Positions 1-64,000 of a stretch of 64,000 nucleotides of DNA are shown piece after piece. The position numbers and the translations under genes were made by a program. The number at the start of each line of letters is the position of its first letter. Position 1 is the stretch's first letter. The stretch lies in IMG/VR virus record IMGVR_UViG_3300020202_000067, positions 17,335 to 81,334 of that record; one strand, 5' to 3'. The notes beneath the pieces are model-generated. The model was not told where the DNA came from. It saw only the letters and a program-made list of their open reading frames with translations, and searched no databases. Origin of the DNA: a virus (Duplodnaviria; Heunggongvirae; Uroviricota; Caudoviricetes).

Positions 1-375
1 AAGCGTGAATGGGGTAAGGACTATGACGCCAATGTTGAAATTGGTCGTCGGTTCAGAGATCAATTCGGCGGACCTGAGCTTCAAGCATTCTTCAATGAAA
101 CGCAGCTAGCGACTGGCGGCTTGGTTGGCGATCATCCGGTGATTGTCAAGTTGATGGCCTCTCTCGGTCGCAAGAGCGGCGAAGGAGAGCTGTTGCTCGG
201 TGCCACGCCGCAGGAGCGGCAATCCATTCAAGACCAGATCAACAAACTTAATAATGATGTGCCGCCCGGCTCTGCGGGCTACACCAATCCGGAACATCAG
301 AAGAAGCTCCAGACGCTGTACTCTCAGCTGCATGGAAAGCAACCGATCGTCGGCGCTGGCAATCGCTCCTTCTGA
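1..375 (+). CDS. 3' end of an upstream structural gene entering the window (possibly scaffolding protein, by position before capsid gene)
   Basis: Frame 1 is open from base 1 to the stop at 373-375 (track lists only the internal ATG at 121). Position immediately upstream of the capsid gene as in T7 gene 9. No motif recognised. Confidence 0.3.
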   Translation, partial: KREWGKDYDANVEIGRRFRDQFGGPELQAFFNETQLATGGLVGDHPVIVKLMASLGRKSGEGELLLGATPQERQSIQDQINKLNNDVPPGSAGYTNPEHQKKLQTLYSQLHGKQPIVGAGNRSF

Positions 376-507
376 TTAACAGCCAACTGCAATGCCCCAC
401 AAGAATGAGCAGTGCGCCCCGAATTACCGGCTACCGCAATGCTCGTCAAGTGGCTACCAGTGCAGAAGGTAAACTCAACCCAAACTTCAACACGAAAGAG
501 GAATTGA

Positions 508-1404
508 ATGTCTACTTCAATTGACTCCTCCTTCGTGCGGCAGTATGAGGCTGAGGTCCACCACCTCTTCCAGAGGCAGGGTGGATACCTTCGCCCCGCT
601 GTCCGCACCAAGGACAATGTGATTGGTACGTCCACGACCTTCCAGAAGATCGGCAAGGGCGTGGCCACCACCAAGGCGCGTCATGGTGTCATCACTCCGA
701 TGAACCAGGACCACACGGCTATCACCTGCACGCTCTCGGATTTCTACGCGGGCGACTGGGTGGACAAGCTGGACGAGGCCAAGGTCAACCACGATGAGCG
801 CATGGCTATCGCTCAAGGTGGTGCCTGGGCGCTGGGTCGTAAGGTCGATGACCAGATCCTCACGGCGCTGGACTCAACGACCACGACGGCTGTGACTTGG
901 GTTTACACCTCGGTCATGGGCATCGAGAACTCGCTGCTTGCCACGGTGCGTTCTCTCGATGCTGCCGACGTGCCCAACGATGGCATGCGCTTCGTTGTGC
1001 TGACTTCGCATGCCTACTCGGCGGCAATGAAGGTTGAGTCCTTCGCCAGCGCCGACTACGTTGATCCGATGAACCGTCCGATGGAGCAGGGCATGCCCAT
1101 CTTCACCTGGCGGCGTTGGATGAATGCGTTGTGGACTGTTCACACCGGCTTGTCCGGCGTGGGCACTTCGTCTGCCAAGGGCTTCGCCTGGCACAAGTCC
1201 GCTGCTGGCTATGCCACTGGTGCACATGCTGGCAACGCGGCTCAGAACCAGGCTGTGGCTGCCGACATTACGTGGCACGGCGATCGTGCTGCGCACTTCG
1301 TGAACCACTCGATGTCTGGTGGGGCTTGCCTCATCGACGACACCGGTGTGTTCGAGCTCGATCTTGATGACTCGGCTTCGTTGCCGACTGTCGTCACGGT
1401 CTAA
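508..1404 (+). CDS. major capsid protein (T7 gp10-like)
   Basis: 298 aa. Strong RBS (aaagaggaattgaATG). First gene of the virion block, followed by tail-tube genes in T7 order. Weak similarity to T7 gp10 around 'RTKDNVIG'. Ends 16 nt before the next ATG. Confidence 0.55.
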   Translation: MSTSIDSSFVRQYEAEVHHLFQRQGGYLRPAVRTKDNVIGTSTTFQKIGKGVATTKARHGVITPMNQDHTAITCTLSDFYAGDWVDKLDEAKVNHDERMAIAQGGAWALGRKVDDQILTALDSTTTTAVTWVYTSVMGIENSLLATVRSLDAADVPNDGMRFVVLTSHAYSAAMKVESFASADYVDPMNRPMEQGMPIFTWRRWMNALWTVHTGLSGVGTSSAKGFAWHKSAAGYATGAHAGNAAQNQAVAADITWHGDRAAHFVNHSMSGGACLIDDTGVFELDLDDSASLPTVVTV

Positions 1405-1419
1405 AGGAGGACAGACAAC

Positions 1420-2079
1420 ATGGCATTTTCTGCTTCTGCTCTCCACCTGCTCTCTGGCGGCGCTGCTGGCAAGCTGCGCTTCCACTATTCCACCTCCGAC
1501 GACTCAATGGCAACGGTTCTCGCAAACGGCTACTTCTTGTCGTCGAGCGTGAACGTTGTTGGGTTGACGGCAGGAGACCACATCTTCTGCCAGTGCTCCG
1601 ACGGCAACATGCTCGTGCGTGTTTCCGCCGCTTCTCAGACTGCGGTGGTCTGCAAGTTCGCCGGTGGCGACCTGCCGATCCGCACCTGGGCGACGGGCAC
1701 TGCGGCTGGTGACGGCAAGCTGAAGGTCGGCTTCTACGAAGTTGGAACATCGATCGCTACTGGCTCTCGAGCGGTGCTTCCCACGCCTTATCCGGGCGCG
1801 GAAGTCATCGTCTTCAAGGTCGATAGCGGCACGCAGATCTTCCACTTCGATGCTGGCGGTTCGGCTTCTGACTTCTCCATGGACGCGTCTGATGGCGCGG
1901 CTGGTGGAGGCACCGGTGTCACCTATGACAGCGTCGGCAATCGTCGCATTCAGTTGCAAGCTGAAGGCGAATGGTTCCATGTCAAGGCGACCTCGACTTC
2001 GCGCTGGCGTCTCTATGGCCACGGCCATCAGGCGACTGCCGTGAACGAAGGCGCGTCCGTCTTCTTGGGCGGCACCTAA
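1420..2079 (+). CDS. Gly/Ala/Ser-rich capsid-associated protein (minor capsid or decoration protein?)
   Basis: 219 aa. RBS aaggagga. Sits between the capsid gene and a terminator hairpin, i.e. co-expressed at capsid level. Composition is beta-rich, G/A/S/T-rich. Confidence 0.3.
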   Translation: MAFSASALHLLSGGAAGKLRFHYSTSDDSMATVLANGYFLSSSVNVVGLTAGDHIFCQCSDGNMLVRVSAASQTAVVCKFAGGDLPIRTWATGTAAGDGKLKVGFYEVGTSIATGSRAVLPTPYPGAEVIVFKVDSGTQIFHFDAGGSASDFSMDASDGAAGGGTGVTYDSVGNRRIQLQAEGEWFHVKATSTSRWRLYGHGHQATAVNEGASVFLGGT

Positions 2080-2090
2080 GCAAGCCAAAA

Positions 2091-2125
2091 GGGAGGAGCG
2101 CAAATGCTCCTCCCTACTTCTTCAT
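2091..2125 (+). terminator. rho-independent terminator-like hairpin after the capsid genes (analogous in position to T7 T-phi)
   Basis: gggaggagc-gcaaat-gctcctccc is a perfect 9-bp GC-rich stem with a 6-nt loop, followed by the pyrimidine-rich tacttcttcat. Confidence 0.45.
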
Positions 2126-2137
2126 GGGAGAGAGTTT

Positions 2138-3004
2138 ATGAAAAGAAAAATTGCGATGGTAGGCACTGCAGCTTCGGGAATAGCTGCTCCTTATGCTGAC
2201 CCTTCCTGGGAAATCTGGGGCGTGTCGCAACGTGCTGAATACGTCACTCGCGCAACGCGCTGGTTTGAGTTGCATCGCCTAGACGGCGAGCCGCAGGATT
2301 GGGCCAATCTTTGGCGCAAGTCACTCAGCGGCTTCATTGGCGACACTGAGCTCATCATGATGTATCCGGAGCCTGGCCTGGCAAAGAATTTAACCGTTTA
2401 TCCGCACGAACAAATTGTCGCGCGGTTTGGCACTTTCTTTATGACTTCCACCTTTGCTTGGATGATGGCATTGGCACTCAATGAGCTGCGCCCCATTGGA
2501 GGTCAGCCAGTCGATGGCGAGATCGCTATCTACGGCGTGGACATGGAGTATGGCACGGAATATCGGCAGCAACGTTCTGGCTTCCGGCACTTCATTCAAC
2601 TTGCTGCTCACATGGGCGTGCCAGTGACGCGACTAGCGGATGGCGGCTTGGCTTATGAGCCTGTGCCTTATCCAATGTGGCAGGATGACCCATTGCTTTC
2701 CAAGCTGACGCTCCGATCCAAGATTGTAAAGGAACGTCTCGCTTCATTCAATGAGTCATTGGCAGTGACTCAAGAAATGATGGCTCAAGCGCGCGCTAAG
2801 CTCGATCTTCTGGAAGAGCTTAAGCGCTGTGTCGTGGCAGATGCAGACAGCGACTTCAGCTGCTTTATCAAGAACAAGGAAGAGCAACTGGAGCGAGACT
2901 TGCAGGCATTCACCAAGACATCAGCTACCATTAGCAAGGACATCGTCAAGCTGGAAGGCAATGATGATGAACAGCAATGGATGATTGATTATCTCCAACC
3001 TTGA
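2138..3004 (+). CDS. hypothetical protein (N-terminal Rossmann-like region 'IAMVGTAASG', C-terminal coiled coil)
   Basis: 288 aa ORF with RBS gggagagag. Placed between the capsid and tail-tube genes where T7 has nothing (moron-like position). No confident family assignment. Confidence 0.3.
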   Translation: MKRKIAMVGTAASGIAAPYADPSWEIWGVSQRAEYVTRATRWFELHRLDGEPQDWANLWRKSLSGFIGDTELIMMYPEPGLAKNLTVYPHEQIVARFGTFFMTSTFAWMMALALNELRPIGGQPVDGEIAIYGVDMEYGTEYRQQRSGFRHFIQLAAHMGVPVTRLADGGLAYEPVPYPMWQDDPLLSKLTLRSKIVKERLASFNESLAVTQEMMAQARAKLDLLEELKRCVVADADSDFSCFIKNKEEQLERDLQAFTKTSATISKDIVKLEGNDDEQQWMIDYLQP

Positions 3005-3013
3005 GGTTTTGAA

Positions 3014-3631
3014 ATGAACAAGCGATTTGAAATTCCTCGCAATGCGATGTGCATGTCAGATCCGATGCCGTTCTCGCAGCACTGGGAAGTGCGCGTGTCG
3101 ATCCCGTTGGAAGACATTGACAACATGGGCGCTGCATTGCAGAATGGATACTCTTCCTTCCGTGCAGGCGATTTGATCCATGTTTGCTCATTCGATAAGC
3201 CAGACTGGAAACGGCTCAAGGAACTAGCAAGCTATCGCGTTGTCTCTGTAGAGAACAATAAGATCGAAGTTGTTCAGGTCACCGAGATCATACGCGTTGC
3301 TGCTGCCAAGGAAATTGCAAATCCGTTGCACCATCTCAAGCTCGAGATCAGGCAAGTTGGTCGCTCTTGGCAAGTGGTCGATGAAAAAGGAAACATCATC
3401 GAAGCATTCGTCGAGGAGAAACAGGCTCGCGCATTCTTGGCCAGTAATCAGCCAGAACCAGAAGCCGAGAAGAAGGCTGCTGAAGATGATCGCTCCGGCT
3501 ATATTGTCCGTCGCGGCTTTCAGGGCAAAGGCATCGTGCAGAATGCCGCTGGCGAAGTCGTCAAGGAATTTCGTTCTGTCAAGGAAGCGGAAGAGTGGCT
3601 TGGAAAGAAGTCAGCTGAGGCCGCTGCTTAA
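3014..3631 (+). CDS. hypothetical protein with two YegP/DUF1508-like ~35-aa repeats in the C-terminal half
   Basis: 205 aa. Internal repeat 'W-VVDEKGNIIEAF..EKQARAFL' and 'GIVQNAAGEVVKEFRSVKEAEEWL'. Stop overlaps the start of the next gene (ATGA at 3631). Confidence 0.3.
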   Translation: MNKRFEIPRNAMCMSDPMPFSQHWEVRVSIPLEDIDNMGAALQNGYSSFRAGDLIHVCSFDKPDWKRLKELASYRVVSVENNKIEVVQVTEIIRVAAAKEIANPLHHLKLEIRQVGRSWQVVDEKGNIIEAFVEEKQARAFLASNQPEPEAEKKAAEDDRSGYIVRRGFQGKGIVQNAAGEVVKEFRSVKEAEEWLGKKSAEAAA

Positions 3632-4239
3632 TGACGACACAAACAGACATCGTCAATATAGCTCTCAGACGCATTGGCGCTAATCGCATTGACGATTTAG
3701 CCAAGAGCGGTTCCAAGGAAGCGATTGCGGCGCGAGACCTTTATGAGGAGGCGCGTCGCGATCTGCTCAATTTGCACAACTGGAACTTCGCCATTAAGCG
3801 AAGTCAATTGTCCGCATCATCAACAGATCCGACCTTTGGCTGGGATTACACTTATCCATTGCCAGAAGATTTGATCCGATTAGTTTCGGTTCACCCGCAC
3901 AATGACGATCACTCAATCGTTGATTATCGTCTTGAGTTTCAATCAAGCGATGATCGCGTGTTGGTGACTAATTCAAATCAGATTTACATCAGGTATGTTT
4001 GGGACATCGAAGATCCAAATCTGTTCAGCGCTTCATTCAGAGAAGCACTCGCTTGGCGCTTAGCCAGAGACTTGGCATTGGCACTTTCGAAGTCTGCTTC
4101 AGCGGCTGAGCTGGCTGACAAAGCTTACAGGCGCTCCTTGAGCCATTCGAAGTCCATCGATGGAATTGAGGACTATCCAGAGAAGATGGCAGAGGGCGAT
4201 TGGATCACCTCAAGGTTCCCTGACTATTCGAGGGCTTGA
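3631..4239 (+). CDS. tail tubular protein A (T7 gp11-like)
   Basis: 202 aa (T7 gp11 is 196 aa). N-terminus 'DIVNIALRRIG...DLYEEARRDLLNLHNWNFAI' parallels T7 gp11 'NDILASIG...[20 protein letters not shown]'. Followed by the large gp12-like gene, with 4-bp overlap. Confidence 0.6.
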   Translation: MTTQTDIVNIALRRIGANRIDDLAKSGSKEAIAARDLYEEARRDLLNLHNWNFAIKRSQLSASSTDPTFGWDYTYPLPEDLIRLVSVHPHNDDHSIVDYRLEFQSSDDRVLVTNSNQIYIRYVWDIEDPNLFSASFREALAWRLARDLALALSKSASAAELADKAYRRSLSHSKSIDGIEDYPEKMAEGDWITSRFPDYSRA

Positions 4240-7184
4240 TGGCAACTCCATTTCTTTCATCGATCAATTCTGGTGAATTCTCCCCGCGCATGGAAGCGCG
4301 GGTTGATTTCGAGCGTTACGCTAATGCGGCAAAATTGTGCCGCAATTTCATATTGTTTCCGCAGGGCGGCATCTCTCGTCGTCCTGGCACCAGATTTGTC
4401 AAGGAAGTTAAATCCTCTTCTCTATCTACAAAGCTCATCCCATTCGAGTTTTCTGAGGATGACTCTTACATCATCGAGGCTGGTAACAACTATTTCCGCT
4501 TTTATCGTCGTCAAGGAAGTCTCACTGTTGACGACACAGACGCAGCCGTCACAAATGGCACATTTGCCTCGAACATAACAGGATGGACGGACGCTTCGAC
4601 TGGCGGCGCTGCAATTGCTCATGACTCAACAAATCAACGTTTGCAATTGACTGGAACGTCAGGCGGTGTCGCCTGGGCTAGACAAACCATCTCGATTGGA
4701 GCCAGCCACACTGCAAAAGTGCACGTTCTGAAGTTTCGACTCGCCATTGCCGGTGGCGGGAAGATCGGTTTTCAAGTTGGCACTTCAAATACAGGATCTG
4801 AGGTTCTGAGCGAAATTCTCCTCGGAGAAGGAGAGCATTCAATCAGCTTCACTCCAGGCGCTACTTCGATCTCAATCCAATTTCGCAACACGAATTCTCC
4901 GGCACGCAATGGCTTCGTTGACAATGTTGAATTCATCGACAATGCAGCGCTTGAACTAGTCTCTCCTTATGCAACAGCAGACCTGGAAGATCTTCGTTAC
5001 TTCCAAGCTGCTGACGTTGTTTACGTCTGCCATCCAGATTATGCTGTTCGGAAGATCGAGCGCAGAGGGCATCGTAGTTGGTCCATTGTTCAAGCGTTCT
5101 TTACAGATGGCCCCTATCTTGAGACGCACAACGGCGATGATCTTGCAACTATGCAGCTCGTTTCCAACTCATTGTTCGAAAACGGGATGATAGGATGGAC
5201 CGACAATTCCACAGGCGATGGCTTCGTTGTATTCAATGAAGCTGGCAAATTTGCAGAGCTTGATCCTGGGACGACTGGCGGGACCGGGGTTGCCATACTG
5301 AGAACGAGCGCAACTGTTGTTACTAGCAAGAAACATGTCGCGCACATACTCGTGGTTGCTGCTGGACCAGTGACCGTCAAGCTCGGCAGCGCCGCTGGCG
5401 GCACGCAATATATTAACACGACGCAATATCCAGGCTGGTCGTCTTATGAGTTCACGACCTCCGGAACAACGTTGCATGCTGAATTTTCGCATAATGATTA
5501 TGACAAGGGCCGTGCAGGCATCGGCGGGTTTCAAGTTTACAGCGAGGACCATAGTCTTCTTGAAGCTAGTGCAACTACAGGATCCGTGACACTAACCGCT
5601 CTGGGCTTTTCTCCATTCACCTCAGCGGATGTCGGACGGCTGATTCGCATGGAATGGCCTGGACAAGAGGCTGGTTATGGAGTGATCACTGCTTATAGCA
5701 GCAGCACCTCTGTGACGCTGTTCGTGCTCAGAGCTTTAGCTTCAACGGCTCCAACTGAGTCATGGCGCTTTGGTGCTTGGGGTGGTGACCAAGGCTATCC
5801 AAAGGTGGTAGGGTTCTATGACGGACGATCTGTGTTTGCGAACACGGAAGCCAAACCCAACTCTCTGTGGATGTCGCAGTCAGGACAGATCGAGAATATG
5901 CGTCTTGATTCCTTCTCTGAAGGCGACCTAACAGCTCAGGATGATGATGCCATTTCAGTGACATTACGTTCTACAAAGATCAATCCAATTTTTTGGGTCA
6001 GTGGCCAGAAGAACTTGATGGTCGGCACTGCAGGCGGGCAGTGGGTCATTCGTTCCTCTGGAGCTGTGGTGACCCCCAGCGACATCTCTACCAAGCAGCA
6101 TGCTGCCGTGCCTTGCGCTGACACCAAGAATATCGAGATCAATCAAACCATTCTTTTCGCCGATCGCGCTCGCAGAGAGGTTCATGATCTTGGCTTCTCT
6201 TTGGAAGAGGACTCATTCCTCGCGACTGATTTGACGATCCTTTCAGATCATATGTTTACCTCTAAGCTGGAGGAGATGGTCTATCAGCGTAATCCGTATT
6301 CCATCATATGGTGCCGAAGAGAAGACGGCAGAATGGCGTCATTGAGTTACAACAAACAGCATCAAGTTCTTGGCTGGTCACAAACCGTTATTGGTGGATC
6401 ATTTGGTAGTGGAGACGCGGTTGTTGAAAGTGTAGCCGTCATCCCAGGAGCGAATGACGACACGCAAACGCACACTTCCGACGAGCGTAATGAATTGTGG
6501 ATGATCGTTAAAAGAACGATTAACGGATCAACCAAACGTTACATTGAGTTCATGGAATACTTCTTCGATGGTCCTTTGCGCGAAGATTACGACACGGAAG
6601 CCGAATGGCAAGCGGCAATGCGCACGCAACAGGAAGACGCCTTCTATGTTGACTGCGGTCTGACATATGACGGCTCTGCCACTTCAGTCATCACCGGCCT
6701 CGATCATCTTGAAGGGCAGACCGTTAGGATCTTGGCAGACGGAAAGATCCATCCAACAAGAATTGTTTCGTCTGGCTCCATTTCTTTGAATGAGCAAGTC
6801 ACCAAGGCGCAAGTTGGGCTTGGTTACAAATCACGTTATGAAAGTCTGAAGCTGGCACCGCCAAATATGGAAGGCGGGTCTGGTGTCGGCAAGGTGAAGA
6901 TTATCTCTGAAGTCGGGATCATTCTTCTTGACGCCACAACTTTCGATGTAACAACAGTTGAGTATGACGAAGAGCAGGGCCGTCGCCAGCACACGCTTTA
7001 TTCACAAGAATTCCTTCGCGACTACATGGACAGAGACGACGCCATTCCGCTTTTCTCCGGAGAGATCGCTCCGTCAACAGACGGCGTTTGGTCGCGCGAC
7101 TCACGCATTTATATCGAATGCGAACAACCTTTGCCGCTGACTGTTCTCGGCCTGGCTCCGCGCATGGAAGTAAGGGCTCAATAA
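4236..7184 (+). CDS. tail tubular protein B (T7 gp12-like), extended (982 aa)
   Basis: Large ORF directly after the gp11-like gene (conserved gp11-gp12 synteny). Beta-rich composition. Larger than T7 gp12 (794 aa), so likely carries extra surface domains. Confidence 0.5.
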   Translation: MMATPFLSSINSGEFSPRMEARVDFERYANAAKLCRNFILFPQGGISRRPGTRFVKEVKSSSLSTKLIPFEFSEDDSYIIEAGNNYFRFYRRQGSLTVDDTDAAVTNGTFASNITGWTDASTGGAAIAHDSTNQRLQLTGTSGGVAWARQTISIGASHTAKVHVLKFRLAIAGGGKIGFQVGTSNTGSEVLSEILLGEGEHSISFTPGATSISIQFRNTNSPARNGFVDNVEFIDNAALELVSPYATADLEDLRYFQAADVVYVCHPDYAVRKIERRGHRSWSIVQAFFTDGPYLETHNGDDLATMQLVSNSLFENGMIGWTDNSTGDGFVVFNEAGKFAELDPGTTGGTGVAILRTSATVVTSKKHVAHILVVAAGPVTVKLGSAAGGTQYINTTQYPGWSSYEFTTSGTTLHAEFSHNDYDKGRAGIGGFQVYSEDHSLLEASATTGSVTLTALGFSPFTSADVGRLIRMEWPGQEAGYGVITAYSSSTSVTLFVLRALASTAPTESWRFGAWGGDQGYPKVVGFYDGRSVFANTEAKPNSLWMSQSGQIENMRLDSFSEGDLTAQDDDAISVTLRSTKINPIFWVSGQKNLMVGTAGGQWVIRSSGAVVTPSDISTKQHAAVPCADTKNIEINQTILFADRARREVHDLGFSLEEDSFLATDLTILSDHMFTSKLEEMVYQRNPYSIIWCRREDGRMASLSYNKQHQVLGWSQTVIGGSFGSGDAVVESVAVIPGANDDTQTHTSDERNELWMIVKRTINGSTKRYIEFMEYFFDGPLREDYDTEAEWQAAMRTQQEDAFYVDCGLTYDGSATSVITGLDHLEGQTVRILADGKIHPTRIVSSGSISLNEQVTKAQVGLGYKSRYESLKLAPPNMEGGSGVGKVKIISEVGIILLDATTFDVTTVEYDEEQGRRQHTLYSQEFLRDYMDRDDAIPLFSGEIAPSTDGVWSRDSRIYIECEQPLPLTVLGLAPRMEVRAQ

Positions 7185-7616
7185 ATGCGTACAGCCCAAT
7201 TTGAAATTGAGCACATCGATCAATTCAAGAATTTCGCAGGACAAGAGAACATTGTTGTTGGCGCCAAGACAGAAGACTTCATTCATCTGAAAGATGGCGG
7301 TGCGTCTTATACCATATTCAATGATGATGATATTCCAATTGGATGCGGCGGATTGATAGAATGTCACAAGTATCGCGCCCTGGCTTGGTGTCTCTTTCAA
7401 CGCACGAATGATCCTGTGTCATTTGTTTATATTCACAAGATCGTTTCCAGGGTTATCAGAGACAGCAATTATCCTCGCATTGAGGCCTATGTTAATCCGA
7501 TGCTGCTTTCCTCTGTTAGGTGGATCAAGCAACTCGGGTTCAAGCTCGAAGTCTCCTATTATCCTTATTTCTTTGCGGATGGCACTGGAGCTTCGCTCTA
7601 TGCCATTATGAGGTGA
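7185..7616 (+). CDS. GNAT-fold (acetyltransferase-like) protein occupying the T7 gp13 position
   Basis: 143 aa (T7 gp13 is 138 aa) but not similar in sequence. 'IGCGGLIE' and C-terminal 'NPMLLSSVRWIKQLGFKLE' resemble GNAT motifs A/B. Starts 1 nt after the gp12-like stop. Confidence 0.35.
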   Translation: MRTAQFEIEHIDQFKNFAGQENIVVGAKTEDFIHLKDGGASYTIFNDDDIPIGCGGLIECHKYRALAWCLFQRTNDPVSFVYIHKIVSRVIRDSNYPRIEAYVNPMLLSSVRWIKQLGFKLEVSYYPYFFADGTGASLYAIMR

Positions 7617-7622
7617 AGAAGA

Positions 7623-8222
7623 ATGGCAATGCTCACGATGGGAGCAACTGTTGCTAGCGGCGTTGTCGGCGTTCTAGGCGCTCTGCAGAAAGGCAAAGCT
7701 GATGCCTTCAATGCGCAAGTAGAAGCCGAGAACCGCGCAAGGCAAGCGGATGCGCAGTCTGAAGCCGACATCTTCAATGCAAAGGTTGCCAGGCAGCTCG
7801 CTGAGTCTGAAACGCGACAAGGCGCTGCCAATGCGAAAGATTACCGACGCACCCAAAGCGCCCGTGCTGCCAGTCGCCGCGCAATTGTTTCAGCGTCAGG
7901 TGTTTCCATGGAAGGATCCCCGCTGCTGGTTGATGAAGCGATCTTCCAGGAAATTGAATTTGGAGCACAACGCATTGCTTTTGATTCGATGACCAAGTCG
8001 TCTCGTGCCAGAAACGCAGCCTCACTACTCGAACGTTCAGCATGGCACAATAAGGAAACAGCGCGCATCGCGCGTGAGACTGGACGCGCTAGCGTTGAGA
8101 ACATCCGCAAGGCTTCTTATCTTTCTGCCCTAGGCAGAGGTCTGTCAGGCTTTCTTGACACAAGCAAGGCAATAAATGAAATGGCGACACAAGCAGCTCT
8201 TGGCGGCGGAGGAGGAGGTTAA
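7623..8222 (+). CDS. internal virion protein (T7 gp14-like by size and position)
   Basis: 199 aa (T7 gp14 is 196 aa). N-terminal hydrophobic segment 'MLTMGATVASGVVGVLGAL', then Ala/Arg/Gln-rich helical protein, Gly-rich tail. ATGA-coupled to the next gene. Confidence 0.4.
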   Translation: MAMLTMGATVASGVVGVLGALQKGKADAFNAQVEAENRARQADAQSEADIFNAKVARQLAESETRQGAANAKDYRRTQSARAASRRAIVSASGVSMEGSPLLVDEAIFQEIEFGAQRIAFDSMTKSSRARNAASLLERSAWHNKETARIARETGRASVENIRKASYLSALGRGLSGFLDTSKAINEMATQAALGGGGGG

Positions 8223-10354
8223 TGGCTAATGAGCTTTTGACGCCTGCTGGAATTCAACGTCCTGGTCATGGCCAGGACCCTGGCGTTTCTATGCGCCCAT
8301 CAACGGTCCTTCTTTCGCCTGTCAGAGACCCGATGGGTGATGCGCTCAATGAGTTTTCTAGAGATCTGTCGGGCATTGCTGCCACATTCAAAGAACTATA
8401 TAAAACTCGTCAGGACGCGGAAGACAGATCATTTGTTGACAAATATCAACTTGAGTACAATAAGCGCGTCACTCCTATTGAAACGGACGCGCTCAATGGT
8501 CCTGATTCCAGCAAGCCAGACTTTGTGAACAAGCTGGATCAGCGCCTCGCTGAGACGCAGAATTCATTAATGGAAGAGTTGCTATCCAGCGGGCAGTTCA
8601 ATCCGAGCAAGAATGGCAAGGAGGCTGCAATTCGTGCAGCTATGCAATTGCGCATTGCAGCGGCTAGGCGTTCTGCTGTAACTGCGCACAACCAACGCGT
8701 TACTAGAGTTGTTGATGAGGCAACAGCGAATGTTGGAGAAGTGGCAAGGGCTTCTGGAGCAAGTGGAGAGTTGGATGCTGGCATAGACCGAGTTGACTCT
8801 ACCATTAAGTCTCTTGAGCGCGTTCTGCCTCCGGACAAATTGCGTGAACTGCAAAAGACAGCGCGTGAGCAAGTGGTGGAGAGCGTTGTTCGCTCTCATA
8901 TTGAGAGAGGCAATTTTGCTGCCGCTCGAATGCTGCTCGATCGCAATCGCGGCTATGCCGCCAACACGACGGAAGGTGCCATTGCCCAAGCTGCGGCCAA
9001 GCACGGAGTTGATCCAGCCTACCTTGTTGCGGCAGCGCGTGCTGAGTCTTCACTCGATCCTGGGGCGAAGCCAAGGGTCGATCCTGCAACTGGCAAGCGC
9101 CCGTCGAATGCGGCTGGCATTTTCCAAATGGTTCCGGAAACAGCCAAGCAATTCGGTCTTCCAGAAGACGCGTCCACAGCGCCGGTAGAGCAACAGATTG
9201 AAGCTGGCGCAAGGTTCGCGGCGCTCAATAAGAAGGTATTGCAGCAAGCGCTCAAGCGTGATCCAACGCCTGGCGAAATGTATCTTGCGCACTTCCTCGG
9301 TGCTGGTGATGCTGTTAAGGTGCTGACTGCGCCAAAGGATCTTAGCGGCAGAGGCGTATCTCTAGACGGCTTGGTCGGCAGCAAATCAATCGCTGCCAAT
9401 AAAGCCATCTTAGATGGCAAGACGACAGACGACGTTATTGAATGGGCGAACAGAAAAATGCTGGCAGCAGGTGCTGGCGGTTCAGCCAACTTCATCAAGG
9501 AAGACACGCGCATTGCATTGCTGTCCCAGCTTGAAACGCGACAGCACCAAATGGATGTTCGCGCTAGAGAGGAAGCAAATCGGCAGACCAAGCTGATTGG
9601 CGAAGCCTTCTTGAAAGAAGCATTCACACAAGCTAACAATGGAAGGCTCAGCCCAGATTATGTCGAGCAAATCAAGCCTTGGATTTCACCGACAGAATAC
9701 AAAGGTCTGCTCTCGACCTTGGGCAAAGAAGACAATATCGATGATCAAGCTGCGATCGTGGATCTGACCACGCGCATAGACACTGAAGATCCAAATGAGT
9801 TCATGACGCGTGCAACGGACTGGATGAACAAAGGCAAACTTAAGACCGGCACCTACACTGCGATGGTTCAGCGCAATCGCACAGCGTTCAGAGACGATCG
9901 TCCTGCCAGTCCGTTCAAGTCCGGTCGTGAACTTGTCAGCACCTCTTTGGATCCTGGCGCGCTGAGCACAGCCGGACCAGAGGCTACGCAACATATGCGC
10001 GTAGCCAGAGCAAATGCATTGATTGAATTTGACCAATGGATCGAAGCCAATCCGCAGGCCAAGCGCGAAGACATCATCAATGAGGCGCAAAACATTGTGC
10101 GTCGTTATGAGCCTGTGGCGCAAGAACGCATGAAGATGGCTATTGGACTTTCTCGCTATTTCGGAGACAAGTCGCGCAATGCCATTACGATGAAAGAAGT
10201 AGAAGATGCAGAATTGGCTCTGCATCGGGACATTGAGTCGGGAAGGCTCACGCCAGCGCAGCAAGGCTTTGAAATTCGCAAACTAAAGAACTGGCGCGAG
10301 ATCATTGCGCGTGAAACCGCGCTTAAGGCGCAGCAGCCTGGACAAAGGAAATAA
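8222..10354 (+). CDS. internal virion/ejection protein with soluble lytic transglycosylase (SLT) domain (T7 gp15/gp16-like role)
   Basis: 710 aa. 'AESSLDP...PSNAAGIFQMVPETAKQFGL' (~9050-9150) matches the SLT catalytic Glu/Ser and GLMQ-type motifs. Located between the gp14-like gene and the giant ORF. Confidence 0.65.
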   Translation: MANELLTPAGIQRPGHGQDPGVSMRPSTVLLSPVRDPMGDALNEFSRDLSGIAATFKELYKTRQDAEDRSFVDKYQLEYNKRVTPIETDALNGPDSSKPDFVNKLDQRLAETQNSLMEELLSSGQFNPSKNGKEAAIRAAMQLRIAAARRSAVTAHNQRVTRVVDEATANVGEVARASGASGELDAGIDRVDSTIKSLERVLPPDKLRELQKTAREQVVESVVRSHIERGNFAAARMLLDRNRGYAANTTEGAIAQAAAKHGVDPAYLVAAARAESSLDPGAKPRVDPATGKRPSNAAGIFQMVPETAKQFGLPEDASTAPVEQQIEAGARFAALNKKVLQQALKRDPTPGEMYLAHFLGAGDAVKVLTAPKDLSGRGVSLDGLVGSKSIAANKAILDGKTTDDVIEWANRKMLAAGAGGSANFIKEDTRIALLSQLETRQHQMDVRAREEANRQTKLIGEAFLKEAFTQANNGRLSPDYVEQIKPWISPTEYKGLLSTLGKEDNIDDQAAIVDLTTRIDTEDPNEFMTRATDWMNKGKLKTGTYTAMVQRNRTAFRDDRPASPFKSGRELVSTSLDPGALSTAGPEATQHMRVARANALIEFDQWIEANPQAKREDIINEAQNIVRRYEPVAQERMKMAIGLSRYFGDKSRNAITMKEVEDAELALHRDIESGRLTPAQQGFEIRKLKNWREIIARETALKAQQPGQRK

Positions 10355-10358
10355 TTGA

Positions 10359-13300
10359 ATGGCTCCTCCGATTAAGACACCGTTCCCGGTTGCTGATTAC
10401 GCTGATCAAAATCCGACGACCATGGACATCCTCAAACAGAACGAGGAACAGATCGAATTGGCTAATGAAGGGCTAATTCCGCCGAAGAGCATGGCGGAGG
10501 AAATTGCTCCACAATTAGATGAGCTGCGTGCTTCTGAAGTCCGTCAGGCTTCACTGACTCCTGAGGACATTTTCATTCCTCCAAGCAATCCAAAAGAAGA
10601 CGACATCGCCTCGCAATATATTCAGATGGCGCAAGCACGCGACAATGACTCTGCCATTGAAGAGTTCAAGGAGCGTATGCGTGCGCGAGCGTCCACAATA
10701 GCTCCTAATGGACGACCGATGCTGCCAAATGCAGATGGGTCTGTCTCAACAGAAGAGAGCATCACGATAACAGATCCACGCATCAATGGCGGAGCACCAA
10801 CGAACATTCCTAGCATTTGGGGAGGACAGCGTCCTCCTTATAATGCTGGAACGCCTGAAGCGGAAAATTGGGCTGTTGAGAAAGCACTTGAGTCCAAGCA
10901 GCGCTTCCAATCGTATCGCTCAATCGAAGATGCTGTACAAGCCGCGCGTCAGCGCTCTTTGGAGTTAGGCAAAGCCATTGAGCGTGGCCGCCTTGAACAG
11001 CGCAGCGAAGTGAAGAAAGCTACCGACACCATCAATGCGATGGAGTCATTGATCGCGGGCAAGCCTATTAAGTCCGTGACAGAAGCGCAATCCATGACTG
11101 AACTTTTCGACATCATCATGGAACATGCTCAGAAGACTAATTGGTCTGATGCGCCTGGCGCTGTTGCCAAGGATATTGGCAAAGGCTTCTTCGTTGAAGG
11201 CGTTCCGCAGGCTGTCGGTGGCGTCAATCTGGCAGTCAAGAATACTTCACGCGCGTTGGCCGGTCTGGCTGATTGGATGACAACGAATGTTGGCGGTGAG
11301 ATCCCCGTTCCGTCAACAGGTAATAAGAAACTTGACCAAGCAATACAGCGCCCACTCGATTTCATCACCGAGTTGCTGCCTGGCGATGAAGGCATTAAGA
11401 AGGCGGAAACATTTACAGGCATCTTCATTAAGGAAGGTGCGCGCTTCCTCACCGGCTTCATCCCGCTGTTCCGTGCAGGTAAGGCGGCCGGAGCTGGCAA
11501 TATAACCACATCTATCGCTGCCGGCAGTCTGACTGATGCGATCACGCAAACGCCTGAAGAGCCGAACCTTTCTAATCTGATTGAGAAGGTTCCGCCGCTC
11601 AGAAACCCGGTGACGGAGTTTCTTGCCACAGACCCCAATGATCCTGAAGCCCTCAATCGCCTGCGTCAAGGCATTGAGGGCGCTGGCATGGGCGTTCTCA
11701 CAGAAGGTTTGCTCTGGGGAATACGCGCATTGGCCAATGCCCGTAAGGCAGTGCCAGAGCTTGAAGCGCAACGGCAATTGCATGGCGAGGTTGGTGACGG
11801 AACGGTTGTTGCTGCAACCAAGGACGAGCCTTATACCGCAGTTGGTGGAGCCAGTGCTAAAAACCCCTTCGTGCTCGACCTGACCTCAGAAGTGGCAAGA
11901 GAGGAAACTGAGCGTCGCCTGCGGGCGATCTTGACGGGACAAGCTGATGGGCCGGTGATAAAGCCTTCAACACGCCCGCTACAGGATGATTCCTTTGGCA
12001 CACGTATTGAAAAGGAAGAGGTGTTAGGCCTCATCGAGCGCAAGGCGCGGCCAGAAGAGATCTCTGCCCATCCGCTGATTCGCCGCGCAATGGAGCGACA
12101 GAAACGAGATCTTGAGGCGCCACAGATCAGGATTGAAGACATCACTCCTGAACATCGCGCGCAGCGCAAATTTGACTTTAATGGCGAGGAGGTCGTCGGT
12201 TACGACAAGGCCGTGCCGCGCCTTGCGGCTAATGCAGAAGCTTATGCTGGCTCTAACGGCGCCGCTGCGAATAAAGAAGCCATTATCCTCCTCGGCCCAC
12301 CTGCCGCTGGCAAAACAACCATTGGCGACAAGCTCGCGCGTGAGCTCAGATATGCCGTTGTTGATGCAGATGATGTGAAGGCCACGTTGCCCGAATATGC
12401 CGGTGGCGTAGGATCGACGCGCGTGCATCCGGAAAGCACGTTGATCAATGCCATGGTTCTTGAGGAGCTGGCGCGTTCCGGCAAGAACATGGTGATTCCG
12501 AAGCTCGGTCACGGCTCAGAACCAATAGTTGCCTTAGTACAAAAACTCAAGGAGCTTGGATACACGGTTGATGTCGTCAATGTTCGGATGGACGCTGAAG
12601 AAAATTACCGTCGGATGATCTCTCGGTTCATTCACACTGGCCGATTGATTGAGGAGAACTACTTTAAGCAGATCGGAGACCTTCCGACACAGACTTATGA
12701 ACGCCTCAAGAGAGAAGGATTGGTACGTGAAGCAGCCAACTACGATAACTCAACAGCAGCTCCAAAGCGCCTCGAAGCCTCAGAGCGGCTCGCAGCCGCA
12801 ATCGAGAGATCCGGAGGAGGTGGAGACGCAGCTTCAATTGGAGGCGCTGGAGCGCGCCAAGCGCCCCCGCAAATAGAGCGTCTGCGACAGGCCGCTGAGC
12901 CTGTTTACAATGACATGCTGGCGCAGCTCCGCGCCACTGGCATGAAGGAGGAAGAGGCTCTCGCCAATGCTGCTGTCGTGGCTGCACGCTATGCGGCGCG
13001 CGCCGAACGGCTAGGCACCGGCAAGACGGCGATGGATCTCTACAAGGAGTCAGGCCTGCGTGTCGAGCGGTCTGACGCTCCTCCGTCATCTGAGCGCTTC
13101 ATCGTCAATGCAGATGAACCGATGCCTTTCCGCCCAACCAAGGAGCAGACGCTTGAACAGCGTCGTGGTTGGTTTGGCACCGGTTACTGGATCAAAGATG
13201 GCAAACTGCACAAGATTGAAGAAGGCGCACTCGGTCCGCATGGCGATCATGATGGGTGGATCTCCATTGCCGATAATGCCAACAAGCTTGGAGTTGACGA

Positions 13301-16300
13301 AAAGAAATCTGCGGCTTTTCAAATTGCTACATATAATTTCGCGGATGCAAGCAAGAACAAGTGGGTTGACAAATTCTTCAAGAAGCATCCAGAATATGCA
13401 CAGGCCGCAGATGAAGGTACGCCGCTTCAAGACTTTGATTTCTTCGATAGCGACTTCAAAAAGTTTTTCGGAATGGAAGCGCACGAAGCGCTTGCTTGGC
13501 GTCCTGAAGGCATGTTCCGCATGCGCAAATGGCCTGATGGCCAACTCACCATCGACAATATTGATGCCATCAAGGACACTCGCAAATTCATTGAACAAGT
13601 CATGGCGCAGGAGCCGGAACTTCTCAATGGCGTCAAGAGGATCAGTGTCGCAAGCGCCAAGGATGATTCATACATCGATCTGACCGTTGAGCAATTTCTT
13701 GATGGCAAGTGGAAAGGCAAAGGCTACTCCTTCGAACAACGCGGCGCCGCTCCTCCTTTCTTCTCCGTCATAGACCGGGCCGTCGGTGGCGCCTCCTTCG
13801 ACAAGGGCTCGGCGGGCCAGTGGCTGGGGCTGTTGAAGAATACCGCAGGCGTCAAGCAAGAAGAGATCAAGTGGCGTGGCATCGACAAGTTCTTGGAAGA
13901 CCGCAAAGGCCAGATGGTCACCAAGGCAGAGATCGAGGAATGGTTGCGCATCTCTGAGGTGAAGATCAAGGAGATCAGGAAGGACAACGAAAAAGCTGGC
14001 TTCATCGATGAGGATGAAGTCATGGCTGAAGCTGACAGGATTTATCGGCGCTGGTCCAGTGGTGAAAATGTAACGGCCGACTACAGAGAAGTTGAGGCTG
14101 GCCCGAACATTGCCTTCGAAGTTATTGACAATCGCGGCATTGTTATTGAGAGGGTTTATTCTCCTGAAAGTGCTAGAGCGATCGCTGAAGATTTCAACCG
14201 TGCAATCAATGAACAAGATTTTGGTGCACTGGTAGATTGGAGCCAGATCGCTGCAGAACAGATTGCAAAGTCTGATGCAGCAGAAGTAACCCGCCACGGC
14301 ACTCACATCCTCCCCGGCCCAAACTCCAAGTACCGCGAGATCTTGCTGACTCTACCTGACAATGATCGTGTTGTTCCAAATCCTGCAAAAAGGGTTTGGT
14401 GGGTAGATGTTCCGGACAGTCCGGCACCGGCCATGGCCTTCAGCGAGGAACAGGTCGCACAAATTAGGTCTCGCTATCCGGAAGGAACTAATCTTCAGGT
14501 CAGGGAAGAAAACTTCACCGGCGTTGACGTCGCTGACAGCGGCGGCACCTTCCGTGTTGATGATCATTGGCACGAAGACAACGTGCTCGCGCATGCGCGC
14601 GTCACGGAGCGTGAGCTCGGCACCGGGCAGAAAGGCTACCAGTGGGTCAACACTGGTTCAGGCAACAAGAGTCAGATCTTTCCGTCATTGGAAGCGGCTA
14701 ACGGTTACTATTGGTCGCTGCCTGACAATCTGAAGTCACAGATCAAGCTTGCGCATGTCGAAGACCGCAAGGTCAAGACTCTCTTCATCGAGGAGATCCA
14801 GAGCGATTGGCATCAGCAAGGTCGCGAGCGCGGGTACAAGGAGCCGAATGCTAAAGCGGAGCATGAGCGCTTGACGCAGGCCCACAAAGATCTCATCCCG
14901 GAGATCAACAGAGTCATAGAGGAAAATGATCGTCTTGGATTTGATACCGTTCACGAGGCCAGAGGCGCGCTGTGGCGTGATGGAGTTGAGAGATGGGAAT
15001 TCAGCAAGCCAGAAGATCTTGAGATTGCCAAGAAGTACGTTGATGCTCTGAATGCGCTCAGAGAATTTGAAGCCAAGAAATCTGACAAAGCGGTTCCTGA
15101 CGCCCCGTTCAAGAAGAACTGGCATGAGCTTATGCTCAAACGCATGATCAAGCTCGCGGCTGATGAAGGCTATGACCAGATCGCATGGACCACGGGCAAG
15201 CAGCAGAATGATCGCTGGTCGCTGTCGCGTGAGCTGAAGCGCATTGAGTATGACGAAGCGACCAAGCAACTTCGCGCCACGCCAAAGAATGGACGTGAAG
15301 AACTGCACTGGCGCGATGTCGATGGCGAACGTCTGAAGGAGATCGTAGGCGCTGAGATGGCGCGGAAAATCCTGGAGACGCAACCTTCGTCAGTGAGGCA
15401 GGTTGCTCAGATCGAAAACGACATTGTCAAGTATGTCCGGGAATTCACTGGAGATGACAACTTCACCTTTCCTGCCGCCAATGAGCCTGGCAAATGGAGC
15501 ATTATAACTAATCTTGAGAGAAACAAGCCTGCGATGAAACGGCTTGTGCAAGAGTGGCAAGATGCTTCCAATGGCCGCCTTGTTGGCAAACGCATTCTCG
15601 AAGGAGAAGACCTTGAGCTAGGCGGCCAAGGCATGAAGTCGTTCTACGACCGCATGCTGGTCAACGCTGCCAATGATCTCGGCAAGCCGCACAAGGCGCA
15701 GGTGAAGCAGGGCGAGGTTGTTACGGGGCAGAGCCTCGAAACGGTGTTCAGAGGAGAAGCTCCGACTGCAGCGAAGTTGAATGAAGTGGTTGAAGACTTG
15801 CTAGACAAGCAGTCACAAGGCATTCTCACTGGCTTCTCCAGATCCGAAATTAAACATATTGCAATAATTGCAGACGCGATGGAGGGCGGGAAAACATTCG
15901 ATCAAGCGATGCAAGTGCATGGACTTGGGTCAACATACGCTCTCATGCAGAAAGTCGGTTACGATGTGGACATGCGGCCTGCCGTTAAAACCGAACCGGT
16001 CCACGTCCTAGAGATCACGCCTGAACTCCGCCGCACGGCGCGTGAGGATGGCTTTCGGTTGTTCCAGAACCCGCGTGGGTGGGAGGATGCACCCGGCGGG
16101 CCAGATTACTTTGGTCACCCAAAAGGCATCATCGACATCAAGAGCAATGAGGCTGTTGTCAAGCTGTTCCGCACGGCTGACGCTTCCACCTTCCAGCATG
16201 AAGCGGGTCACCTGTTCTTCTTCGAGCTCATGCGCGACGCCGCAATGGATGCAGCGCCCAAGCAGCTCAAGGACGACCTCGACACTGTCTTCCGCTGGCT

Positions 16301-19300
16301 GGGCGTGCAGGACGGCACCCAGCTCACCCGTGCGCACCATGAGCAATGGGCCAAGGGCTTCGAGCGCTACTTGGCAGAGGGCAGCGCGCCTTCACCCCAG
16401 CTCCAGTCCGCCTTCGAGCGCTTCAAGACTTGGCTGATTGAAATCTACCGGTCACTGACCTCCATTGGCGACAAGGAGATCACCGACGAGGTCAGGGGCG
16501 TGATGGATCGGCTGCTGGCCACTGACCCAGAATTGGCCTTGGCCGGGAAGGCACCGCTTGTTGGCCCAGCCGGGCTAACGGGCGACATCCTCGGTGCCGT
16601 GGTGCCCAGGTTGCAGGAGGCCGGGTTCGATGGCCTAGTGACCAAAAGCGTGGGCGGGAAGACCCGCGCCATGGCTCTTCCTGCCCAGCTAGCCGGGAGG
16701 GACAAGCTCGGCGCAGCCATGGAGGCCACCGAAACGGGCGTGCCCTCACAGGTAGTGGCCCAGGGATTGGTCGGCAGCGCGGAGGACGCCGCGAGCCGCG
16801 CAGGCATTGCGCGCGTGCTGCGGACCGATGACAGCCCGGTCGGGGCGACCGGCGAAGGTGCTATAGCACCGGGACCAGATGTCTATGTCAACTTCGGCCG
16901 TATCAATGAACCTGACGACGTCAAGCAGGTTATCCGCGACCTGGCAGACGCCTTCAAGGGCGAGATCAATGAAGCACGGCGCGGTGTGCAATCCAATGAG
17001 GAGACAATCAGACTGGCGGATCGCCTTGGCATGGGGGTTGACGAGCTGCTGCAGCGTCAGAAAGGTCAGCCCTTCAATGCTGAGCAAGCGCTAGCGGCAC
17101 GGCGGCTGTTGAACACGTCGGCAGAACAGCTTCTCGGCTTCGCGGAAAAAGCTGCGCTGCCGACAGCAACGCTTGCCGACCAATACAATTTCCGCCGCAT
17201 GCTCGCCGTGCATCAAGCGATCCAGACTGAAGTGATTGCGGCAAGAACAGAGACCGCGCGTGCACTTCAGTCCTGGGCGATCCCGGCTGGTGGCAATGTC
17301 GAGATGGCACGCAACATTCAACAACTCATCGATGGAGCTGGTGGCGCAAAAGTGACGCAAGAGCTGGCCAAGCGCATGGCCATTCTCAAGGCGCAAGGTT
17401 TGCCGCCTGCTGCCATTGACACTATGGTCAAACGTTCCTGGGCGGCTGTTTCTATGGACATGGTTAAGGAAGCCTTCGTCCTTGGCCTTCTGTGGAACCC
17501 CAAAACGCATGTCGCCAACTTCGCTTCCAATCTTGTCACCGCTGCGCAACAGGTTTACGAGCGTTCAGCCGCAAGAGCGATAGGAGACCTTCTCGGCACA
17601 GCAGTCAGTGGTTCACGCGTGGTTGATGGAGAGGCCATCGCCATGATGTATGGCTGGGTGACGTCGCTCAAGGACGCATTCCGCCTGGCAGGACGCGCTG
17701 CCGTCTATGGTGAAACAGGCCAAGCCATACCTGGCTCCAAGATGGACGAGCGCATTGGCGCGATCTCTTCTCGACACATTGCTGAATCACGTGGTTACTC
17801 TGCTGTTGAGACTCAACAGTTCGTCAGCTCAACAGCAGGGCGCGCCATCGACTTCATGGGAACAGTTGTACGTTTGCCAGGCAATGCTCTGGCAGCAGGC
17901 GACGAATTCTTCAAGACTATCGGCTATCGCATGGAGTTGCATGCACACTCTTTGCGGCAGGCGACAGACGAGGGCTATACTGGACCAGACTTGTGGAAGC
18001 GTATGATGGAGATCGTCAATGATCCTCCTGAGCACATTCGCATCGCGGCCGCCGACGCGGCGCTTTACGCGACATTCCAATCTAAGATGGGAGAGATCGG
18101 CACAGCAATCAGCATGGCGCGCAATGCTGGCAGCTACAATCCAACTTTCGCAGTGCTGCCATTCGTAAAGACGCCTACCAATATTCTGCGCTACACTTTC
18201 GAGCGCACGCCGCTTGCATTCCTTGTGAAGCGCTGGAGAGACGACATCGACGCTGGCGGCGCGCGGCGCGATCTGGCATTGGCTCGCATGTCAACTGGCA
18301 CTGCCATCATGGCTGTTGCTATGGACTTTGCAGCCAATGGACAGATCACCGGCACCGGTCCGCGCGAGCGCGGCCGCAAGGAAGCATTGATGCGCGACGG
18401 CTGGCAGCCATCCAGCGCTCTTGTTGATGGAAAATACTACTCCTTCAACCGTGGCGATCCACTTGCGATGCCGTTCACTGTCATGGGACAAGTCGCCGAG
18501 ATCATGCGTTCCAAGGATCTTGCACCAGAAGACTTTGATCAGCTTCAAGAGATCATGGGCGCGGCCATAGGCATCATGTCAACGACTGTTGTTGACAAGA
18601 CTTACTTCCAAGGCATTTCGCAGATCATCATGGCGATTGAGAGCTCAGAGAAAGGTTCTCAAGCTGCAGCCAATTGGATGAACCGCCAGGTCGGCGGCTT
18701 TGTGCCATTCTCTTCTGCGCAAGGAGTGGTGAAGCAATTCACGGATCCTGTGCAGCGAGAAGTCAACTCGATGTGGGATGGCATTCAGAACCGCCTGTTC
18801 TGGATGTCAGAAAATTTGCCCCCTGTTCGTGATCTCTGGGGCGAGGAGCGTAAGCCGGAAGAAGTGTTCGGTAAGGCTTATGATGTTCTGTCGCCAGCTC
18901 AGGTCACCAAACAGAAGGGCTCGCCCATTGATCAAGAGATCATTCGTCTTGGCGGCTCCATTGAGCGCATCAAGAAGAAGGGCGAATTCATGGGGGCTGA
19001 TGTCAACTTTTATGAATGGCCGAAGGTGTATGACGAATACGTGCGCCTCGCCGGCAATGAGCTCAAGCACCCTGCCTGGGGCGTGGGGCTCAAGGATCTA
19101 TTGAATCAGGTTGTTTCTGGCAAGCATGAGTTGTCTGAAGTCTACAACTTCATGTCGAATGGACCTGAAGGCGGAAAGATGGCATGGCTCAAGAATCAGG
19201 TTTCAGCTTATCGCCGTTTGGCGCAACAAGAGATTATGAACTCAGACAAGTTTCCTGAATTTGTTAATTACGTCAATACGCGCAGACAGCAACGGCAGGA

Positions 19301-19343
19301 GTTGAAGATGCCGCCCGAAATTCTCGAACAGATGAGGCAGTGA
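10359..19343 (+). CDS. giant (2994 aa) polyvalent internal virion/injected protein with zeta-toxin-like P-loop kinase motif and HExxH metallopeptidase motif
   Basis: Single uninterrupted ORF of 8985 nt with RBS (caaaggaaataattgaATG). Walker A 'LLGPPAAGKTT' followed by 'VVDADD' at aa ~646-670 (nt ~12294), zeta-toxin/AAA_33 kinase-like. 'FQHEAGHLFFFELM' HExxH at aa 1947-1951 (nt 16197-16211). Sits in the position of T7 gp16. Confidence 0.55.
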   Translation: MAPPIKTPFPVADYADQNPTTMDILKQNEEQIELANEGLIPPKSMAEEIAPQLDELRASEVRQASLTPEDIFIPPSNPKEDDIASQYIQMAQARDNDSAIEEFKERMRARASTIAPNGRPMLPNADGSVSTEESITITDPRINGGAPTNIPSIWGGQRPPYNAGTPEAENWAVEKALESKQRFQSYRSIEDAVQAARQRSLELGKAIERGRLEQRSEVKKATDTINAMESLIAGKPIKSVTEAQSMTELFDIIMEHAQKTNWSDAPGAVAKDIGKGFFVEGVPQAVGGVNLAVKNTSRALAGLADWMTTNVGGEIPVPSTGNKKLDQAIQRPLDFITELLPGDEGIKKAETFTGIFIKEGARFLTGFIPLFRAGKAAGAGNITTSIAAGSLTDAITQTPEEPNLSNLIEKVPPLRNPVTEFLATDPNDPEALNRLRQGIEGAGMGVLTEGLLWGIRALANARKAVPELEAQRQLHGEVGDGTVVAATKDEPYTAVGGASAKNPFVLDLTSEVAREETERRLRAILTGQADGPVIKPSTRPLQDDSFGTRIEKEEVLGLIERKARPEEISAHPLIRRAMERQKRDLEAPQIRIEDITPEHRAQRKFDFNGEEVVGYDKAVPRLAANAEAYAGSNGAAANKEAIILLGPPAAGKTTIGDKLARELRYAVVDADDVKATLPEYAGGVGSTRVHPESTLINAMVLEELARSGKNMVIPKLGHGSEPIVALVQKLKELGYTVDVVNVRMDAEENYRRMISRFIHTGRLIEENYFKQIGDLPTQTYERLKREGLVREAANYDNSTAAPKRLEASERLAAAIERSGGGGDAASIGGAGARQAPPQIERLRQAAEPVYNDMLAQLRATGMKEEEALANAAVVAARYAARAERLGTGKTAMDLYKESGLRVERSDAPPSSERFIVNADEPMPFRPTKEQTLEQRRGWFGTGYWIKDGKLHKIEEGALGPHGDHDGWISIADNANKLGVDEKKSAAFQIATYNFADASKNKWVDKFFKKHPEYAQAADEGTPLQDFDFFDSDFKKFFGMEAHEALAWRPEGMFRMRKWPDGQLTIDNIDAIKDTRKFIEQVMAQEPELLNGVKRISVASAKDDSYIDLTVEQFLDGKWKGKGYSFEQRGAAPPFFSVIDRAVGGASFDKGSAGQWLGLLKNTAGVKQEEIKWRGIDKFLEDRKGQMVTKAEIEEWLRISEVKIKEIRKDNEKAGFIDEDEVMAEADRIYRRWSSGENVTADYREVEAGPNIAFEVIDNRGIVIERVYSPESARAIAEDFNRAINEQDFGALVDWSQIAAEQIAKSDAAEVTRHGTHILPGPNSKYREILLTLPDNDRVVPNPAKRVWWVDVPDSPAPAMAFSEEQVAQIRSRYPEGTNLQVREENFTGVDVADSGGTFRVDDHWHEDNVLAHARVTERELGTGQKGYQWVNTGSGNKSQIFPSLEAANGYYWSLPDNLKSQIKLAHVEDRKVKTLFIEEIQSDWHQQGRERGYKEPNAKAEHERLTQAHKDLIPEINRVIEENDRLGFDTVHEARGALWRDGVERWEFSKPEDLEIAKKYVDALNALREFEAKKSDKAVPDAPFKKNWHELMLKRMIKLAADEGYDQIAWTTGKQQNDRWSLSRELKRIEYDEATKQLRATPKNGREELHWRDVDGERLKEIVGAEMARKILETQPSSVRQVAQIENDIVKYVREFTGDDNFTFPAANEPGKWSIITNLERNKPAMKRLVQEWQDASNGRLVGKRILEGEDLELGGQGMKSFYDRMLVNAANDLGKPHKAQVKQGEVVTGQSLETVFRGEAPTAAKLNEVVEDLLDKQSQGILTGFSRSEIKHIAIIADAMEGGKTFDQAMQVHGLGSTYALMQKVGYDVDMRPAVKTEPVHVLEITPELRRTAREDGFRLFQNPRGWEDAPGGPDYFGHPKGIIDIKSNEAVVKLFRTADASTFQHEAGHLFFFELMRDAAMDAAPKQLKDDLDTVFRWLGVQDGTQLTRAHHEQWAKGFERYLAEGSAPSPQLQSAFERFKTWLIEIYRSLTSIGDKEITDEVRGVMDRLLATDPELALAGKAPLVGPAGLTGDILGAVVPRLQEAGFDGLVTKSVGGKTRAMALPAQLAGRDKLGAAMEATETGVPSQVVAQGLVGSAEDAASRAGIARVLRTDDSPVGATGEGAIAPGPDVYVNFGRINEPDDVKQVIRDLADAFKGEINEARRGVQSNEETIRLADRLGMGVDELLQRQKGQPFNAEQALAARRLLNTSAEQLLGFAEKAALPTATLADQYNFRRMLAVHQAIQTEVIAARTETARALQSWAIPAGGNVEMARNIQQLIDGAGGAKVTQELAKRMAILKAQGLPPAAIDTMVKRSWAAVSMDMVKEAFVLGLLWNPKTHVANFASNLVTAAQQVYERSAARAIGDLLGTAVSGSRVVDGEAIAMMYGWVTSLKDAFRLAGRAAVYGETGQAIPGSKMDERIGAISSRHIAESRGYSAVETQQFVSSTAGRAIDFMGTVVRLPGNALAAGDEFFKTIGYRMELHAHSLRQATDEGYTGPDLWKRMMEIVNDPPEHIRIAAADAALYATFQSKMGEIGTAISMARNAGSYNPTFAVLPFVKTPTNILRYTFERTPLAFLVKRWRDDIDAGGARRDLALARMSTGTAIMAVAMDFAANGQITGTGPRERGRKEALMRDGWQPSSALVDGKYYSFNRGDPLAMPFTVMGQVAEIMRSKDLAPEDFDQLQEIMGAAIGIMSTTVVDKTYFQGISQIIMAIESSEKGSQAAANWMNRQVGGFVPFSSAQGVVKQFTDPVQREVNSMWDGIQNRLFWMSENLPPVRDLWGEERKPEEVFGKAYDVLSPAQVTKQKGSPIDQEIIRLGGSIERIKKKGEFMGADVNFYEWPKVYDEYVRLAGNELKHPAWGVGLKDLLNQVVSGKHELSEVYNFMSNGPEGGKMAWLKNQVSAYRRLAQQEIMNSDKFPEFVNYVNTRRQQRQELKMPPEILEQMRQ

Positions 19344-19347
19344 AGAA

Positions 19348-19773
19348 ATGGTCGCATACAATAAATTTCAAGTCTTTGTTGAGAACATCGCCGAGGGCGT
19401 TCACAATCTCGGAGCTGACACTCTCAAGGTGATGCTCTCCAATACAGCGCCGGTTGCCACCAACACAATCAAGGCGAACATCACAGAGATTTCCGCTGGC
19501 AATGGATATACCGCTGGCGGAACACAAGCGACAATTTCATCTTCATCGCACACAACCGGCACCTACAAGCTGGTTCTTGCCGACGTTGTGTTCACAGCAT
19601 CAGGTGGGACTATTGGTCCGCTGCGTTATGCAGTGCTCTACAATGACACGCCAACTTCGCCTGCGGACCCATTGATCTGCTGGCACGACTATGGCAGCTC
19701 TATCACGTTGCAGGATACCGAAACTTTTACCTGGGATGCGGATGCAACCAATGGCATCTTGACCATTGCATGA
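19348..19773 (+). CDS. hypothetical virion protein (tail/adaptor?)
   Basis: 141 aa, beta-rich, Thr/Ser/Ala-rich. Directly follows the giant ORF. Stop overlaps the next start. Confidence 0.3.
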   Translation: MVAYNKFQVFVENIAEGVHNLGADTLKVMLSNTAPVATNTIKANITEISAGNGYTAGGTQATISSSSHTTGTYKLVLADVVFTASGGTIGPLRYAVLYNDTPTSPADPLICWHDYGSSITLQDTETFTWDADATNGILTIA

Positions 19774-20024
19774 GCGATCCAACAAACAAGATCATGCACC
19801 TCAAGACGCCGAACTATCCGCAGTTCCGTTTTGAGTATCACCCATTCAAGAAGAAGGTCTACATCATACGCGTAGGCATCCTTCCAGAGATCGGTGAGGC
19901 ATTCGCGCATGAAATTGAAACCGAAGGCGCAGCGTGGAATGCTGCGCTCATCTGGCTACGTGGCTACAAGGAAGCAAAAAGGGAACTGAGCAATGTCGGC
20001 ATTGAAATCAAGATTGCGAGCTGA
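19770..20024 (+). CDS. hypothetical protein
   Basis: 84 aa ORF, overlap-coupled to both neighbours. Confidence 0.3.
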   Translation: MSDPTNKIMHLKTPNYPQFRFEYHPFKKKVYIIRVGILPEIGEAFAHEIETEGAAWNAALIWLRGYKEAKRELSNVGIEIKIAS

Positions 20025-20247
20025 GTTCGACGAACTTGTCCGTAAGCGCGATGAAATCCGCGCCATTTCTACGCCAATGCGTGAAACTCGTGACAAGTTC
20101 AAGAATGAAATGCAAGCTCGTCTCAGGCAGATGGATGATGAAATCAGGAAAATTGAAGAGCCGCTCTATGAACTAGAAACAGATATCGGCTCTCTCGCTC
20201 GCGCTGTCGGCGGGCGCTACATGAGTGATGGGCGCGGCAATAAATAA
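19993..20247 (+). CDS. hypothetical coiled-coil protein
   Basis: 84 aa, helical and charged ('RLRAEFDELVRKRDEIRA...'). ATGA-coupled at 20247. Confidence 0.3.
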   Translation: MSALKSRLRAEFDELVRKRDEIRAISTPMRETRDKFKNEMQARLRQMDDEIRKIEEPLYELETDIGSLARAVGGRYMSDGRGNK

Positions 20248-20858
20248 TGCCGGCCTTCCAGCCAGTCAGCGGCGCTCCTGTTGCAGATCCGAACCTCTAT
20301 GTAAGAGGCCTGCTGGCTATAGAGACAGGCTTCTTCAATCTCAATGGCCAAGCAGTCACACTCAGAAAAGGCTCCAAGGTCCAGGCAGGAGCTGGATCTT
20401 ATGCGCTGACCGGGAATGAAATTGCTTTCACCATCTCAACTTCTCAAGCGGGCATCAATCAGGTGCTCCTCACTGGATCGACATCAAACAGGGTTTACGG
20501 GTTCACAATGACAACCAATTTCGTCATGACTGCCGGAGACACAAAGACGCTCGTGATCTCTGTCAAAGACGCTTCCGGTAACCCAGTCAATATTACAGAC
20601 GCAAGCATCAAGTGGCAGGCAGGACGGAGCTTTGGTAAGGCGTCATCCATATCAAAAGCCACTGGCGGCTCTGGAATTTCGATTACGGATGCGGCGAATG
20701 GAGTGTTCACAGTCACACTCAATCCAAGCGATACAGAAAGTCTGAAGGGAACTTTTTATCACGAAGCTCAGGTTACTGGATCTGACAGTGCAATCTCTAC
20801 TGTAATATCTGGAACGATGAAGATCAACCCAGCATTGATCGAGTCAACAGCGACCTAA
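20247..20858 (+). CDS. tail fibre/spike-like protein (Ig-like beta domain), paralogous N-terminus to next gene
   Basis: 203 aa. N-terminus 'MPAFQPVSGAPVA' nearly identical to the next gene's 'MPSFTPVSGAPVA'. Contains one 'AGAGSYALTGNEIAF' unit of the repeat found in the next gene and a Big_2-like stretch 'TLVISVKDASGNPVNITDASIKWQ'. Confidence 0.4.
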   Translation: MPAFQPVSGAPVADPNLYVRGLLAIETGFFNLNGQAVTLRKGSKVQAGAGSYALTGNEIAFTISTSQAGINQVLLTGSTSNRVYGFTMTTNFVMTAGDTKTLVISVKDASGNPVNITDASIKWQAGRSFGKASSISKATGGSGISITDAANGVFTVTLNPSDTESLKGTFYHEAQVTGSDSAISTVISGTMKINPALIESTAT

Positions 20859-21550
20859 TGCCTTCATTCACTCCAGTATCAGGAGCGCCAGTCGCAACAG
20901 CCGCATTTGGCGGCACTGTCAATCACTACATCATAACAATCGATGCTGGATCTTACACACTTTCAGGACAAGCTGTTGATTTAGATTTCGGCCGCAAGCT
21001 TACGCTCGGTGCAGGGTCTTACACACTCACCGGTCAAGCGATTATTTTCGACGTCAAGATGCCGGCAGAGGCTGGCAGCTACACACTCACCGGCCAAGAT
21101 GTTGATCTCGATGCTGACAGAAAGATCTATCCGGATGCCGGAGCTTACACACTCACCGGTCAAGCGATTATTTTCGACGTCAAGATGCCGGCAGAGGCTG
21201 GCAGCTACACGCTCACCGGCCAAGATGTTGATCTCGACTTCGGCCATAAGATCACGATTGGAGCTGGCAGCTACACGCTCACCGGCCAAGATGTTGATCT
21301 CGATGCTGACAGAAAGATCTATCCGGACGTTGGCAGCTATGCACTCACCGGCAAGGATGTTGCTTTTGTATTCAGCTTAGACACCGACAATGGCCTTTAC
21401 ATAGTGCTGCACGGGGAGCAAGAGAGCGAGTTGGAGTTGGAAGGTCTGTTGCAAACTTCAATCAATCTTCATGGCAGACTCGAGACAGAAGAAGATCTGG
21501 ACGCGTTGAAAGTTGGCGACAGCAACCTCACCGGTGGTCTGAAGGCTTAA
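20858..21550 (+). CDS. tail fibre-like protein with ~8 tandem ~20-aa repeats (AGSYTLTGQ[AD][IV]D/I...)
   Basis: 230 aa. Repeats 'AGSYTLTGQAIIFDVKMPAE' / 'AGSYTLTGQDVDLDADRKIYPD' alternate. Last gene before the strong terminator. Confidence 0.4.
   Translation: MPSFTPVSGAPVATAAFGGTVNHYIITIDAGSYTLSGQAVDLDFGRKLTLGAGSYTLTGQAIIFDVKMPAEAGSYTLTGQDVDLDADRKIYPDAGAYTLTGQAIIFDVKMPAEAGSYTLTGQDVDLDFGHKITIGAGSYTLTGQDVDLDADRKIYPDVGSYALTGKDVAFVFSLDTDNGLYIVLHGEQESELELEGLLQTSINLHGRLETEEDLDALKVGDSNLTGGLKA
21018..21257 (+). repeat. ~120-bp tandem direct duplication inside tail-fibre-like gene
   Basis: Unit cttacacactcaccggtcaagcgattattttcgacgtcaagatgccggcagaggctggcagctacac(a/g)ctcaccggccaagatgttgatctcga... occurs twice back-to-back, nearly identical. 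Shorter related copies flank it. Boundaries approximate. Confidence 0.6.
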
Positions 21551-21576
21551 CTGGACTCCTCCCAGGAGCAACTTGA

Positions 21577-21604
21577 CCCGCCTGCAAAGGCGGGTTATTT
21601 TTTG
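21577..21604 (+). terminator. rho-independent terminator at the convergence of the late (+) and early (-) operons
   Basis: cccgcc-tgcaaa-ggcggg stem-loop followed by ttatttttttg. The stop codon of the minus-strand gene 21595..21822 lies inside the T-tract. An A-tract precedes the hairpin on the opposite strand. Confidence 0.75.
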
Positions 21605-21822
21605 TCCACAATGCGGAACTCCTTCCCCACCGCGCCCAACGCTGCAGCAAGCGTTGTGTGTTGCGGTCGTTTGGTCTTCTTGGAGCGCCAGTTGCGGATA
21701 GTTGAAGCGCTGAGCCCGCTGATCTGATTGATCTCTCGCGGCTTGTAGCCATTCAACTCTTCAAGCACATTTCCGACGGCAGGGTCCTGATCGCGGAAGA
21801 CGTATGTCTTGTAGCGCTTCAT
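21595..21822 (-). CDS. small HTH DNA-binding protein (AlpA/Xis-like HTH)
   Basis: 75 aa. 'INQISGLSASTIRNWRSKKTKRP' is a helix-turn-helix pattern. Last gene of the leftward operon. Confidence 0.4.
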   Translation of the reverse strand: MKRYKTYVFRDQDPAVGNVLEELNGYKPREINQISGLSASTIRNWRSKKTKRPQHTTLAAALGAVGKEFRIVDKK

Positions 21823-21952
21823 TTCTTCAACGCCTCCCAGAGCAATTCAACATAATAGGCAGCAGCGCTCAATGGTGAGATTTCCATCGCTTCGTAGACC
21901 TCCTCAAGCGTTTTGCACTTCCGCACCTTTTCGATGATCTGTTCTCTCATGT

Positions 21953-22342
21953 TCATTTCAGCACCTTGTAGTGAGCACGCTTGAGGCGCTTGATGCGCTT
22001 CTCTTTGATGAGCTCTGCGAGAACCGGAGTTAAATGTTTTGACTCCTTGCTGATTGCACCAGCCGCGTCTTGGGTCGTGAACTCTGCCACCTGAGTCTCC
22101 TTGATCCAGGCCAGCAGCATGCCCTTGATCGTGCCATCACTTTTCGCAGCCAGAGCCCCATTGCGCTGCGGACGCGCATTGACGACAGGCACGACCTTCA
22201 TATCATACACTTTCATGTTGGATCCCATGAACCACATGAACTTGGCAAGGTCCTTGCCATCGATCACACCATCAAATTTGAACAACATCAAGGTTCCTCC
22301 TTTATTCCCAAAGTTCCCATGCTCCATTGACACGACGCACAT
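21953..22342 (-). CDS. hypothetical protein (probable true start at internal Met 'MLFKFDGVIDG')
   Basis: 129 aa ORF in the track. Co-directional with neighbours. An unlisted 45-aa ORF (approx 21826-21960, MNMREQIIEKVRK...) follows it. Confidence 0.3.
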   Translation of the reverse strand: MCVVSMEHGNFGNKGGTLMLFKFDGVIDGKDLAKFMWFMGSNMKVYDMKVVPVVNARPQRNGALAAKSDGTIKGMLLAWIKETQVAEFTTQDAAGAISKESKHLTPVLAELIKEKRIKRLKRAHYKVLK

Positions 22343-22586
22343 GCTGTAATGGCTCCCAGCGCTCTCCTTTCTTGTCCCATTTCACAATGATGCCTGGATA
22401 GCGACCGTTTGAATGTGGGCTAGGCGCGTGCCTAACAATGTCGCCAGTGTCGATTTCCTTGCGGACGTTAGCCATGCAACCGTCCCAATCGATCTTAGTG
22501 ATTGTGTGTCCTGATTTGATATCGGCAGCTTCAAAGGTGCCTGGACCAAAGCCTGCGACGTTCAGAATGTGATCCATCAGACTCAT
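22302..22586 (-). CDS. hypothetical protein
   Basis: 94 aa, ATGA-coupled to the HAD gene upstream (22583). Confidence 0.3.
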   Translation of the reverse strand: MSLMDHILNVAGFGPGTFEAADIKSGHTITKIDWDGCMANVRKEIDTGDIVRHAPSPHSNGRYPGIIVKWDKKGERWEPLQHVRRVNGAWELWE

Positions 22587-23017
22587 TTTGACTCCCTTTT
22601 ATTCCATGGCTTGAACGCCTTGAGTTCGCCAAGATCAGGCCACGAACCTGTGAAGTTGAGCGCGCGGTCGTCGATGGTAACCATGGCGCTAGGCTTGAGA
22701 CGCACGAAGAGGACGTCCTCGAGACCTGGCCCAAGTGGCGTTTCGTTCCAAAGGTTTCCGGCATGCTTCTTGAGCCAACGACGCATTGCCAAGGGGCCAA
22801 AGATGTGCCGCGCCCGCGAGGAGTGCACAACGACATCCCAGCCACTGTTGATTGCATGGTACATGAACAGCAGCGCGCCCGGCACCGGCGGATCCGGGAT
22901 GTTCGTAGCGCCCTTCCATCCTGACGTGTAGGAATGGATGACGCCATCGAAGTCAAGGCAAAGTATTGGTTTCCGTTGCATCTTCCAACTCCACATTGAT
23001 AGCTTTTTTGAGATCAA
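22583..23017 (-). CDS. HAD-superfamily hydrolase (nucleotidase-like)
   Basis: 144 aa. 'ILCLDFDGVIH' is HAD motif I (DxDG[VT]). Size and architecture like phage 5'(3')-deoxyribonucleotidases. Confidence 0.45.
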   Translation of the reverse strand: MISKKLSMWSWKMQRKPILCLDFDGVIHSYTSGWKGATNIPDPPVPGALLFMYHAINSGWDVVVHSSRARHIFGPLAMRRWLKKHAGNLWNETPLGPGLEDVLFVRLKPSAMVTIDDRALNFTGSWPDLGELKAFKPWNKRESK

Positions 23018-23237
23018 AGTAATGGTTGCAGATCAGATCAACCACTTCATTAATTTCAATTTCTCCTCTACGCAAAGAGAAGAGATCGAAGAATGCTTGA
23101 ACATTCAGCTTGCGCTGATGATCGAGTGCGTTGGACAATACGAGGTGTTCCTCGCCGTCAGATGTCTGATAGATCGTTTTCTCTATCGCTTTAATCTTGA
23201 CATTCATTTCGGTATCCTTTCCAGATTTTCCATCCAT
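22953..23237 (-). CDS. hypothetical acidic protein
   Basis: 94 aa ORF. Overlaps neighbours by short stretches. Confidence 0.3.
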   Translation of the reverse strand: MDGKSGKDTEMNVKIKAIEKTIYQTSDGEEHLVLSNALDHQRKLNVQAFFDLFSLRRGEIEINEVVDLICNHYFDLKKAINVELEDATETNTLP

Positions 23238-23439
23238 GACGCTTCCACTCCTTCATCATTCGCTTCCAGCGCTCTGTCCCAACTTTGCAGTAGCTATAGT
23301 TGAGTGACTGCGCCAGGATCGTCTTGCGTTCATTGGATCCACATCGCTGCAGCGTGACGCTACGTTCGTATGCATAGATCACCTTCCAAGGCGGCCGTCC
23401 GGGGTTCTGAGCGACATTCTCACCCGGTTGATAGCTCAT
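23191..23439 (-). CDS. hypothetical Trp/Lys-rich protein
   Basis: 82 aa. ATGA-coupled (23436-23439) to an unlisted 53-aa ORF (approx 23438-23597) which is itself ATGA-coupled to the helicase stop. Confidence 0.3.
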   Translation of the reverse strand: MSYQPGENVAQNPGRPPWKVIYAYERSVTLQRCGSNERKTILAQSLNYSYCKVGTERWKRMMKEWKRHGWKIWKGYRNECQD

Positions 23440-23593
23440 GTCGTACTCTCCGGCAGGCCAAGGGCCTTGTTGACTTCCTCTCTTGTCAGCAACCGCTCAA
23501 TCGGTAGCTCATCGCACTTGCGCGTTAGCGGCCCGCTCAAGTTTGCTATGACAGCCATGCAGCTTCCGATCCGTTTGACTTTTCTGGGAAAGA

Positions 23594-25063
23594 TCATATG
23601 AGCCACTCGCGCCAAGTGTCGCCGTTAATAATAGCAGCCAGATCGATCTTGTCGCGCAGCGCCTTGATGAACTTCTCTTCAACTGTGCCGGGCGCTATCA
23701 GATCAATGTAGCCGATTGACTTGGTCTTGCCTACGCCTTTCGGACGCTCCTCGCTCTGGGAGCGGTGTTCAAGGTCCGATGTCGAAGAGTAATAGACCAC
23801 GAGATCTGCGCAGTCCCAAGTTCGTCCACGTCCACCTGCAGCTGCCGTAGCAACAATGAAACGGCAGGAAGGATCCGTTTTGAAAGATCTCTCCTCGTCT
23901 TCCCTGGTTGCACGATTGCCGCCCCAGAAGCGCGCCACCTTGCAATCAAACTCTTTGGCGAGCGCTTCCGAGACCTTTTTGATGTCGTGGTCGTACGAAC
24001 ACCAGATGATCGCCTTGCCATCGTAGTCCTCCAGCAACTCAATGAGCGCCTCAGTGCGCTTCTCAGGGATGGTGTGCCACCCACCCTCCTCATCACGCAC
24101 ATGCCCACACAACACCTGGTGCATGCGCAGGATCTGAGAGATGACGATGGTGGCAGTGACATGCTTCTCGCCAGAGAGCTTGGCGGTCGCAAACTGTTTC
24201 AGCTCCTTGTAGATGCGCTTCTGCTCATCCGTCAACGGCACCTCACGGAAGGCGTAGGTTGATGGCGGCAGATCGTAGCAGTCCTCGAGACGCACACGGA
24301 AGGAATGTGGCGCGATGCGGCGCTGCAAATCCTCGGCGTCTCGGTATCCGACGATGATCGGCACCTCGCGGCCACCGAACTTCATCGACTTCATCACGGC
24401 GTAGCGCGCACGGAAAGTGTAGAATGACTTGTGGCCAAGGATCCTTGGATCAAGGAACTCAAATTGGGAGAACAGATCCATCGGTGAACGCGGCGTGATG
24501 AGGCCTGAAAGAATGCGCTTGTACTCCGCCAATGGCGCAACGTTCTTGTTGATGAACTTGGTGCGCTTGGCCTTGTGATTCTTTATTGCTGTGGACTCGT
24601 CCACTGCGACAGCGTTCCGACCCTTGCGCTGGCGAAGTAAATTGAGCAGAAGATCTCGCGCCTGCTCGACTGTACTCAACGCCTCGATGTTCATCAACAA
24701 GATGCGAGGGCCGTTATGAGACATAAAGTCACGGATCTCTTGCTTCGCCCTCGCTGACCCATGGCTTCCGCTTTCCCAGACGAAGACGCGCGTCGCGCTG
24801 AGCACTTCGTCTGGCACATCGTCCTTGATGGCCTGGACCCATGTCTTGTAAACACCGGCCGGGGCGAGGACGACGAGGTCAAGGCACAAGCCTTCCCACA
24901 CCATCTTCGCCCAGTCATCGAGCGTGACTTTGGTCTTGCCGGTGCGCATAGCCATGAGCAGAGCGAACACCTTCTTGCCAGCCATACGCTTCAGAGCTTC
25001 AGATTGCTTCTCGCGCGGCTTGCGCTTGAATGGGTAGCGTTTTGTCATCTTGCATTGTTCCAT
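23594..25063 (-). CDS. SNF2/DEAD-like superfamily-2 helicase
   Basis: 489 aa. Walker A 'AMRTGKT', DExx 'AVAVDESTAIKN', C-terminal helicase motifs 'ATAAAGGRGRTWD'. Typical phage SNF2-family ATPase. Confidence 0.6.
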   Translation of the reverse strand: MEQCKMTKRYPFKRKPREKQSEALKRMAGKKVFALLMAMRTGKTKVTLDDWAKMVWEGLCLDLVVLAPAGVYKTWVQAIKDDVPDEVLSATRVFVWESGSHGSARAKQEIRDFMSHNGPRILLMNIEALSTVEQARDLLLNLLRQRKGRNAVAVDESTAIKNHKAKRTKFINKNVAPLAEYKRILSGLITPRSPMDLFSQFEFLDPRILGHKSFYTFRARYAVMKSMKFGGREVPIIVGYRDAEDLQRRIAPHSFRVRLEDCYDLPPSTYAFREVPLTDEQKRIYKELKQFATAKLSGEKHVTATIVISQILRMHQVLCGHVRDEEGGWHTIPEKRTEALIELLEDYDGKAIIWCSYDHDIKKVSEALAKEFDCKVARFWGGNRATREDEERSFKTDPSCRFIVATAAAGGRGRTWDCADLVVYYSSTSDLEHRSQSEERPKGVGKTKSIGYIDLIAPGTVEEKFIKALRDKIDLAAIINGDTWREWLI

Positions 25064-25245
25064 CTCTTCTGGAGCTCATCACGCACAGCGGTCGTGGCTT
25101 CCCATTCTCTTGCACCGCCCTTCTTCTGACGGATCTCACAAAGATCTTCCGCTCGACAGTAAGGATTGCCATCGGGCGTCAGCTTCATGTTTGAACGCAC
25201 CAGGGTGCCGTATCCACACTTGTGGCACGTGAAACCCCTACTCAT
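25045..25245 (-). CDS. small zinc-ribbon protein
   Basis: 66 aa. 'CHKCGYG ... CRAEDLC' is a C4-type pattern. Confidence 0.3.
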   Translation of the reverse strand: MSRGFTCHKCGYGTLVRSNMKLTPDGNPYCRAEDLCEIRQKKGGAREWEATTAVRDELQKRWNNAR

Positions 25246-25550
25246 GCCGGACTCCGAGATGCTCTGTCAAAAGACGGTAAGTCAACATGCTTTCACTCGG
25301 GCTCAACTTAGCGAACTCATCAGGGTTCTCGCTGGGACCGTGATCAGCACTGGTCTTAAGCTTGTCAAGAACAACATTGACTGTTTCTTGCAGGTGCTTG
25401 ATGTCGCTCATCGCAACCACTCTCCTCCTTTTTCAATCCACTCTGTTACGCCCCAGAACAAGAATACTGTGATCACTCCCAAGAGGAAGTAGTCAATCGC
25501 TCTTGGCCCGGTTGCGGGTGGCTGCCCGCGTATCTGCCATGGTTTCTTCA

Positions 25551-25745
25551 TCATGTGAATATCTTTCCAAGAGTCTCCTTGATTTCTCCCTTGTACTTCG
25601 CCAACCTGCCATTGTCTTCATTGACAAGGTTCAACAAGTTGATCGCGTGGTTGATATAAGGAACTTCATCAGAAGTGAACGCAGCGCCTACGCCATGACG
25701 CAATGCGTCATCCAGCTTGTCCTGGATGGACATGAGCATCTCCAT
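25551..25745 (-). CDS. hypothetical small helical protein
   Basis: 64 aa ORF starting immediately after the GC-rich hairpin at 25763-25815. Confidence 0.3.
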   Translation of the reverse strand: MEMLMSIQDKLDDALRHGVGAAFTSDEVPYINHAINLLNLVNEDNGRLAKYKGEIKETLGKIFT

Positions 25746-25762
25746 ATTTGTTAGAGGGAAGG

Positions 25763-25815
25763 TGACCCCACGCTTCCCAGGGAGGGAAGGGGCGGTTGCG
25801 GGAAGCGCGGGGTCT
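25763..25815 (-). other. long GC-rich imperfect hairpin between two early genes (RNA structure / processing or attenuation site?)
   Basis: gaccccacgcttccc ... 21-nt loop ... gggaagcgcggggtc gives a 15-bp stem with 1 mismatch. No U-tract follows on the minus strand. Confidence 0.35.
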
Positions 25816-25828
25816 AGACGTCGCGCAC

Positions 25829-26182
25829 TCAGTGGTGGGGACGAGCGCTGACGTCTTTCTTTTGGTCGATCCAGAACTCAATGGGCTTCGGGCCGCGTCT
25901 GGTGGACCTACGCACTCGAAAAGGCTCGCGCTTAATCACGACCTTGTCGATCAGAGACCGCATCGCTGACATAACAATCTTCTGTCCATTGAGCGGAACG
26001 TTCTTGCCATACCGCTTGTTCACAAGATCGCTGGTCGTGATGCGGGTGCCATCCTTCGGGAGCAAGTTCAGGAGCTGCTGCTCTGATGGAGAGTAGCGCA
26101 CCTTACTTGCGGTTGATGCCATACGTCTTTTCCTTGCGGTCACGCGTGAGGACGTACGGGAGCTTCTTCTTCTGGATGACAT
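25829..26182 (-). CDS. basic DNA-binding-like protein (winged-helix like); probable true start ~26122 (MASTASKV...)
   Basis: Track ORF is 117 aa. The internal Met at ~26122 has RBS aaggaaaag. The Arg-rich N-terminal extension is probably not translated. Confidence 0.35.
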   Translation of the reverse strand: MSSRRRSSRTSSRVTARKRRMASTASKVRYSPSEQQLLNLLPKDGTRITTSDLVNKRYGKNVPLNGQKIVMSAMRSLIDKVVIKREPFRVRRSTRRGPKPIEFWIDQKKDVSARPHH

Positions 26183-26624
26183 CCTTGATGCCCTTCATGA
26201 CCATTGCGAGCGCTCCTGTGTTCTCTGTGTTCTGAGAGCCATAGGCCGCCTTGAGCAATTCGCCCTGAGGGATTTGTTTGCCGAGGTTTGGCAGGAGCTT
26301 CTTCAACACCTTCTCGCGGTTCGTCCCAGAGCGAACCTCGAATGCCTCGATCTTCTTTTCCAACGCGGTCATGTCACTGTCTCCACTTTCGGCTTTCTTG
26401 GGTTCAGGAGCTCCCCCCTTTTGCCCCGACGAAATGGTCAAAGCAAGTTCTTTGACCCTCTTGAGACCGGAAACCCGGTCTGCGAACCGGGTCACTGGCT
26501 TAACACCAGTGGCCTGCTCAGCCAGCTTATTGTAAGCGGTCACAAGTTCCGGACCACTCATTTCCTCATACGGCTTGTCTGTCATGTTAGTTCTTCCTCT
26601 GTTGTTAGTCCGCAGCGTGATCAT
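26103..26624 (-). CDS. hypothetical protein
   Basis: 173 aa ORF (possible start at 'MTDKPYEEMSG'). Lys-rich, helical. Confidence 0.35.
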   Translation of the reverse strand: MITLRTNNRGRTNMTDKPYEEMSGPELVTAYNKLAEQATGVKPVTRFADRVSGLKRVKELALTISSGQKGGAPEPKKAESGDSDMTALEKKIEAFEVRSGTNREKVLKKLLPNLGKQIPQGELLKAAYGSQNTENTGALAMVMKGIKDVIQKKKLPYVLTRDRKEKTYGINRK

Positions 26625-27082
26625 GATAAAGGCTCGAATTTGGCTTTGCGGGTCACCCTGCCTATCCTGCCAAAGATAGGGTGGTCAACGGTGTCATTCA
26701 CCTGTTCAATGCCAGAGAACTTAACGTTGGGGAACTCGACCTGGTGCTTAATGAGATCGAGCGTAATGTCGTCAGGCAGAGATGCTATGTCGTCGTCTTC
26801 AATGCCGGTGATGACAGCATTGCCTGCCATGATTTGATTCTCCGGCAGGCCGATACGGAAAAACTTATCTGGAGTTGGAGACTTGAGCAAGCCTTCCTCG
26901 TCCACCCAGGCGAAGACACCTTCATGCAACTGCACAGTCTGCAACCATTGACAGTTGCACAGATGTCTGATCTCCTCAAATGCGCTCTGAGCATCCTCAC
27001 TGAGCTCTGTTTCCGTGACCGTCTCGTCCGCGCTGTTTATTAAAATTGCTCTCATGCGCCTCTCTCCTTCAACACGCGACAC
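26621..27082 (-). CDS. hypothetical acidic protein
   Basis: 153 aa, ATGA-coupled at 26621-26624. Confidence 0.35.
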   Translation of the reverse strand: MSRVEGERRMRAILINSADETVTETELSEDAQSAFEEIRHLCNCQWLQTVQLHEGVFAWVDEEGLLKSPTPDKFFRIGLPENQIMAGNAVITGIEDDDIASLPDDITLDLIKHQVEFPNVKFSGIEQVNDTVDHPIFGRIGRVTRKAKFEPLS

Positions 27083-27261
27083 TCAATCAAGCGCCAACGA
27101 CCGCCGCGCTTGGAGCTTTCATTAAAGATCTTCCTGGCAGTCTCCGGAGATTGCGCCGCATCAAAAACTCGAAAGTTGACCTCGCCAGTTCGTGGGTCTT
27201 CGATGCCTTGCAGCACTTCATAGTAGGTATCAAGAATTTGTGTATGCTCGCTCATGTCCAA
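27052..27261 (-). CDS. hypothetical small protein
   Basis: 69 aa ORF in the operon. Confidence 0.3.
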   Translation of the reverse strand: MDMSEHTQILDTYYEVLQGIEDPRTGEVNFRVFDAAQSPETARKIFNESSKRGGRWRLIECRVLKERGA

Positions 27262-27695
27262 GCCTCCTCTCTGTCTAGCCAGTTGTCAGGCGCGCGGCCA
27301 TCGTGGACCTTTTGCGCATCCCAGATCTTATGCAGATCACTCTCCACCGGGAACCCAGAAGGGAAAGCAGCACAGAATTTCAAAAGATCTGTTTCACCTT
27401 CGTGAGCGCTGTCTTCCTGGATCGCCTTGAGCGCAGCTGCATAAAGCACTACTGTTCCCGGTCTGTCACAAAGCACAGCAATGAACGCCTTCAAGTAATC
27501 ATTGACTTTCAGACCATGCACCTCAACACGTTTGTCCAGGATTTTGTATGCAAACATTTCCCTGAAGATGTCTGGCAGCGGCTCTCCGGCAGCTTCCATC
27601 AAGCCTAAAACTGCCATAACTTTTGATGCGTCTTCATTCATCTGATGCTGCGGCGCTGCCAACATTGCGCGACCAACTTCGACTGCTTTCATCAT
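27252..27695 (-). CDS. hypothetical helical protein
   Basis: 147 aa ORF. Confidence 0.35.
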   Translation of the reverse strand: MMKAVEVGRAMLAAPQHQMNEDASKVMAVLGLMEAAGEPLPDIFREMFAYKILDKRVEVHGLKVNDYLKAFIAVLCDRPGTVVLYAAALKAIQEDSAHEGETDLLKFCAAFPSGFPVESDLHKIWDAQKVHDGRAPDNWLDREEAWT

Positions 27696-28049
27696 TCACT
27701 GCTCCCATTGCTTGTAGACAACGATGCCTCCTTCGAACCCCTCGATGGAGTAGTGGTCAGCCAACTTGATCGGGCAAGTCTCGCTGACGAACCGGAAGCC
27801 CTGCTCCTTCATTTGTCGCATCACGCCATCCGGGCCAAGCTCGATAGCCATCTTTGGCGTCACTGTGAACTCGCGCATCATCCGTCCTCCAGGAACCGTT
27901 CTGCTTGCAGGATCAATTTCAAGTTGGCTTCCTCCTGCTTGGATCCAGGCGGAATGATGCTGAGCAGCCGCTTGACAAGCAGCTTCGCCTTGTACCCATT
28001 CAGTTCCTTGGCGATGTCGGCCGCCTTGACGCCTGGCCCTGCCTCGCAA
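27696..28049 (-). CDS. hypothetical small protein (probable start ~27881, 'MMREFTVTPKM...')
   Basis: The N-terminal third of the track ORF is Arg/Gly/Gln-rich low complexity and overlaps the next gene. The internal Met is ATGA-coupled to the 27878..28153 stop. Confidence 0.3.
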   Translation of the reverse strand: MRGRARRQGGRHRQGTEWVQGEAACQAAAQHHSAWIQAGGSQLEIDPASRTVPGGRMMREFTVTPKMAIELGPDGVMRQMKEQGFRFVSETCPIKLADHYSIEGFEGGIVVYKQWEQ

Positions 28050-28153
28050 ACGGCGAAGCCAAGCGTCGTGCTGGTCGTGCCATTGCGGTTCTTCTTCGTG
28101 ATCGGCAACTGGTAGACCACATCACCCCGCGCTCTGAACCTTGCTCTCGGCAT
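27878..28153 (-). CDS. hypothetical protein
   Basis: 91 aa ORF. Confidence 0.3.
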   Translation of the reverse strand: MPRARFRARGDVVYQLPITKKNRNGTTSTTLGFAVCEAGPGVKAADIAKELNGYKAKLLVKRLLSIIPPGSKQEEANLKLILQAERFLEDG

Positions 28154-28322
28154 CTTTGCTCTCCCTCACGACACGTTCCGCATTGCTCATCAAGGATTGT
28201 CGAAGATCCTTGTAGTATGGATCATAACCAAGAAAGTCTTCATGCTTCAATATTGCTTCGAGCATTTTGACAGGATCCTTGATTGCATCCCATTCACGCC
28301 TCAGATCTTCGTCAGCCATCAA
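28122..28322 (-). CDS. hypothetical small acidic protein
   Basis: 66 aa, ATGA-coupled to the Mini-A gene. Confidence 0.3.
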   Translation of the reverse strand: MMADEDLRREWDAIKDPVKMLEAILKHEDFLGYDPYYKDLRQSLMSNAERVVRESKDAESKVQSAG

Positions 28323-29242
28323 TCAAGATCCTCCTTTGGGTCGTATTCGTGGGCATGCTCTAATTCACCAATCATGAACTCCAGCTCCTCCTTGTCATGC
28401 GCTTCTTGCAGCAAGGCGCGCTCCCATTCCTTCTCATCACGAATACGACGCACGGCGTCGTCGATGAGATTGCGAATCACCGTCGGTTCAAGGGCATCAA
28501 GCTCCCAGCTCTGTTCGCCGAAGCGGCGTATGTATTCAGGAGAACGAACATCGCTGAACTTCACAGGGTTTGGCGGCGGATTGTAGCGCTCAATTTGATC
28601 CATGTTGAGCGCAAGACGAACAACCTGAATCTGCGTGCCAGCAAACAAGGACAACCGTGCTTGGTTGTCACGCGTCATGTCAATCCCACTTGGGTCGTGG
28701 TCGCCAAGATAAAAGACAATTGGCGTCTGCCCCTTGGAGATGTAACGAGCGAACCGGCGTCCTGCGCGCCACGCCTCGCTTTGCGAGTTGTAGCCTACAG
28801 TGGTGAAAAAATCGACACGCAACTGATTGCAGATCTGTCCGACCACGCCCACGAGCGCTTCCTTCTCCACCCAAACCTCTGGCCGGAAGCGCTGGTTCTC
28901 CCACATGTCAATGCGGTAGTGCTGCTCCTTCAACCACTTGACCGCGCCTTCAGGCGTATTGAAGGTGGTGAGACCCATAAGATTGCGGCGTCGATCCTCG
29001 ATCGCGGTCCATGAAATCAGGCCAGCGAGGCGACCTTCAGAGACAAGGTCTCCAAGACGATCGTAATTTGCCTTTTTGTTTTCCATCAACCCGCGCGCAA
29101 CGAATTGGTAATAGAGCTGACGCAGCGTGATGGACATGCCCTTGCTCTCATACTCTTCGATGATGTCGTTAGCTTGCTTGATGCGAGCCAGCGCATCGGG
29201 GCCGAAATTCTTCGGCACATAGGCGACGTAGTGTCCCTTCAT
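28319..29242 (-). CDS. topoisomerase VI subunit A / Spo11-like 'Mini-A' protein (winged-helix with catalytic-Tyr motif plus Toprim domain)
   Basis: 307 aa. 'SITLRQLYYQFV' resembles the Top6A/Spo11 catalytic tyrosine motif (R-[DE]-[IL]-[YF]-Y). 'VWVEKEALV' resembles the Toprim glutamate motif (vvEKea). 'YLGDHDPSGIDM' resembles the Toprim DxDPxG motif. The size matches the Mini-A class reported in mobile elements. Confidence 0.55.
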   Translation of the reverse strand: MKGHYVAYVPKNFGPDALARIKQANDIIEEYESKGMSITLRQLYYQFVARGLMENKKANYDRLGDLVSEGRLAGLISWTAIEDRRRNLMGLTTFNTPEGAVKWLKEQHYRIDMWENQRFRPEVWVEKEALVGVVGQICNQLRVDFFTTVGYNSQSEAWRAGRRFARYISKGQTPIVFYLGDHDPSGIDMTRDNQARLSLFAGTQIQVVRLALNMDQIERYNPPPNPVKFSDVRSPEYIRRFGEQSWELDALEPTVIRNLIDDAVRRIRDEKEWERALLQEAHDKEELEFMIGELEHAHEYDPKEDLD

Positions 29243-29595
29243 TTTCTGATGAACCCCGTCAACATCCTCGTGAAATTGTGTTCGACCTCAATGACCTCGA
29301 AGTCACGCGGCTTACACCACCATGGATGACCCTTCCAAGACTTGCCAAACTCTTCAGCTTCCTCGCGCGTCTTGAATGTCTTCAAGCTCAGCGGGAACAA
29401 GACGCTTTCTTTACCTTTTTCAATGCGTTCGGAAGTGGCAAAGCCCTGCAGTTCCACCACCATGAATTTTTCACCCTCCTCGGCAATAGTCTCCCCGTCC
29501 AATCTTACCTCTTCTCCAGTCACAATTAAAGCGAACATCACACCCTCCTTCTTCTCAGCTCTCCAGCTCCTCATAAGCCTTGTCCACGGCGACAA
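29239..29595 (-). CDS. hypothetical protein
   Basis: 118 aa ORF. Confidence 0.3.
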   Translation of the reverse strand: MSPWTRLMRSWRAEKKEGVMFALIVTGEEVRLDGETIAEEGEKFMVVELQGFATSERIEKGKESVLFPLSLKTFKTREEAEEFGKSWKGHPWWCKPRDFEVIEVEHNFTRMLTGFIRK

Positions 29596-29785
29596 TGAAA
29601 TCCATCGCCGGTGTTCTTGCAGGGTGATGCATCGAAAATTGCATTGCGATCTGGTTCATTACACCGCCAGCTTTGGCACCAGCTTCGAAATAAGCTGATG
29701 CCAATTTGAGATGATGGGCACAGAGGAACTCAGCTTCCGTCTGATTGACCTTGTCGTCAAGACTCACGCCACTTCGCTTATCCAT
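29555..29785 (-). CDS. hypothetical small helical protein
   Basis: 76 aa ORF. Confidence 0.3.
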   Translation of the reverse strand: MDKRSGVSLDDKVNQTEAEFLCAHHLKLASAYFEAGAKAGGVMNQIAMQFSMHHPARTPAMDFIVAVDKAYEELES

Positions 29786-30995
29786 GCTTCAACCTCCTCT
29801 TGTCCTCATCAACTTGTGGATCGATCGACACTTTATCTCCCGTGCGAAGACCATGGTGATAGGCGTCTGAGTTCTGACGCATGTCCTCCTTGGTCATGCG
29901 AAAGTATCTTTGGCGATTGACGCGTCGTTCCGCAGCACGTTCACGTGCACGCTGCCTAGCCGCTTCCTTCTTGGCTTCAGCCGCAGCTTCTTCAGGATGC
30001 GCCGCAGCCCATTCAGCATACTCCTTCTCAGCCGCAGCTTGCGCTTCAGCTTGATGGCGGCGACGCTCCATCATTTCTTTTTTCAGCTCTTCAAGATGCG
30101 CCTGTTTCCGCGCCCATGCACCTTCACCATGGAGGAAGTCGTAGTTAGCCTGCTCCTCACGCGCCTCTACATCCGCAAGCGTGAGCGCAGTGGATGTAGA
30201 AACCCCATGAGCTGCCGCCCGCTTCGCAGCTTCGCGCTTTTCCAACTCCTCCTTGTCCTTAATGTCTTGACGACGCTGCTGAATTTTCTCGATCACAGCG
30301 TCAGCAATGCCTTCACGGAAGGCGACAGCCCAGGAGGAGTACCGCTGCTTGTGCGCCTCACCGCCGAGCCGCTCGATCGTCAAACGCTCAATGGTGCCGA
30401 GCAGGTAGCTAGCCATGTTCTTGGTGGCAATAACATTGACCTCACGCCCAACAAGGCGCAACTCATGGGTGTAACGTCGTCCGCGCCTTTCCTGAATTGA
30501 TCCTGGCTTAACACGAACTTTCATCACCCAGAAGAAGCAGTAGTTCAGCTCAGCGATCGCTTCCCACAAGCGGCGCTGGAATTTGTGCATACCGCCGGAG
30601 ACATATTCATCCACGCGCTTGCCCGCCTTGCCAGTGGCAGACTCAATGGTGGACATGTCAAGGTTGTAAGCTTCAAGAAGCTCATTCGCCTTAGCCAAGG
30701 CTGAAGCAGCTTCCTCCTGGTTTGGATTGCGTTCCGCCAACTGCATCAGCTTGGCGATGCGCTCAACGACCTTCTGGGTTGCGTCGTCCACTATTTGAGC
30801 TCCGTTTCGTTGATCGCTTTCTTGAGTTGATTGAATTCTTCTTCCGTCATATGGAAGCTGAGCGAGATGCCGCGATCCTCCATAATGAGCGTGACTTTTC
30901 GTTCGATGCCCCAAGGAGCAGTGCGCCAGTGCCTTGTTGTGTTCACCACCGATACTCCTGATAGATGCCGATCGGCTTAACTTCGATCTTATCAC
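29778..30995 (-). CDS. coiled-coil E/A/K/R-rich protein (DUF2786-like N-terminus 'EAASALAKANELLEAYNL'); true start probably ~30779 (GTG, RBS ggag) or ~30746 (ATG)
   Basis: The track ORF begins at a GTG and its first ~70 aa are low-complexity. The conserved-looking part starts at 'VDDATQKVVERIAKLMQLAERNP'. Long Glu/Ala/Arg coiled coil downstream. Confidence 0.35.
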   Translation of the reverse strand: MIRSKLSRSASIRSIGGEHNKALAHCSLGHRTKSHAHYGGSRHLAQLPYDGRRIQSTQESDQRNGAQIVDDATQKVVERIAKLMQLAERNPNQEEAASALAKANELLEAYNLDMSTIESATGKAGKRVDEYVSGGMHKFQRRLWEAIAELNYCFFWVMKVRVKPGSIQERRGRRYTHELRLVGREVNVIATKNMASYLLGTIERLTIERLGGEAHKQRYSSWAVAFREGIADAVIEKIQQRRQDIKDKEELEKREAAKRAAAHGVSTSTALTLADVEAREEQANYDFLHGEGAWARKQAHLEELKKEMMERRRHQAEAQAAAEKEYAEWAAAHPEEAAAEAKKEAARQRARERAAERRVNRQRYFRMTKEDMRQNSDAYHHGLRTGDKVSIDPQVDEDKRRLKHG

Positions 30996-31185
30996 TCTTG
31001 TAGAGTGTGTCAGACCAGCGCGATGCTAGCCGTTCCGCATGAGCTTGACGCTTCGCATTCCGCCGCTCAAGTGATTCGACGTCCAACTCATTGGGCGCGA
31101 CCCGCACCCGATTGAGTACAGTCTTGCGCTCAGGCAGCACGACGAGGTAGTGCAGTTCTTGTCCGATCATAACTAATCTCTCCAT
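30943..31185 (-). CDS. hypothetical small protein
   Basis: 80 aa ORF. Confidence 0.3.
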   Translation of the reverse strand: MERLVMIGQELHYLVVLPERKTVLNRVRVAPNELDVESLERRNAKRQAHAERLASRWSDTLYKSDKIEVKPIGIYQEYRW

Positions 31186-31451
31186 TTGATTTCAACGTTG
31201 GCGAGTTCAAGCGCGCGGATGGCTCGCTCAGCGCGCCCGATGTATTGACCTTGCAGCCGCTGGCGCATTTCCTCCTTGGTGTTGTCCACCCAGAGGTACA
31301 TGTCCTGCGCAGCAAGGTGCTTGGCCAGCACCATGACAGCCTCAGCTCGGGAGATCATCGATCTTCCTCCAATATGAAGCCACGACGCGCAGCGGCCCGA
31401 TGTCAAGATGGAAATCGAACCACATGCCATCAATCTCAAAGCCAGGACCAA
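31173..31451 (-). CDS. hypothetical small protein (probable start ~31358 'MISRAEAV...')
   Basis: The N-terminal 30 aa of the track ORF are Cys/Ser-rich and poorly protein-like. Confidence 0.3.
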   Translation of the reverse strand: MVLALRLMACGSISILTSGRCASWLHIGGRSMISRAEAVMVLAKHLAAQDMYLWVDNTKEEMRQRLQGQYIGRAERAIRALELANVEIKWRD

Positions 31452-31545
31452 GCGCCCAGCTCCTGATGTCCCACTGCAGAAAGAGGCTGAAGGAGCCGGG
31501 CGGATGCTCGGTCTTGCTGTGCGTATTGATAGACCATGATTTCAC
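31342..31545 (-). CDS. hypothetical small protein
   Basis: 67 aa, ATGA-coupled to 31542..31754. Confidence 0.3.
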   Translation of the reverse strand: MKSWSINTHSKTEHPPGSFSLFLQWDIRSWALGPGFEIDGMWFDFHLDIGPLRVVASYWRKIDDLPS

Positions 31546-31754
31546 TTGCCATCCCTCCCCATGTCCTGGTAAGCGGTGAGGGCATTAGCAAGTTGCCTGA
31601 TGTCCTCTCCGACATTGTGTCCATCAGTCTTGTAGTGCTGCAGACGTCCCAAAATTCTTCGGGCTGCATCTTGCGGAAACAACCCCTGCAGAATTCTCTC
31701 CCACCCTTCGACGCTTTCAACTTTCATTCCTGATCCTTGAAGCTTGTGTCCCAC
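31542..31754 (-). CDS. hypothetical small helical protein
   Basis: 70 aa ORF. Confidence 0.3.
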   Translation of the reverse strand: MGHKLQGSGMKVESVEGWERILQGLFPQDAARRILGRLQHYKTDGHNVGEDIRQLANALTAYQDMGRDGK

Positions 31755-31984
31755 TCCTCCGGCGTGATGCCAGAGAGCAGGAATTCACGCTGCGCATTGG
31801 TCAAGTTCGGCATGGCGTTCTGAATGAGTTCGCCGCCCTTGTCCCATTTGTCGTACTGCTCCTGCGTGACGGGCAGGTCCATGGTGTTGATCTGCCGTGA
31901 CACAGCCGACTTGCGCGTGATGCGCATCAAGCCGTTGGGGAGAACCTCCTCCTTGTTCTCAGCGAACTTGAGTTGTGGCATCAT
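31724..31984 (-). CDS. hypothetical small protein
   Basis: 86 aa. ATGA-coupled at 31981 to the next gene. Confidence 0.3.
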   Translation of the reverse strand: MMPQLKFAENKEEVLPNGLMRITRKSAVSRQINTMDLPVTQEQYDKWDKGGELIQNAMPNLTNAQREFLLSGITPEEWDTSFKDQE

Positions 31985-32226
31985 CTCCTCCTGTCAAGCC
32001 GCGCCGCCCATTCAGCGCGGTCTGCATAGTCATCGACGTCAGGATCATCCTCCACTTCAAGCGGCGCAGTCGGGAAGGGCCACTCTTGATCACGCCATCT
32101 GTAGATGGCATAGGTGAGCCCGCCTGAATCATGCACACTGTGTTGGTATTCCCCGAATGTCCGCGCAAGCGCCAAGGTGAAAGCGATCCGCAGCGTGCTG
32201 CGCAGCTTGCGTATGAAGTGAATCAT
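31981..32226 (-). CDS. hypothetical small protein
   Basis: 81 aa ORF. Confidence 0.3.
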   Translation of the reverse strand: MIHFIRKLRSTLRIAFTLALARTFGEYQHSVHDSGGLTYAIYRWRDQEWPFPTAPLEVEDDPDVDDYADRAEWAARLDRRR

Positions 32227-32227
32227 C

Positions 32228-32623
32228 TCAACTCACCCTCCCTGTGTGGACCAATACGTATGGCACGCCGCCGGGCATCGCCTGAGCGATCTCACGCAGC
32301 ATCCATTCTGCAGACCCGACAGCGATGCCCAAGCAGACAAGCGCTTCGGCTTCACGATGCTCGCCCCACTGCCGACCGTTCTTGTCAAATGGAACATTCA
32401 GGAAGCTATATCCACCACCTCCCCCTTCCTTGAAGTCATCATGCAACTCATCGAGCAACGCATCAATGCGTGGCTTGGCCTCCTGAACGCGCTGCGGGTG
32501 GAAGCCAAAGCGTCTGACGAGGCCATCCACGTGCAACGCCATCTTTGGCGCGTCATCCTTTTCCTCTTCCTTAAAGAGGACGTCCTTCATGATGTCATCA
32601 ACAGCTTGTGAAGTCAGCTTCAT
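32228..32623 (-). CDS. hypothetical protein
   Basis: 131 aa ORF. Confidence 0.3.
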   Translation of the reverse strand: MKLTSQAVDDIMKDVLFKEEEKDDAPKMALHVDGLVRRFGFHPQRVQEAKPRIDALLDELHDDFKEGGGGGYSFLNVPFDKNGRQWGEHREAEALVCLGIAVGSAEWMLREIAQAMPGGVPYVLVHTGRVS

Positions 32624-32880
32624 CAGTCTCTCCCAAATCCGAGCGGAAGGTCCAAGCCTTCCGCTTCATCCACGACAGCAAGCGCCTCGTCGATTTGCAC
32701 ATCAACGACCGCCTGCAGCTTCTCACCGAGCGCGCTGTTGGCTAGGTTCTCTGGCAGGTTGTCTTGCCACTCCTCAAACTCCTCGCGCAAGCCTTGCAGC
32801 AGCTCGAGACCTTCTCGTGCCTTGGCGCATGCATCCGCCCACCTGGCAGCGCGTGAGTTGTTCTTCTTTCTCTTCGCCAT
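32623..32880 (-). CDS. hypothetical small acidic protein
   Basis: 85 aa ORF. Its stop and the next start share one nucleotide. Confidence 0.3.
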   Translation of the reverse strand: MAKRKKNNSRAARWADACAKAREGLELLQGLREEFEEWQDNLPENLANSALGEKLQAVVDVQIDEALAVVDEAEGLDLPLGFGRD

Positions 32881-33038
32881 TCACTTCCCCTTTTCAAGCA
32901 TAGCCAATCCTAGCAATCGCTCGATCTCTTCAGCCTCCCAACGCAGATGCCTAGCGCGTGATTCGAGGTTCTGTGCCTCTTTGCGCTTGGCTTCTGCTGC
33001 TGCGCGATCCTTAATTATTCTCTCGCCAATATTATCCA

Positions 33039-33251
33039 TCAGTCAACGTCCTCCTCCTTCAACCCAGACCACTCGCGCGGCTTGCCATGTTGATCCAGAT
33101 ACTCAAGCGTGCTGAGCACATCGCGCTTCTCCTGAGCAGACATGCCTAACACATTGCATGCCTTCAGGACGCGCTTGGCGCTAGCCATGCTTGGGTTCTG
33201 GTTGTTGCCATAATCGCGCATGAGCGCAATCGCTGCTTCTGCCTTGTTCAT
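33039..33251 (-). CDS. hypothetical small protein
   Basis: 70 aa ORF. Confidence 0.3.
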   Translation of the reverse strand: MNKAEAAIALMRDYGNNQNPSMASAKRVLKACNVLGMSAQEKRDVLSTLEYLDQHGKPREWSGLKEEDVD

Positions 33252-33252
33252 C

Positions 33253-33744
33253 TCAATTCCTCACCGGGTGAAAGTTGCCGTCGCCATACTGATACGCCTT
33301 GGGGAAGGAGAGCAGCAGCTCAACGCCCTCAAGGAAGGTTTTATTGACCAACTTTATAGCAGGCATTCTGCTGCCTGCTATAACATGGCCGAGCCAACGG
33401 TGATTGCCGTCAAGGATGTAAGGCTCCTTGCTCAGCAGGCACGGCTTGCTCAGCACGCCGGAGCCGACCAAAGCCTTAGCCTTGCGCGCGTCCACCCGCT
33501 GGTGGGCGCGCACGAGCCACGGATCAATGGTGCACTCACGGACCTCCTCGCCCTTGTCCTTTAGGAAATCAAGGAGCTCAGGCATGTCATCACCGTCAAT
33601 TTGCGGCATGACTTCACGCGGGATGTAGAACGGTTCAAACTCTCCGCCTTTGTAAAAGCGGCCAAGGAGGGAGTTGCACTCCCCGCCTTTCGGTGCATGT
33701 TGCAGGCTCATCATGGCAGGTCCGGCCTTTCCTTTGCTGTGCAT
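33253..33744 (-). CDS. ParB/sulfiredoxin-like nuclease domain protein
   Basis: 163 aa. 'EPYILDGNHRWLGHVIAG' carries the DGxHR signature of the ParB-N/Srx fold. Confidence 0.45.
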   Translation of the reverse strand: MHSKGKAGPAMMSLQHAPKGGECNSLLGRFYKGGEFEPFYIPREVMPQIDGDDMPELLDFLKDKGEEVRECTIDPWLVRAHQRVDARKAKALVGSGVLSKPCLLSKEPYILDGNHRWLGHVIAGSRMPAIKLVNKTFLEGVELLLSFPKAYQYGDGNFHPVRN

Positions 33745-34052
33745 GAGCTATGATCATCGACATCTATGTGTGAAGGCAGCATTGCTTCCGCCTTCGCAAT
33801 GGCTTCACGCGGCGAGGCTGCACGCGCATAGTACTTGCGATAGAACCAGCGCTCGCCGTCACCGCAAGCAAGGTCAACTTCATAGACCATGTTTGCGGCG
33901 ATGACGTCCTGGTCGCATGCGCGACACGCCACGGAGTATGGTCCGTGCTTTTCGCAAACCTCCATCATGCGCTTACCTCTCAGTTGCTGGCGCAAGTCTT
34001 CTTGCGCGCGTTCGTTGAATGGATAGATCGCCTTCATAAGATCGGCCATCAC
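33711..34052 (-). CDS. hypothetical protein
   Basis: 113 aa ORF. ATGA-coupled at 34049. Confidence 0.3.
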   Translation of the reverse strand: MMADLMKAIYPFNERAQEDLRQQLRGKRMMEVCEKHGPYSVACRACDQDVIAANMVYEVDLACGDGERWFYRKYYARAASPREAIAKAEAMLPSHIDVDDHSSCTAKERPDLP

Positions 34053-34714
34053 AACCTTTCCAGCTTGAATGTCTTCGCCTTCTTGTCTTCTGTTAATCGA
34101 TAGGGAAGCTTATCCCTGTCGATCGACATCAGCATGCCCTTGATGACCATGCGCAGCGGACCGAGTTCTGCATGTGGGTTGCCGTAGACGGTCTCCAACA
34201 AGTCGCTGTAGGAGACCGTCTTCCCCAAGTCCCTAACCAACCGAGTGATGCATCTCTCCCTGTTGGTGCCATGCTTGGTCTTGAACTCAGCCAATACCGG
34301 ACCACCAGGGCCAGAGTATTTGGCACTCACCGGGACCACCCACTTAACCTTCTTGGGATCCCAGACCGCGTCCGGGTGCGGCTGGCGGGATTGGCGCTTA
34401 GCCGCCTTGCCCGCCTGCTTGGCTTCTAGGAAGGCAGCTTGAGCAGCGCGAAACCGCTCAAGCTCCTCTTCACGCTTTTCATCGCGGATGAGCAACGGCT
34501 TGGGAGGCGCTGCCTCCCACACCTTCGCCCGCTCCTCACGGCTCATGAAGCAGATGTCAGGCGCTCCATCTTCCATCATCATCTGCTGCGCCTTCGTCAA
34601 GGCGCGAGGCGTAGGCTTCTCTGACTCTGGCAGGGAAGACGCGGGACTTGGCTTTTTTGACCGCGTGTTCCGGGCTGAGCGCGTAGACTGTGCGTTCTGC
34701 TTTCGTGCCGTCAT
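34049..34714 (-). CDS. hypothetical basic protein
   Basis: 221 aa. Lys/Arg-rich N-terminus. Confidence 0.3.
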   Translation of the reverse strand: MTARKQNAQSTRSARNTRSKKPSPASSLPESEKPTPRALTKAQQMMMEDGAPDICFMSREERAKVWEAAPPKPLLIRDEKREEELERFRAAQAAFLEAKQAGKAAKRQSRQPHPDAVWDPKKVKWVVPVSAKYSGPGGPVLAEFKTKHGTNRERCITRLVRDLGKTVSYSDLLETVYGNPHAELGPLRMVIKGMLMSIDRDKLPYRLTEDKKAKTFKLERL

Positions 34715-35592
34715 TGAGCGTGAGCTCCACTCTGTACCTTGATCTCTCTGTCATAACGCTTCACCACGCTGTTATAGATACGGGACCCGACTTCATCGGC
34801 CTCCTGCTCCCATGGAGCATTCTCGTACCTAGCCTCCTGTCCGTTGACGAGGCGTCCGTTGTAGACAACGCCTTGCCGCGTCTGGCGCAAGCGACCCTGC
34901 AACATCTGTGAGACATGGACCATCTCGTGACAGAACACCGCAAGCGGCGTAGGTGCACTGAGACACTTGTCGCACTTGCCGCACCCAGACATGCTCTCAT
35001 TGAGCGTCATCATGATCTCGCCATTCGGTCCGAGAGCGGTGCTCGTGGAGCCCCGTGCATTGCCGTTGTAGCTGTCGTCATTCAGCTCGCCTGGCTCGAT
35101 GCCGAACAGCATGCGCAGAACATTTTCCGCCGGGTTGGGCGCCTTATTGTAGAAGCGAAGGATCACTTTATTTGGGAAGCGCGCGATCCAAAGCTCACGC
35201 ACGATCTCCTTGAACGCAGCTTGGTACTGCGCTTCCTTGTCCGGTGCATTTTCGATGATCAATTCCATTCTCATTCCTCCAGCAACCAGGCAACACTGAC
35301 GAAGGTCTGCACAGCCGCGACCGCAGCTTGAGCAGCATCCATACCAAGCGACACTTGCACGAGGAAGGTGCCGCTGAGCATTACGGCTAGCGCCATGTGG
35401 CGCTGCCGCTTGTTGGTGATGATCTTGCTCACTCCTCGCCTCCCAGAACCGGGCTGAGGATGATGAACGCTGCAAGTGCGCCAGCGGCCCAGGAGTGGAC
35501 GCCGTGCCCTTCCAAGAAGGCGAAGGCAAGATAGGTAAGGTGCGCTGTCTCCTCGCCCATCTTGCGAGTTGCCTTGCCTTTAATCTTTTCAA
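34711..35592 (-). CDS. HExxH zinc metallopeptidase-like protein (SprT/WLM-like); probable true start ~35276 (MRMELIIEN...)
   Basis: RBS ggaggaATGagaATG at ~35276. 'CGKCDKC...FCHEMVHVSQ' is a Cys cluster plus HExxH. The upstream 100 aa of the track ORF is low-complexity and instead overlaps two small hydrophobic ORFs. Confidence 0.4.
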   Translation of the reverse strand: MKRLKARQLARWARRQRTLPILPSPSWKGTASTPGPLAHLQRSSSSARFWEARSEQDHHQQAAAPHGASRNAQRHLPRASVAWYGCCSSCGRGCADLRQCCLVAGGMRMELIIENAPDKEAQYQAAFKEIVRELWIARFPNKVILRFYNKAPNPAENVLRMLFGIEPGELNDDSYNGNARGSTSTALGPNGEIMMTLNESMSGCGKCDKCLSAPTPLAVFCHEMVHVSQMLQGRLRQTRQGVVYNGRLVNGQEARYENAPWEQEADEVGSRIYNSVVKRYDREIKVQSGAHAQ

Positions 35593-35611
35593 TGAACTTC
35601 TTCATCTGCAT
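35429..35611 (-). CDS. small membrane protein
   Basis: ~58 aa with a C-terminal hydrophobic helix 'AAGALAAFIILSPVLGG'. Preceded by a repeat-element copy. An unlisted ~54-aa hydrophobic ORF (approx 35280-35445) lies between it and the peptidase gene. Confidence 0.35.
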   Translation of the reverse strand: MQMKKFIEKIKGKATRKMGEETAHLTYLAFAFLEGHGVHSWAAGALAAFIILSPVLGGEE

Positions 35612-35632
35612 CTCTCCATGTTGCAGGCTTCA
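35612..35632 (-). repeat. conserved early-gene leader element, copy 1
   Basis: ctctccatgttgcaggcttca on the + strand. The coding-strand TGA at its 3' end is the stop of 35630..36148. Confidence 0.7.
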
Positions 35633-36148
35633 GCACGGGTCCAGAATGACTTCGATCTCCTCGGTCAGACCTCCGTTGGGGTTGTCGGCCAAACGCGCGA
35701 AGGCGTTGGCCATCGTGTTGCCGAGCTCAGTGAGCGGCTGGCCATTGCGCTGCGCCAGCGTCACGGCCGCGTTGAACAGCGCGATCATGTAGCAGCCGGG
35801 GCAGAGCGTGCCTTCGTAGCTCTTGCCCTGCCAACGCGCACGATAGCGCATGGCTCGGTCGATGGTCGTGGCCAGTTCAGCGCCGAAGTTTCCACGTGTC
35901 TTGTCAGCGATGTGCACGAGGTCCCTGTCGCCGCCATAGACGCGGCCGTCGGTGCCATTGCGAGTGAGTTCGTTCGTCATGTAGCTCTCCATGTTGCAGG
36001 CTTCATAAACCAAACCACATCGGCTTGATTGCATCAACAACAGCCAACCAGAATTCCTTCTGATCAGCAAGGTCTGCGCCGCCATAGGCGTCGTAGTAGT
36101 TGGCATTGGACAACGCTTTCTTGTGCGCCTCTTCAGCGCCAAGAGCAT
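35630..36148 (-). CDS. hypothetical protein (probable start 35980, 'MTNELTRNG...', 117 aa)
   Basis: The repeat element with SD ggagag sits immediately upstream of the ATG at 35978-35980. The N-terminal 55 aa of the track ORF just read through the element. Confidence 0.35.
   Translation of the reverse strand: MLLALKRRTRKRCPMPTTTTPMAAQTLLIRRNSGWLLLMQSSRCGLVYEACNMESYMTNELTRNGTDGRVYGGDRDLVHIADKTRGNFGAELATTIDRAMRYRARWQGKSYEGTLCPGCYMIALFNAAVTLAQRNGQPLTELGNTMANAFARLADNPNGGLTEEIEVILDPC
35981..36005 (-). repeat. conserved early-gene leader element, copy 2
   Basis: gtagctctccatgttgcaggcttca. Contains the stop of 36003..36263 and precedes the ATG at 35980. Confidence 0.7.
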
Positions 36149-36263
36149 TGATTAGCTGCTGCGCTCGCGCATCAGCCTCCTGGTAATCAGCAAGTTTCAT
36201 GCAGCCTCCGGCTTGAAAGGGTTGTAGCCCATCGCTTTTTCTTCTTCGAACGAAGGTGCCCAT
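36003..36263 (-). CDS. hypothetical small protein (probable start ~36201 'MKLADYQEADAR...')
   Basis: RBS ggagg 5 nt upstream. ATGA-coupled to the 36197..36622 stop. Confidence 0.3.
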   Translation of the reverse strand: MGTFVRRRKSDGLQPFQAGGCMKLADYQEADARAQQLINALGAEEAHKKALSNANYYDAYGGADLADQKEFWLAVVDAIKPMWFGL

Positions 36264-36622
36264 GACTCCACCTTGCTGCGTCCATAGTACAGCTTGCGCA
36301 GCAGGTCGTCGCGCGTTTCCACCGGCTCAACTGCGAGCGCGGCGAGCACTTCCTTATAGCGCTCCGCACCCCACAGCTTCTTCGCGATGTCATGGTCGAA
36401 GATGAGGCTGTCAGCAGAGGGGATCTCCTCGACGATGGTGTAATCGAAGCCGTCGCGCTTCTCGGTCACAACGTAGACCAAGTGATGCGCCACGATCACG
36501 TCGGTGACACCGAAGGCTTCGCGGATGATGTCCTTGAAAAGGTCTGCATGTTCAGCGTTGCGATCATTTTCCCAGGGTCCGGCGAGGCGCATGCCCTGCG
36601 GCGTGAAGTCATCCTTCATCAT
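36197..36622 (-). CDS. hypothetical protein
   Basis: 141 aa. Repeat-element variant (ggagcg) upstream. Confidence 0.35.
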   Translation of the reverse strand: MMKDDFTPQGMRLAGPWENDRNAEHADLFKDIIREAFGVTDVIVAHHLVYVVTEKRDGFDYTIVEEIPSADSLIFDHDIAKKLWGAERYKEVLAALAVEPVETRDDLLRKLYYGRSKVESWAPSFEEEKAMGYNPFKPEAA

Positions 36623-36650
36623 TTCATCGCTCCATGTTGCAGGCTTTAAA
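36623..36650 (-). repeat. conserved early-gene leader element, copy 3 (variant)
   Basis: ttcatcgctccatgttgcaggctttaaa. The stop is TAA instead of TGA and ggagcg replaces ggagag. Confidence 0.6.
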
Positions 36651-37290
36651 TGTATTCCATCTGCTTGGGGCTCAGCGGGCGCGCGTACTTAGGCGCAGGG
36701 TCCTTGAGCCACTCGATGAGTTGCTTGCGCAGTGACTTCTTGAAGTCGCTACGCAGGTTGGTGGTGAGCAGCTTGCGGTAGCGCGCCCACTCGTAGTATG
36801 AGCGACGGCGCAGACGCAGAAGAGGCACATAGCTCTTGAGGCCGATCTTAGAGGCGATCTCCTTGATGTCCTTACGCGCCATGCGGAGCTCAGCCGCCTT
36901 CTGAGCGCGCTGCTGAGCACGATGCCTGGCTCTCTGTTCCTTCTGCCAAGCTTCGTATTTCGCCAGCGTCTCAGCGTCAGCATCAACCGACGTAGCGAAC
37001 AATGGGTAGGTCCACCCGCGCGTCGTGGCAAACATGACCGTGAACGGCTCGCCCTTTTCATCGTCCCAAATGAGACAAAAGAAGTCGCTGTCCCAAGCGC
37101 CGTTGTGCTCCCACTCCTTGAGCACGCGACCTTCGTATTTCTTCTTGGTCCAGTAGAGCCGCGTGACGGGCCACTCTTCACCCTTGAAGGGTCCGTCATA
37201 TTGCTTCTCGGTTCCTTGCGAGTGGCCCATGGTCGCACCCGGCTCCCATGGCTCTGCGAAGACGATGAGTGCCATGATCAATCGCTCCAC
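36646..37290 (-). CDS. hypothetical protein, Trp-rich N-domain plus basic C-terminal tail (probable start 37275 'MALIVF...')
   Basis: RBS ggagcg 7 nt upstream of the ATG at 37273-37275. Confidence 0.35.
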   Translation of the reverse strand: MERLIMALIVFAEPWEPGATMGHSQGTEKQYDGPFKGEEWPVTRLYWTKKKYEGRVLKEWEHNGAWDSDFFCLIWDDEKGEPFTVMFATTRGWTYPLFATSVDADAETLAKYEAWQKEQRARHRAQQRAQKAAELRMARKDIKEIASKIGLKSYVPLLRLRRRSYYEWARYRKLLTTNLRSDFKKSLRKQLIEWLKDPAPKYARPLSPKQMEYI

Positions 37291-37613
37291 TTCTCGATGT
37301 AAGCGTTCGTCTCCTTGAGCACATCCTCAAGGTTGGTGGTATAGTCGGCGAGGCAGTCCTCGACGTTGCCCCAGATGAACTGCACCCAGCCTTGATAGCC
37401 GCGCTTATCAACATTGACCGGTATCTTGGTGACGTAGAACCGATCCTCGTCGGTCGTGAACATTACATTAAGAATGGCTTCTACATCCTTGCTGCAAATC
37501 AGCACATCCTCATCGCCTTCATTCACGGTGATGAAGTAGCCAGCAGCAATCAATTCTTCCGCTGCCTTGCGCGCGATGTTGCGCTCAAGCTCTTGATCCC
37601 ATTTGCGGCTCAT
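37278..37613 (-). CDS. hypothetical acidic protein
   Basis: 111 aa. RBS ggagg upstream. Confidence 0.35.
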   Translation of the reverse strand: MSRKWDQELERNIARKAAEELIAAGYFITVNEGDEDVLICSKDVEAILNVMFTTDEDRFYVTKIPVNVDKRGYQGWVQFIWGNVEDCLADYTTNLEDVLKETNAYIEKWSD

Positions 37614-37691
37614 GTCAGAACCTCCAGAAGAACGGCGCTGCGAACAGCGCGACCATTGCGAGCAGTCCTGCGGTTGCGATGAGTTGCTTGA

Positions 37692-37874
37692 TCACTCAGC
37701 CCACCCCTGCAGCTCGCCGGTGTTCTTGGAGCGGACGGCGACGGCCAACCCACCCTGCGGCGCATCTTCGATCTTCCAGGTCTGATAGGGCATGGTGCTC
37801 TCACGAGCAAAGGTGCGCGCCCACTTGAGCGCGGCTTCGAAGTCGTTGAAGGTCTTGACAGGCATCTTGTTCAT
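37692..37874 (-). CDS. hypothetical small protein
   Basis: 60 aa. Canonical repeat element immediately upstream. Confidence 0.35.
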   Translation of the reverse strand: MNKMPVKTFNDFEAALKWARTFARESTMPYQTWKIEDAPQGGLAVAVRSKNTGELQGWAE

Positions 37875-37900
37875 TTCAGCTCTCCATGTTGCAGGCTTCA
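37875..37900 (-). repeat. conserved early-gene leader element, copy 4 (canonical)
   Basis: ttcagctctccatgttgcaggcttca, flanked by the stop of 37898.. and the start of ..37874. Confidence 0.75.
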
Positions 37901-38296
37901 GAAACCGTTGGTGATGCGCTCCAGCGCCTCAGCCCATGCCGCCGTGCGGTCGGCGCTCATCGCATTCGACACCGGCGAAGTCGAGCGCTCCGGCCACCGC
38001 GCGCCGCGCAGCACCAGCCGCTTGATTTCGGACAACGCAGCTTCCGGCTTGTACTCCGGCAGCTCCGTCCATGCCTTGAGGGTCAGCGCAACCTCGAACC
38101 GTGCCGCAGCCTCCATGGCATTCTGCGCCCACTCGAAGGCGTAGGCGGGATTGGACTTGAAGTTTTCCTCGAACTTGCTGAGCGCGCCGCGCACCGCTGA
38201 GTTGGAAAATTCTTCGATGAGGCTGTCGATCTTATCTTGCAGTTCCATTTCTCTCTCCATGTTGCAGGCTTCAGGCGTCCAGGGCAGTTCAGTCAT
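37898..38296 (-). CDS. hypothetical helical protein (probable start 38248 'MELQDKIDSL...')
   Basis: Repeat element upstream. The extra N-terminal residues in the track ('PEACNMERE') are the element itself read in-frame. Confidence 0.35.
   Translation of the reverse strand: MTELPWTPEACNMEREMELQDKIDSLIEEFSNSAVRGALSKFEENFKSNPAYAFEWAQNAMEAAARFEVALTLKAWTELPEYKPEAALSEIKRLVLRGARWPERSTSPVSNAMSADRTAAWAEALERITNGF
38249..38273 (-). repeat. conserved early-gene leader element, copy 5
   Basis: ttctctctccatgttgcaggcttca. Confidence 0.7.
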
Positions 38297-38574
38297 CCAA
38301 GGTTGAATGGCTTGCGTCCTCCCCTTGTGGCATTGTCGATCTTGTCCATGACCGCGTAGAGAGCAGCCTGCTCTTTCTTCAGCGCCTTGCCGCGTGCACT
38401 CTTGAGCACGCTGTTGACCAGCCGTCGGCTATAGCGCTGGGTCTTGCTCTTGTTGATCGCGGCTTCAATGAGCTCGTCGATCTCCTTATCGATCACGTCA
38501 CAACGTGTTTCGGCGAGGCGGTAGATGCCCCACGTGGTGTTGATCGCTGCCTTCTCTTCCTTCGTTAGTTTCAT
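38293..38574 (-). CDS. hypothetical basic protein
   Basis: 93 aa. Repeat element upstream. Confidence 0.35.
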   Translation of the reverse strand: MKLTKEEKAAINTTWGIYRLAETRCDVIDKEIDELIEAAINKSKTQRYSRRLVNSVLKSARGKALKKEQAALYAVMDKIDNATRGGRKPFNLG

Positions 38575-38605
38575 TTCAGCTCTCCATGTTGCAGGCTTGA
38601 ATTCA
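38575..38605 (-). repeat. conserved early-gene leader element, copy 6 (4-nt insertion variant)
   Basis: ttcagctctccatgttgcaggcttgaattca. Confidence 0.65.
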
Positions 38606-38806
38606 CTTCATCGCTTCTTCAAAGAAGTTCGCCCACATGTCCGGCTGCCTCTCCGCCTTGGCCGCAGCCTCTCGGACCTTCGCGCCGGAGAAGGGCGGAT
38701 ACTTCTTGGAGCGCGGCTTCTTGTACGTGTCGGTCGCCTCGTCGTAGCGGTAGTTGCCGAATTGGCGCAGCATGCGCTCGAACTCTTGCAGCATCGTCGG
38801 TTTCAT
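38603..38806 (-). CDS. hypothetical small protein
   Basis: 67 aa. Truncated repeat-element variant upstream. Confidence 0.35.
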   Translation of the reverse strand: MKPTMLQEFERMLRQFGNYRYDEATDTYKKPRSKKYPPFSGAKVREAAAKAERQPDMWANFFEEAMK

Positions 38807-38832
38807 TTCAGCTCTCCATGTTCAAGCAGGCC
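38807..38832 (-). repeat. conserved early-gene leader element, copy 7 (degenerate 3' half)
   Basis: ttcagctctccatgttcaagcaggcc. Confidence 0.55.
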
Positions 38833-39049
38833 ATTCTTCGATCAAGGCGACGAATTCGTCCCCATCCATCATCGCGAGCTTTTCGAGTTGATTGTTGCTG
38901 AACTTGCCGCTGTCTTCGAGTTGATCGAAGACTTCCTGACCCAGCTCCAACCACGACTTGTTGAGCAACTTGCCGGGCTCGGACGGATCGATCTTCTTGA
39001 CTTCAGTGCTCACACCTTGGTAACGGAAAACATATGTCTTCGTCTTCAT
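38822..39049 (-). CDS. hypothetical small acidic protein; first gene after the structured non-coding hub
   Basis: 75 aa. The conserved half-element (ttcagctctccatg) lies immediately upstream. Confidence 0.35.
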   Translation of the reverse strand: MKTKTYVFRYQGVSTEVKKIDPSEPGKLLNKSWLELGQEVFDQLEDSGKFSNNQLEKLAMMDGDEFVALIEEWPA

Positions 39050-39063
39050 TTCAGCTCTCCATG
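39050..39063 (-). repeat. conserved early-gene leader element, copy 8 (5' half only, abutting hairpin)
   Basis: ttcagctctccatg, then diverges into the 39061-39118 stem-loop. Confidence 0.5.
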
Positions 39064-39118
39064 AGACAACAGGAAAGCGGCGGCAGGGTTGCGCCCCGTC
39101 GCCGCTTGATCTCTTGTC
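39061..39118 (-). other. nested long stem-loop at the edge of the 390-bp non-coding hub
   Basis: gagacaa...agcggcg gcagggttgcgccccgt cgccgct...ttgtctc. Outer arms GAGACAA/TTGTCTC and inner arms AGCGGCG/CGCCGCT. No U-tract in the leftward direction. Confidence 0.4.
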
Positions 39119-39379
39119 TCCAATTTTACTCTCTTGCCCCCGCTAGCAGCGTCTGTCGGCTAAGCGATCACGGCACCGTCGCGGTGGCGCGTCGCTCGCT
39201 CGGGATGCAGGACCGCCCGGTGAGCATGTTGCTCATCAACGCGAGAGGTCGCTACGCTCTTGCGTTGATGAACTCCCGCTGGAGACCACCTCTCGCTGCC
39301 CAACTGTTGTTGTCTTATTGGCTTGGTGGCGAGGGTACCAGTCAGAAGGACCTTTTATGCTTGGGCGTTCCGACCCGCT

Positions 39380-39450
39380 TTCTTTCTTTTTCAACCTGTG
39401 GCCGGATTATGCCTGAAATGATAAAGAAAGAAAACATATTTTTTCAACAG
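39380..39450 (-). promoter_or_regulatory. AT-rich sigma70-like promoter candidate directing leftward transcription into the small-gene cluster
   Basis: Minus-strand reading TTGAAAaaatatgttttctttctTTATCAtttcaggCATAAT. Locally AT-rich in an otherwise ~58% GC genome. Immediately downstream of the VRR-NUC stop. Confidence 0.3.
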
Positions 39451-39453
39451 TGA

Positions 39454-39894
39454 TTACATGGACTTAGCGTAAATCAGGTCGTGGTAGACCTGGTCCCAAT
39501 CCCACTGCGCAGGTCCGCCAGAGTTTTCGAAAATCCAAAAACGCTTCGGCACGCCAACAAGTCCGGACGTGGCAAGATCGCGTATAGCCGCGCCTCTCAA
39601 CAGAATGAGATCATCACGCGCTTCACGTCGTTTGCCAGCCTTCGCCAGACGACGCACAGCGATGAAGACGCGACCACCATTGCGTATGCGACGCTCTATC
39701 CAACCCACCTGCGATGGCTGCACTTCACACGCGCTCGCCTCACAGCGCTTGTTCTCGATCCAACCTTCTGTGCCATCATGGCAGTAGTTCATGTCGGGCA
39801 CTCCTTGGCCCGTGCTCCATGTCTCCACCGCCTGCCAATGCACCATCGGTAGATGTTGTTGAAATAGTTGTCGCAGTCCCCCGTCGGTCTTCAC
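39454..39894 (-). CDS. VRR-NUC / PD-(D/E)xK family nuclease
   Basis: 146 aa. 'QGVPDMNYCHDGTEGWIENK' is G-x-PD...E-x-K. N-terminal helix 'LRQLFQQHL' fits the VRR-NUC layout. Confidence 0.45.
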   Translation of the reverse strand: MKTDGGLRQLFQQHLPMVHWQAVETWSTGQGVPDMNYCHDGTEGWIENKRCEASACEVQPSQVGWIERRIRNGGRVFIAVRRLAKAGKRREARDDLILLRGAAIRDLATSGLVGVPKRFWIFENSGGPAQWDWDQVYHDLIYAKSM

Positions 39895-40099
39895 GCTGAA
39901 ACCTCGTCCATGGCAAATCGCGCGGCTTCATCACGCGCTCCATTGTGGTGAATGTTCTTCCACAAGACAAACATTTGCGATGCCGTCTAGCACGACGTGT
40001 CTGCATCACCTTGCTTGCGCTGTACCGGCAATAGGGGCAACAGACCTCTGTCTGCGAACTCTTTGCTCCGGATCTTGGCAGTCTGATCCTAGCCATCAA
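39776..40099 (-). CDS. Ogr/Delta-like C4 zinc-finger protein (putative late transcription activator); probable ATG start at 40096
   Basis: 'CCPYCRYSASKVMQTRRARRHRKCLSCGRTFTTMERV' has CxxC-x17-CxxC spacing and an 'F-T-T-x-E-R-V' tail like P2 Ogr 'CSATFITYESV'. Its 3' end overlaps the VRR-NUC gene by ~118 nt in another frame, so the true C-terminus is uncertain. Confidence 0.35.
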   Translation of the reverse strand: MMARIRLPRSGAKSSQTEVCCPYCRYSASKVMQTRRARRHRKCLSCGRTFTTMERVMKPRDLPWTRFQREDRRGTATTISTTSTDGALAGGGDMEHGPRSARHELLP

Positions 40100-42929
40100 T
40101 TTCTCCGAGGTACTTCACAGCCTTGATCTTGATCATGCGGAAGTCAGGCGGAACTGAGCCCTTGATTGCATAGAGCGACTTGCCTACTCGACCTTGCTCC
40201 ACGATCTGCCGACCAATGCGCTCGAAGTCGTAGCGGCTCACCTTGCAAAAGATCATGTCGGTGTCGTCCTTAATGAACAAGTTCAACGCAGCCGTCGGCC
40301 CATTGACCGCGTAGCCGCGCTTCATGACGTTGACGGCTTCGTTCTCATCCTTGGGCGCGATCTTGGAAGCGACGCCGATGATGACAACATCCTTGAACGC
40401 ACCGTCCGCTTGCACATCAATGACTGGCGTTGGCGCAGTGACAATGTTGATTGCTCCAAGATCTGGATGCAGCTCCTTCACCTTGTCAGCTATTGGGAAC
40501 AACGTGTCAATGTCGGTCTTGGCGTTGTCAAGTCGCTTCTTCAAGGTGGCACGCAGCGGTGTTCCTGAGGACCTCGCTTCCATGATCTCGCGGACGGTTG
40601 CTGAACCGATGCCCTTGATCGAGGTGAGAGGACCCACAAGGATCGTCCTCTCACCTTTCTTGATTGGCATCCACTTGTCTGTGGAGTGGTCCGGGTCAAA
40701 GGCGAGATAGTCAATGCCTTCTTCCTTCAACTCGCGCAGCAGCGCAATCTGTTTTGCTGGATCGCTCTCAGCATCTAATGTGGCAGCGGCAAACTCAACA
40801 GGATAATGCGCCTTGAGCCAACAGCAATAATACGACACGAGACCGTAGGCGACAGCGTGCGAACGGTTAAAAGCCCAAGAGCCGAAGGTGTTGATCTGAT
40901 CCCAAACAAGGCGCGCTGTGTCTTCATCGATCCCATTTTTCAATGCTCCATCCTTGAACTTCAACCAGTAGCGTTCGAAGAACTCATTGCCGAGACGGCC
41001 AGACATCGCCTTACGAATAGCAGACGTGTCCTCCCAGGACATGCCTCCCATCTCACGCACGATCTTCATCACCTGTTCCTGATAGATGGTGATGCCGAGC
41101 GTCTCCTTGGTGAGCTCGGTAAGCATAGGATGATAAGAAGATATCGGCTCCTTGCCGAGCTTACGTCGCACCCAGGACCCAGCGCCGCCCGTGGCCATTG
41201 GTCCAGGGCGCGCAAGCGCTGTAATCGAGATGATGTCTTCTAGGTGCGTCACCTCAATCTGCTTCACTAGCGATTGCAACGCCTGACCAGCAAATTGGAA
41301 CACACCAGCGAAGCGGTGCTGACTGAGAACATTGAATGCCGCCGCATCGTCCAATGGCAATCGATCAAAGAAGCGGAAATTTCCCTCTTCGCCGATCAGC
41401 TCCAATGCGCGCTCGAAGATTGAAAGCTGCGTCAGACCCAGAGCGTCGATCTTGAGTAGGTTCAGATCCTCAGCATCCTTCTTGTCGCACATGGCTGCGT
41501 TGGTGCGGCTGTCTACAGCGACATATTCAAGAATAGGCTCATCGGTGACAAGAACGCCAGCCGCGTGTTGCGAGGACGTTGTCGGGTGGCCTTCCATGCG
41601 GGAAGCCATCATGGCTTCTGGAAATTCATTCAGAAGAGACTGACCATTGATTGTCTCCTTGAGCGTGTCCTCAAGTTGCTGCATGGCGCGTGAGTCACCG
41701 GAGGAGCGTTCGATGATGCCGTCAAGCGCCTTGTCAACCTTCCACTTTGGTATGCGCAAGGAGATGCCAGCTTGCTGCAACGCGCTCTTGGGGCCGTACA
41801 TCATCACGGTTCCCAGCCGAGCCATGCGCTCCTCGCCATATTTCTCGGCAATGTACTTGAACACCTCCTCACGCTGCTTGTCAGAGAAGTCAACGTCGAT
41901 ATCTGGCAAATCCGCGCGATTGATATCGATGAAACGCTCAAAGATCAGTCCGTAAGGGATGGGATCTACTGTAGTGATATCGAGTAGGTAGCACACGAGA
42001 CTTCCACAAGAGGAGCCACGTGCCGGTCCGACAGCCATGCGGTCTCGAGCCCAACCAACAATATCTGAGAGGATGTAGAAATAGTCTTCAAACTTCTTGT
42101 CGGCGATAAGCTTAAGCTCCCGATCAAGACGCTCAGCATAGACCTTGTCTTTCAAATTGATGGAGCGTTTCTTCGCTCCTTCAATACACAATTGACGCAG
42201 CGTCTTCTTGCGCTCAGGCTTCAGGAGCGTCGCCTTCCTCAGTTCAGCTCGACATTGCTTGATTGCGTTATCTCTGGCCTTGATGGCAGCAGCCTTGTCC
42301 CGTTCACTAGCAAACCAGACAGCCTCCATCCATTCGTCATCATCAATGATCCATTGCGGATATGTTTGAGTGCCAGCTCTCTTCCCGAGAGCGACACGGT
42401 AAAGCTCAAGATCGGCTTGGCGAGGAAAGACATTGTCGCCGCTAGCGATGAAGCGGAACCCAGCAGCCTTCGCTTGTTTGTAGAGACCAATTGGCGTTGA
42501 TGGTGATAGAGCAACATAGAGATCCTTGTCCTTTTTCTTCACACGCTCAAGCTGCAGACGCTCGCCAGCGATCTTGATCACGCCCTGTGCGGCAAGCGCC
42601 TGCTTGTAAAGCAAGCTCGGCTCACGGCCAGGATTGGCTGTTGCAAGCGCAATGAGCTCATGGATAGAACGCAATGAGTCCTTGGCGAAGAATGTCCAGT
42701 AGTCTGGGCTTGGCCGCTTCTCCCCCAGAGAAGAGACCACTGCTAGTTCTACACCATAGATCGGTCTAAGCTCGTGCTTTGCGCACAGCTTAGACCAACG
42801 ATTAAATCCGAAGGCGCTCGTCCTGTCTGAAATCGGCGCGGCCTTCCACTTGATCTCCTTCAGACGCTCTATAATGTCTGGCAGGTGCCCCACCGCAGTG
42901 CGGAAGGAATATCCCGTGCGTATTCTCAT
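40089..42929 (-). CDS. dnaE: DNA polymerase III alpha subunit (DnaE-type), compact 946 aa with degenerate PHP domain
   Basis: 'GPARGSSCGSLVCYLLDITTVDPIPYGLIFERFIDINRADLPDIDVDF' is the DnaE palm signature (cf. [23 protein letters not shown]...MPDIDIDF). The N-terminus 'MRIRTGYSFRTAVG' lacks the PHP His residues. Confidence 0.75.
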   Translation of the reverse strand: MRIRTGYSFRTAVGHLPDIIERLKEIKWKAAPISDRTSAFGFNRWSKLCAKHELRPIYGVELAVVSSLGEKRPSPDYWTFFAKDSLRSIHELIALATANPGREPSLLYKQALAAQGVIKIAGERLQLERVKKKDKDLYVALSPSTPIGLYKQAKAAGFRFIASGDNVFPRQADLELYRVALGKRAGTQTYPQWIIDDDEWMEAVWFASERDKAAAIKARDNAIKQCRAELRKATLLKPERKKTLRQLCIEGAKKRSINLKDKVYAERLDRELKLIADKKFEDYFYILSDIVGWARDRMAVGPARGSSCGSLVCYLLDITTVDPIPYGLIFERFIDINRADLPDIDVDFSDKQREEVFKYIAEKYGEERMARLGTVMMYGPKSALQQAGISLRIPKWKVDKALDGIIERSSGDSRAMQQLEDTLKETINGQSLLNEFPEAMMASRMEGHPTTSSQHAAGVLVTDEPILEYVAVDSRTNAAMCDKKDAEDLNLLKIDALGLTQLSIFERALELIGEEGNFRFFDRLPLDDAAAFNVLSQHRFAGVFQFAGQALQSLVKQIEVTHLEDIISITALARPGPMATGGAGSWVRRKLGKEPISSYHPMLTELTKETLGITIYQEQVMKIVREMGGMSWEDTSAIRKAMSGRLGNEFFERYWLKFKDGALKNGIDEDTARLVWDQINTFGSWAFNRSHAVAYGLVSYYCCWLKAHYPVEFAAATLDAESDPAKQIALLRELKEEGIDYLAFDPDHSTDKWMPIKKGERTILVGPLTSIKGIGSATVREIMEARSSGTPLRATLKKRLDNAKTDIDTLFPIADKVKELHPDLGAINIVTAPTPVIDVQADGAFKDVVIIGVASKIAPKDENEAVNVMKRGYAVNGPTAALNLFIKDDTDMIFCKVSRYDFERIGRQIVEQGRVGKSLYAIKGSVPPDFRMIKIKAVKYLGEIDG

Positions 42930-43375
42930 GCAGCCCTCTTCCCCTTGCGCTTATACCTTGGAATGCCAACTTCGCCTTCAACGACGCTGACCAATGCAAC
43001 AGAGCAATCACAACGCTTAGCAATTTCCTGCTGGCTCAATCCCTGCTTCGCCAAGGCGATGATCTTGGCGCGGCGCTCTGGATCATCTGTCTTCGGGCGC
43101 TTCTCAAGGCCAGCGATCCTTGCATAACGTAACACTGTATTGCGGGAGCATCCGTATTTCTTCTGAATATCATTCACCGGAACGCCAGCCTTGTAGTCTG
43201 CCACCACATGCTCAAAGCGCACCAAACGATTGGCGCGCTCATGAGTGAATGAAAAGATGCGCTTCACTTGCGCAATGAATTCAAGGAACGGCTTCACCGC
43301 CTTCCTGGTTCTCAGATACTCCGCCGCATCCTTCAGTGTGAACAGCATCATCTGGATCCTTCTTATTACGCTCAT
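42926..43375 (-). CDS. tandem-HTH DNA-binding protein (probable start ~43351 'MMLFTLKD...')
   Basis: Two HTH-like segments 'VNDIQKKYGCSRNTVLRYARIAG' and 'LSQQEIAKRCDCSVALVSVVEG'. RBS aagaagga before the internal ATGs. ATGA-coupled to the dnaE start. Confidence 0.4.
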   Translation of the reverse strand: MSVIRRIQMMLFTLKDAAEYLRTRKAVKPFLEFIAQVKRIFSFTHERANRLVRFEHVVADYKAGVPVNDIQKKYGCSRNTVLRYARIAGLEKRPKTDDPERRAKIIALAKQGLSQQEIAKRCDCSVALVSVVEGEVGIPRYKRKGKRAA

Positions 43376-43616
43376 TGATGCGTTTCATATCTTCAAGCGT
43401 GGCTGCGCCAGACGCCACAACAGCGCATTGCGCCCAACCTAGCCAACGGCATTTCTTGCCATATGACATTGGATCATTTTCATCTTCTCGTTCCCGCATG
43501 CGGTGATACATATTGATCAAATGCGCTGCGCTCAGAGGTCCGCTGTTAGGCAATTTCTGCGCAACGGACGATGCAAGATAAACGGTTTCTTTCATCGCTT
43601 CCATAACATTCATCAA
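43281..43616 (-). CDS. hypothetical protein (3' end overlaps the HTH gene; extent uncertain)
   Basis: 111 aa ORF. ATGA-coupled to the DnaQ-like gene stop at 43613. Confidence 0.25.
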   Translation of the reverse strand: MMNVMEAMKETVYLASSVAQKLPNSGPLSAAHLINMYHRMREREDENDPMSYGKKCRWLGWAQCAVVASGAATLEDMKRINERNKKDPDDAVHTEGCGGVSENQEGGEAVP

Positions 43617-44155
43617 AGAATTCCCTTTTTAATGAGTTCAACACAACAGCGCTTGAGCGCCATGACGTCAACCTTGGCGCGATGAGCGCCCTCGAACTTC
43701 TCACCGAACAACAACTCGTGTAGGCCTGAAAGATTCAAGCGGTGACCTTTCAGGTGCACAGTCTGTTCCACAGTGCAGATCCTAATCTTTGGCCAATTAA
43801 CCTTGAGACCGCAACGTTCCGCCTCAATGTCGATCATCTCGATATCGAACGATAAGTTGTGCCCGATAACGATAGGTGATGCCTCGATCAGCTTAATGAT
43901 CTTCGAAGCTACATCCTTGAACGTTGGTGCGTCTTTCACATCCTCCCATTTGAGCCCTGTGATGGAGGTAATCAACTCAGTAATTGCCTCTGGTGAAGAG
44001 GGGCGTACAAGCTGATCGAGCTCATTGATCTTCTTGTCCTTAGCCAAGTCCCAAGTGCAGCCGTAGAATTCGATGAGCTCCGGCAGCTTGTCGTTCTTGA
44101 CTGTGCGGTTCTCAATGAGGCCGGTGGTCTCTGTGTCAAACAATAGAGCCTTCAT
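43613..44155 (-). CDS. dnaQ: DnaQ-like 3'-5' exonuclease (DEDDh, Pol III epsilon-like)
   Basis: Exo I 'LFDTETTGL', Exo II 'VIGHNLSFDIEM', Exo III 'HRAKVDVMAL'. 180 aa, next to dnaE. Confidence 0.7.
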   Translation of the reverse strand: MKALLFDTETTGLIENRTVKNDKLPELIEFYGCTWDLAKDKKINELDQLVRPSSPEAITELITSITGLKWEDVKDAPTFKDVASKIIKLIEASPIVIGHNLSFDIEMIDIEAERCGLKVNWPKIRICTVEQTVHLKGHRLNLSGLHELLFGEKFEGAHRAKVDVMALKRCCVELIKKGIL

Positions 44156-44784
44156 CCTGGCACCTTGATCCTTGGGCCATCACAACTGACGACTGGCTTG
44201 TGCTCAATATCGCTCCAATCAAAACGCCAGAAAAGTCCGTCTGGCATCTTGAAGATCACCGGAAAGCCTGTTGTCGCTTCGTCTCTGTAGTCATTATTCG
44301 CTTGCTCCTCATCAACTGATTCCACCATAGCGCAATAAACACCGGCATCATGGATAGAGTCGCGATGCGGCTTGCCTGCTTCAATGGAGACAGCATAACG
44401 CGAGAGCTTGACGACGATTAAAGAGAACAGGTGGAAGCGGTCGTGATCCTCCTTGGTCTTCAACGTCACGCCATTCGGAAAGAGTGCAGCGAAGGCTCCG
44501 CCAGCGCGCTTGTAGTTGTCGCCATAGACCTTGTTGCGCTCGCGGAAGGTGTTAGCGCCTTCAGCCAAGATGTCAGCCGCTGTCCGCTTAGTCATTGCTA
44601 TTCCCCTTGGGGTGGATGCGGCGGATGTACTTAATGTAGGTTCCGGGCGCGAGCTCAAAGATGCGGTAGTGGTACTTGCGTCCGGCGCCTCCGCCAGTTG
44701 TAAGATATTCACTGGTGTGACTCTGCGTAAATGTCTCCTGGACGAGCGTGCACCCATCCATTGCAGGAAAATCTGCGCCGTCAT
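44152..44784 (-). CDS. hypothetical protein (probable start 44595 'MTKRTAADIL...', 148 aa)
   Basis: RBS aaggggaa before the ATG at 44595. The upstream part of the track ORF is Ser/Thr/Ala low-complexity. Conserved-looking 'ERNKVYGDNYKRAGG' box. Confidence 0.3.
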   Translation of the reverse strand: MTAQIFLQWMGARSSRRHLRRVTPVNILQLAEAPDASTTTASLSSRPEPTLSTSAASTPRGIAMTKRTAADILAEGANTFRERNKVYGDNYKRAGGAFAALFPNGVTLKTKEDHDRFHLFSLIVVKLSRYAVSIEAGKPHRDSIHDAGVYCAMVESVDEEQANNDYRDEATTGFPVIFKMPDGLFWRFDWSDIEHKPVVSCDGPRIKVPG

Positions 44785-45208
44785 CGAGGTGTATTCCTAC
44801 ATGGGAGATGAACTCTCTTCCAATGCCCCATAGAGGATTTCCTGCTTGGTTGTAGCTCACCGGAGCGCCCATTGCATAATGATCTCCAGAAGCTAGGTGC
44901 CAGTGCCTGCCTTCAATGTAAGTCAAGATCTCAAGCTCAATGCCGAGAGAATAGTTGAACTGCAGACGGCCCTTGTTGATGCACCACTGGCCGTCCGGGA
45001 ACAGTGACTTGGCGGTCACGACGTCCTCGACCCAAGGCTCTGTGTCAAGACCCAAGAGAACCTTGATGCGTTCTTCTTGGTCCTTGGTCCTTGCGTAGAA
45101 GGCAATCTGATCAATCTTCATCGGAGGTTTTTCTAGTTTCACGTTCACCACCTTCGTTTTCCAGTTGTCCGGAGAAATGTTCATGGCCCACCATACGGAA
45201 TGTCGCAC
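44588..45208 (-). CDS. hypothetical protein
   Basis: 206 aa ORF (possibly shorter start). No family assigned. Confidence 0.3.
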   Translation of the reverse strand: MRHSVWWAMNISPDNWKTKVVNVKLEKPPMKIDQIAFYARTKDQEERIKVLLGLDTEPWVEDVVTAKSLFPDGQWCINKGRLQFNYSLGIELEILTYIEGRHWHLASGDHYAMGAPVSYNQAGNPLWGIGREFISHVGIHLDDGADFPAMDGCTLVQETFTQSHTSEYLTTGGGAGRKYHYRIFELAPGTYIKYIRRIHPKGNSND

Positions 45209-45879
45209 CCGGCGAGATATTTGTGGCGCTCCTTGGAGGAGAGAAGGAATGCGATGAACTCAGCGATGATAGCTGGTGGAGTTTCCTCGCCTGCAGGCAA
45301 AGCAGCAAGTTGATATTCTCTAGCTTGCTGTTCCGTCCACCCTCTGAGCTGCACCACGCGCCGGTCGATCTCTGCACTCATGTGCGTGCCTGACATCTTG
45401 TTGGGAGAGACGCTGAACACGGTGATGTTGTGCGTCTTCTTCAACTCACGCGCCAACTGCTTTGTCAGAATGGCGGCCGCGCCCTTGGAAGCGTTGTAAG
45501 CCGCTGAAGATGTCATTGGCACATGGCTGGCATTGGAAACGATGTTCACCACCGTCCCATCACGCAGCTCTTCAAGAAGCGCCTTGGTGCAAAGGAAGAT
45601 GCCCTTGGCATTGGTGTCCATCACATCATCCCACTCCTGCTCTGGAACGTTTGGCAGGAAGTTGATGCGATTGATGCCTGCACAATTGATTAGAACATCG
45701 ATCTTGTCCAGCCCCCGCTTCAAAAGATCGAGCCGAGCCTGCCCAATAGAAAAGCTGCTCGACACATCAATGTGGTGCTTCAGCGACCAGTCAATCACTC
45801 TCCAGCCATTCTTCAAGAGATGGTTGGAGATCGCTTCACCCAAGCCACTGCTCGCGCCTGTGATAACTGCTGTCTTCAA
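45181..45879 (-). CDS. short-chain dehydrogenase/reductase (SDR)
   Basis: 'VITGASSGLGEAI' is the TGxxxGxG Rossmann motif. 'NASH' and 'YNASKGA' fit the catalytic YxxxK. Confidence 0.65.
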   Translation of the reverse strand: MKTAVITGASSGLGEAISNHLLKNGWRVIDWSLKHHIDVSSSFSIGQARLDLLKRGLDKIDVLINCAGINRINFLPNVPEQEWDDVMDTNAKGIFLCTKALLEELRDGTVVNIVSNASHVPMTSSAAYNASKGAAAILTKQLARELKKTHNITVFSVSPNKMSGTHMSAEIDRRVVQLRGWTEQQAREYQLAALPAGEETPPAIIAEFIAFLLSSKERHKYLAGCDIPYGGP

Positions 45880-46319
45880 TTCTGCCTCCCATGCACCAAG
45901 AGCGCTGTGATACCAGCCTCTCTGAACGCTGCAACGACATCTTCTCTGTCGTCAATGATCAAGGCAACTTCATCTTTGAACCGCTCGCCGAAGCGTTCGG
46001 CGGCCAGCTTAAGCTTTATTTCCGCTGCCGGATGATAAGCCTCGTCCGGCCGCATAAGCAGCTCATCGAACATGGCGCCATGCTTGACGAGCAGCTCCAT
46101 AGTAAGCTTGCGCCACTTCTCCGGTCGTGCCGTAATGCCAACGATGTACATGCCGCCAGCGCGCATTGCATTAATCATGTTGACAACGTCATGGATCGGC
46201 TCGTCATCCTTGGAAGCGGCATGATAAGCGTCCCATCCTCCAGGGCCACCGATCATGTCGTCACGCCAGAAAGCATTCGACACTGTATGATCAATGTCAC
46301 ACAAAACGATCTTCCTCAT
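45876..46319 (-). CDS. HAD-superfamily phosphatase (PNK-phosphatase/nucleotidase-like)
   Basis: 'IVLCDIDHTVS' is motif I DxDxT. 'IVGITARP', 'IIDDRED' as motifs II-IV. 147 aa. Confidence 0.5.
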   Translation of the reverse strand: MRKIVLCDIDHTVSNAFWRDDMIGGPGGWDAYHAASKDDEPIHDVVNMINAMRAGGMYIVGITARPEKWRKLTMELLVKHGAMFDELLMRPDEAYHPAAEIKLKLAAERFGERFKDEVALIIDDREDVVAAFREAGITALLVHGRQN

Positions 46320-46633
46320 TGCTTTTGCACTCCTGCCATATTCTCGTAGAGTGCAAGCAATGAAGCATAGACCTTTTGCGGTGGATAAGGCGATGTGCCT
46401 GCATCGAACATCTTGAACTCGTTATCGCGATCACCCTTAAAGAAAGCGATCAAGATAACATGCTCCGCTCCAAGCCGCTCCTTGACTGCAACAGCCTCCT
46501 GATTGGCCGCCTGCTTACGCTGCAAGGCTACTTCTTGTTTGCCCAATTCGTCCTGCGCCATGACGCTCCCTCCTCTGCGCACTTGCGCGCTTCTGAAACC
46601 ATTTCCATGTCTTGGGTTGGACGCAACCCGCAC
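46316..46633 (-). CDS. hypothetical small protein (probable start ~46561 'MAQDELGK...')
   Basis: Track ORF 105 aa with a basic low-complexity N-terminus. Confidence 0.3.
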   Translation of the reverse strand: MRVASNPRHGNGFRSAQVRRGGSVMAQDELGKQEVALQRKQAANQEAVAVKERLGAEHVILIAFFKGDRDNEFKMFDAGTSPYPPQKVYASLLALYENMAGVQKQ

Positions 46634-46788
46634 TTGACCATCATCTCCCGACGATTGGCCCAGAGCTCAAGAAGCTCTTGGAACAACGGATCGCGCGCCA
46701 ACAATACGAACATTGGCTCGTCATCCTTGGCCTTCTCGTAACAGTCAAACTTGCCGGGGTTCTTCTTGGTTCCCATCTTCAGCTCCAT
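46528..46788 (-). CDS. hypothetical small protein
   Basis: 86 aa ORF. Confidence 0.3.
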   Translation of the reverse strand: MELKMGTKKNPGKFDCYEKAKDDEPMFVLLARDPLFQELLELWANRREMMVKCGLRPTQDMEMVSEARKCAEEGASWRRTNWANKK

Positions 46789-46966
46789 AGATCTTCATTC
46801 GGACTTTGTGTTCAGTTCTCATAGTGCGGTTCATCTCTTCTGTCATTTCATTTTGCTTCTCCAATGCGTCAGCGATGCGTTTGAGGGAAATTGCTACAGA
46901 TCTGTCATAAAAAGCCTTCCCCGAGCTGAAACTGCCAGCCTCAAATAATTCAACATCTCTGTTCAT
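46745..46966 (-). CDS. hypothetical small protein
   Basis: 73 aa ORF, helical, charged. Confidence 0.3.
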   Translation of the reverse strand: MNRDVELFEAGSFSSGKAFYDRSVAISLKRIADALEKQNEMTEEMNRTMRTEHKVRMKIYGAEDGNQEEPRQV

Positions 46967-47415
46967 CAGAACTGTTTACCTCCTTCTTTCAGACGGTTCT
47001 CAGGCTTGTGATCTTCACGCTTTTCATTGTACCAGACCTTCTCGAGCACAGCGCCAGAGAGATCAAGTCTGAACGCTCCTCCATAGTCAAAAGCGCGAAT
47101 GAATAGATCTCCCAGCTCGACCTCCTCGCTCTTACGGTGCGGCAAGTGATCATCCATCTTGTCCTTACGCACACCTTCGAGCATCTCAGATAGTTCAGAA
47201 TGCTTGAGCGCAATCATCTCACCTTTGTTTCTTTCGATCCGCTCTCCCGTTCTTGGGTCCTGCCACCACCTTGCGTTTTTGTGGTGCAGGATCGCGGCCA
47301 GCCAGTTGAGGCTTTGCGCGTGTTGAACGAGCAGTCTGTTGATCGTCTCTTCGCTGAACCGGCTCAAGTCTGGTAAGCTCATCTTCCATCTCCACTCCGA
47401 CAATGTAAAGTTCAT
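46966..47415 (-). CDS. MazG-like nucleoside triphosphate pyrophosphohydrolase (probable start 47382)
   Basis: 'MIALKHSELSEMLEGVRKD...EEVELGDLFIRAFDY' is the MazG E-rich helix pair pattern. RBS ggagatggaag before the ATG at 47380-47382. Confidence 0.55.
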   Translation of the reverse strand: MNFTLSEWRWKMSLPDLSRFSEETINRLLVQHAQSLNWLAAILHHKNARWWQDPRTGERIERNKGEMIALKHSELSEMLEGVRKDKMDDHLPHRKSEEVELGDLFIRAFDYGGAFRLDLSGAVLEKVWYNEKREDHKPENRLKEGGKQF

Positions 47416-47534
47416 TACGCAGCTCGGTGAGTGACATCCTGCTTAGCCGTCCTGAAGTTACGGCCAAGGTCGAGGTGACTTTGGAAAGACGTTGATGCCA
47501 CCTCACCCAAGCGATGATTTTCTCAGTAATGGTC

Positions 47535-47741
47535 TCACCCCGCATGCTTGACCATCACTTCGATATTCAATACTCTGAGTTGCTTAAGCACACTTTCAGC
47601 GCCTTCCCGATAGCCCTGAAGTCTTGCTTGCGCCTCCGCTTCATCTCTTGTGCGTTTGAGCTCATGAAGTTCTTTCAACAACTCCTCAACTTTCTTTTGA
47701 TCGCCACATATTTCTTGGGCGAACAGTTTATAGTCTGTCAT
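47535..47741 (-). CDS. hypothetical small coiled-coil protein
   Basis: 68 aa ORF. Confidence 0.3.
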   Translation of the reverse strand: MTDYKLFAQEICGDQKKVEELLKELHELKRTRDEAEAQARLQGYREGAESVLKQLRVLNIEVMVKHAG

Positions 47742-47859
47742 GACAACGCCCTCATCTGATCGATCAACTTGATCATGTGCGTCTTCTGTTCAGCAGAGAT
47801 TGTGTTGTCAATTCCTGGAAACTGAGAAACAGGAATTGATCTGACGACTTCTCCACGCA

Positions 47860-48825
47860 TCATTGCGCCGGAACCGCGACTGGTGTTGAACTTGGCAGAA
47901 CCATAACATTAACCTTGCCTGTCTCTACAGCCTTCATGAGAGCATCGGCTCGCTCCTTCTCAGCCAGAGCCAACAGCACATCACGAATTTGCGCTGGCGT
48001 GAAGTTGTCAGGCAATTGCTCAAACAAGCGCTTGACACCAATGCCTTCATTCGAGCGTCTTGCCGCTTGCTCCTCAGCTATCTGCGTCAGCAATTTTTGG
48101 CGCTTGCGGTCCTCTTCAGAAGCCATGCGTTCAGCAATAGCGTTAAGCACCTTGGCGTCTGGCAGCACTTCGCGCAGAAGCACCGGCATGAAGGTGATTG
48201 CGCCCTTGGCCTCTGTATCCGTGAAGCCAAGCTTGATGAGATCATTGTTCACGGCGCGAACGACTTCCTCCATCATGCGCTGTTCAACGTCCGCGCGCCG
48301 CTCAACGCTAGCGTCTGCCCATGGAAATGAGGCGATTGCGTCTCTGACCGCGGCCCTTGCGGCGGGAACAATAAGATTGCGTTCAAGTGCATCCTCGTCG
48401 CCAATGCGCTGCAGGATCTTCCATGCGACTGAAGGGTTGATGGAGTAGGGGAAGGAAGCTTCCACCTGCACCGGGTTATGATCCTTAGACATCGACACAA
48501 TGGTCGGGCCGTCTGCGTCTTTGGCCTTGGCTGAGAAGTCAACGGACCGGCGCTGGATGGAGATCTTGGTGACGTCGTACATCGGGTTCATGAAGCGCAA
48601 CCCTTCAGGATAGGCTGTCTCCTGCACCGCGCCGAACCATTGGCCAACGCCAACATGGCCTGTGGAGACAGGGCTGATGGACATGATCAATGACCAAATG
48701 GCAGTGACCACCACACCTGCAACAAACCACAAACCAGCCAGACCTCCGCGACCGTCCAGCAACGAGAAAAGAGTCGCAATCAGAACGATAAAAGCGATGA
48801 TGCCTACACCAACAAGAAACAACAT
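47860..48825 (-). CDS. SPFH/band-7 (stomatin/prohibitin/HflK-like) membrane protein
   Basis: 321 aa. N-terminal TM segments (LFLVGVGIIAFIVLIATLF; LWFVAGVVVTAIWSLI), then 'GHVGVGQWFGAV...EGLRFMNPMYDVTKISIQ' SPFH-type core, then a long helical tail. Confidence 0.5.
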   Translation of the reverse strand: MLFLVGVGIIAFIVLIATLFSLLDGRGGLAGLWFVAGVVVTAIWSLIMSISPVSTGHVGVGQWFGAVQETAYPEGLRFMNPMYDVTKISIQRRSVDFSAKAKDADGPTIVSMSKDHNPVQVEASFPYSINPSVAWKILQRIGDEDALERNLIVPAARAAVRDAIASFPWADASVERRADVEQRMMEEVVRAVNNDLIKLGFTDTEAKGAITFMPVLLREVLPDAKVLNAIAERMASEEDRKRQKLLTQIAEEQAARRSNEGIGVKRLFEQLPDNFTPAQIRDVLLALAEKERADALMKAVETGKVNVMVLPSSTPVAVPAQ

Positions 48826-48835
48826 GTCTTCCTCC

Positions 48836-49618
48836 TCAGGAAAGAGCTCTCATCTGGTCGATCAGCTTGATCATGAACCTCTTCTCCTCGATTGAGATCG
48901 GGAGTTGTCTGATGTGATTGTCAAGATCATTCGCTGCCTTATCGAACGTTCGCTCGATAAACAAGTCGATCCAAGGGTGCACGGCGCGCACCGCAGTCTT
49001 CATGTCCTCAAGCACGTCACGGTATTCGCCCTGGGTGCGGGATGAGGAGCGCTTGCGCACCACATCAACAAACGTGCGCATGTTCATCTTGGCGACGATG
49101 TTGGTCAAGATGTTGGTGGGCAAGATGCCGCGTGCGTCTTCGATCGCAGCGCCATTCTTAATTAGCTCCTTGTAAACTGTATCAGTGAACGACATGCCTT
49201 GATCATAGATATGTTGTAGTCCTTCACTCTCAACGATGCTCGGCCCTGTCAGGTAGTCCCACCCCGGACCCTCGCTCACGTCCAAAACGCGCATGGTCTG
49301 TTGAGCAAAGCTGGCGGTGCGCGTGCGCACAAACTGGTGCGTGAAGGCGCGCGTCACATCCTCAATGACGAAGGTGTAGTCAACAAACTCCCAACTCGAT
49401 GGGATCGTATTGGCCATGTATTCGAGCTCCTTCCAGAGCTCAGCGATCGGCATGTCGAGGTATTTGCGCAAGCCTTCCGGGTTCATGGTGAGGCGCGTGT
49501 TCTTGGTGAACACAAGCAGTGCCGCCGCATAGTGGCTGGCATCCAGCCGCCCAGACCCGGTGTAGTCAAGCAGTGAGACCTTCAGCTTCTTCATCGCTCT
49601 CTCCATAAACTCTCTCAA
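48836..49618 (-). CDS. flavin-dependent thymidylate synthase (ThyX)-like protein with non-canonical RTR..S motif
   Basis: 260 aa. 'HQFVRTRTASFAQQTMRV' aligns to the ThyX signature RHRxxSxxxxSxR with H->T and second S->T. C-terminal 'RGILPTNILTNIVAKMNMRTFVDVVRKR' resembles the ThyX C-terminal helix. Confidence 0.5.
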   Translation of the reverse strand: MREFMERAMKKLKVSLLDYTGSGRLDASHYAAALLVFTKNTRLTMNPEGLRKYLDMPIAELWKELEYMANTIPSSWEFVDYTFVIEDVTRAFTHQFVRTRTASFAQQTMRVLDVSEGPGWDYLTGPSIVESEGLQHIYDQGMSFTDTVYKELIKNGAAIEDARGILPTNILTNIVAKMNMRTFVDVVRKRSSSRTQGEYRDVLEDMKTAVRAVHPWIDLFIERTFDKAANDLDNHIRQLPISIEEKRFMIKLIDQMRALS

Positions 49619-50273
49619 GCACCTGCCGGACCTTCATGAGATCCATCTTGTCGTCCACTGTCCGCACGCCGCTTTCCATGTCGATGTAGTACGGGCCGCG
49701 CGCATTCATCTTGACCAGTTCAGCAACAACTTTGTCAGGGTTGAGGCCGCCTGAATAACCGTTGATGCCTTGCTTGTTTTCAAGATAGCGAGGCCAATGC
49801 TCTGGTCGGAGACCTCTTCCGCCTGAAGGATCATACAACCAATCTACCCGAGGATCAGTCGGCATCGCCGGTAATTGATGCTGCAACACCACGCGCACGC
49901 CATACTTCTTGCTGAACTCTACAGCATGGTCTTTCCAAAAGACATCTCCTGAAACAGGACGATAGTTGACCTGCACCCTCTGGAAACGCGACCATGGTAT
50001 GCTTGGACTGACAGGGTCAAGATCGCCGGTGTCGATGATCTTCTTCGCAAAGTAACCACAGATGTGCGCGGAGAGCGGCAACATCGATCTGGCCAGCTCC
50101 TTCACGTATGCGTAATCTGGGTAGCGAGGATGATTGCCGCTCTTGGTCGGCGAGAAGAGCACACCCCATTCAATGCGGCCGAGGTTCTCACGCGTGATCA
50201 CTTCAGCGTCGTTGATGTAGATGCTCTCATCGATGCCGGTGAAGGTGATGTGGTTAGGGAGCAACATTGCCAA
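49566..50273 (-). CDS. phosphoribosylanthranilate isomerase (TrpF)-like TIM-barrel protein
   Basis: C-terminal 'YSGGLNPDKVVAELVKMNARGPYYIDMESGVRT' parallels TrpF 'SGGLNPENV...AVDVSSGVE'. 'LYDPSGGRGLRPEHW' parallels 'LLDAGGSGKTFDW'. Confidence 0.45.
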   Translation of the reverse strand: MAMLLPNHITFTGIDESIYINDAEVITRENLGRIEWGVLFSPTKSGNHPRYPDYAYVKELARSMLPLSAHICGYFAKKIIDTGDLDPVSPSIPWSRFQRVQVNYRPVSGDVFWKDHAVEFSKKYGVRVVLQHQLPAMPTDPRVDWLYDPSGGRGLRPEHWPRYLENKQGINGYSGGLNPDKVVAELVKMNARGPYYIDMESGVRTVDDKMDLMKVRQVLERVYGESDEEAEGLTA

Positions 50274-50526
50274 ACCTCATTTGCCCGATGGTCCTTGCAT
50301 CAAGTTCTTTTACCCGCTCTTCCAATTTCTTCAGCCTTTCAACTTCATCCTTGCCTTTAAAAGAGCCACAAAAGTCGTCCTTAAAGGTTAATGGCCAATT
50401 GGCGCTTTTCCAAGATCCAGGAGCCATTTCTTCTGCGCCACTCTTAGGAGGAGCGCCGTGACAGAACCCATATCCCTCCTTCCAAGGTGCAAACCAAGAA
50501 CACTTTTCACAATTGTTGTTGTTCAT
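50254..50526 (-). CDS. hypothetical small Cys-containing protein
   Basis: 90 aa. CxxC plus additional Cys/His. ATGA-coupled at 50523. Confidence 0.3.
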   Translation of the reverse strand: MNNNNCEKCSWFAPWKEGYGFCHGAPPKSGAEEMAPGSWKSANWPLTFKDDFCGSFKGKDEVERLKKLEERVKELDARTIGQMRFGNVAP

Positions 50527-51455
50527 CTATGCCTCGCTAGCTTGTATCCACGGTCCTTGGATGCGATCCATTTGTCAATGAGGCGGACGTCATTGACGAG
50601 GTCGTCTAGCAGCAAACCAGGACGCCACGTCGCGAAGCGTCCCAAGGAGAAGACGCCGTGCTTGTCGGTCGCCCAGTGAATGAACTCTTTGCGCATGTAG
50701 TCATCCACCGGAGCTATTTTTGCATAGCGCTGCTCCACGGCACGAGGATTTTCCACCCAAGCGCTCGAGATGCCAAGCATCGTGCAGGCTTCTCTCGCCA
50801 AGTCGTCTGCATCGATTTGACTGGCATTCACTCCAGGGATCTCGACAATGAGCTCATTGCCAGTGAGCGAAACGCGCGAGATCGGGTTGCCTGGATCTGT
50901 GACCAGGATCGAAACATAAGCGTCGCAACGCGCAACAGCAGCTCGTACATTGACACCGTGCATCCAATTGAAAAGGAACTTGTCGCGCAACGGATATTGA
51001 AGGGCATCCATCAACAAAGGCATAGGGATGGTCGAGACCGTCACCACATTCGGGTCTCTTTCTGCACCCTCCCTATAAAATTCATAGTCTGTGTCAAAGA
51101 GCGCGCGCACAGGATCAGCCATCTGCTGGATGAGATCTGGCGGAGCGATCCAACGTTCAGACGCGACGAGGCCATCAATGACGGACCGGTCTGAGCGGTA
51201 AACCTGATTGTTCTTGTAGGAATAAGCCAACGCATCCGCCACCGGGTTCAGCCACGGCAGCGCATACTTGATCATCTTCACCTTCTTGAACTCGATGCCG
51301 AGAACGTCGCCAATCTGCGGCGTGCGGAAGCGCAACACGGCTGAGTGATTGTTCGGCAGACCCTTTTGCTTTTCATACACGATAGGCTGGCGATGTTGCA
51401 GCATCCGCGCCGCGAGTAGACCTGCCATCCCGGCACCTACAATTTCGAGTTTCAT
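50523..51455 (-). CDS. FAD/NAD(P)-binding oxidoreductase
   Basis: 'MKLEIVGAGMAGLLAARML' is an N-terminal GxGxxG dinucleotide-binding fold. 310 aa. Confidence 0.5.
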   Translation of the reverse strand: MKLEIVGAGMAGLLAARMLQHRQPIVYEKQKGLPNNHSAVLRFRTPQIGDVLGIEFKKVKMIKYALPWLNPVADALAYSYKNNQVYRSDRSVIDGLVASERWIAPPDLIQQMADPVRALFDTDYEFYREGAERDPNVVTVSTIPMPLLMDALQYPLRDKFLFNWMHGVNVRAAVARCDAYVSILVTDPGNPISRVSLTGNELIVEIPGVNASQIDADDLAREACTMLGISSAWVENPRAVEQRYAKIAPVDDYMRKEFIHWATDKHGVFSLGRFATWRPGLLLDDLVNDVRLIDKWIASKDRGYKLARHR

Positions 51456-51688
51456 GACGCAACCTCCATACCGCGCGATGAAATGCGCATGGCAAGCAAG
51501 GAGCGCTGGCCGACCGCTGAAGTGAGATCGACCATCACTGTGAAAATTTCAATCAGCCCTAACTGACGAAGCTCTCTGGCCGTTTCAAACTCACTGGCAC
51601 TGATCAAGAATGAATTGTTCATTCCTGCATTGTAAAGAGACCTCAACAGAACATGTTGTTCGTGAGGAAGAAGCAGCTTGTTATTCAT
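51452..51688 (-). CDS. hypothetical small protein
   Basis: 78 aa. ATGA-coupled to the oxidoreductase. Confidence 0.3.
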   Translation of the reverse strand: MNNKLLLPHEQHVLLRSLYNAGMNNSFLISASEFETARELRQLGLIEIFTVMVDLTSAVGQRSLLAMRISSRGMEVAS

Positions 51689-51721
51689 GACACGAACCTG
51701 ACCTCCTTGGCTCCACGTTCC

Positions 51722-51967
51722 TTAAGCAAGGCTTCGAGCGTCGCGTGCACTAGCGCAACGTTGGCATATTTCCTGCCGCCTGTCACGATCACCTTGCATG
51801 TACTCACCGTAATGCTCCCAGCAAAGAATGCCCACACCATCTAACCAGACAATTCCGTACTCCTTACACAAATCACAAGCGCCGTTGTGCAACCTCTCGC
51901 TCTCTGCGTGCGATCCACGCATCCAACGAATGAGCGAAGTTAGGGCGTTTCTCACGGCGACGAGCAT
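51722..51967 (-). CDS. hypothetical small Cys-rich protein
   Basis: 81 aa ORF. Confidence 0.3.
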   Translation of the reverse strand: MLVAVRNALTSLIRWMRGSHAESERLHNGACDLCKEYGIVWLDGVGILCWEHYGEYMQGDRDRRQEICQRCASARDARSLA

Positions 51968-52023
51968 CCTTCAGCTCCTTGAGTGTCATGTCGCCCATCT
52001 GCTTGGCGGGCGGCATAGTGTAA

Positions 52024-52266
52024 CTAACCATTGCAGTAGTCTTCGTAACTGCCATAGACCTTGACACCGTTGACGTACTTGAAGCGCGGCTTCGGCCACG
52101 AGGCTTCTGCGCGCGCCCAGCTTTGAGCTTGGGCCTTGATTTGAGCTTGCTTTTCTTCATCGCTCATTGCATCCCATTTCTTTTTCGCTTCAGCGAGGAG
52201 TCTGTCTAGAGGCACTGGCATCGAGCTCATCGCCACACTCCTTGCATTGATGTTTCCATTCACCAT
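52024..52266 (-). CDS. hypothetical small protein
   Basis: 80 aa ORF. Confidence 0.3.
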   Translation of the reverse strand: MVNGNINARSVAMSSMPVPLDRLLAEAKKKWDAMSDEEKQAQIKAQAQSWARAEASWPKPRFKYVNGVKVYGSYEDYCNG

Positions 52267-52399
52267 CGACTTTCAGCACGCTCCATCCTGCCTCACGCAT
52301 TGCGGCGAGTGCTATTTGAAAATTCTCTGAATTTGTCTCGAGAACTTCTTCGCACTCGTCGCAGATGAAGATGATCTTTCGGTGCTGGCGATCGATCAA
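52190..52399 (-). CDS. hypothetical small zinc-ribbon-like protein
   Basis: 69 aa. 'ICDEC...CKEC' is a C4 pattern. Confidence 0.3.
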   Translation of the reverse strand: MIDRQHRKIIFICDECEEVLETNSENFQIALAAMREAGWSVLKVDGEWKHQCKECGDELDASASRQTPR

Positions 52400-52821
52400 G
52401 CTACTTCCTCAACTTTAGAGACATCTTTCCAAATTGGCTCAAGCGTTATCACGCCATCACTTGTGTTCTGCCAACGCTCCCATTTCTGCTGCAGAATGTT
52501 CTCTCCGTCACGGAACAAGAACCGGAACTCATTGGTGCGTCCTTCAATGATGTTGTATCCTGGAGCCGGGCTGCTGTAGGGCGAAGGCAGAGCAATCGGT
52601 TCAGCCCAATGCGTGACTTCGAAGCCGTAGTCTGATAGGTCTGTGTTTATGACATCGAGCCACCGCGTCTTGCCATTGCGCGGCGGGCGATACTCATTGT
52701 CATAGAAACCGAGAGTCAAGAACCTAGCCTTGTCCCCGACCATTCCACTGTCACCTGTCAACATGACAATACGCTTTTGCTGCGGCATGACCTTGCTGAC
52801 GTCGTACCAGTTGACATTCAT
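52396..52821 (-). CDS. hypothetical protein (DUF551-like phage protein?)
   Basis: 141 aa ORF. Confidence 0.3.
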   Translation of the reverse strand: MNVNWYDVSKVMPQQKRIVMLTGDSGMVGDKARFLTLGFYDNEYRPPRNGKTRWLDVINTDLSDYGFEVTHWAEPIALPSPYSSPAPGYNIIEGRTNEFRFLFRDGENILQQKWERWQNTSDGVITLEPIWKDVSKVEEVA

Positions 52822-52933
52822 GCTGCATCCTCCGGAACTTCAGCGTGGTGAAGATAGCGCACAATCTTCTCCTCAGCGAGCAGCGCGAGCCGCTCTGCTT
52901 GGGTCTCGGTCAAGCCGTTGTGATGATTTGTGG

Positions 52934-53305
52934 TCATGAAATTGCAACCTCAAATGTGGGCCATCGAACTTGGCGCTTGGGTTGATATGGAAACGTCACT
53001 GGAACATTGCTGTCGATGTCATACACGCGTCCAGTTCTAGCATCTTTGAATACAGAACCACAACGCTTGTTCTGAAACAATGGGCCATCATCTGAAATTT
53101 CCATCCACTCATCGTCCTCACCCGTGAGCGGAGAGAGCGGACCGCCCGCAAGCAATTGCATGAACACCGGAGCGACAGCCGCGACGGCTCCTCCACTGTC
53201 CCATTGATCGAGAAACTTTTCCAAGATCTCAATCATGACTGCGCTGTCTTCCTCGCCGAAGTTGATGCGCTCAAGCTCAGCCTTGGCTTGATCGATGATG
53301 CTCAT
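52934..53305 (-). CDS. hypothetical acidic protein
   Basis: 123 aa ORF. Confidence 0.3.
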   Translation of the reverse strand: MSIIDQAKAELERINFGEEDSAVMIEILEKFLDQWDSGGAVAAVAPVFMQLLAGGPLSPLTGEDDEWMEISDDGPLFQNKRCGSVFKDARTGRVYDIDSNVPVTFPYQPKRQVRWPTFEVAIS

Positions 53306-53601
53306 GATATCGGCTCCTCCATAATGTCTGAGTAGTCGCCAACATTGTAACCGACAATAGGTGGAATTTCAACAGATGGCACGTGCCGCGCCATAGCCGC
53401 TTCCTTGCTCTCCAAGGCGCAATCGACTTCTTCACATGCGCCATACTCATTCCATCCTGCACCGCAAGTTGTGCAATAGAACGGCTCACCGTCCTTCGAG
53501 TCACGGAACCCGCGCTTGCGGTTCATGGCCAGTTCGATTTCAGGTGCAATCTCTGCCACGATAGTTCCTCCTGATGTTCTCCTTGAGCGACACCGCTTCA
53601 A
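53302..53601 (-). CDS. hypothetical small protein (likely shorter start 'MNRKRGF...')
   Basis: 99 aa track ORF. Cys cluster 'YCTTCGAGW...CEEVDC'. Confidence 0.3.
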   Translation of the reverse strand: MKRCRSRRTSGGTIVAEIAPEIELAMNRKRGFRDSKDGEPFYCTTCGAGWNEYGACEEVDCALESKEAAMARHVPSVEIPPIVGYNVGDYSDIMEEPIS

Positions 53602-53881
53602 GGTGCTCTGGGTTAACGCATCTGCGGTGTGCTAGCGGCAACCAGCCCCAGTGCTTGCATATATGGTCAACTGTCTGGCTGCGACGCAACTTCTTCCCAT
53701 TGAACAACTCCCATGCGCGACGATGCACGTAAAACCACACCTCAACGCCACCAATCCAGCGCTTCGCTTTTGGATAATTCCGCCCGCGCCCCTTGCCGTC
53801 TCCGCTATCAGCCCCAATCCACAACCAACAACCTGATGGACACACAATTACCCGTTCAAGAATTTCCTCGATTGATTGCAT
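53540..53881 (-). CDS. HNH endonuclease (free-standing, homing-endonuclease-like)
   Basis: 113 aa. 'CPSGCWLWIG...YVHRRAWELFNG...VDHIC...RRCVNPEHL' is an HNH_3-type pattern. Confidence 0.55.
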   Translation of the reverse strand: MQSIEEILERVIVCPSGCWLWIGADSGDGKGRGRNYPKAKRWIGGVEVWFYVHRRAWELFNGKKLRRSQTVDHICKHWGWLPLAHRRCVNPEHLEAVSLKENIRRNYRGRDCT

Positions 53882-54059
53882 TCTTGCCCCTCAAATACTC
53901 TCCATACGACATTCGCAGCCAAACGGTTTCTTTTGCATTATCAGATCTAACAACACGCTCATCCGCATCTCTAGCCGGCATTTTGAACGGCTCAAGACTT
54001 GCACGAAGCTCTTTCGCGTCGAGAGGCCCACGGCTGCCAGAGCGAGATTGCCTTCATGG

Positions 54060-54368
54060 TCAGGTCTCCTGCGGTTCTGTGATGTCAGCGTCAGCAAGGC
54101 TACAGCCTTGCTCTTCGTTAGCGATTGCTGCCCGGCCAGCCGCGGTTATGCGCCACGAATACCGTGCCTGCCGATGGCCGCCGTCGCGCTTCGCCTCGAT
54201 CAATCCTAGGCGTTCCAGGGAGAGCAGCGTGCGGGACGATCTTGCGGCGACGCCGCCAGAAATCTCGGTCGTGCAAAACCACGTCGTCGGAAGCTTCATG
54301 CGCTCCATGGACGCGCGGCACGCCTCCAGCTCGCGCAGCGCTTCCACTTGATGCCTGCTCAGGTCCAT
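54060..54368 (-). CDS. winged-helix DNA-binding protein
   Basis: 102 aa. 'SRTLLSLERLGLIEAKRDGGHRQARYSWRITAAG' is wHTH-like. An unlisted 43-aa ORF (approx 54363-54494) overlaps its start. Confidence 0.35.
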   Translation of the reverse strand: MDLSRHQVEALRELEACRASMERMKLPTTWFCTTEISGGVAARSSRTLLSLERLGLIEAKRDGGHRQARYSWRITAAGRAAIANEEQGCSLADADITEPQET

Positions 54369-54494
54369 GGCTCGTGGTTCCTATTGAACAGCGCGGACCA
54401 GCTTGTGCCAGTATAAAAATGCGAACGCTCCGCTGTGGCCTGCTTGTGCAGGTCCTCCAGTGCGGCGATGAGGTCATCAGACCCGCTCATGAGC

Positions 54495-55121
54495 CTAGAC
54501 CCCCATCCAATCATTGTCCATTGCTTCATTAGTGTCCCAGATGCAGTACTCCACCTCAGTCTTTCCGATAATGTAGTTGCGCCTCATCAAGACTTCCCTT
54601 GCATCTTGCAGCAGCTTCTCAAACCAATAGCGCGTGGTCCGCGCTCGCATGGTGAGGATCCTGTATTCGCGATCATGCCGTGTGGAGAGATGCATATTGA
54701 GGCAGTGCAACAGCTCCCGGTCGAAGAGCTCAGGAGTGTGCACATGCACGTGCGCCTCGAAGTATCCCTTCTCATCGAACGGCACTCGTTGCGGTGCGTT
54801 CGGGTGCCATGGAACGGTTTCGATTTTCTTGCGAATGATTTCAATGTCGAAGTCTTTTTGTAAAAACTCCGACTGGTCCTCCATCTCACGCCGCGCTTGC
54901 AGTTCAAGCTCACAACGAACAATTTCAGACGTGAGAAACTCACGCTTCAAGTTGCCGTCCGGAAGATGATTGTCGATGACAATCAAATCAAGCCCAGCAG
55001 CTCTGATTTTATCGCCAGGATCATTTGCCAGCGTGAGATGAATTTCATACGGCAAATTCATGACCATTCTCCTGATTGGGAGACGGCGGGAGAGTGCTCC
55101 CTTCTCCCCCGCCGCCATCAC
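54495..55121 (-). CDS. hypothetical protein
   Basis: 208 aa track ORF (real start probably 'MVMNLPYEIHL'). Carries 'HLTL' and a His-rich 'HVHVHTPE' stretch, but no confident 2H-phosphoesterase assignment. Confidence 0.3.
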   Translation of the reverse strand: MMAAGEKGALSRRLPIRRMVMNLPYEIHLTLANDPGDKIRAAGLDLIVIDNHLPDGNLKREFLTSEIVRCELELQARREMEDQSEFLQKDFDIEIIRKKIETVPWHPNAPQRVPFDEKGYFEAHVHVHTPELFDRELLHCLNMHLSTRHDREYRILTMRARTTRYWFEKLLQDAREVLMRRNYIIGKTEVEYCIWDTNEAMDNDWMGV

Positions 55122-55153
55122 CGTCTGCGCTTTCCGTGTTGAACAGACGGCAA

Positions 55154-56179
55154 TTACATCGTTTCGCTGTCACCAGCCGGGCGCTCAACACCTTCAGCAG
55201 CATCAAACGTCCGGGCACCAGTCGCCATGTCTTGTGCGAGCTTCTGACCGCGCTGCAGATCCTCCAGCGTGGGCACCCAGAAGGTGGACGGGATGCCTTC
55301 CTCTTCCTCACCGGCGTCCGTGATCTTGAACACGTACCAGGACTGCGCACCCTTGGTGCGGATCTCAGTGGTGAAGCGATAATAAACAGCGCAAGAGTCA
55401 GCACGCTGACCGTCGATCTGCTTATTGTTCATAAGCATCATCCAGGCCTTCGCGACAGAATGGCCTGTGGAAGCGAAGGGGATGACCAGCGGGATTGGCG
55501 GGTTCTCGCCATTCTCGTCAATGAGCCACCCACCATGGTAGCGCGTCTCCACGATGATGTTGCCATTCGGCCGCACGAGGAATTCACGATCCGGGTTCTG
55601 CGGATCAATGCCCTTCTTGCTCACTGTATCGCGAGGCATATCGTCATGCATGGCGACGAAGCCTTGACCGCCGCCGCCACCCGAATTGCGCGGCAGCCAC
55701 TCCACCCACTTCTTCTGGAAGTAGCAAGGCTGGAACAGAAAGCCCTGCTCGCCCTTGATCAGCGGGTTCGGGGCGTTCTTGATCAGGATGTCACCAGCCT
55801 GCGCGCCAGGGATCTGGGTCTGGGAGCCACGCATCACTTCAGGCGAATTAGCCTGCAGCACCCGTGCCATCGGGATGAGCAGGTCTGAGGCATCCTGCGA
55901 GGTGCCAGCGCCTGTCATCTTGGCTTGAGCGAGATGTGCAGGAACCTTGCCGCCTGAAGCAGTCACGGCACGCTGTTGGGACCTCTTGTCATTCACCGCT
56001 GGCACGGACGCCTTGCCCTTGGTCGGCGTCGCGGCCTTCTGTGCAGTCTTAGCCATTGTCTTTCTCCAGGTTATCATCTCGGCCGAAAACGCCGAATGCT
56101 TCAAGAGCCTTGCGTGCACACTCACGATCACGCAAGGCCATGAACTCCTCAAACGCCTTGATCGCTTCTTCTGGACCAA
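55154..56179 (-). CDS. hypothetical protein with basic N-terminal tail and acidic C-terminus (possible DNA-binding/recombination-associated protein); probable start ~56054 (MAKTAQK...)
   Basis: Track ORF 341 aa. The first ~40 aa are Arg/Ser low-complexity. Confidence 0.3.
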   Translation of the reverse strand: MVQKKRSRRLRSSWPCVIVSVHARLLKHSAFSAEMITWRKTMAKTAQKAATPTKGKASVPAVNDKRSQQRAVTASGGKVPAHLAQAKMTGAGTSQDASDLLIPMARVLQANSPEVMRGSQTQIPGAQAGDILIKNAPNPLIKGEQGFLFQPCYFQKKWVEWLPRNSGGGGGQGFVAMHDDMPRDTVSKKGIDPQNPDREFLVRPNGNIIVETRYHGGWLIDENGENPPIPLVIPFASTGHSVAKAWMMLMNNKQIDGQRADSCAVYYRFTTEIRTKGAQSWYVFKITDAGEEEEGIPSTFWVPTLEDLQRGQKLAQDMATGARTFDAAEGVERPAGDSETM

Positions 56180-56342
56180 GGTTGTGGATTTCTAAATTCT
56201 GGTCCTCCATCGGTAAGTGTGGCTCACAGCGCACGGCTTCAAAGTGCGTCACGTTCGTGCGCATCGTCCATGCGCCTTCCTCCCTGCGCCATGCCTGCGC
56301 GACCTTGTTGAGCGTTTCTTGAGTGATCACCGAACGCTCCAC
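56049..56342 (-). CDS. hypothetical small protein
   Basis: 97 aa ORF. Confidence 0.3.
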   Translation of the reverse strand: MERSVITQETLNKVAQAWRREEGAWTMRTNVTHFEAVRCEPHLPMEDQNLEIHNLGPEEAIKAFEEFMALRDRECARKALEAFGVFGRDDNLEKDNG

Positions 56343-56653
56343 AAGACAATGGAGAACATTGCAAGCCCCAAGTAGCTTGGCCAGTAGGCAGGCTTGGCTT
56401 CAAGAGGCACGACTTTCAAATCTGAATGAATAACAGGCTCGCGCTCGATGATGCCGTAGGCCAGCGCCCAATAGGTCCACGCCCGCGCCCACACACGCGC
56501 TTCTGAATACCAATCATTGCATGGACCAAAAGCGCCGTTGTGAGCGCAATAGCACGCGCCAGGATATTCAGGAAAGAAGCCAACACAACTTTGACATTCA
56601 TACTGCGGCCAAGCGTAGTTGATGATGAGACGTTGCAGCCATGTATTCTTCAC
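56327..56653 (-). CDS. hypothetical Cys/Trp-rich protein with C-terminal hydrophobic segment
   Basis: 108 aa ORF. Confidence 0.3.
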   Translation of the reverse strand: MKNTWLQRLIINYAWPQYECQSCVGFFPEYPGACYCAHNGAFGPCNDWYSEARVWARAWTYWALAYGIIEREPVIHSDLKVVPLEAKPAYWPSYLGLAMFSIVLWSVR

Positions 56654-56656
56654 TTG

Positions 56657-56863
56657 TCAATCTCCATCGACCAAGAAATGCAGCGGCTCGAATTGCTCGC
56701 CGCCGTCAGGAATGAAGCGATGAACATACACGACGCGATTGGTGGCGACATAGATCTTATTATTGAAGATCACCATTCCCACGACAGCTTCGCCTTCCGG
56801 AAGCTCTTTCATCAGGCGTGTACCTGGGCGGTGTCCACAAGGGCACTTGATCACTTCAGCCAT
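56657..56863 (-). CDS. hypothetical small protein
   Basis: 68 aa. N-terminal 'CPCGH' motif. Confidence 0.3.
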   Translation of the reverse strand: MAEVIKCPCGHRPGTRLMKELPEGEAVVGMVIFNNKIYVATNRVVYVHRFIPDGGEQFEPLHFLVDGD

Positions 56864-57113
56864 GATTCAACTCCAGCAATTCGATCTCAACGAATGGCTC
56901 TCGCGCTTCAGCCAGCACCCAGAACGGATCAGAGGCGACCAAATAACGCTTGCCCCCAATTGAGAGACGATTGTTCAGCTGAGGAACTGCATGCATGTTC
57001 TGCGCGTGAACAACGGTCTTGCTTGTTCCTTTGGTCACGAAGCGAACGAAAGGGGCGGAGCCTTCTGTCGCTGACTTCAATTGCGCAAAATCTGGCATGC
57101 GCTCTTTCCCCAA
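56856..57113 (-). CDS. hypothetical small protein
   Basis: 85 aa ORF. Confidence 0.3.
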   Translation of the reverse strand: MGKERMPDFAQLKSATEGSAPFVRFVTKGTSKTVVHAQNMHAVPQLNNRLSIGGKRYLVASDPFWVLAEAREPFVEIELLELNHG

Positions 57114-57201
57114 TGCAAATCAACCAAAGCGCACAAGGAGCCCTTCACTCCAATTGCAAACAAGGTGGCAGCCACCAAGGCTACGATGATCACCAGTTGA
57201 T

Positions 57202-57804
57202 TCATGCACGCTTCACCTTCGGCTTCACGACGCGGCCGACGGATGCCCCAAGCAGCTCCAGCGGCGGCATCACGCCCTTTTCCTCGACCATCTCCTTCAC
57301 AAACGCTGTGAGCGTCTGCGGGTGCACCGTCTCCTTGAACTTGGCGCTCACGCCTTTCTTCTTGCACACGCTCTCAAAGAACTTCTCAGCTTGCTCCTTG
57401 CGGCCGCGCTCGAAGGAGGAGATGACATCAACCTTGATCAAGTCGCCATGACCGTTCTTTTCAAGCCAATCGAAGGCAGCACGGCGCTTTTCCTCCGGCC
57501 ATGTGGCCGCGATGTTGGCGCTGTAGTACGGTTTCATCTCATATTCAATGGCCGGGTAATTGCCATCAGCCTGGAGCGTGAAGGCTTCCATCTTGCATTC
57601 ATCAAAGAGATCAGGAATGGTCTTGGAATAGAGACCATTGAGTTGTTGGCGCATCTCCGACAACCGTTCTTCGAGGGACGTGATTTCCCTCTCAAGGTCT
57701 CTGGCGTCTGTCAGATGCTTTTCAAGGCGGGACAGCTTGTCTTGGGGGACTTCTTGCTTGCTAGAAACTGCGGCGGCTGCCACAGCGGCGCTAGGTTTCG
57801 ACAT
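57202..57804 (-). CDS. first gene of the leftward early operon; coiled-coil protein (recombination/host-takeover candidate)
   Basis: 200 aa. N-terminal Ala-rich stretch, then a long coiled coil 'LSRLEKHLTDARDLEREITSLEERLSEMRQQL'. Directly downstream of the divergent promoter region. Confidence 0.35.
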   Translation of the reverse strand: MSKPSAAVAAAAVSSKQEVPQDKLSRLEKHLTDARDLEREITSLEERLSEMRQQLNGLYSKTIPDLFDECKMEAFTLQADGNYPAIEYEMKPYYSANIAATWPEEKRRAAFDWLEKNGHGDLIKVDVISSFERGRKEQAEKFFESVCKKKGVSAKFKETVHPQTLTAFVKEMVEEKGVMPPLELLGASVGRVVKPKVKRA

Positions 57805-58062
57805 TCGGGAGCTCCTCTAACTGGGGTGATCCTGCCTCGGCAAAAGCCACACGAAAAGTGAATTTTTTTCTTTCTCTACGATTTTTATTTTCCTGTGGCA
57901 ATTTTCCAGCCTTAGATAGCGCGTCCTGAAACAAAGGAGAAGTCCCATGTTGCCAGAGGAAGACCGTAAAAAGAAGGAAGAAGAGGAGCGCAAGCGTCGA
58001 GCCCAAGAAGGCAGCGCGCCAGTGACAAGTGATTATTCGACAACAACAAGCGACAATGGAGG
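57805..58062. promoter_or_regulatory. divergent promoter/regulatory region separating leftward and rightward operons
   Basis: 258-bp gap containing the most AT-rich run in the window (gtgaatttttttctttctctacgatttttattttcctgtggcaattttcc). An unlisted highly charged 46-aa ORF (approx 57948-58088, RBS aggagaag) lies inside it. Confidence 0.5.
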
Positions 58063-58320
58063 ATGCGACACTGCTGGAGGATGCGACTGATGAAGAGGCA
58101 TCAACTGCACATTATGGATCAAACTGGTCACACCACCATTGACTTCGATCCTGCCAATGATGAGCAAGTCAAGAACGCAATGAAGAAATTTGCAGCTCTG
58201 GTGATAGAGAAAAAGTTCACGGCGGCAAAGCGTACGGGTGGAGGCGATTACACTCTGACGAAAGCATTTGACCCGAACGCAGAGGAGCACTTGTTCATTC
58301 CGCAACTCAAAGGCGGGTGA
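58063..58320 (+). CDS. hypothetical small protein (probable ATG start ~58090 'MKRHQLHIMDQ...')
   Basis: Track ORF begins at an alternative start codon. RBS ggagga before the ATG at ~58090. Confidence 0.35.
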   Translation: MRHCWRMRLMKRHQLHIMDQTGHTTIDFDPANDEQVKNAMKKFAALVIEKKFTAAKRTGGGDYTLTKAFDPNAEEHLFIPQLKGG

Positions 58321-59039
58321 TGCTCCGGGGTCCTGGACGCATTATAGAACATGAACTCGCGGGGTTCTTCTCTGAAATGAGAAGAGTCCCGCGACTGCGT
58401 GGCGTTGAAATTCGAGAGCGCTTTGATGATATGTCCATAAGCGTCATATTCAGAACCGATGAAAGCTCATTCAGCGTCCGCATTGATCAGAGATATTTTG
58501 AAGGCCTGACTCAACAATATTGGGTGATCGACAGCTTCCGTCGCTATTGCGAAGAGTTGTACTGTCACGTCGCTAATAATTTCACCAGAGGCTGCGAAGC
58601 AATAGGTCATCGTCATTATGAGAGAATGCAAACCATTGAAGATGAAGTCTCTCGTTCTATTCACCAGACACCTCCGGCGTACTGGCTACCTCCAGTAATA
58701 GCAGAATATGGCCGAGAACTTGAGCGCGTTTATGGCATTAATCCGGCAACCGAACGTTCCATGGAACTGTTACGACGATGGCTCTCAAAAGAGCAACTTG
58801 AACAGTTCGAAGCTGATGGACACTTCATTGTTGTCGGCAACGTAACAAGGCATGAATATCGCATTGAGCAAGCGCATATGTTTGGCGTAGTACGCATGAA
58901 AGATCAAATGAGCTTCTGCTTTGTGCCGCAAGGCGCGCTATCCATTGGAGACATCATGCTGGCGCAAAAGATCAGTTTAGAGACCGATGAGCTTGCTGCA
59001 TTGCGCATTGCTAACAAAAGACCATACAATGTCTTCTGA
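58317..59039 (+). CDS. hypothetical protein
   Basis: 240 aa. ATGA-coupled at 58317. Confidence 0.35.
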   Translation: MMLRGPGRIIEHELAGFFSEMRRVPRLRGVEIRERFDDMSISVIFRTDESSFSVRIDQRYFEGLTQQYWVIDSFRRYCEELYCHVANNFTRGCEAIGHRHYERMQTIEDEVSRSIHQTPPAYWLPPVIAEYGRELERVYGINPATERSMELLRRWLSKEQLEQFEADGHFIVVGNVTRHEYRIEQAHMFGVVRMKDQMSFCFVPQGALSIGDIMLAQKISLETDELAALRIANKRPYNVF

Positions 59040-59164
59040 TTTCAAAAGAGGAGCGCTGGTCGGATTTTTGGCCACACTGGCGTTCAATGAATTGATCTGG
59101 CAAAGATGGATCATGGCTGCGCTTCTATGCGTGCTGATCTACTTGCTCTCACGGAGGGGATGAG

Positions 59165-61474
59165 GTGGATACCAGCTACAAGAAAATACCAGCGCTCGCG
59201 GCATACATCGACCGCGTCGGCGCTGAGCAACTCAACTTCAAGCGCTTCATGGTGAAAGACTACAAGGGGCACTACTACACTGAACGCGCAATGATCGTGA
59301 TCAAGGAAGACTTCACGATCTTTTGCTCCAATAAGAACTATGCTCCGACCAAAGAAGAAGCAGAAGCCATCAAGCATGAGATGGCCAAGCATGACTTCCC
59401 CAAAGCGATCAAGGTCAGAGACATCAAGGCGCTGGTCAAGATGCTCAAGGAAGAAAAAGAGATCTCTTCCGAAGATGAGCTCTTCACATTCATAGACCGC
59501 CATGACGGTCAAATCATCATGGTGCAGCAACTCAAGCGCTTGCCCGATGGTCGGAAGATCTACCCGCCTTGGTCCTTCTGGAGTGATGGTGAATGGCGAC
59601 GCATGGAGCCGGGCGGCTTGCTGCCCTTCTGGAAGCCCGCTAAGCAGCGCAAGACCAAAGTGATGCTCCATGAAGGAGCCAAGGTCTCACGGTACCTGGA
59701 GACAGAACTATCGAAGAAGGGCCATGGTGAGCTTGCTAACCATCCATGGTTGACAATCTTGCTAGAATTCGAGCATTGGGGAATGATTGGTGGTGCTCTC
59801 TCTCCTCATCGCGCTGATTATGCTGAGCTGCGACGCGAGAAACCCACTGAAGTTGTTTATGTGTGCGACAATGACTGGCCCGGTCAGGCCGCGCTTCAAG
59901 AAGTCTCCAAGGCTTATGGCTACTCACTCAAGGGGATCCGCTTCGATGAACGCTGGCCGCAGTCATGGGATCTGGCAGATCCGATGCCAGAAGCTTTCTT
60001 CAAGAGCGGACGATATCTCGGTCCGGCTCTTGAAGAACTCCTGGTACCGGCCACGCGAGCCACTGAAATCGTGCCGAACCCCGAAGGCAAGGGACGACCT
60101 GCAACTCGTCTGCTGAGGGATTTTCGCGAAGAGTGGTTTCATTGCGTCAAGCCTGAAGTGTTTGTGCACGGCGGCTGGCCCAACCGTATCTTCACAGCGC
60201 AAGAGTTCAACAACTTTGTGGCACCATTCAGTGATGTACTTGAGACCGCCAACTTGCTCAAGAAGGACGGCGCATCAAAGTCTGCGGTCCTCAAGTACAG
60301 CCCGGCAATGGAACCAGGCATCTACGGCTCCGGCGATGACGGGCGCTTCATCAACACGCATGTTCCAGCGCCCATCAAAGCTGAGAAAGGCAACGCTGCG
60401 CCGTGGGTGGAGTTCATGGAGCACTTGGTGCCTGATGAAGGTGATCGCAAAGAGTTAATCAGGTGGTGCGCCACCTTGATCTGTCGCCCAGACATCAAGA
60501 TGCTGTACGGTGTGCTGCTGATCTCTGAGATCCAGGGCATGGGGAAGGGGACATTAGGCGAGAAGATCCTCGCACCGCTCGTGGGTGAGACCAATGTGTC
60601 CTACCCATCGGAGCAAGAAATCGTTGACTCCAACTACAATTACTGGCTCGCACACAAGCGACTAGCCGTGGTCCATGAGATCTATGCTGGACACTCCTCC
60701 AAGGCATACAACAAGCTCAAGTCGATCATCACAGACAAGAACGTGAACGTGTCGATGAAGTATATGGCCAACTACACCGTTGAGAATTGGATCCATGTAT
60801 TCGCATGTTCCAATTCGATGCGTGCATTGCAGCTTGCCTCCGACGATCGCAGGTGGTTCGTGCCTAAGATCTCTGAGGTCAAGAAGCCTCGGCAATTTTG
60901 GTTAGACTTCAACCACTGGCTGAAAGAGCAAGGTGGCCTCGGCATCATCAAGTGGTGGATGGAGCGTTGGCTCGAAAAGAACGAACCAGTGTTGCCTGGC
61001 ACCGACGCTCCTTGGTCCGTGCTTAAAGGCGAGATCGTTGAGGAAGGCTACTCTCCCGGCATGAAGTTGGTGGCTGATACACTCGACTACATCAAGGGAG
61101 TGCTCAATGGCGATGATCCTAAGAAGAAGGCGGAATGGGAAGGTGCGGGCTACCTACGGGACGGAAGCATATTTGTTCTTGACACAGCGCTCGTGGAGCT
61201 CATTCGCCAAGCCATCTATGAAGGCCGCCACAATGATCGCCTTGAGCGCCCGGCCACAATACGTCGCGTCGCGAAGTCTAAAGGATGGTTTATCGGTGAG
61301 ACGCGGTCTTCCGTCAAGGAGTGGATAAATAGCACAAAGGCGGCTATGGGTGGGAGAGTGATAGCCAATACCAGAGAGTTGGCCATCACTCGTCCAGGAG
61401 ATCTGTGCAATGAAACCATGTCAGAGAAGGATAAGCGTCGTCCACTCGACGTCGCGCAGTTTATGAGGATGTGA
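59165..61474 (+). CDS. primase-helicase (Toprim-like DxD region plus D5/P4-alpha-type SF3 helicase)
   Basis: 769 aa with a GTG start and RBS ggagggga. 'VVYVCDNDWPGQAAL' is a Toprim DxD-like motif. 'LLISEIQGMGKGTLGEKIL' is Walker A and 'RLAVVHEIY' Walker B of an SF3 helicase. Confidence 0.55.
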   Translation: MDTSYKKIPALAAYIDRVGAEQLNFKRFMVKDYKGHYYTERAMIVIKEDFTIFCSNKNYAPTKEEAEAIKHEMAKHDFPKAIKVRDIKALVKMLKEEKEISSEDELFTFIDRHDGQIIMVQQLKRLPDGRKIYPPWSFWSDGEWRRMEPGGLLPFWKPAKQRKTKVMLHEGAKVSRYLETELSKKGHGELANHPWLTILLEFEHWGMIGGALSPHRADYAELRREKPTEVVYVCDNDWPGQAALQEVSKAYGYSLKGIRFDERWPQSWDLADPMPEAFFKSGRYLGPALEELLVPATRATEIVPNPEGKGRPATRLLRDFREEWFHCVKPEVFVHGGWPNRIFTAQEFNNFVAPFSDVLETANLLKKDGASKSAVLKYSPAMEPGIYGSGDDGRFINTHVPAPIKAEKGNAAPWVEFMEHLVPDEGDRKELIRWCATLICRPDIKMLYGVLLISEIQGMGKGTLGEKILAPLVGETNVSYPSEQEIVDSNYNYWLAHKRLAVVHEIYAGHSSKAYNKLKSIITDKNVNVSMKYMANYTVENWIHVFACSNSMRALQLASDDRRWFVPKISEVKKPRQFWLDFNHWLKEQGGLGIIKWWMERWLEKNEPVLPGTDAPWSVLKGEIVEEGYSPGMKLVADTLDYIKGVLNGDDPKKKAEWEGAGYLRDGSIFVLDTALVELIRQAIYEGRHNDRLERPATIRRVAKSKGWFIGETRSSVKEWINSTKAAMGGRVIANTRELAITRPGDLCNETMSEKDKRRPLDVAQFMRM

Positions 61475-61489
61475 ATTGGAGCTGGCTCG

Positions 61490-61789
61490 ATGAAATTGAA
61501 ATATTTAACAAAGCGTGAACGCCAAGTTTTTGATGCGTGCGTTGGCGGCTTGCTCGACAAGGAAATTGCCCACACTCTCGATATCAAGTCAGAGACAGTC
61601 AAGGTGCACAAACACCACATTTACAAAAAGCTAGGATTGAGGAACAAAGCTGAACTCGCCTTCATACGTGGAAAACAGGAAGCCGTTTCAATCCTCGAAC
61701 TCATTGCCTTGACCGAATTTGCCGGCGATGAATCAGTCAGCAGGCTTGTGGCCAAATTCAAGGAGAAAGTCGAAAATGGCCTGGGTTGA
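61490..61789 (+). CDS. LuxR/FixJ-type HTH transcription regulator (DNA-binding domain only)
   Basis: 'LTKRERQVFDACVGGLLDKEIAHTLDIKSETVKVHKHHIYKKLGLRNKAEL' is the canonical GerE/LuxR HTH. Confidence 0.65.
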   Translation: MKLKYLTKRERQVFDACVGGLLDKEIAHTLDIKSETVKVHKHHIYKKLGLRNKAELAFIRGKQEAVSILELIALTEFAGDESVSRLVAKFKEKVENGLG

Positions 61790-62414
61790 AAGTGAGGTTG
61801 CAGAGCTCAAGCGACTTGTTGAAGACACGGATCTTTCACGCAAAGAGATCGCTGCGCTCTTGGGCAAGACCAAGGGCATGGTTTCCTCCAAGCTCTGGGC
61901 CATGGGTCTGACGCTGAAGGATGAGACGTGGAATGCTGAAAGAGAACAGGCTCTGAGAGAACTCGCTCTCGCTGGAAGAACTGCCAAGGACATCGCCAAG
62001 GAGCTTGGCAATGGGATCACGCGCAATGCTGTGGTTTCAAAAGCTGCAAGAATGAAGATCTCGCTCAACGGCGATCTCAAGCAACGCAATGTGCACGGCA
62101 AGCACCCCACCATGAAAGAGATCGCCGAGCGCTCTTCTGCGCGCTACAAGCCGCGAGAGCGTGAGGTTCCAGGGATCATATTCAGACATTGTCAGTGGCC
62201 AATCGGAGACCCTCTTGAGGAGGGCTTCCATTTCTGCTGCCAGCCTGTCATGGAACCGAAGAGGATGCCGAACGCTCGGCGCGAGACCCGCTATCCTTAC
62301 TGCGAGGCGCATTGCTGTCGAGCGTATGGCGGATGGACCTACGAGGAATATGTTGAAGCCTTTGGTGAAGAGAAGGCCAAGAAGTACTGGGCGCAGAAGA
62401 GGCAGCGCCAATGA
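61719..62414 (+). CDS. gcrA: GcrA-like cell-cycle regulator homolog (probable start 61776 'MAWVESEV...')
   Basis: Two GcrA-type N-terminal HTH repeats ('LSRKEIAALLGKTKGMVSSKLWAMGL', 'TAKDIAKELGNGITRNAVVSKAARMKI'). C-terminal 'CQWPIGDPLEEGFHFCC' is the GcrA signature. Strong RBS aaggagaaag before 61776. Confidence 0.65.
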   Translation: MPAMNQSAGLWPNSRRKSKMAWVESEVAELKRLVEDTDLSRKEIAALLGKTKGMVSSKLWAMGLTLKDETWNAEREQALRELALAGRTAKDIAKELGNGITRNAVVSKAARMKISLNGDLKQRNVHGKHPTMKEIAERSSARYKPREREVPGIIFRHCQWPIGDPLEEGFHFCCQPVMEPKRMPNARRETRYPYCEAHCCRAYGGWTYEEYVEAFGEEKAKKYWAQKRQRQ

Positions 62415-62605
62415 AGCGCCATGTGCTTTGCTACTTTGGCATTCACAAGTGGCGCTATGAAGGCCAGCAACTTGGTTGTTGCGGCTTGGGCCTTGAGCGA
62501 TTTGAGGTCTGGGTCTGTGAGCGCTGTCCAAGGATGTTCTCGCAAATAGCTAACACGCATGAAGGCAAGATGCCGCTGTATGAGGACAGACTATGCACAA
62601 AATAG
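62411..62605 (+). CDS. hypothetical small Cys-rich protein
   Basis: 64 aa. ATGA-coupled to gcrA-like. 7 Cys. Confidence 0.3.
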   Translation: MKRHVLCYFGIHKWRYEGQQLGCCGLGLERFEVWVCERCPRMFSQIANTHEGKMPLYEDRLCTK

Positions 62606-62708
62606 AATTTGACATATTTGTCTTCGGCTTGCGGGCCGACATCGCGCTGGCGGGCTACATCGCGCCCATGTTCCGTGATGCGCCGAGCAACTGCATCTTG
62701 CCAGAGGA

Positions 62709-62909
62709 GTGGAGGCAATGGCTAACATAATCAACGCTTTCGGTGACACGGCTGTTGTCATCGAATATCTGGGAGGCTTGCGTCAGAGAGTCATCCCATT
62801 TTCCATTCGCCACAACGGGAACCAGTGGCTCCTTAGAGCTTGGTGCTGTGAGAAGGATGAGGAAGTGTTCATTGAGATGAACAAGATCTATGATTGGTGT
62901 GAGAAATGA
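62709..62909 (+). CDS. hypothetical small protein
   Basis: 66 aa ORF. Confidence 0.3.
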   Translation: MEAMANIINAFGDTAVVIEYLGGLRQRVIPFSIRHNGNQWLLRAWCCEKDEEVFIEMNKIYDWCEK

Positions 62910-63106
62910 CCAAGGCACTCAGCGATGCACAACAAGCTTGGCTCAAGGAGCATCCTGACTACGTGCTCGTAGGGCCGCCGCGCGTCGGCTCTTGGTACGT
63001 GGATTGTGGGACGCTTTATGCCGATGGAAAGTTTATTTTGCATCGGCAGGGAAATGCAGTCGAGCTCAAGGAAGGTTGCAAAATGGTAGGCATCAGACAC
63101 ACATGA
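62906..63106 (+). CDS. hypothetical small protein
   Basis: 66 aa. ATGA-coupled at 62906. Confidence 0.3.
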   Translation: MTKALSDAQQAWLKEHPDYVLVGPPRVGSWYVDCGTLYADGKFILHRQGNAVELKEGCKMVGIRHT

Positions 63107-63280
63107 GCTCAAGCTGCGACGTCCATTCCGCTCATGTGAAGTGCTAAGCGGCAAGGGCGTGCACATCTTCATTCCGCTGCCGAAGTTTAAACAGACAGCG
63201 CTCTGTAATCTTCTCGGAAGAAATCAAAGGGGATCGCGCAAAGAGAGCTGTGTGTCTCAACAAGATGAGGTGTGGTGATG

Positions 63281-63448
63281 AATGAGGTCGAATTCAGAGC
63301 CAAGATCGTCATGGCGCTGAGAGCCCTGGCGAAGGGCAATGTCGATGATGCTCAAGACTGCATCGATGATTTGGAAGAATTTGTCATCCAAGAAATCATG
63401 GACGAGCCTGAACTTGGCTTCCTCATCAAGGAAATGGAGCGGTGATGG
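63281..63448 (+). CDS. hypothetical small acidic protein (unlisted, 55 aa)
   Basis: ATG AAT GAG GTC... through to TGA at ~63446. Protein-like composition (MNEVEFRAKIVMALRALAKGNVDDAQDCIDDLEEF...). ATGA-coupled to the next ORF. Coordinates +/-2. Confidence 0.3.
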
Positions 63449-63618
63449 AAATCGTGCTTCTGTTCTTGCCCATTTACCTCTCCATTGGCTTGGTGTGTGG
63501 AATAGCCAATGTTCTGCAGAACCTCGCGCGCTTTCACGGTGGTGGGTTCCATTGGAAACGCATAGCGAAGTATCTGCTGCTTTTCGCTTTCCTCTGGCCA
63601 TTATGGGTGCTCGGATGA
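63445..63618 (+). CDS. small membrane protein (unlisted, 57 aa)
   Basis: MEIVLLFLPIYLSIGLVCGIANVLQNL...LLLFAFLWPLWVLG gives two hydrophobic helices. Overlap-coupled on both sides. Coordinates +/-2. Confidence 0.3.
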   Translation: MEIVLLFLPIYLSIGLVCGIANVLQNLARFHGGGFHWKRIAKYLLLFAFLWPLWVLG

Positions 63619-63926
63619 TCTCAATCGTGGAAGCTGCTGCGAGAGGCATTGAGCGTGTGCGGATGGAGGAATGGTCGAATGCGTTCGACCATTTGAAAAT
63701 CGATATTGTGGATACGCTCCCTGGTCCTTGGTTGAAGCTTTACAGCCCCATGAACAAGGCGGTCAATGGCAAGGATCCTGTGTTATTCGCCTGGGCTGTC
63801 GGACCAATGAAAACGGACGTGCATGCCAAGATTTTCGAGCCTTACAATGGGCCGTTGCCTGATTCTGAGGAATATAAAGAGGAGGTGGAGAAGTGGAATG
63901 AAACGCGTGATACTCAGAAGGCCTAA
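63615..63926 (+). CDS. hypothetical protein (103 aa; C-terminal part of track ORF 63339..63926)
   Basis: The internal Met 'MISIVEAAARG...' gives a protein-like product. The upstream part of the track ORF is Ser/Trp/Leu-rich and overlaps the two small ORFs above. Confidence 0.3.
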   Translation: MISIVEAAARGIERVRMEEWSNAFDHLKIDIVDTLPGPWLKLYSPMNKAVNGKDPVLFAWAVGPMKTDVHAKIFEPYNGPLPDSEEYKEEVEKWNETRDTQKA

Positions 63927-64000
63927 GAACAAGAGTGAAAAATTCTATCGGGCATGGCTCAAAATTGTGGGCGAACACCACAAGAAGCACAAGCCGCTTC
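63897..64000 (+). CDS. 5' end of a gene running off the window (basic N-terminus MKRVILRRPKNK...)
   Basis: ATG at ~63897, overlapping the previous stop. Open to the window end. Confidence 0.25.

Follow-up and report, generated by a model that had tools for sequence, protein, structure and literature searches.

What does a linker do that is repeated, nearly unchanged, between small genes of no relation to each other? Eight consecutive small genes of an uncultured phage, whose complete, circular genome is about 81.2 kb in length, are joined by a near-invariant linker of 26–29 bases: a stop codon, a 13-base spacer, a ribosome-binding site and a start codon. We analyzed this linker in a window of 64,000 nt (the whole stretch of DNA under study) and in the rest of the genome.

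Copies of the linker and their surroundings

Copies were scanned for with the pattern GCCTGCAACATGGAGAGCTGA, allowing up to three mismatches. Six matches were found, on the minus strand only (35608–35628, 35981–36001, 36624–36644, 37876–37896, 38249–38269, and 38576–38596), against 0.01 expected from shuffled sequences; none of 100 shuffles reached six. A search with the core CATGGAGAG brought in two partial copies (38820 and 39063), so that the six full and two partial copies of the initial annotation were recovered at the same coordinates. All eight were confined to a single block, 35.6–39.1 kb, and no copy was found in the 17 kb of the genome beyond the window. The block and a degenerate ninth copy are organized as follows, in the direction of transcription.

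39407–39447, minus strand: promoter-like motif at the head of the block, TTGAAA-18-TATCAT, then a T-rich tract and TTCAGGCATAAT
39064–39406, minus strand: structured non-coding leader of about 350 nt (MFE −161.8 kcal/mol, z = −4.47)
39077–39105, minus strand: terminal GC hairpin of the leader (window z = −4.04)
39064–39076, minus strand: U-rich run after the GC hairpin, adjoining copy 1
39047–39063, minus strand: copy 1, partial, CATGGAGAGCTGAAATG, right half only, 17.5 bits
39049 to 38822, minus strand: gene a, 75 aa, first gene of the block, after copy 1
38804–38831, minus strand: copy 2, GCCTGC-TTG-AACATGGAGAGCTGAAATG, 3-nt insertion in the left half
38806 to 38603, minus strand: gene b, 67 aa, after copy 2
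38572–38600, minus strand: copy 3, full, TCAAGCCTGCAACATGGAGAGCTGAAATG
38574 to 38293, minus strand: gene c, 93 aa, after copy 3
38246–38273, minus strand: copy 4, full core, spacer AGAGAA, internal ATG in frame
38248 to 37898, minus strand: gene d, 116 aa (also in an independent gene call), after copy 4
37872–37900, minus strand: copy 5, full, consensus
37874 to 37692, minus strand: gene e, 60 aa, after copy 5; then overlapping genes f, g, h
36620–36648, minus strand: copy 6, full core, TAA stop, GGAGCGATGAA
36622 to 36197, minus strand: gene i, after copy 6; then overlapping gene j
35978–36005, minus strand: copy 7, full core, spacer AGCTAC, internal ATG in frame
35980 to 35630, minus strand: gene k, 116 aa, after copy 7
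35603–35632, minus strand: copy 8, full core, spacer AGATGCAG
35605 to 35429, minus strand: gene l, 58 aa, after copy 8; then overlapping genes m, n
33696–33713, minus strand: ninth copy, degenerate, left half only, between genes p and q, TGATGAGCCTGCAACATG / ccaTGATGAGCCTGCAACATG (for 81 kb, about 0.03 matches of 13/14 nt are estimated by chance)

The 17-nt core AAGCCTGCAACATGGAG was free of changes across the six full copies (0/102), whereas the spacer between the Shine–Dalgarno (SD) sequence and the ATG was variable (9/42 edits, p = 8e-6). Between the stop codon and the SD lie 13 unstructured nt, AAGCCTGCAACAT; the SD itself, GGAGAG, stands 7 nt ahead of the next ATG (4–8 nt in variant copies), and all three reading frames are closed immediately 5' of the start codon. 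Copies were found only between non-overlapping neighbours, while genes without a copy use ATGA/GTGA overlaps. The TGA or TAA at the front of the element is the stop codon of the upstream gene in copies 5–8. In copy 2, the 3-nt insertion places the stop of gene a inside the left half, directly 5' of ACATGG; the upstream stop lies 5 nt before the element in copy 3 and 44 nt before it in copy 4; were gene d to start at 38296, its ORF would contain copy 4. Gene calls made independently on other assemblies start the genes at the ATG that follows the element. In copies 4 and 7, the internal ATG shares the frame of the gene; elsewhere it opens a mini-ORF that reads M-E-S-stop in four copies (1, 2, 3, and 5), M-E-R-stop in copy 6, and M-E-R-C-R-stop in copy 8. 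The junction map thus bore out the proposed order of stop codon, internal ATG, SD and start codon before unrelated small genes, and the flanking proteins are indeed not paralogs (no match at E < 0.1 in all-vs-all BLASTP).

The block is a separate unit, in which a family-conserved promoter-like motif and a leader precede unrelated small genes whose function is not known; these are probably accessory genes expressed early. The motif is a sigma-70-like match (10/12), and its T-rich tract and TTCAGGCATAAT are kept in L148, L147, L034, and L046. TTCAGGCATAA occurs once in the window and also in L144 (L142 1–9493 was outside the search). At the position equivalent to the leader, L146, L147, and L148 have a non-coding gap of 470–600 nt.

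The same junctions in sister phages

The two halves of the element differ in their distribution. With up to two mismatches, the right half GGAGAGCTGAAATG was found at 24 sites with SD and ATG in sister phages (47–68% PolIII-alpha identity), against 7.4 expected; these sites were taken as gene starts. Judged by such matches, the right half represents the kind of translation-initiation region that the phage family typically uses, and it is unused elsewhere in the phage's own genome. The left half was not enriched in relatives, and the exact 17/18-mer had no multi-copy match in IMG/VR, metagenomes, or GTDB genomes; on these searches, the left half is private to one phage. The possibility that related phages lack the element was therefore realized for the left half but not for the right half, which follows a family-wide habit of translation initiation. 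Regarding strain variants, no close relative was found, and the other assemblies of the array region were all 100% identical; two assemblies covering other genome regions differed by 4 and 1 mismatches.

In sister phages, these junctions are occupied by type II hammerhead ribozymes or by other structured repeats private to each phage. Rfam Hammerhead_II was found seven times in L013 and three times in L148; in L004, L007, L013, L021/22, L029/59, L050, L057, and L148, a short tail and then a ribosome-binding site come after the hammerhead core. Further private junction modules were found in L053, L052, L146/147, and L035. Orthologs of genes i, l, and n are present in L147, in permuted order and with different junction modules (the ortholog of gene i is 56% identical). 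Most array genes have no homolog in the relatives; for the 14 block proteins (a–n), none was found in 60 PolIII-related loci. Hammerhead clusters around single genes are known from (pro)phages, those of alphaproteobacteria among them, and were proposed to process long transcripts (Perreault et al. 2011, PMC3088659). Since hammerheads occupy the same junctions, the earlier ideas, that the element is a site of processing or is bound by a translational regulator, gain indirect weight.

The element shares with type II hammerheads (PMC3088659; Rfam RF02276) its location between the cistrons of a syntenic small-gene array, a ribosome-binding site of the same kind behind it (CAUGGAGAG..., GGAGAGCAGAAAUG), and one homogenised version per genome. 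However, it has no GAAA and no stems I or III, its CUGANGA core is incomplete, and it gave no Rfam signal even at E ≤ 10; it cannot self-cleave and is at most the 3' stub of a ribozyme. The left half may be such a stub: CUGA[N]GAG-CCAGCC-AACA would derive from the 3' end of a hammerhead, and the UGA of the core would now serve as the stop codon. Tails of L013/L148-type hammerheads rank 4, 5, 8, 11, 14, and 22 of 1132 windows in similarity to the left half (Mann–Whitney p = 0.0025), a likeness that depends on essentially one tail family. The L148 junction CUGAUGAGccagaccaCAUGGAGAGAGAAGAUG may be compared with copy 4, CAUGGAGAGAGAAAUG, but this linear junction was missed by a model from this phage's copies alone (E > 10).

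Known systems and alternative readings

The start-associated sequences (SAS) found in mycobacteriophages of Cluster K (Pope et al. 2011, PMC3203893) are likewise short asymmetric repeats containing an SD core, located in one orientation a few nt upstream of the ATG of many unrelated non-structural genes, sometimes with the upstream stop codon inside the repeat; their conservation is greater than 16S pairing accounts for, and their function is putative. Unlike the element, SAS are 13 bp long, spread over half the genome, and conserved through the whole phage cluster; the element has 17–29 conserved nt in one 3.5-kb array, a left half private to one phage, and no ESAS-like inverted repeat. Synthetic bicistronic design (BCD) translational couplers, reportedly the work of Mutalik et al. 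in 2013, resemble the element, in which the SD of the following gene lies within a tiny upstream ORF (ATG GAG AGC TGA) whose stop falls 1 nt short of that gene's ATG. At tight junctions of L147, real genes end in ATG GAG ATC TGA ATG. In contrast to BCD, the mini-ORF has no SD of its own, is not kept as an ORF in relatives (L148), and shows a statistically ordinary frame pattern (joint P about 0.14).

Promoter+RBS cassettes repeated before small early genes were found in L153/L154, and homologs of gene h lie in such arrays. The host-takeover module of SPO1 is built of the same kind of cassettes. They resemble the element as a standard expression signal before each of many uncharacterised small early genes, but are units of about 60 nt with clear TTGACA/TATATT boxes; the element has no transcription signals, the array being served by one promoter-like motif upstream. 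The initial annotation had suggested a T7-type promoter for each gene, a reading that, like a phage-sigma-dependent promoter, is hardly tenable now. About 20 nt are conserved into GGAGAG, which superficially resembles T7-like promoters ending in GGGAGA; but the copies have neither sigma-70 boxes (−35/−10) nor a hairpin, initiation at GGAGAG would give a leader of 11 nt, the left half is missing from copy 1, where a promoter would be needed most, and a separate family-conserved promoter-like motif already lies upstream of the block. The absence of a phage RNAP gene, first noted for the window, extends to the complete genome of about 81 kb, which we reconstructed: no single-subunit or virion RNA polymerase gene was encoded. 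A 2994-aa protein did not match the N4 vRNAP structure and is a T7 gp16-like internal virion protein. The sole sigma-like protein, a fragment of 99 aa, resembles region 4 only.

T4-type PeSL (promoter-early stem-loop) cassette boundaries, said to have been described by Arbiol et al. in 2010, are also repeats that border small, variable early genes. The likeness drawn to them earlier is a loose one: the array is hypervariable and shows turnover, with gene order permuted relative to a sister phage, but the unit has no sigma-70 hexamers and no stem-loop, the two features that define PeSL, and no recombination was observed at the repeats. A primary role at the DNA level, in which identical direct repeats provide homology for insertion, deletion, and shuffling of small genes by phage or host recombination and translation signals are incidental, is accordingly given a low chance. 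It would agree with the many array proteins without homologs, the order permuted relative to L147, the gene h family scattered across unrelated phages, a junction type that follows the genome and not the gene, and conservation that stops at the SD, with gene-specific spacers after it. However, 17–29 nt are short for homologous recombination, the other assemblies contained no recombinant or strain variant, and the strict strand orientation and exact stop/SD/start register indicate a role in expression.

Still less probable is a "stoperator"-type DNA operator, at which a monomeric phage repressor would block RNA polymerase elongation and switch the array off. The site is asymmetric, in one orientation relative to transcription, at stop codons in short intergenic gaps, and Cluster A mycobacteriophage stoperators (PMC9283540) supply a precedent. 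The phage encodes GerE-like and GcrA-like regulators and a 149-aa protein with two HTH motifs (42926–43375), the candidate repressor, for which no informative structural or family match was found. Against this reading, copies lie in one 3.5-kb block and not genome-wide, the SD overlaps the site, which passes without a break into the family-wide initiation region, no integrase or other temperate sign was seen among the genes examined, and RNA structures at the same junctions in sister phages indicate RNA-level biology.

An RNA recognition site, where a sequence-specific trans-acting factor binds the 17-nt core on mRNA, is unlikely, although several features suit it. The factor could be an endoribonuclease cutting the polycistronic transcript at each junction, as a protein-dependent substitute for the sister hammerheads, or a translational repressor silencing the entire array together, like T4 RegA. 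The core is strictly invariant next to a variable spacer, the sequence is private, as expected if it co-evolves with a phage factor, its position is equivalent to that of self-cleaving ribozymes, and copy 1 is without the left half where no upstream cistron needs separating. But we failed to find a candidate factor: no recognisable endoribonuclease or RNA-binding protein was present among the proteins scanned, and no RNA complementary to the element was encoded in the 81-kb genome or the leader. Moreover, sister phages as a rule have private, homogenised modules, self-sufficient hammerheads included, and therefore invariance alone demands no trans factor. Discrete RNA 5' ends inside AAGCCUGCAACAU would mean processing, or a promoter if the ends were primary.

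A proposed junction module without a ribozyme

The element is neither a promoter nor a ribozyme. Sister phages place self-cleaving hammerheads at the same junctions, and therefore we tentatively regard it as a ribozyme-free version of a repeated gene-junction module: a phage-private intercistronic unit supplying translation (re)initiation and evolving in concert across a hypervariable gene array (probability about 0.45). Several points stand against this reading. Translation alone leaves the 13 invariant nt upstream of the SD unexplained, and the contrast between core and spacer fits a sequence-specific trans factor equally well. The element is no more accessible than the phage's other initiation regions (0.41 vs. 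0.41), the frame pattern of the mini-ORF is ordinary, and no strain variant or close relative shows recombination at the element.

According to the junction-module reading, one long host-RNAP transcript would start from the promoter-like motif and leader upstream of the array. The module would pass ribosomes between cistrons and recruit fresh ones, giving each unrelated gene a standard, strong initiation site. It would correspond, without a ribozyme, to the "structured RNA + linker + ribosome-binding site" modules that sister phages carry, many of which are type II hammerheads. Like these genome-private modules, it would evolve in concert, being copied or converted between junctions, which would explain the identical left half; the resulting direct repeats would offer homology for the gain, loss, and reordering of genes.

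The junction repeat and its gene array

A 21-nt consensus of the gene-junction element, with at most three mismatches allowed, matched the window six times, on the minus strand only, against 0.01 matches expected from dinucleotide shuffles. Two partial copies were recovered with the core CATGGAGAG, which bears out the initial annotation of six full and two partial copies ahead of consecutive small genes; a ninth copy was degenerate. All 8-9 sites lay within one 5.4-kb stretch. The motif scan of the complete genome, proposed earlier as a check, was run and gave no further copies in the 17 kb beyond the window. The repeat is a real, statistically robust feature confined to one array.

Copies of the element (full copies: 21-nt consensus, at most three mismatches)
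35608-35628, minus strand, full copy
35981-36001, minus strand, full copy
36624-36644, minus strand, full copy
37876-37896, minus strand, full copy
38249-38269, minus strand, full copy
38576-38596, minus strand, full copy
38820, minus strand, partial copy
39063, minus strand, partial copy
33696-33713, ninth copy, degenerate, left half only (the part upstream of the Shine-Dalgarno sequence, SD), at the p/q gene junction

The 17 nt AAGCCTGCAACATGGAG were changed at 0/102 positions across the six full copies, whereas the GGAG-to-ATG spacer (6-8 nt) was edited at 9/42 positions (Fisher p=7.8e-6). GGAGAG stood 4-8 nt ahead of the ATG. Every copy was on the minus strand, each preceded a small non-structural gene, and copies occurred only at junctions between non-overlapping neighbour genes. 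The minus-strand gene chain was obtained from six-frame analysis; independent gene calls from other assemblies of this phage gave the same array gene starts.

Genes of the array (minus strand)
a, 39049>38822, 75 aa, preceded by copy 1
b, 38806>38603, 67 aa, preceded by copy 2
c, 38574>38293, 93 aa, preceded by copy 3
d, 38248>37898, 116 aa, preceded by copy 4
e, 37874>37692, 60 aa, preceded by copy 5
f, 37695>37615, 26 aa, GTGA overlap
g, 37613>37278, 111 aa, 1-nt gap after f
h, 37275>36646, 209 aa, 2-nt gap after g
i, 36622>36197, 141 aa, preceded by copy 6
j, 36200>36003, 65 aa, ATGA overlap
k, 35980>35630, 116 aa, preceded by copy 7
l, 35605>35429, 58 aa, preceded by copy 8
m and n, 35432>35271 and 35274>34711, 53 aa and 187 aa, GTGA/ATGA overlaps

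No paralogs were present among the array proteins, in agreement with the earlier statement that the flanking genes are unrelated and did not arise by duplication. None of the proteins had a known function; d, g, and h belonged to PHROGs of unknown function. Third-position GC was the highest in the window for array genes (35600-38300; 0.69-0.78), with 0.74 in the major capsid gene and 0.45-0.65 in most other genes; the high values of the array are compatible with high expression or a distinct origin.

The element also contains a mini-ORF (M-E-S-stop), reading ATG GAG AGC TGA A ATG in copies 1, 2, 3, and 5. In copies 6 and 8, the ORF from the internal ATG stopped at or before its overlap with the start codon, and in copies 4 and 7 the internal ATG was in frame with the downstream gene. 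The mini-ORF, as annotated, thus stood in four copies, with two in frame; selection on it was rejected, since the frame pattern was within chance (simulation, joint P about 0.14), and it was not kept as an ORF in relatives.

Genome context and the promoter reading

The PolIII-alpha gene of the window was found on an 81-kb contig. DNA fetched around genes near both ends of the window showed that the genome is circular, about 81.16 kb in length, and consists of the window, L144 11096-18766, and L142 1-9493. Its large ORFs encoded tail tube B, an SLT protein, a gp16-like internal virion protein, PolIII-alpha, primase, and SNF2 helicase; tail tube A and B, the SLT protein, and the 2994-aa gp16-like protein are those of a podovirus-like phage. 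ThyX and GcrA-like, GerE-like, and NusG-like regulators were also encoded. The GerE/LuxR-type HTH protein (99 aa) adjoined the GcrA-like regulator (212 aa; window 61490-62414, plus strand), and the latter suggests what we take to be an alphaproteobacterial host. The NusG/RfaH-like protein (PF02357; PHROG 'transcription antiterminator') was encoded beyond the window at L144 13851-14348, or about 66.8-67.3 kb in genome coordinates; its gene lay behind a 550-nt gap on the upstream side of the terminase region, and its homology suggests phage-controlled antitermination. A Tad3-like protein (PF25185), presumably of anti-defence role judging by the family name, shared a leftward gene cluster with an HNH endonuclease (window 52934-53305, minus strand; L144 29-400).

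A T7-type promoter works with a cognate single-subunit RNA polymerase and is a unit of about 23 bp, present wherever the gene class is transcribed, the first gene included. The initial annotation, which had likened the element to such promoters, had seen no phage RNA polymerase gene in the window; this holds for the complete ~81-kb genome as well, from which genes for single-subunit and N4-type virion RNA polymerases were absent. An N4-type polymerase within the 2994-aa protein was also considered, and the protein gave no match to N4 vRNAP in PDB. The T7-type reading was rejected because the polymerase gene is absent from the complete genome; moreover, copy 1, ahead of the first gene and so at the site most in need of a promoter, lacks the left half, sigma-70 hexamers were absent at every copy, and a separate promoter-like motif lies upstream of the array. 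The element is not a phage promoter.

Upstream features
39447-39407, minus strand, promoter-like motif, directly upstream of the array unit and 350 nt ahead of copy 1
39064-39447, minus strand, the motif together with the leader

The T-rich tract and TTCAGGCATAAT of the promoter-like motif were conserved in sister phages; TTCAGGCATAA occurred once across the sequence searched, namely the window and L144. The non-coding leader (~350 nt) was strongly structured (z=-4.5), and its 3' end formed a GC hairpin and U-rich tail that resemble a terminator and abut copy 1. The leader may serve in antitermination or be a non-coding RNA. The sister phages had the same layout: PolIII-alpha, a gene of ~150 aa, a non-coding gap of 470-600 nt, and a small-gene array. 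In the sister phage L148, the gap before the array ended in a hammerhead.

Structure at the element and junctions of the sister phages

Significant local structure was absent at 7/8 copies (z from -1.4 to +1.5). Rfam gave no match within 35000-39600 at E<=10 and none genome-wide at the gathering threshold. The type II hammerhead (RF02276) combines stems I-III with a core of CUGANGA and GAAA and a cleavage triplet; the element reads CUGAAGCC, so that A9 is missing, and stems are absent. A ribozyme in disguise was therefore rejected on the empty Rfam search and the seven unfolded copies. Pairing in trans fared no better: no stretch complementary to the element was present in the window, leader-element pairing was no better than with a shuffled leader, and the sole complementary sites in the 81-kb genome were the antisense of the copies themselves; a trans-RNA partner was thus rejected for the leader and the rest of the genome. 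An unstructured landing pad was also discarded, the unpaired probability at the element being no higher than at control gene starts.

The comparison set comprised 60 IMG/VR loci and 3 Logan contigs with PolIII-alpha 47-68% identical, the nearest relative being at 68%. In many of these sister loci, the small-gene array had a junction repeat of its own. The junction repeats of L013 were type II hammerheads (7 Rfam hits above the gathering score), and L148 had 3 Rfam hammerhead hits and 1 more by eye. In a motif survey, a hammerhead core followed by a short tail and an RBS was found in L004, L007, L013, L021/22, L029/59, L050, L057, and L148. The RBS after the sister-phage ribozymes was of the same kind as in the element (CUGAUGAGccagaccaCAUGGAGAGAGAAGAUG in L148 versus CAUGGAGAGAGAAAUG in copy 4); in L004 it reads GGAGAGCAGAAAUG. 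Type II hammerhead-like units missed by Rfam were seen in L050 (17301-17374, 18264-18337; CCGAUGAG, U4 changed to C), and four canonical-looking hammerheads with a GAUC/GAUC stem II, below the Rfam gathering threshold, in L007 (9300-11850).

Other sister phages filled the junction with other RNAs. In L053 (same contig as L156), it was an irregular hairpin of ~60 nt, present in 8 copies (13975-18228), in which internal loops are conserved and 5 pairs covary. The repeat is GGAAGCUCUAACGGUGAGAGC, a variable hairpin, and GCUCGAUCCGCCAGCGCUUCC; an alternative 3' hairpin, CCAGCG-CUUC-CGCUGG, is possible. This module gave no Rfam match even at E<=1 and, by analogy with the hammerheads that sister phages have at these positions, may represent a new structured RNA, perhaps one that cleaves itself. 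In L146 and L147, a GC-rich hairpin (GCGCCGC..GCGGCGC) was followed by CCAGGGTTCAACTGG, a small tRNA-T-arm-like hairpin, and the RBS, likewise with no Rfam match. L052 and L035 had junction modules of their own.

GC-hairpin module of L146 and L147
L146 15490-15546
L147 11600-11657
L147 12550-12613
L147 14160-14232

L146 and L147 were the two closest sister phages, and their PolIII-alpha genes (L146 10001-13675, L147 6533-10261) carried an intein-like insertion (PF14890), the proteins being 1224-1242 aa long versus 946 aa here.

According to the initial annotation, a complete lack of the element in related phages would point to a recent local duplication. The left half was not enriched in relatives and is private to this phage. 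The right half (SD and start region; GGAGAGCTGAAATG, <=2 mismatches) recurred at 24 SD+ATG sites of relatives, read as gene starts, versus 7.4 expected, and is an initiation region common to the family. Close relatives sharing the element were sought with exact 17/18-mers in IMG/VR, metagenomes, and GTDB genomes, which gave only single-copy, chance-level matches.

Most array genes had no homolog in relatives. Genes i, l, and n had orthologs in L147 (56, 47, and 31% identity) in another order and with other junction modules; the type of junction module thus goes with the genome and not with the gene, and the modules of each genome appear to evolve in concert. The array is hypervariable, with its genes in permuted order relative to L147; the relatives were too distant for breakpoint mapping, and strain assemblies were identical. 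The gene h family was scattered across unrelated phages with a repeated sigma-70 promoter and RBS cassette before each small gene; its homologs were thus rejected as a lead to the element.

Origin and possible role of the element

The hammerhead of the L013/L148 type has a 3' end, CUGA[U/A]GAG-CCAGCC-AACA, to which the left half (c)UGAAGCCUGCAACAU is similar. Tails of this type ranked 4, 5, 8, 11, 14, and 22 of 1132 windows upstream of RBSs (Mann-Whitney p=0.0025), this similarity coming effectively from one tail family. A linear junction of L148 was 26/30 alike and was rejected as a homolog, being missed by a model made from the copies of this phage alone. For both reasons, the origin of the left half as a hammerhead stub, with the core UGA reused as a stop codon, is suggestive only, with a chance of roughly one in three. 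The exact left-half 15-mer TGAAGCCTGCAACAT occurred within a MazG-like gene (…GEAGEACNILKKL…) of the sister phages L010 (2112-2126) and L032 (3846-3860), with ~0.002 matches expected by chance; it was rejected as a related element and is probably a coincidence because this phage has no MazG gene.

T4 PeSL combine an early sigma-70 promoter and a stem-loop at cassette boundaries, with repeats at gene-shuffling breakpoints. The likeness to PeSL drawn earlier is a loose one: the array is hypervariable and permuted, but the element has no promoter hexamers at any copy and no stem-loop at 7/8 copies. Stoperators of Cluster A mycobacteriophages are many genome-wide sites bound by the phage immunity repressor, whereas the element sites are confined to a single stretch. 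The short leader ORF holds the next gene's SD and closes beside or across that gene's start codon, which gives the element the layout of a BCD-like coupler. The closest linear analogue is SAS of Cluster K mycobacteriophages, whose function is likewise not established (PMC3203893). Both are asymmetric, single-orientation repeats at non-structural genes with an SD core, which lies 3-7 nt from the start codon in SAS and 4-8 nt from it in the element; SAS is shared across related phages, whereas only the right half of the element recurs in relatives.

The element has neither an RNA polymerase gene to serve it nor a ribozyme or hairpin, and in sister phages these junctions are occupied by hammerheads or other RNAs. 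It is a further variant of the known repeated start-associated and gene-boundary sequences and, by its position, appears to be a ribozyme-less member of a family with hammerheads in the same slot. We propose that it would act in cis on the mRNA, ending one cistron and (re)initiating the next; copying or conversion from one junction to another would hold the copies identical and would also supply homology for gene turnover. Alternatively, the invariant 17-nt core would be the address of a phage-specific trans factor—an endoribonuclease or translational repressor—punctuating or co-regulating the array in place of the sister-phage hammerheads, with AAGCCUGCAACAU as the candidate cleavage region in the case of processing. 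We regard this alternative as improbable, as we do a third, in which the left half would act on the DNA as an operator. The double-HTH protein (149 aa, 42926-43375) was rejected as a specific binder: it had no informative homology and, among the fetched flanks, was conserved only in L146.

Several kinds of repeat stand before phage early genes, among them SAS, PeSL, and promoter cassettes, and their function is poorly understood. For clustered phage hammerheads, Perreault et al. 2011 (PMC3088659) proposed that they divide long transcripts into mRNAs of gene length; their role has been an open question since then, and transcript cutting was still unproven according to a 2019 review (PMC6765202). 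The phages compared here form a series in which the junctions of one syntenic, fast-evolving array are type II hammerheads, other private RNAs, or a linear linker; with orthologous genes behind different junction types, the modules could be compared by swapping. Compact 'insulating' junctions could also find practical use in synthetic operons. If the trans-factor reading were true, one problem would have interchangeable answers in this family, namely ribozymes acting in cis, further structured RNAs, or a linear site read by a protein, and the role of clustered phage hammerheads would become directly testable. A linear element behaving like the ribozymes would point to a new system that acts in trans for processing or control; were it no more than a coupler, ribozymes at these junctions would be dispensable.

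Follow-up and report, generated by a model that had tools for sequence, protein, structure and literature searches.

The region at 44152-51455 of the window (the whole 64,000-nucleotide stretch of viral DNA analysed here) is a replication-linked nucleotide module that is conserved across a very large group of phages with DnaE polymerases, and its conserved core consists of a ThyX-derived enzyme, a virus-only FAD protein and a HAD phosphatase with a DUF6378 domain. A role for this trio in thymidine modification is plausible (rough probability 0.4), and the locus centred on it is the strongest candidate to date for the maker of the modified thymidine in related Pseudomonas therapy phages.

A conserved module beside the replication genes

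The original prediction placed ten co-directional genes here, and their ORFs were located just as it described, all on the minus strand; its SDR, membrane SPFH protein and FAD/NAD oxidoreductase were also recovered. The features of the locus are:

40089..42929, minus: DnaE-type (Pol III alpha) replicative polymerase (PHP, DNA_pol3_alpha)
43613..44155, minus: DnaQ-like 3'-5' exonuclease (RNase_T 4e-17)
44152..44784, minus: DUF6378-type all-alpha domain protein (phrog_4889 C-terminal part 1.2e-21; Pfam DUF6378 weak, 0.095)
44588..45184, minus: VOC-like (HPPD/glyoxalase-fold) protein (Foldseek on AF2 model)
45181..45879, minus: classical SDR, FabG-like (adh_short 3.3e-37; phrog_3142; TGxxxGxG and YxxxK)
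45876..46319, minus: HAD phosphatase, PNKP-phosphatase type (HAD_PNKP PF25109 4.2e-14; phrog_415 3e-31; DIDHT motif)
46966..47415, minus: MazG-like all-alpha NTP pyrophosphatase candidate (phrog_5658 pyrophosphatase 7e-51)
47860..48825, minus: SPFH/Band-7 membrane protein (Pfam Band_7 6.7e-18)
48836..49618, minus: ThyX-like protein, phage-specific subfamily (Pfam Thy1 2.4e-32, 112.7 bits)
49566..50273, minus: PRAI(TrpF)-like TIM-barrel protein (NCBIfam PRAI C-terminal match 3e-4)
50254..50526, minus: 90-aa Cys-containing ORF between the flavoprotein and TrpF-like genes (gene call on the public contig)
50523..51455, minus: FAD flavoprotein, virus-restricted, 310 aa (phrog_4828; GAGMAG motif)

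In the public gene calls, the ThyX-like gene starts at 49594 (252 aa) and the DUF6378-type gene covers 44152-44595 (147 aa). The window also encodes T7-like tail-tube and internal-virion proteins, which fit a podovirus. The GC content of the module region (0.505-0.544) is similar to that of the remaining window and its gene order is that of a conserved replication-module backbone, so the earlier description of the locus as a nucleotide-metabolism "island" is wrong.

Synteny was compared across 80 related viral loci on IMG/VR contigs, to which the per-gene counts refer. The order flavoprotein, ThyX-like, HAD, (SDR, VOC-like), DUF6378, exonuclease, DnaE is found in essentially all 80, and the ThyX-like gene is present in every one of the 78 loci that reach beyond the flavoprotein. 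The HAD phosphatase (74 loci) and DUF6378-type gene (64) are conserved core members, the exonuclease (67) is the downstream boundary of the module, and DnaE (61) anchors the conserved synteny. The group spans Pbunavirus, Wifcevirus, the Serratia MyoSmar group, the Xanthomonas Carpasina/FoX group, podoviruses of Vibrio, Cronobacter and Ralstonia, and hundreds of uncultured viruses, with identical module order in Pbunavirus Banzai, F8 and 14-1 and in Wifcevirus Bas99. A scan of 185,579 species genomes gave a single match, a phage-like MAG contig bearing the same module, and an unrelated 207-kb Rhizobium phage carries the ThyX-like/flavoprotein/HAD-DUF6378 trio within 6 kb. Modules of relatives also contain tailoring-type genes (a carbamoyltransferase, a methyltransferase and an Nmad5 domain).

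The window phage shares with Pbunavirus (F8, 14-1, PB1) and Wifcevirus the flavoprotein, a ThyX-like protein of the same subfamily, HAD and DUF6378, the exonuclease, DnaE and genes like Pam3 gp33/gp34, and with Wifcevirus also the SDR and VOC-like genes. Unlike them, it is a podovirus of ~81 kb, with protein identities of 30-38%; it has TrpF-like, SPFH and MazG-like insertions, its ThyX-like protein lacks their Cys-rich C-terminal extension, and its HAD and DUF6378 are separate genes, whereas these are fused in both genera and in the Rhizobium phage.

Of two HAD phosphatases proposed originally, the one at 45876-46319 stands; 44152-44784 was rejected as a second HAD and is instead a DUF6378-type domain with invariant residues R20, Y24, P40, K63, R66, D79, S80, D83 and Y87, for which no PDB or MazG relationship was detected. 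The SDR and a VOC-like putative metalloenzyme, the latter not recognised in the original prediction, are an optional add-on to the core. The SDR occurs in 27 related loci, Wifcevirus Bas99 included, paired with the VOC-like gene, which is found in 19 and always lies between SDR and DUF6378. The VOC-like protein has no Pfam or PHROG family match and 160 homologues, none annotated; its AF2 model (pLDDT 90.9) weakly matches HPPD (Foldseek best, 7e-4) and glyoxalase-family proteins, and it has invariant His and Glu residues.

The ThyX-like enzyme and its flavoprotein partner

At the position of the canonical RHRxxSxxxxSxR motif, the window ThyX-like protein reads RTRTASFAQQTMR, so that RHR becomes RTR. 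The altered motif was recognised in the original prediction, which overlooked further deviations in the same protein (His53->Ile, Asn85->Ala, Tyr91->Val). Aligned across 75 members, the odd motif is a mark of the whole subfamily and not a quirk of the window: in T. maritima numbering the signature is H53->I/L, H59->F, H79->T/S/N, N85->A, S88->T/A/S, Y91->V/I and H178->R, with His79 or Tyr91 in none of the 75 and Ala at Ser88 in 24. Kept throughout are E58, Q75, R78, R80, R90, R147, R165 and R174; S83 is a further conserved position shared, like the Thy1 domain itself, with canonical ThyX (T. maritima TM0449; PF02511, TIGR02170). Canonical ThyX depends critically on Tyr91 and Ser88, which are strictly conserved; mutation of its Y91 slows the reaction 1000-fold, and its His53 stacks on the folate (PMC11940539). 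Judged by its residues, the ThyX-like enzyme really is non-canonical, with nucleotide- and flavin-binding arginines kept and critical residues replaced or, at Ser88, variable.

The flavoprotein is an obligate neighbour of the ThyX-like gene. Counts of isolates with the ThyX-like protein and the flavoprotein run in parallel (Pseudomonas 292/291, Escherichia 29/27, Serratia 9/9, Rhizobium 10/8), and phages of Synechococcus, Microbacterium, Bacillus, Clostridium and Streptomyces are missing from the flavoprotein match list; canonical ThyX was found in each of the four of these groups that were checked. Canonical ThyX, also encoded among replication genes in many phages, differs in having neither the dedicated flavoprotein nor the HAD-DUF6378 partner that always accompany the ThyX-like subfamily. 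The fold of the flavoprotein is amine-oxidase-like and closest to UDP-galactopyranose mutase (UGM, with eukaryotic UGMs the best structural match and PDB entries 5vwt and 5vwu among the hits) and protoporphyrinogen oxidase (PPOX). Identity to these enzymes is just 11-17%, Pfam GLF and amine-oxidase matches are absent, and a length of 310 aa against 365-510 aa implies that the substrate domain is incomplete. An Arg-rich set (R42, R44, R101, R194, R273, R278) is invariant and specific to the flavoprotein.

Insertions in a variable slot

A variable slot of the module holds insertions specific to the window, namely the TrpF-like, SPFH and MazG-like genes and the small ORFs. None of the 80 related loci has the TrpF-like, SPFH or 90-aa gene and a single one has the MazG-like gene, which runs against the proposal that the ten genes form one dedicated pathway. 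The 90-aa ORF has no Pfam, PHROG or NCBIfam match, and the SPFH insertion is probably unrelated to nucleotide chemistry. MazG assignment at 46966-47415 draws on PHROG, with no Pfam MazG match; elsewhere the slot of this variable accessory gene holds other NTP/NMP hydrolases (MazG, dGTP_diPhyd_N or a YfbR-like HD domain).

The TrpF-like call is borne out as a TIM-barrel/PRAI relationship with the expected phosphate-binding motifs (GYSGGLNPDKV, IDMESGVR), but the window protein has no Pfam match of its own, and its score of 20 bits falls short of the equivalog cut-off of 215. PF00697 matches do occur in its 93-member family, whose profile retrieves PRAI structures only (E 0.006). Members of the family retain D148, the general-acid Asp, together with the phosphate-binding motifs at the C-terminus, whereas the N-terminal catalytic Cys is apparently replaced and a new invariant polar set (D15, E35, H70, C72, R99, Q101, N103) is present. 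Of 163 viral loci in the family, 80 were inspected and none has ThyX or the flavoprotein nearby; outside any trp-operon context, the genes lie among early, recombination and anti-defence genes, and a bacterial homologue adjoins a nucleoside hydrolase, PfkB and a permease in a nucleoside-catabolism locus. Most likely, the protein is an accessory enzyme of the phosphosugar or ribosyl isomerase type, independent of the module and drawn from an independently mobile phage family that probably stands outside the pathway.

A possible role in thymidine modification

DNA of Pbunavirus F8 and 14-1 was chemically shown to contain hypermodified, sugar-bearing thymidine at TG sites (Yee et al. 2025 preprint, PMC12191111). 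The modified nucleosides have masses of 362 and 390, roughly one in four T at TG sites bears a sugar-alcohol or pentose adduct, and the preprint assigns no biosynthetic genes to them (PMC12191111). Wifcevirus is RM-resistant by no known mechanism. Together, the sugar-bearing thymidines that lack assigned genes and the unexplained restriction resistance make a modification role for the trio plausible.

The trio would go beyond plain dTMP and make, or help to install, a C5-substituted thymidine of the Pbunavirus kind. Having lost residues that canonical ThyX uses for methylene uptake from folate and transfer to dUMP (His53, Asn85, Ser88, Tyr91 and the RHR His), the ThyX-like enzyme would yield a reactive 5-methylene or 5-hydroxymethyl-type pyrimidine intermediate that is not reduced to methyl. 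The flavoprotein would handle a redox or sugar step, the HAD would take phosphate off the nucleotide or the appended sugar, and the SDR/VOC pair or the carbamoyl- and methyltransferases of relatives would tailor the side chain.

Known hypermodification pathways (SP10, PhiW-14, ViI, M6, PaMx11) likewise set a thymidylate-synthase-family enzyme beside phosphatase and redox enzymes, involve a FAD enzyme in PaMx11 and differ in tailoring enzymes among relatives; unlike the module, they use a ThyA-type dUMP hydroxymethylase, a P-loop 5-hmdU DNA kinase and amino-acid:DNA transferases (PMC8989533). No ThyA-type enzyme was found in the window or any fetched locus, and no 5-hmdU DNA kinase, amino-acid:DNA transferase, TET/JBP or glycosyltransferase was found here. 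The thymidine modification first proposed for this DNA thus keeps its non-canonical ThyX-like enzyme, its Pbunavirus lineage and the tailoring genes of related loci, but not the hallmarks of known pathways; a ThyX-type enzyme in such a pathway has not been reported so far. Several other points weigh against it. The link between trio and Pbunavirus modification is, on our analysis, guilt by association, and the F8 and 14-1 modifications differ though their trio genes are 81-97% identical. Being TG-specific and partial, the modification implies a DNA-level, sequence-reading enzyme, and no trio member is obviously one.

The main rival, a serious if somewhat doubtful one, is a divergent two-component thymidylate synthase in which the ThyX-like protein still turns dUMP into dTMP and the partner flavoprotein, replacing the lost His53/Tyr91 machinery, supplies reducing equivalents or an activated one-carbon unit. 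The module would then boost dTTP for replication, HAD/DUF6378 would be a replisome-associated end-processing or nucleotide-pool enzyme, the SDR a FabG-like moron, and the Pbunavirus modification the work of other genes. This reading fits the intact dUMP-binding arginines, the high Pfam ThyX score and a TIGR02170 score of 86.4, just 1.5 bits under the NCBIfam equivalog cut-off of 87.9; it also fits a module lying by the exonuclease and DnaE, exactly where phages typically keep dTMP synthase and other dNTP-supply genes, the missing hypermodification hallmarks, and the reduction of eukaryotic UGMs by NAD(P)H. It sits poorly with the replacement of critical methylene-transfer residues throughout the subfamily, has no need of the strictly co-inherited HAD-DUF6378, and calls on UGM/PPOX-like proteins, which are not known as ThyX flavin reductases, when canonical phage ThyX enzymes function without such a partner.

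Improbable, by comparison, is a catalytically degenerate ThyX-like protein that serves as a nucleotide-binding, regulatory or structural partner (a dUMP/dTMP sensor or replisome accessory) beside a flavoprotein of unrelated redox role. That catalytic Tyr91, Ser88 and His53 are lost while binding arginines remain would suit it, as would the Cys-rich extension in Pbunavirus and Wifcevirus, but the very strong conservation of the polar active-site set, Arg at 178 included, in 75 diverse members suggests retained catalysis, and strict pairing with a FAD enzyme suggests shared chemistry.

Least credible is the ten-gene pathway as originally proposed, with a ThyX paralogue making 5-substituted dUMP, the TrpF-like protein performing an Amadori-type sugar-amine rearrangement of the side chain, and MazG and HAD purging canonical dTTP: adjacent co-directional genes, a TrpF-like gene with retained general-acid Asp and phosphate site exactly between flavoprotein and ThyX-like genes, and sugar-derived Pbunavirus adducts speak for it, and the single HAD and the absence or near-absence of the TrpF-like, SPFH and MazG-like genes from related modules speak against it.

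Gene content of the region

The minus strand carries every gene from 40 to 58 kb in the window; those considered here are the following.

44152-44784, minus strand: DUF6378-type protein, matching the C-terminal (DUF6378) part of phrog_4889
44588-45184, minus strand: VOC-like protein, no match in family searches
45181-45879, minus strand: classical SDR (adh_short, 3.3e-37; TGASSGLG and YNASK)
45876-46319, minus strand: HAD phosphatase of the PNKP type (HAD_PNKP PF25109, 4.2e-14; DIDHT at residues 8-12)
46966-47415, minus strand: MazG-like "pyrophosphatase" (PHROG only: phrog_5658, 7e-51; phrog_3301, 6e-16)
47860-48825, minus strand: SPFH/Band-7 membrane protein
48836-49618, minus strand: ThyX-like protein (Pfam Thy1, 2.4e-32)
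49566-50273, minus strand: TrpF-like protein, 235 aa, without a Pfam match; weak C-terminal PRAI match
50523-51455, minus strand: flavoprotein with an N-terminal GxGxxG; sole family phrog_4828 (unknown function)

The original prediction described 44152-51455 as a ten-gene island for thymidine modification, and as an observation it is largely real, with one HAD phosphatase and no island. The SDR has the adh_short domain and the TGxxxGxG and YxxxK motifs of classical SDRs, the HAD protein has both the HAD_PNKP domain and the DxDxT nucleophile, and the N-terminal GxGxxG protein and the membrane SPFH protein were recovered as described. A second HAD phosphatase had been counted; 44152-44784 is instead the DUF6378 part of phrog_4889, and what was counted may be a sub-threshold HAD_SAK_2 match (E=0.007) at 22583-23017 (minus strand), outside 44152-51455. 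The MazG assignment holds for PHROG pyrophosphatase families but not for Pfam, in which the protein has zero matches, to MazG or MazG-like domains or any other. A weak second MazG-like candidate (phrog_1247, 1.9e-5) lies at 54495-55121 (minus strand), likewise outside that interval.

Tail-tube A/B and internal virion proteins in the window indicate a podovirus. When the region was searched for near-identical DNA in 50,697 GenBank phage records, no close phage came up. Identical genes are present on public metagenome contigs as long as 81 kb. A likely anti-Thoeris gene (52934-53305, minus strand), 1.5 kb upstream from the flavoprotein, encodes a 123-aa protein matching Pfam Tad3, a Type I Thoeris inhibitor, at 1.9e-23, and an HNH_3 homing-type endonuclease (53540-53881, minus strand; 1.2e-7) is found among the small early genes. 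At 10359-19343 (plus strand) is a 2994-aa internal-virion-type protein with a weak match to P-loop kinase and polynucleotide-kinase PHROGs at residues ~638-797 and an endolysin-family match elsewhere, which may be a multi-enzyme ejected protein. A GcrA cell-cycle-regulator domain (61719-62414, plus strand; 5e-16) hints at an alphaproteobacterial host.

Conserved gene order in related phages

Among isolates, tblastn matches to the ThyX-like protein and the flavoprotein numbered 292 and 291 for Pseudomonas, 29 and 27 for Escherichia, 9 and 9 for Serratia, and 10 and 8 for Rhizobium, respectively, and the Xanthomonas, Vibrio and Ralstonia isolate groups also have both. The Pbunavirus phages Banzai, F8 and 14-1 share the order flavoprotein, small ORFs, ThyX, HAD plus DUF6378 (annotated "polynucleotide kinase/phosphorylase" in Pbunavirus records), exonuclease and DnaE-type polymerase; the Wifcevirus Bas99 has the same order with two additions, an SDR resembling FabG and a homologue of the 44588-45184 gene. 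In F8 the ThyX-like gene is ORF59, the flavoprotein gene ORF65 and HAD-DUF6378 ORF57. A scan of IMG/VR with the flavoprotein profile gave 542 loci, the best 80 of which show the order Pam3-gp34-like, flavoprotein, ThyX-like, HAD, (SDR, VOC-like), DUF6378, exonuclease, DnaE, with a ThyX-like gene in each of those 80 that reaches beyond the flavoprotein. Over 88 loci (the best 80 plus eight fetched earlier), HAD was found in 74, DUF6378 in 64, SDR in 27 and VOC-like in 19. On the different backbone of a 207-kb Rhizobium phage, the trio of ThyX-like, flavoprotein and HAD/DUF6378 genes lies within 6 kb. Among species genomes of bacteria and archaea, 185,579 in all, the flavoprotein pattern matched just one relative, and the 42-kb MAG contig that bears it has the same module.

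The window has the full order of the Pbunavirus/Wifcevirus-type DnaE replication module together with Pam3 gp33-like and gp34-like genes. The gp34-like (PF23977; 55154-56056, minus strand) and gp33-like (DUF7307; 57202-57804, minus strand) proteins, both of unknown function, are conserved in the phage supergroup to the same extent as the polymerase. What had been called an island is thus a conserved backbone of related viruses, and a compositional island was ruled out by the unremarkable GC content of 44152-51455. Nor do the ten genes travel as one pathway: the best 80 IMG/VR flavoprotein loci all lack the TrpF-like and SPFH genes, and one of them has the MazG-like gene of the window.

Variable genes of the module in related loci include a dATP/dGTP diphosphohydrolase domain (11 loci), a YfbR-like 5'-deoxynucleotidase (6), a NodU-type carbamoyltransferase (5), a methyltransferase (3), MazG (3) and an Nmad5 "nucleotide modification associated" domain (2). 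The following lie between conserved genes of related modules in fetched loci (L-numbers), and their presence suggests lineage-specific tailoring steps.

L020 13284-15122: NodU-type carbamoyltransferase
L013 10750-11586: Nmad5 domain protein
L038 3922-4818: methyltransferase
L031 17973-18551: unannotated 273-aa protein with a DDD motif

Locus L020 also has a homologue of the HNH_3 endonuclease between its exonuclease and DnaE genes.

The ThyX-like protein, its partners and the TrpF-like gene

The ThyX-like protein scores 112.7 bits against Thy1 (PF02511; gathering cut-off 24.8; residues 68-216) and falls below the TIGR02170 thyX equivalog cut-off (86.4 vs 87.9 bits). Seventy-five non-redundant ThyX-like proteins from the modules were aligned with Thermotoga maritima ThyX, whose residue numbers are used, and four canonical ThyX proteins from Clostridium, Bacillus, Synechococcus and Streptomyces phages; the T. 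maritima sequence used agrees with the PDB fragments retrieved. In place of the signature RHRxxSxxxxSxR(Y), the window reads RTRTASFAQQTMRV. Position 79 is T/S/N and never His, and position 91 is V/I and never Tyr, in all 75 members, and position 88, Ser in canonical enzymes, is Thr in 33, Ala in 24 and Ser in 18; the five canonical sequences retain H, S and Y at 79, 88 and 91. His53 is Ile in the window and mostly Ile (60) or Leu (10) in the subfamily, in an N-terminal part where the alignment is less certain, and H59, N85 and H178 are replaced by F, A and R, respectively. The dUMP/FAD-binding arginines are kept (R78, R80, R147 and R174 in 75/75, R90 in 71/75), as are E58, Q75, S83 and R165.

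Canonical ThyX depends critically on the strictly conserved Tyr91 and Ser88 for methylene transfer; mutation of Y91 slows flavin oxidation ~1000-fold, and His53 stacks on folate and flavin and hydrogen bonds to Tyr91 and Asn85 (PMC11940539). With the binding arginines kept and these residues replaced, the subfamily is predicted to retain the nucleotide site and to have lost the canonical apparatus for folate-methylene transfer to dUMP. The protein is therefore even less canonical than first proposed, H53, N85 and Y91 being replaced as well. The ThyX-like proteins of the Pbunavirus (L007 7159-8076) and Wifcevirus (L008 6444-7253) loci bear a Cys-rich C-terminal extension (C-x4-C-AFPR-x-G ... 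C), missing from the window, Vibrio and Rhizobium versions, which may be a metal- or DNA-binding module.

The flavoprotein resembles UDP-galactopyranose mutase (UGM) in fold but lacks the GLF family HMM and the full three-domain architecture, is shorter (310 aa vs 365-510 aa), and matches protoporphyrinogen oxidase (PPOX) and amine oxidases almost equally well; in Pfam it has only a weak N-terminal NAD_binding_8/DAO match. The VOC-like protein has 160 homologues, all unannotated; the closest structural matches of the model (pLDDT 90.9) are HPPD and glyoxalase-family (VOC) proteins, weak ones with a best E of 7e-4, and a metal site is suggested by its invariant His and Glu. DUF6378 has nine invariant residues and no relative detected in a PDB search, and a MazG-type pyrophosphatase was rejected for it when hhalign found no relationship to the two MazG-like proteins of the window. 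PDB sequence searches with the TrpF-like, flavoprotein, VOC-like and DUF6378 families yielded only weak PRAI and UGM hints.

The match of the 49566-50273 protein to TrpF stands for its C-terminal phosphate-binding loops (GYSGGLNP, IDMESGVR, LyDpSGG) and general-acid Asp (invariant D148; D126 in TmTrpF), but not for family thresholds or tryptophan-biosynthesis context. Scores against the NCBIfam PRAI equivalogs are 20.3 and 16.7 bits (cut-offs ~212-215) and the PF00697 threshold is not reached, with weak PF00697 matches in some relatives; the family profile matches only PRAIs in the PDB (E 0.006-0.03). The N-terminal ITFTGID, aligned by eye in a half that HMMER leaves unaligned, has Thr where KICGIT has Cys, and on this tentative equivalence the general-base Cys (TmTrpF C7, strand beta-1) appears to be replaced in the family. 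The invariant polar set of the family (93 database matches, 163 IMG/VR loci) differs from that of PRAI. Viral members sit in phage early/recombination regions, occasionally with counter-defence genes; the neighbours include YqaJ, RecT-like, DnaA-C HTH, radical SAM, Lar and Acb1. In Duganella sp. 1411 (JAFICD010000002.1; L005 8001-9801) the homologue is encoded immediately upstream of an inosine-uridine nucleoside hydrolase, beside genes for PfkB kinase, xanthine/uracil permease, GntR regulator and TonB receptors, in what looks like a nucleoside catabolism locus with an uncharacterised PRAI-fold enzyme.

No ThyX-like or flavoprotein gene was found within 10 kb in any of the best 80 of the 163 viral TrpF-like loci. 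A functional tie to ThyX is rejected, at 0/80 in both directions, and the argument drawn from this gene for a modification pathway fails with it. Given also its early/recombination neighbours, the TrpF-like protein is therefore read as an accessory enzyme that is independently mobile and probably acts as a phosphosugar or ribosyl isomerase, its gene having landed by chance in a variable slot between the flavoprotein and ThyX-like genes.

A possible role in thymidine modification

DNA of the Pbunavirus F8 resists enzymes with TG-containing sites, and in F8 and 14-1, which lack known modification genes, about one thymidine in four is replaced by new nucleosides of 362 and 390 Da (Yee et al. 2025, PMC12191111). 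A literature search found no later paper assigning genes to this modification, and preprints on T-dioxygenases and antiviral glycosylases held no Pbunavirus or ThyX link. Known thymidine pathways generate 5-hmdU with a ThyA-family dUMP hydroxymethylase or a TET/JBP dioxygenase and continue with a 5-hmdU DNA kinase and an amino-acid:DNA transferase (Lee et al., PMC8989533). By contrast, E. coli ThyA had no tblastn match in the window or any fetched locus, TET_JBP had none among the window ORFs scanned, and the P-loop 5-hmdU DNA kinase and the transferase (aGPT-Pplase) had no Pfam match in ~50 window ORFs, the scan covering ORFs of at least 60 aa in the window and stopping 17 kb short of the whole contig.

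Since the entry enzyme of known thymidine hypermodification is a thymidylate-synthase homologue (PMC8989533) and the sole such enzyme in the lineage is the aberrant ThyX, we infer, as the preferred explanation, that the trio may carry out a Pbunavirus-type thymidine modification, by analogy with the distant relatives F8 and 14-1 in which the chemistry is known. The modification reading of the original prediction survives in this form, on the aberrant ThyX, the strictly co-inherited virus-only trio and a lineage with chemically proven T hypermodification, but without the ten-gene pathway or the TrpF argument. Counting against it, the trio genes of F8 and 14-1 are 81-97% identical despite the different adducts, TG specificity calls for a DNA-level enzyme for which no candidate was identified, and the kinase and transferase hallmarks are absent from the scanned window ORFs. 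A divergent two-component dTMP synthase is nearly as likely.

Compared gene by gene, F8 and 14-1 have one strongly divergent gene, ORF70 (57%; F8 locus L089 15894-17090, 14-1 locus L090 15997-17301), which lies outside the module, has no recognisable domain and is flanked by neighbours 91-99% identical. It is a candidate for strain-specific traits, for example the different adducts or the END-nuclease inhibitor.

A bolder and rather improbable form of trio-based modification is that the ThyX-like protein and UGM-like flavoprotein alkylate C5 of dUMP, or of DNA uracil/thymine, with an aldose sugar. The aldose would take the place of the one-carbon unit through a flavin-N5 carbinolamine/iminium adduct, a chemistry common to UGM, which forms a flavin-N5-sugar adduct, and ThyX, which reacts directly with formaldehyde (PMC8316439). 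What results would be a "thymidine" with a C-C-linked polyol or ketose. The Pbunavirus masses fit (dU + pentose - H2O + 2H = 362; dU + hexose - H2O = 390), C-C-linked and O-linked readings being isobaric at both. Phosphate removal from the sugar would fall to the HAD protein, and tailoring of the chain to the SDR/VOC pair; in the window, the inserted TrpF-like protein, as a phosphosugar isomerase, could alter the sugar used, a sugar-choosing role that nothing supports. If true, this would make flavin-dependent glyco-alkylation of nucleobases a new class of reaction.

Few Pseudomonas therapy phages see more use than those of Pbunavirus, and sugar-bearing thymidine has only recently been found in Pbunavirus DNA; Wifcevirus shows restriction resistance of unexplained cause. 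The strictly co-inherited, virus-only trio turns both questions into a short testable list. Were the trio responsible, base modification would have its first ThyX-based route, and hundreds of uncultured phages, including that of the window, would be likely carriers of modified DNA, with consequences for sequencing, restriction and defence studies and phage engineering. If it is instead a two-component dTMP synthase, it would still be a new enzymological variant of ThyX.
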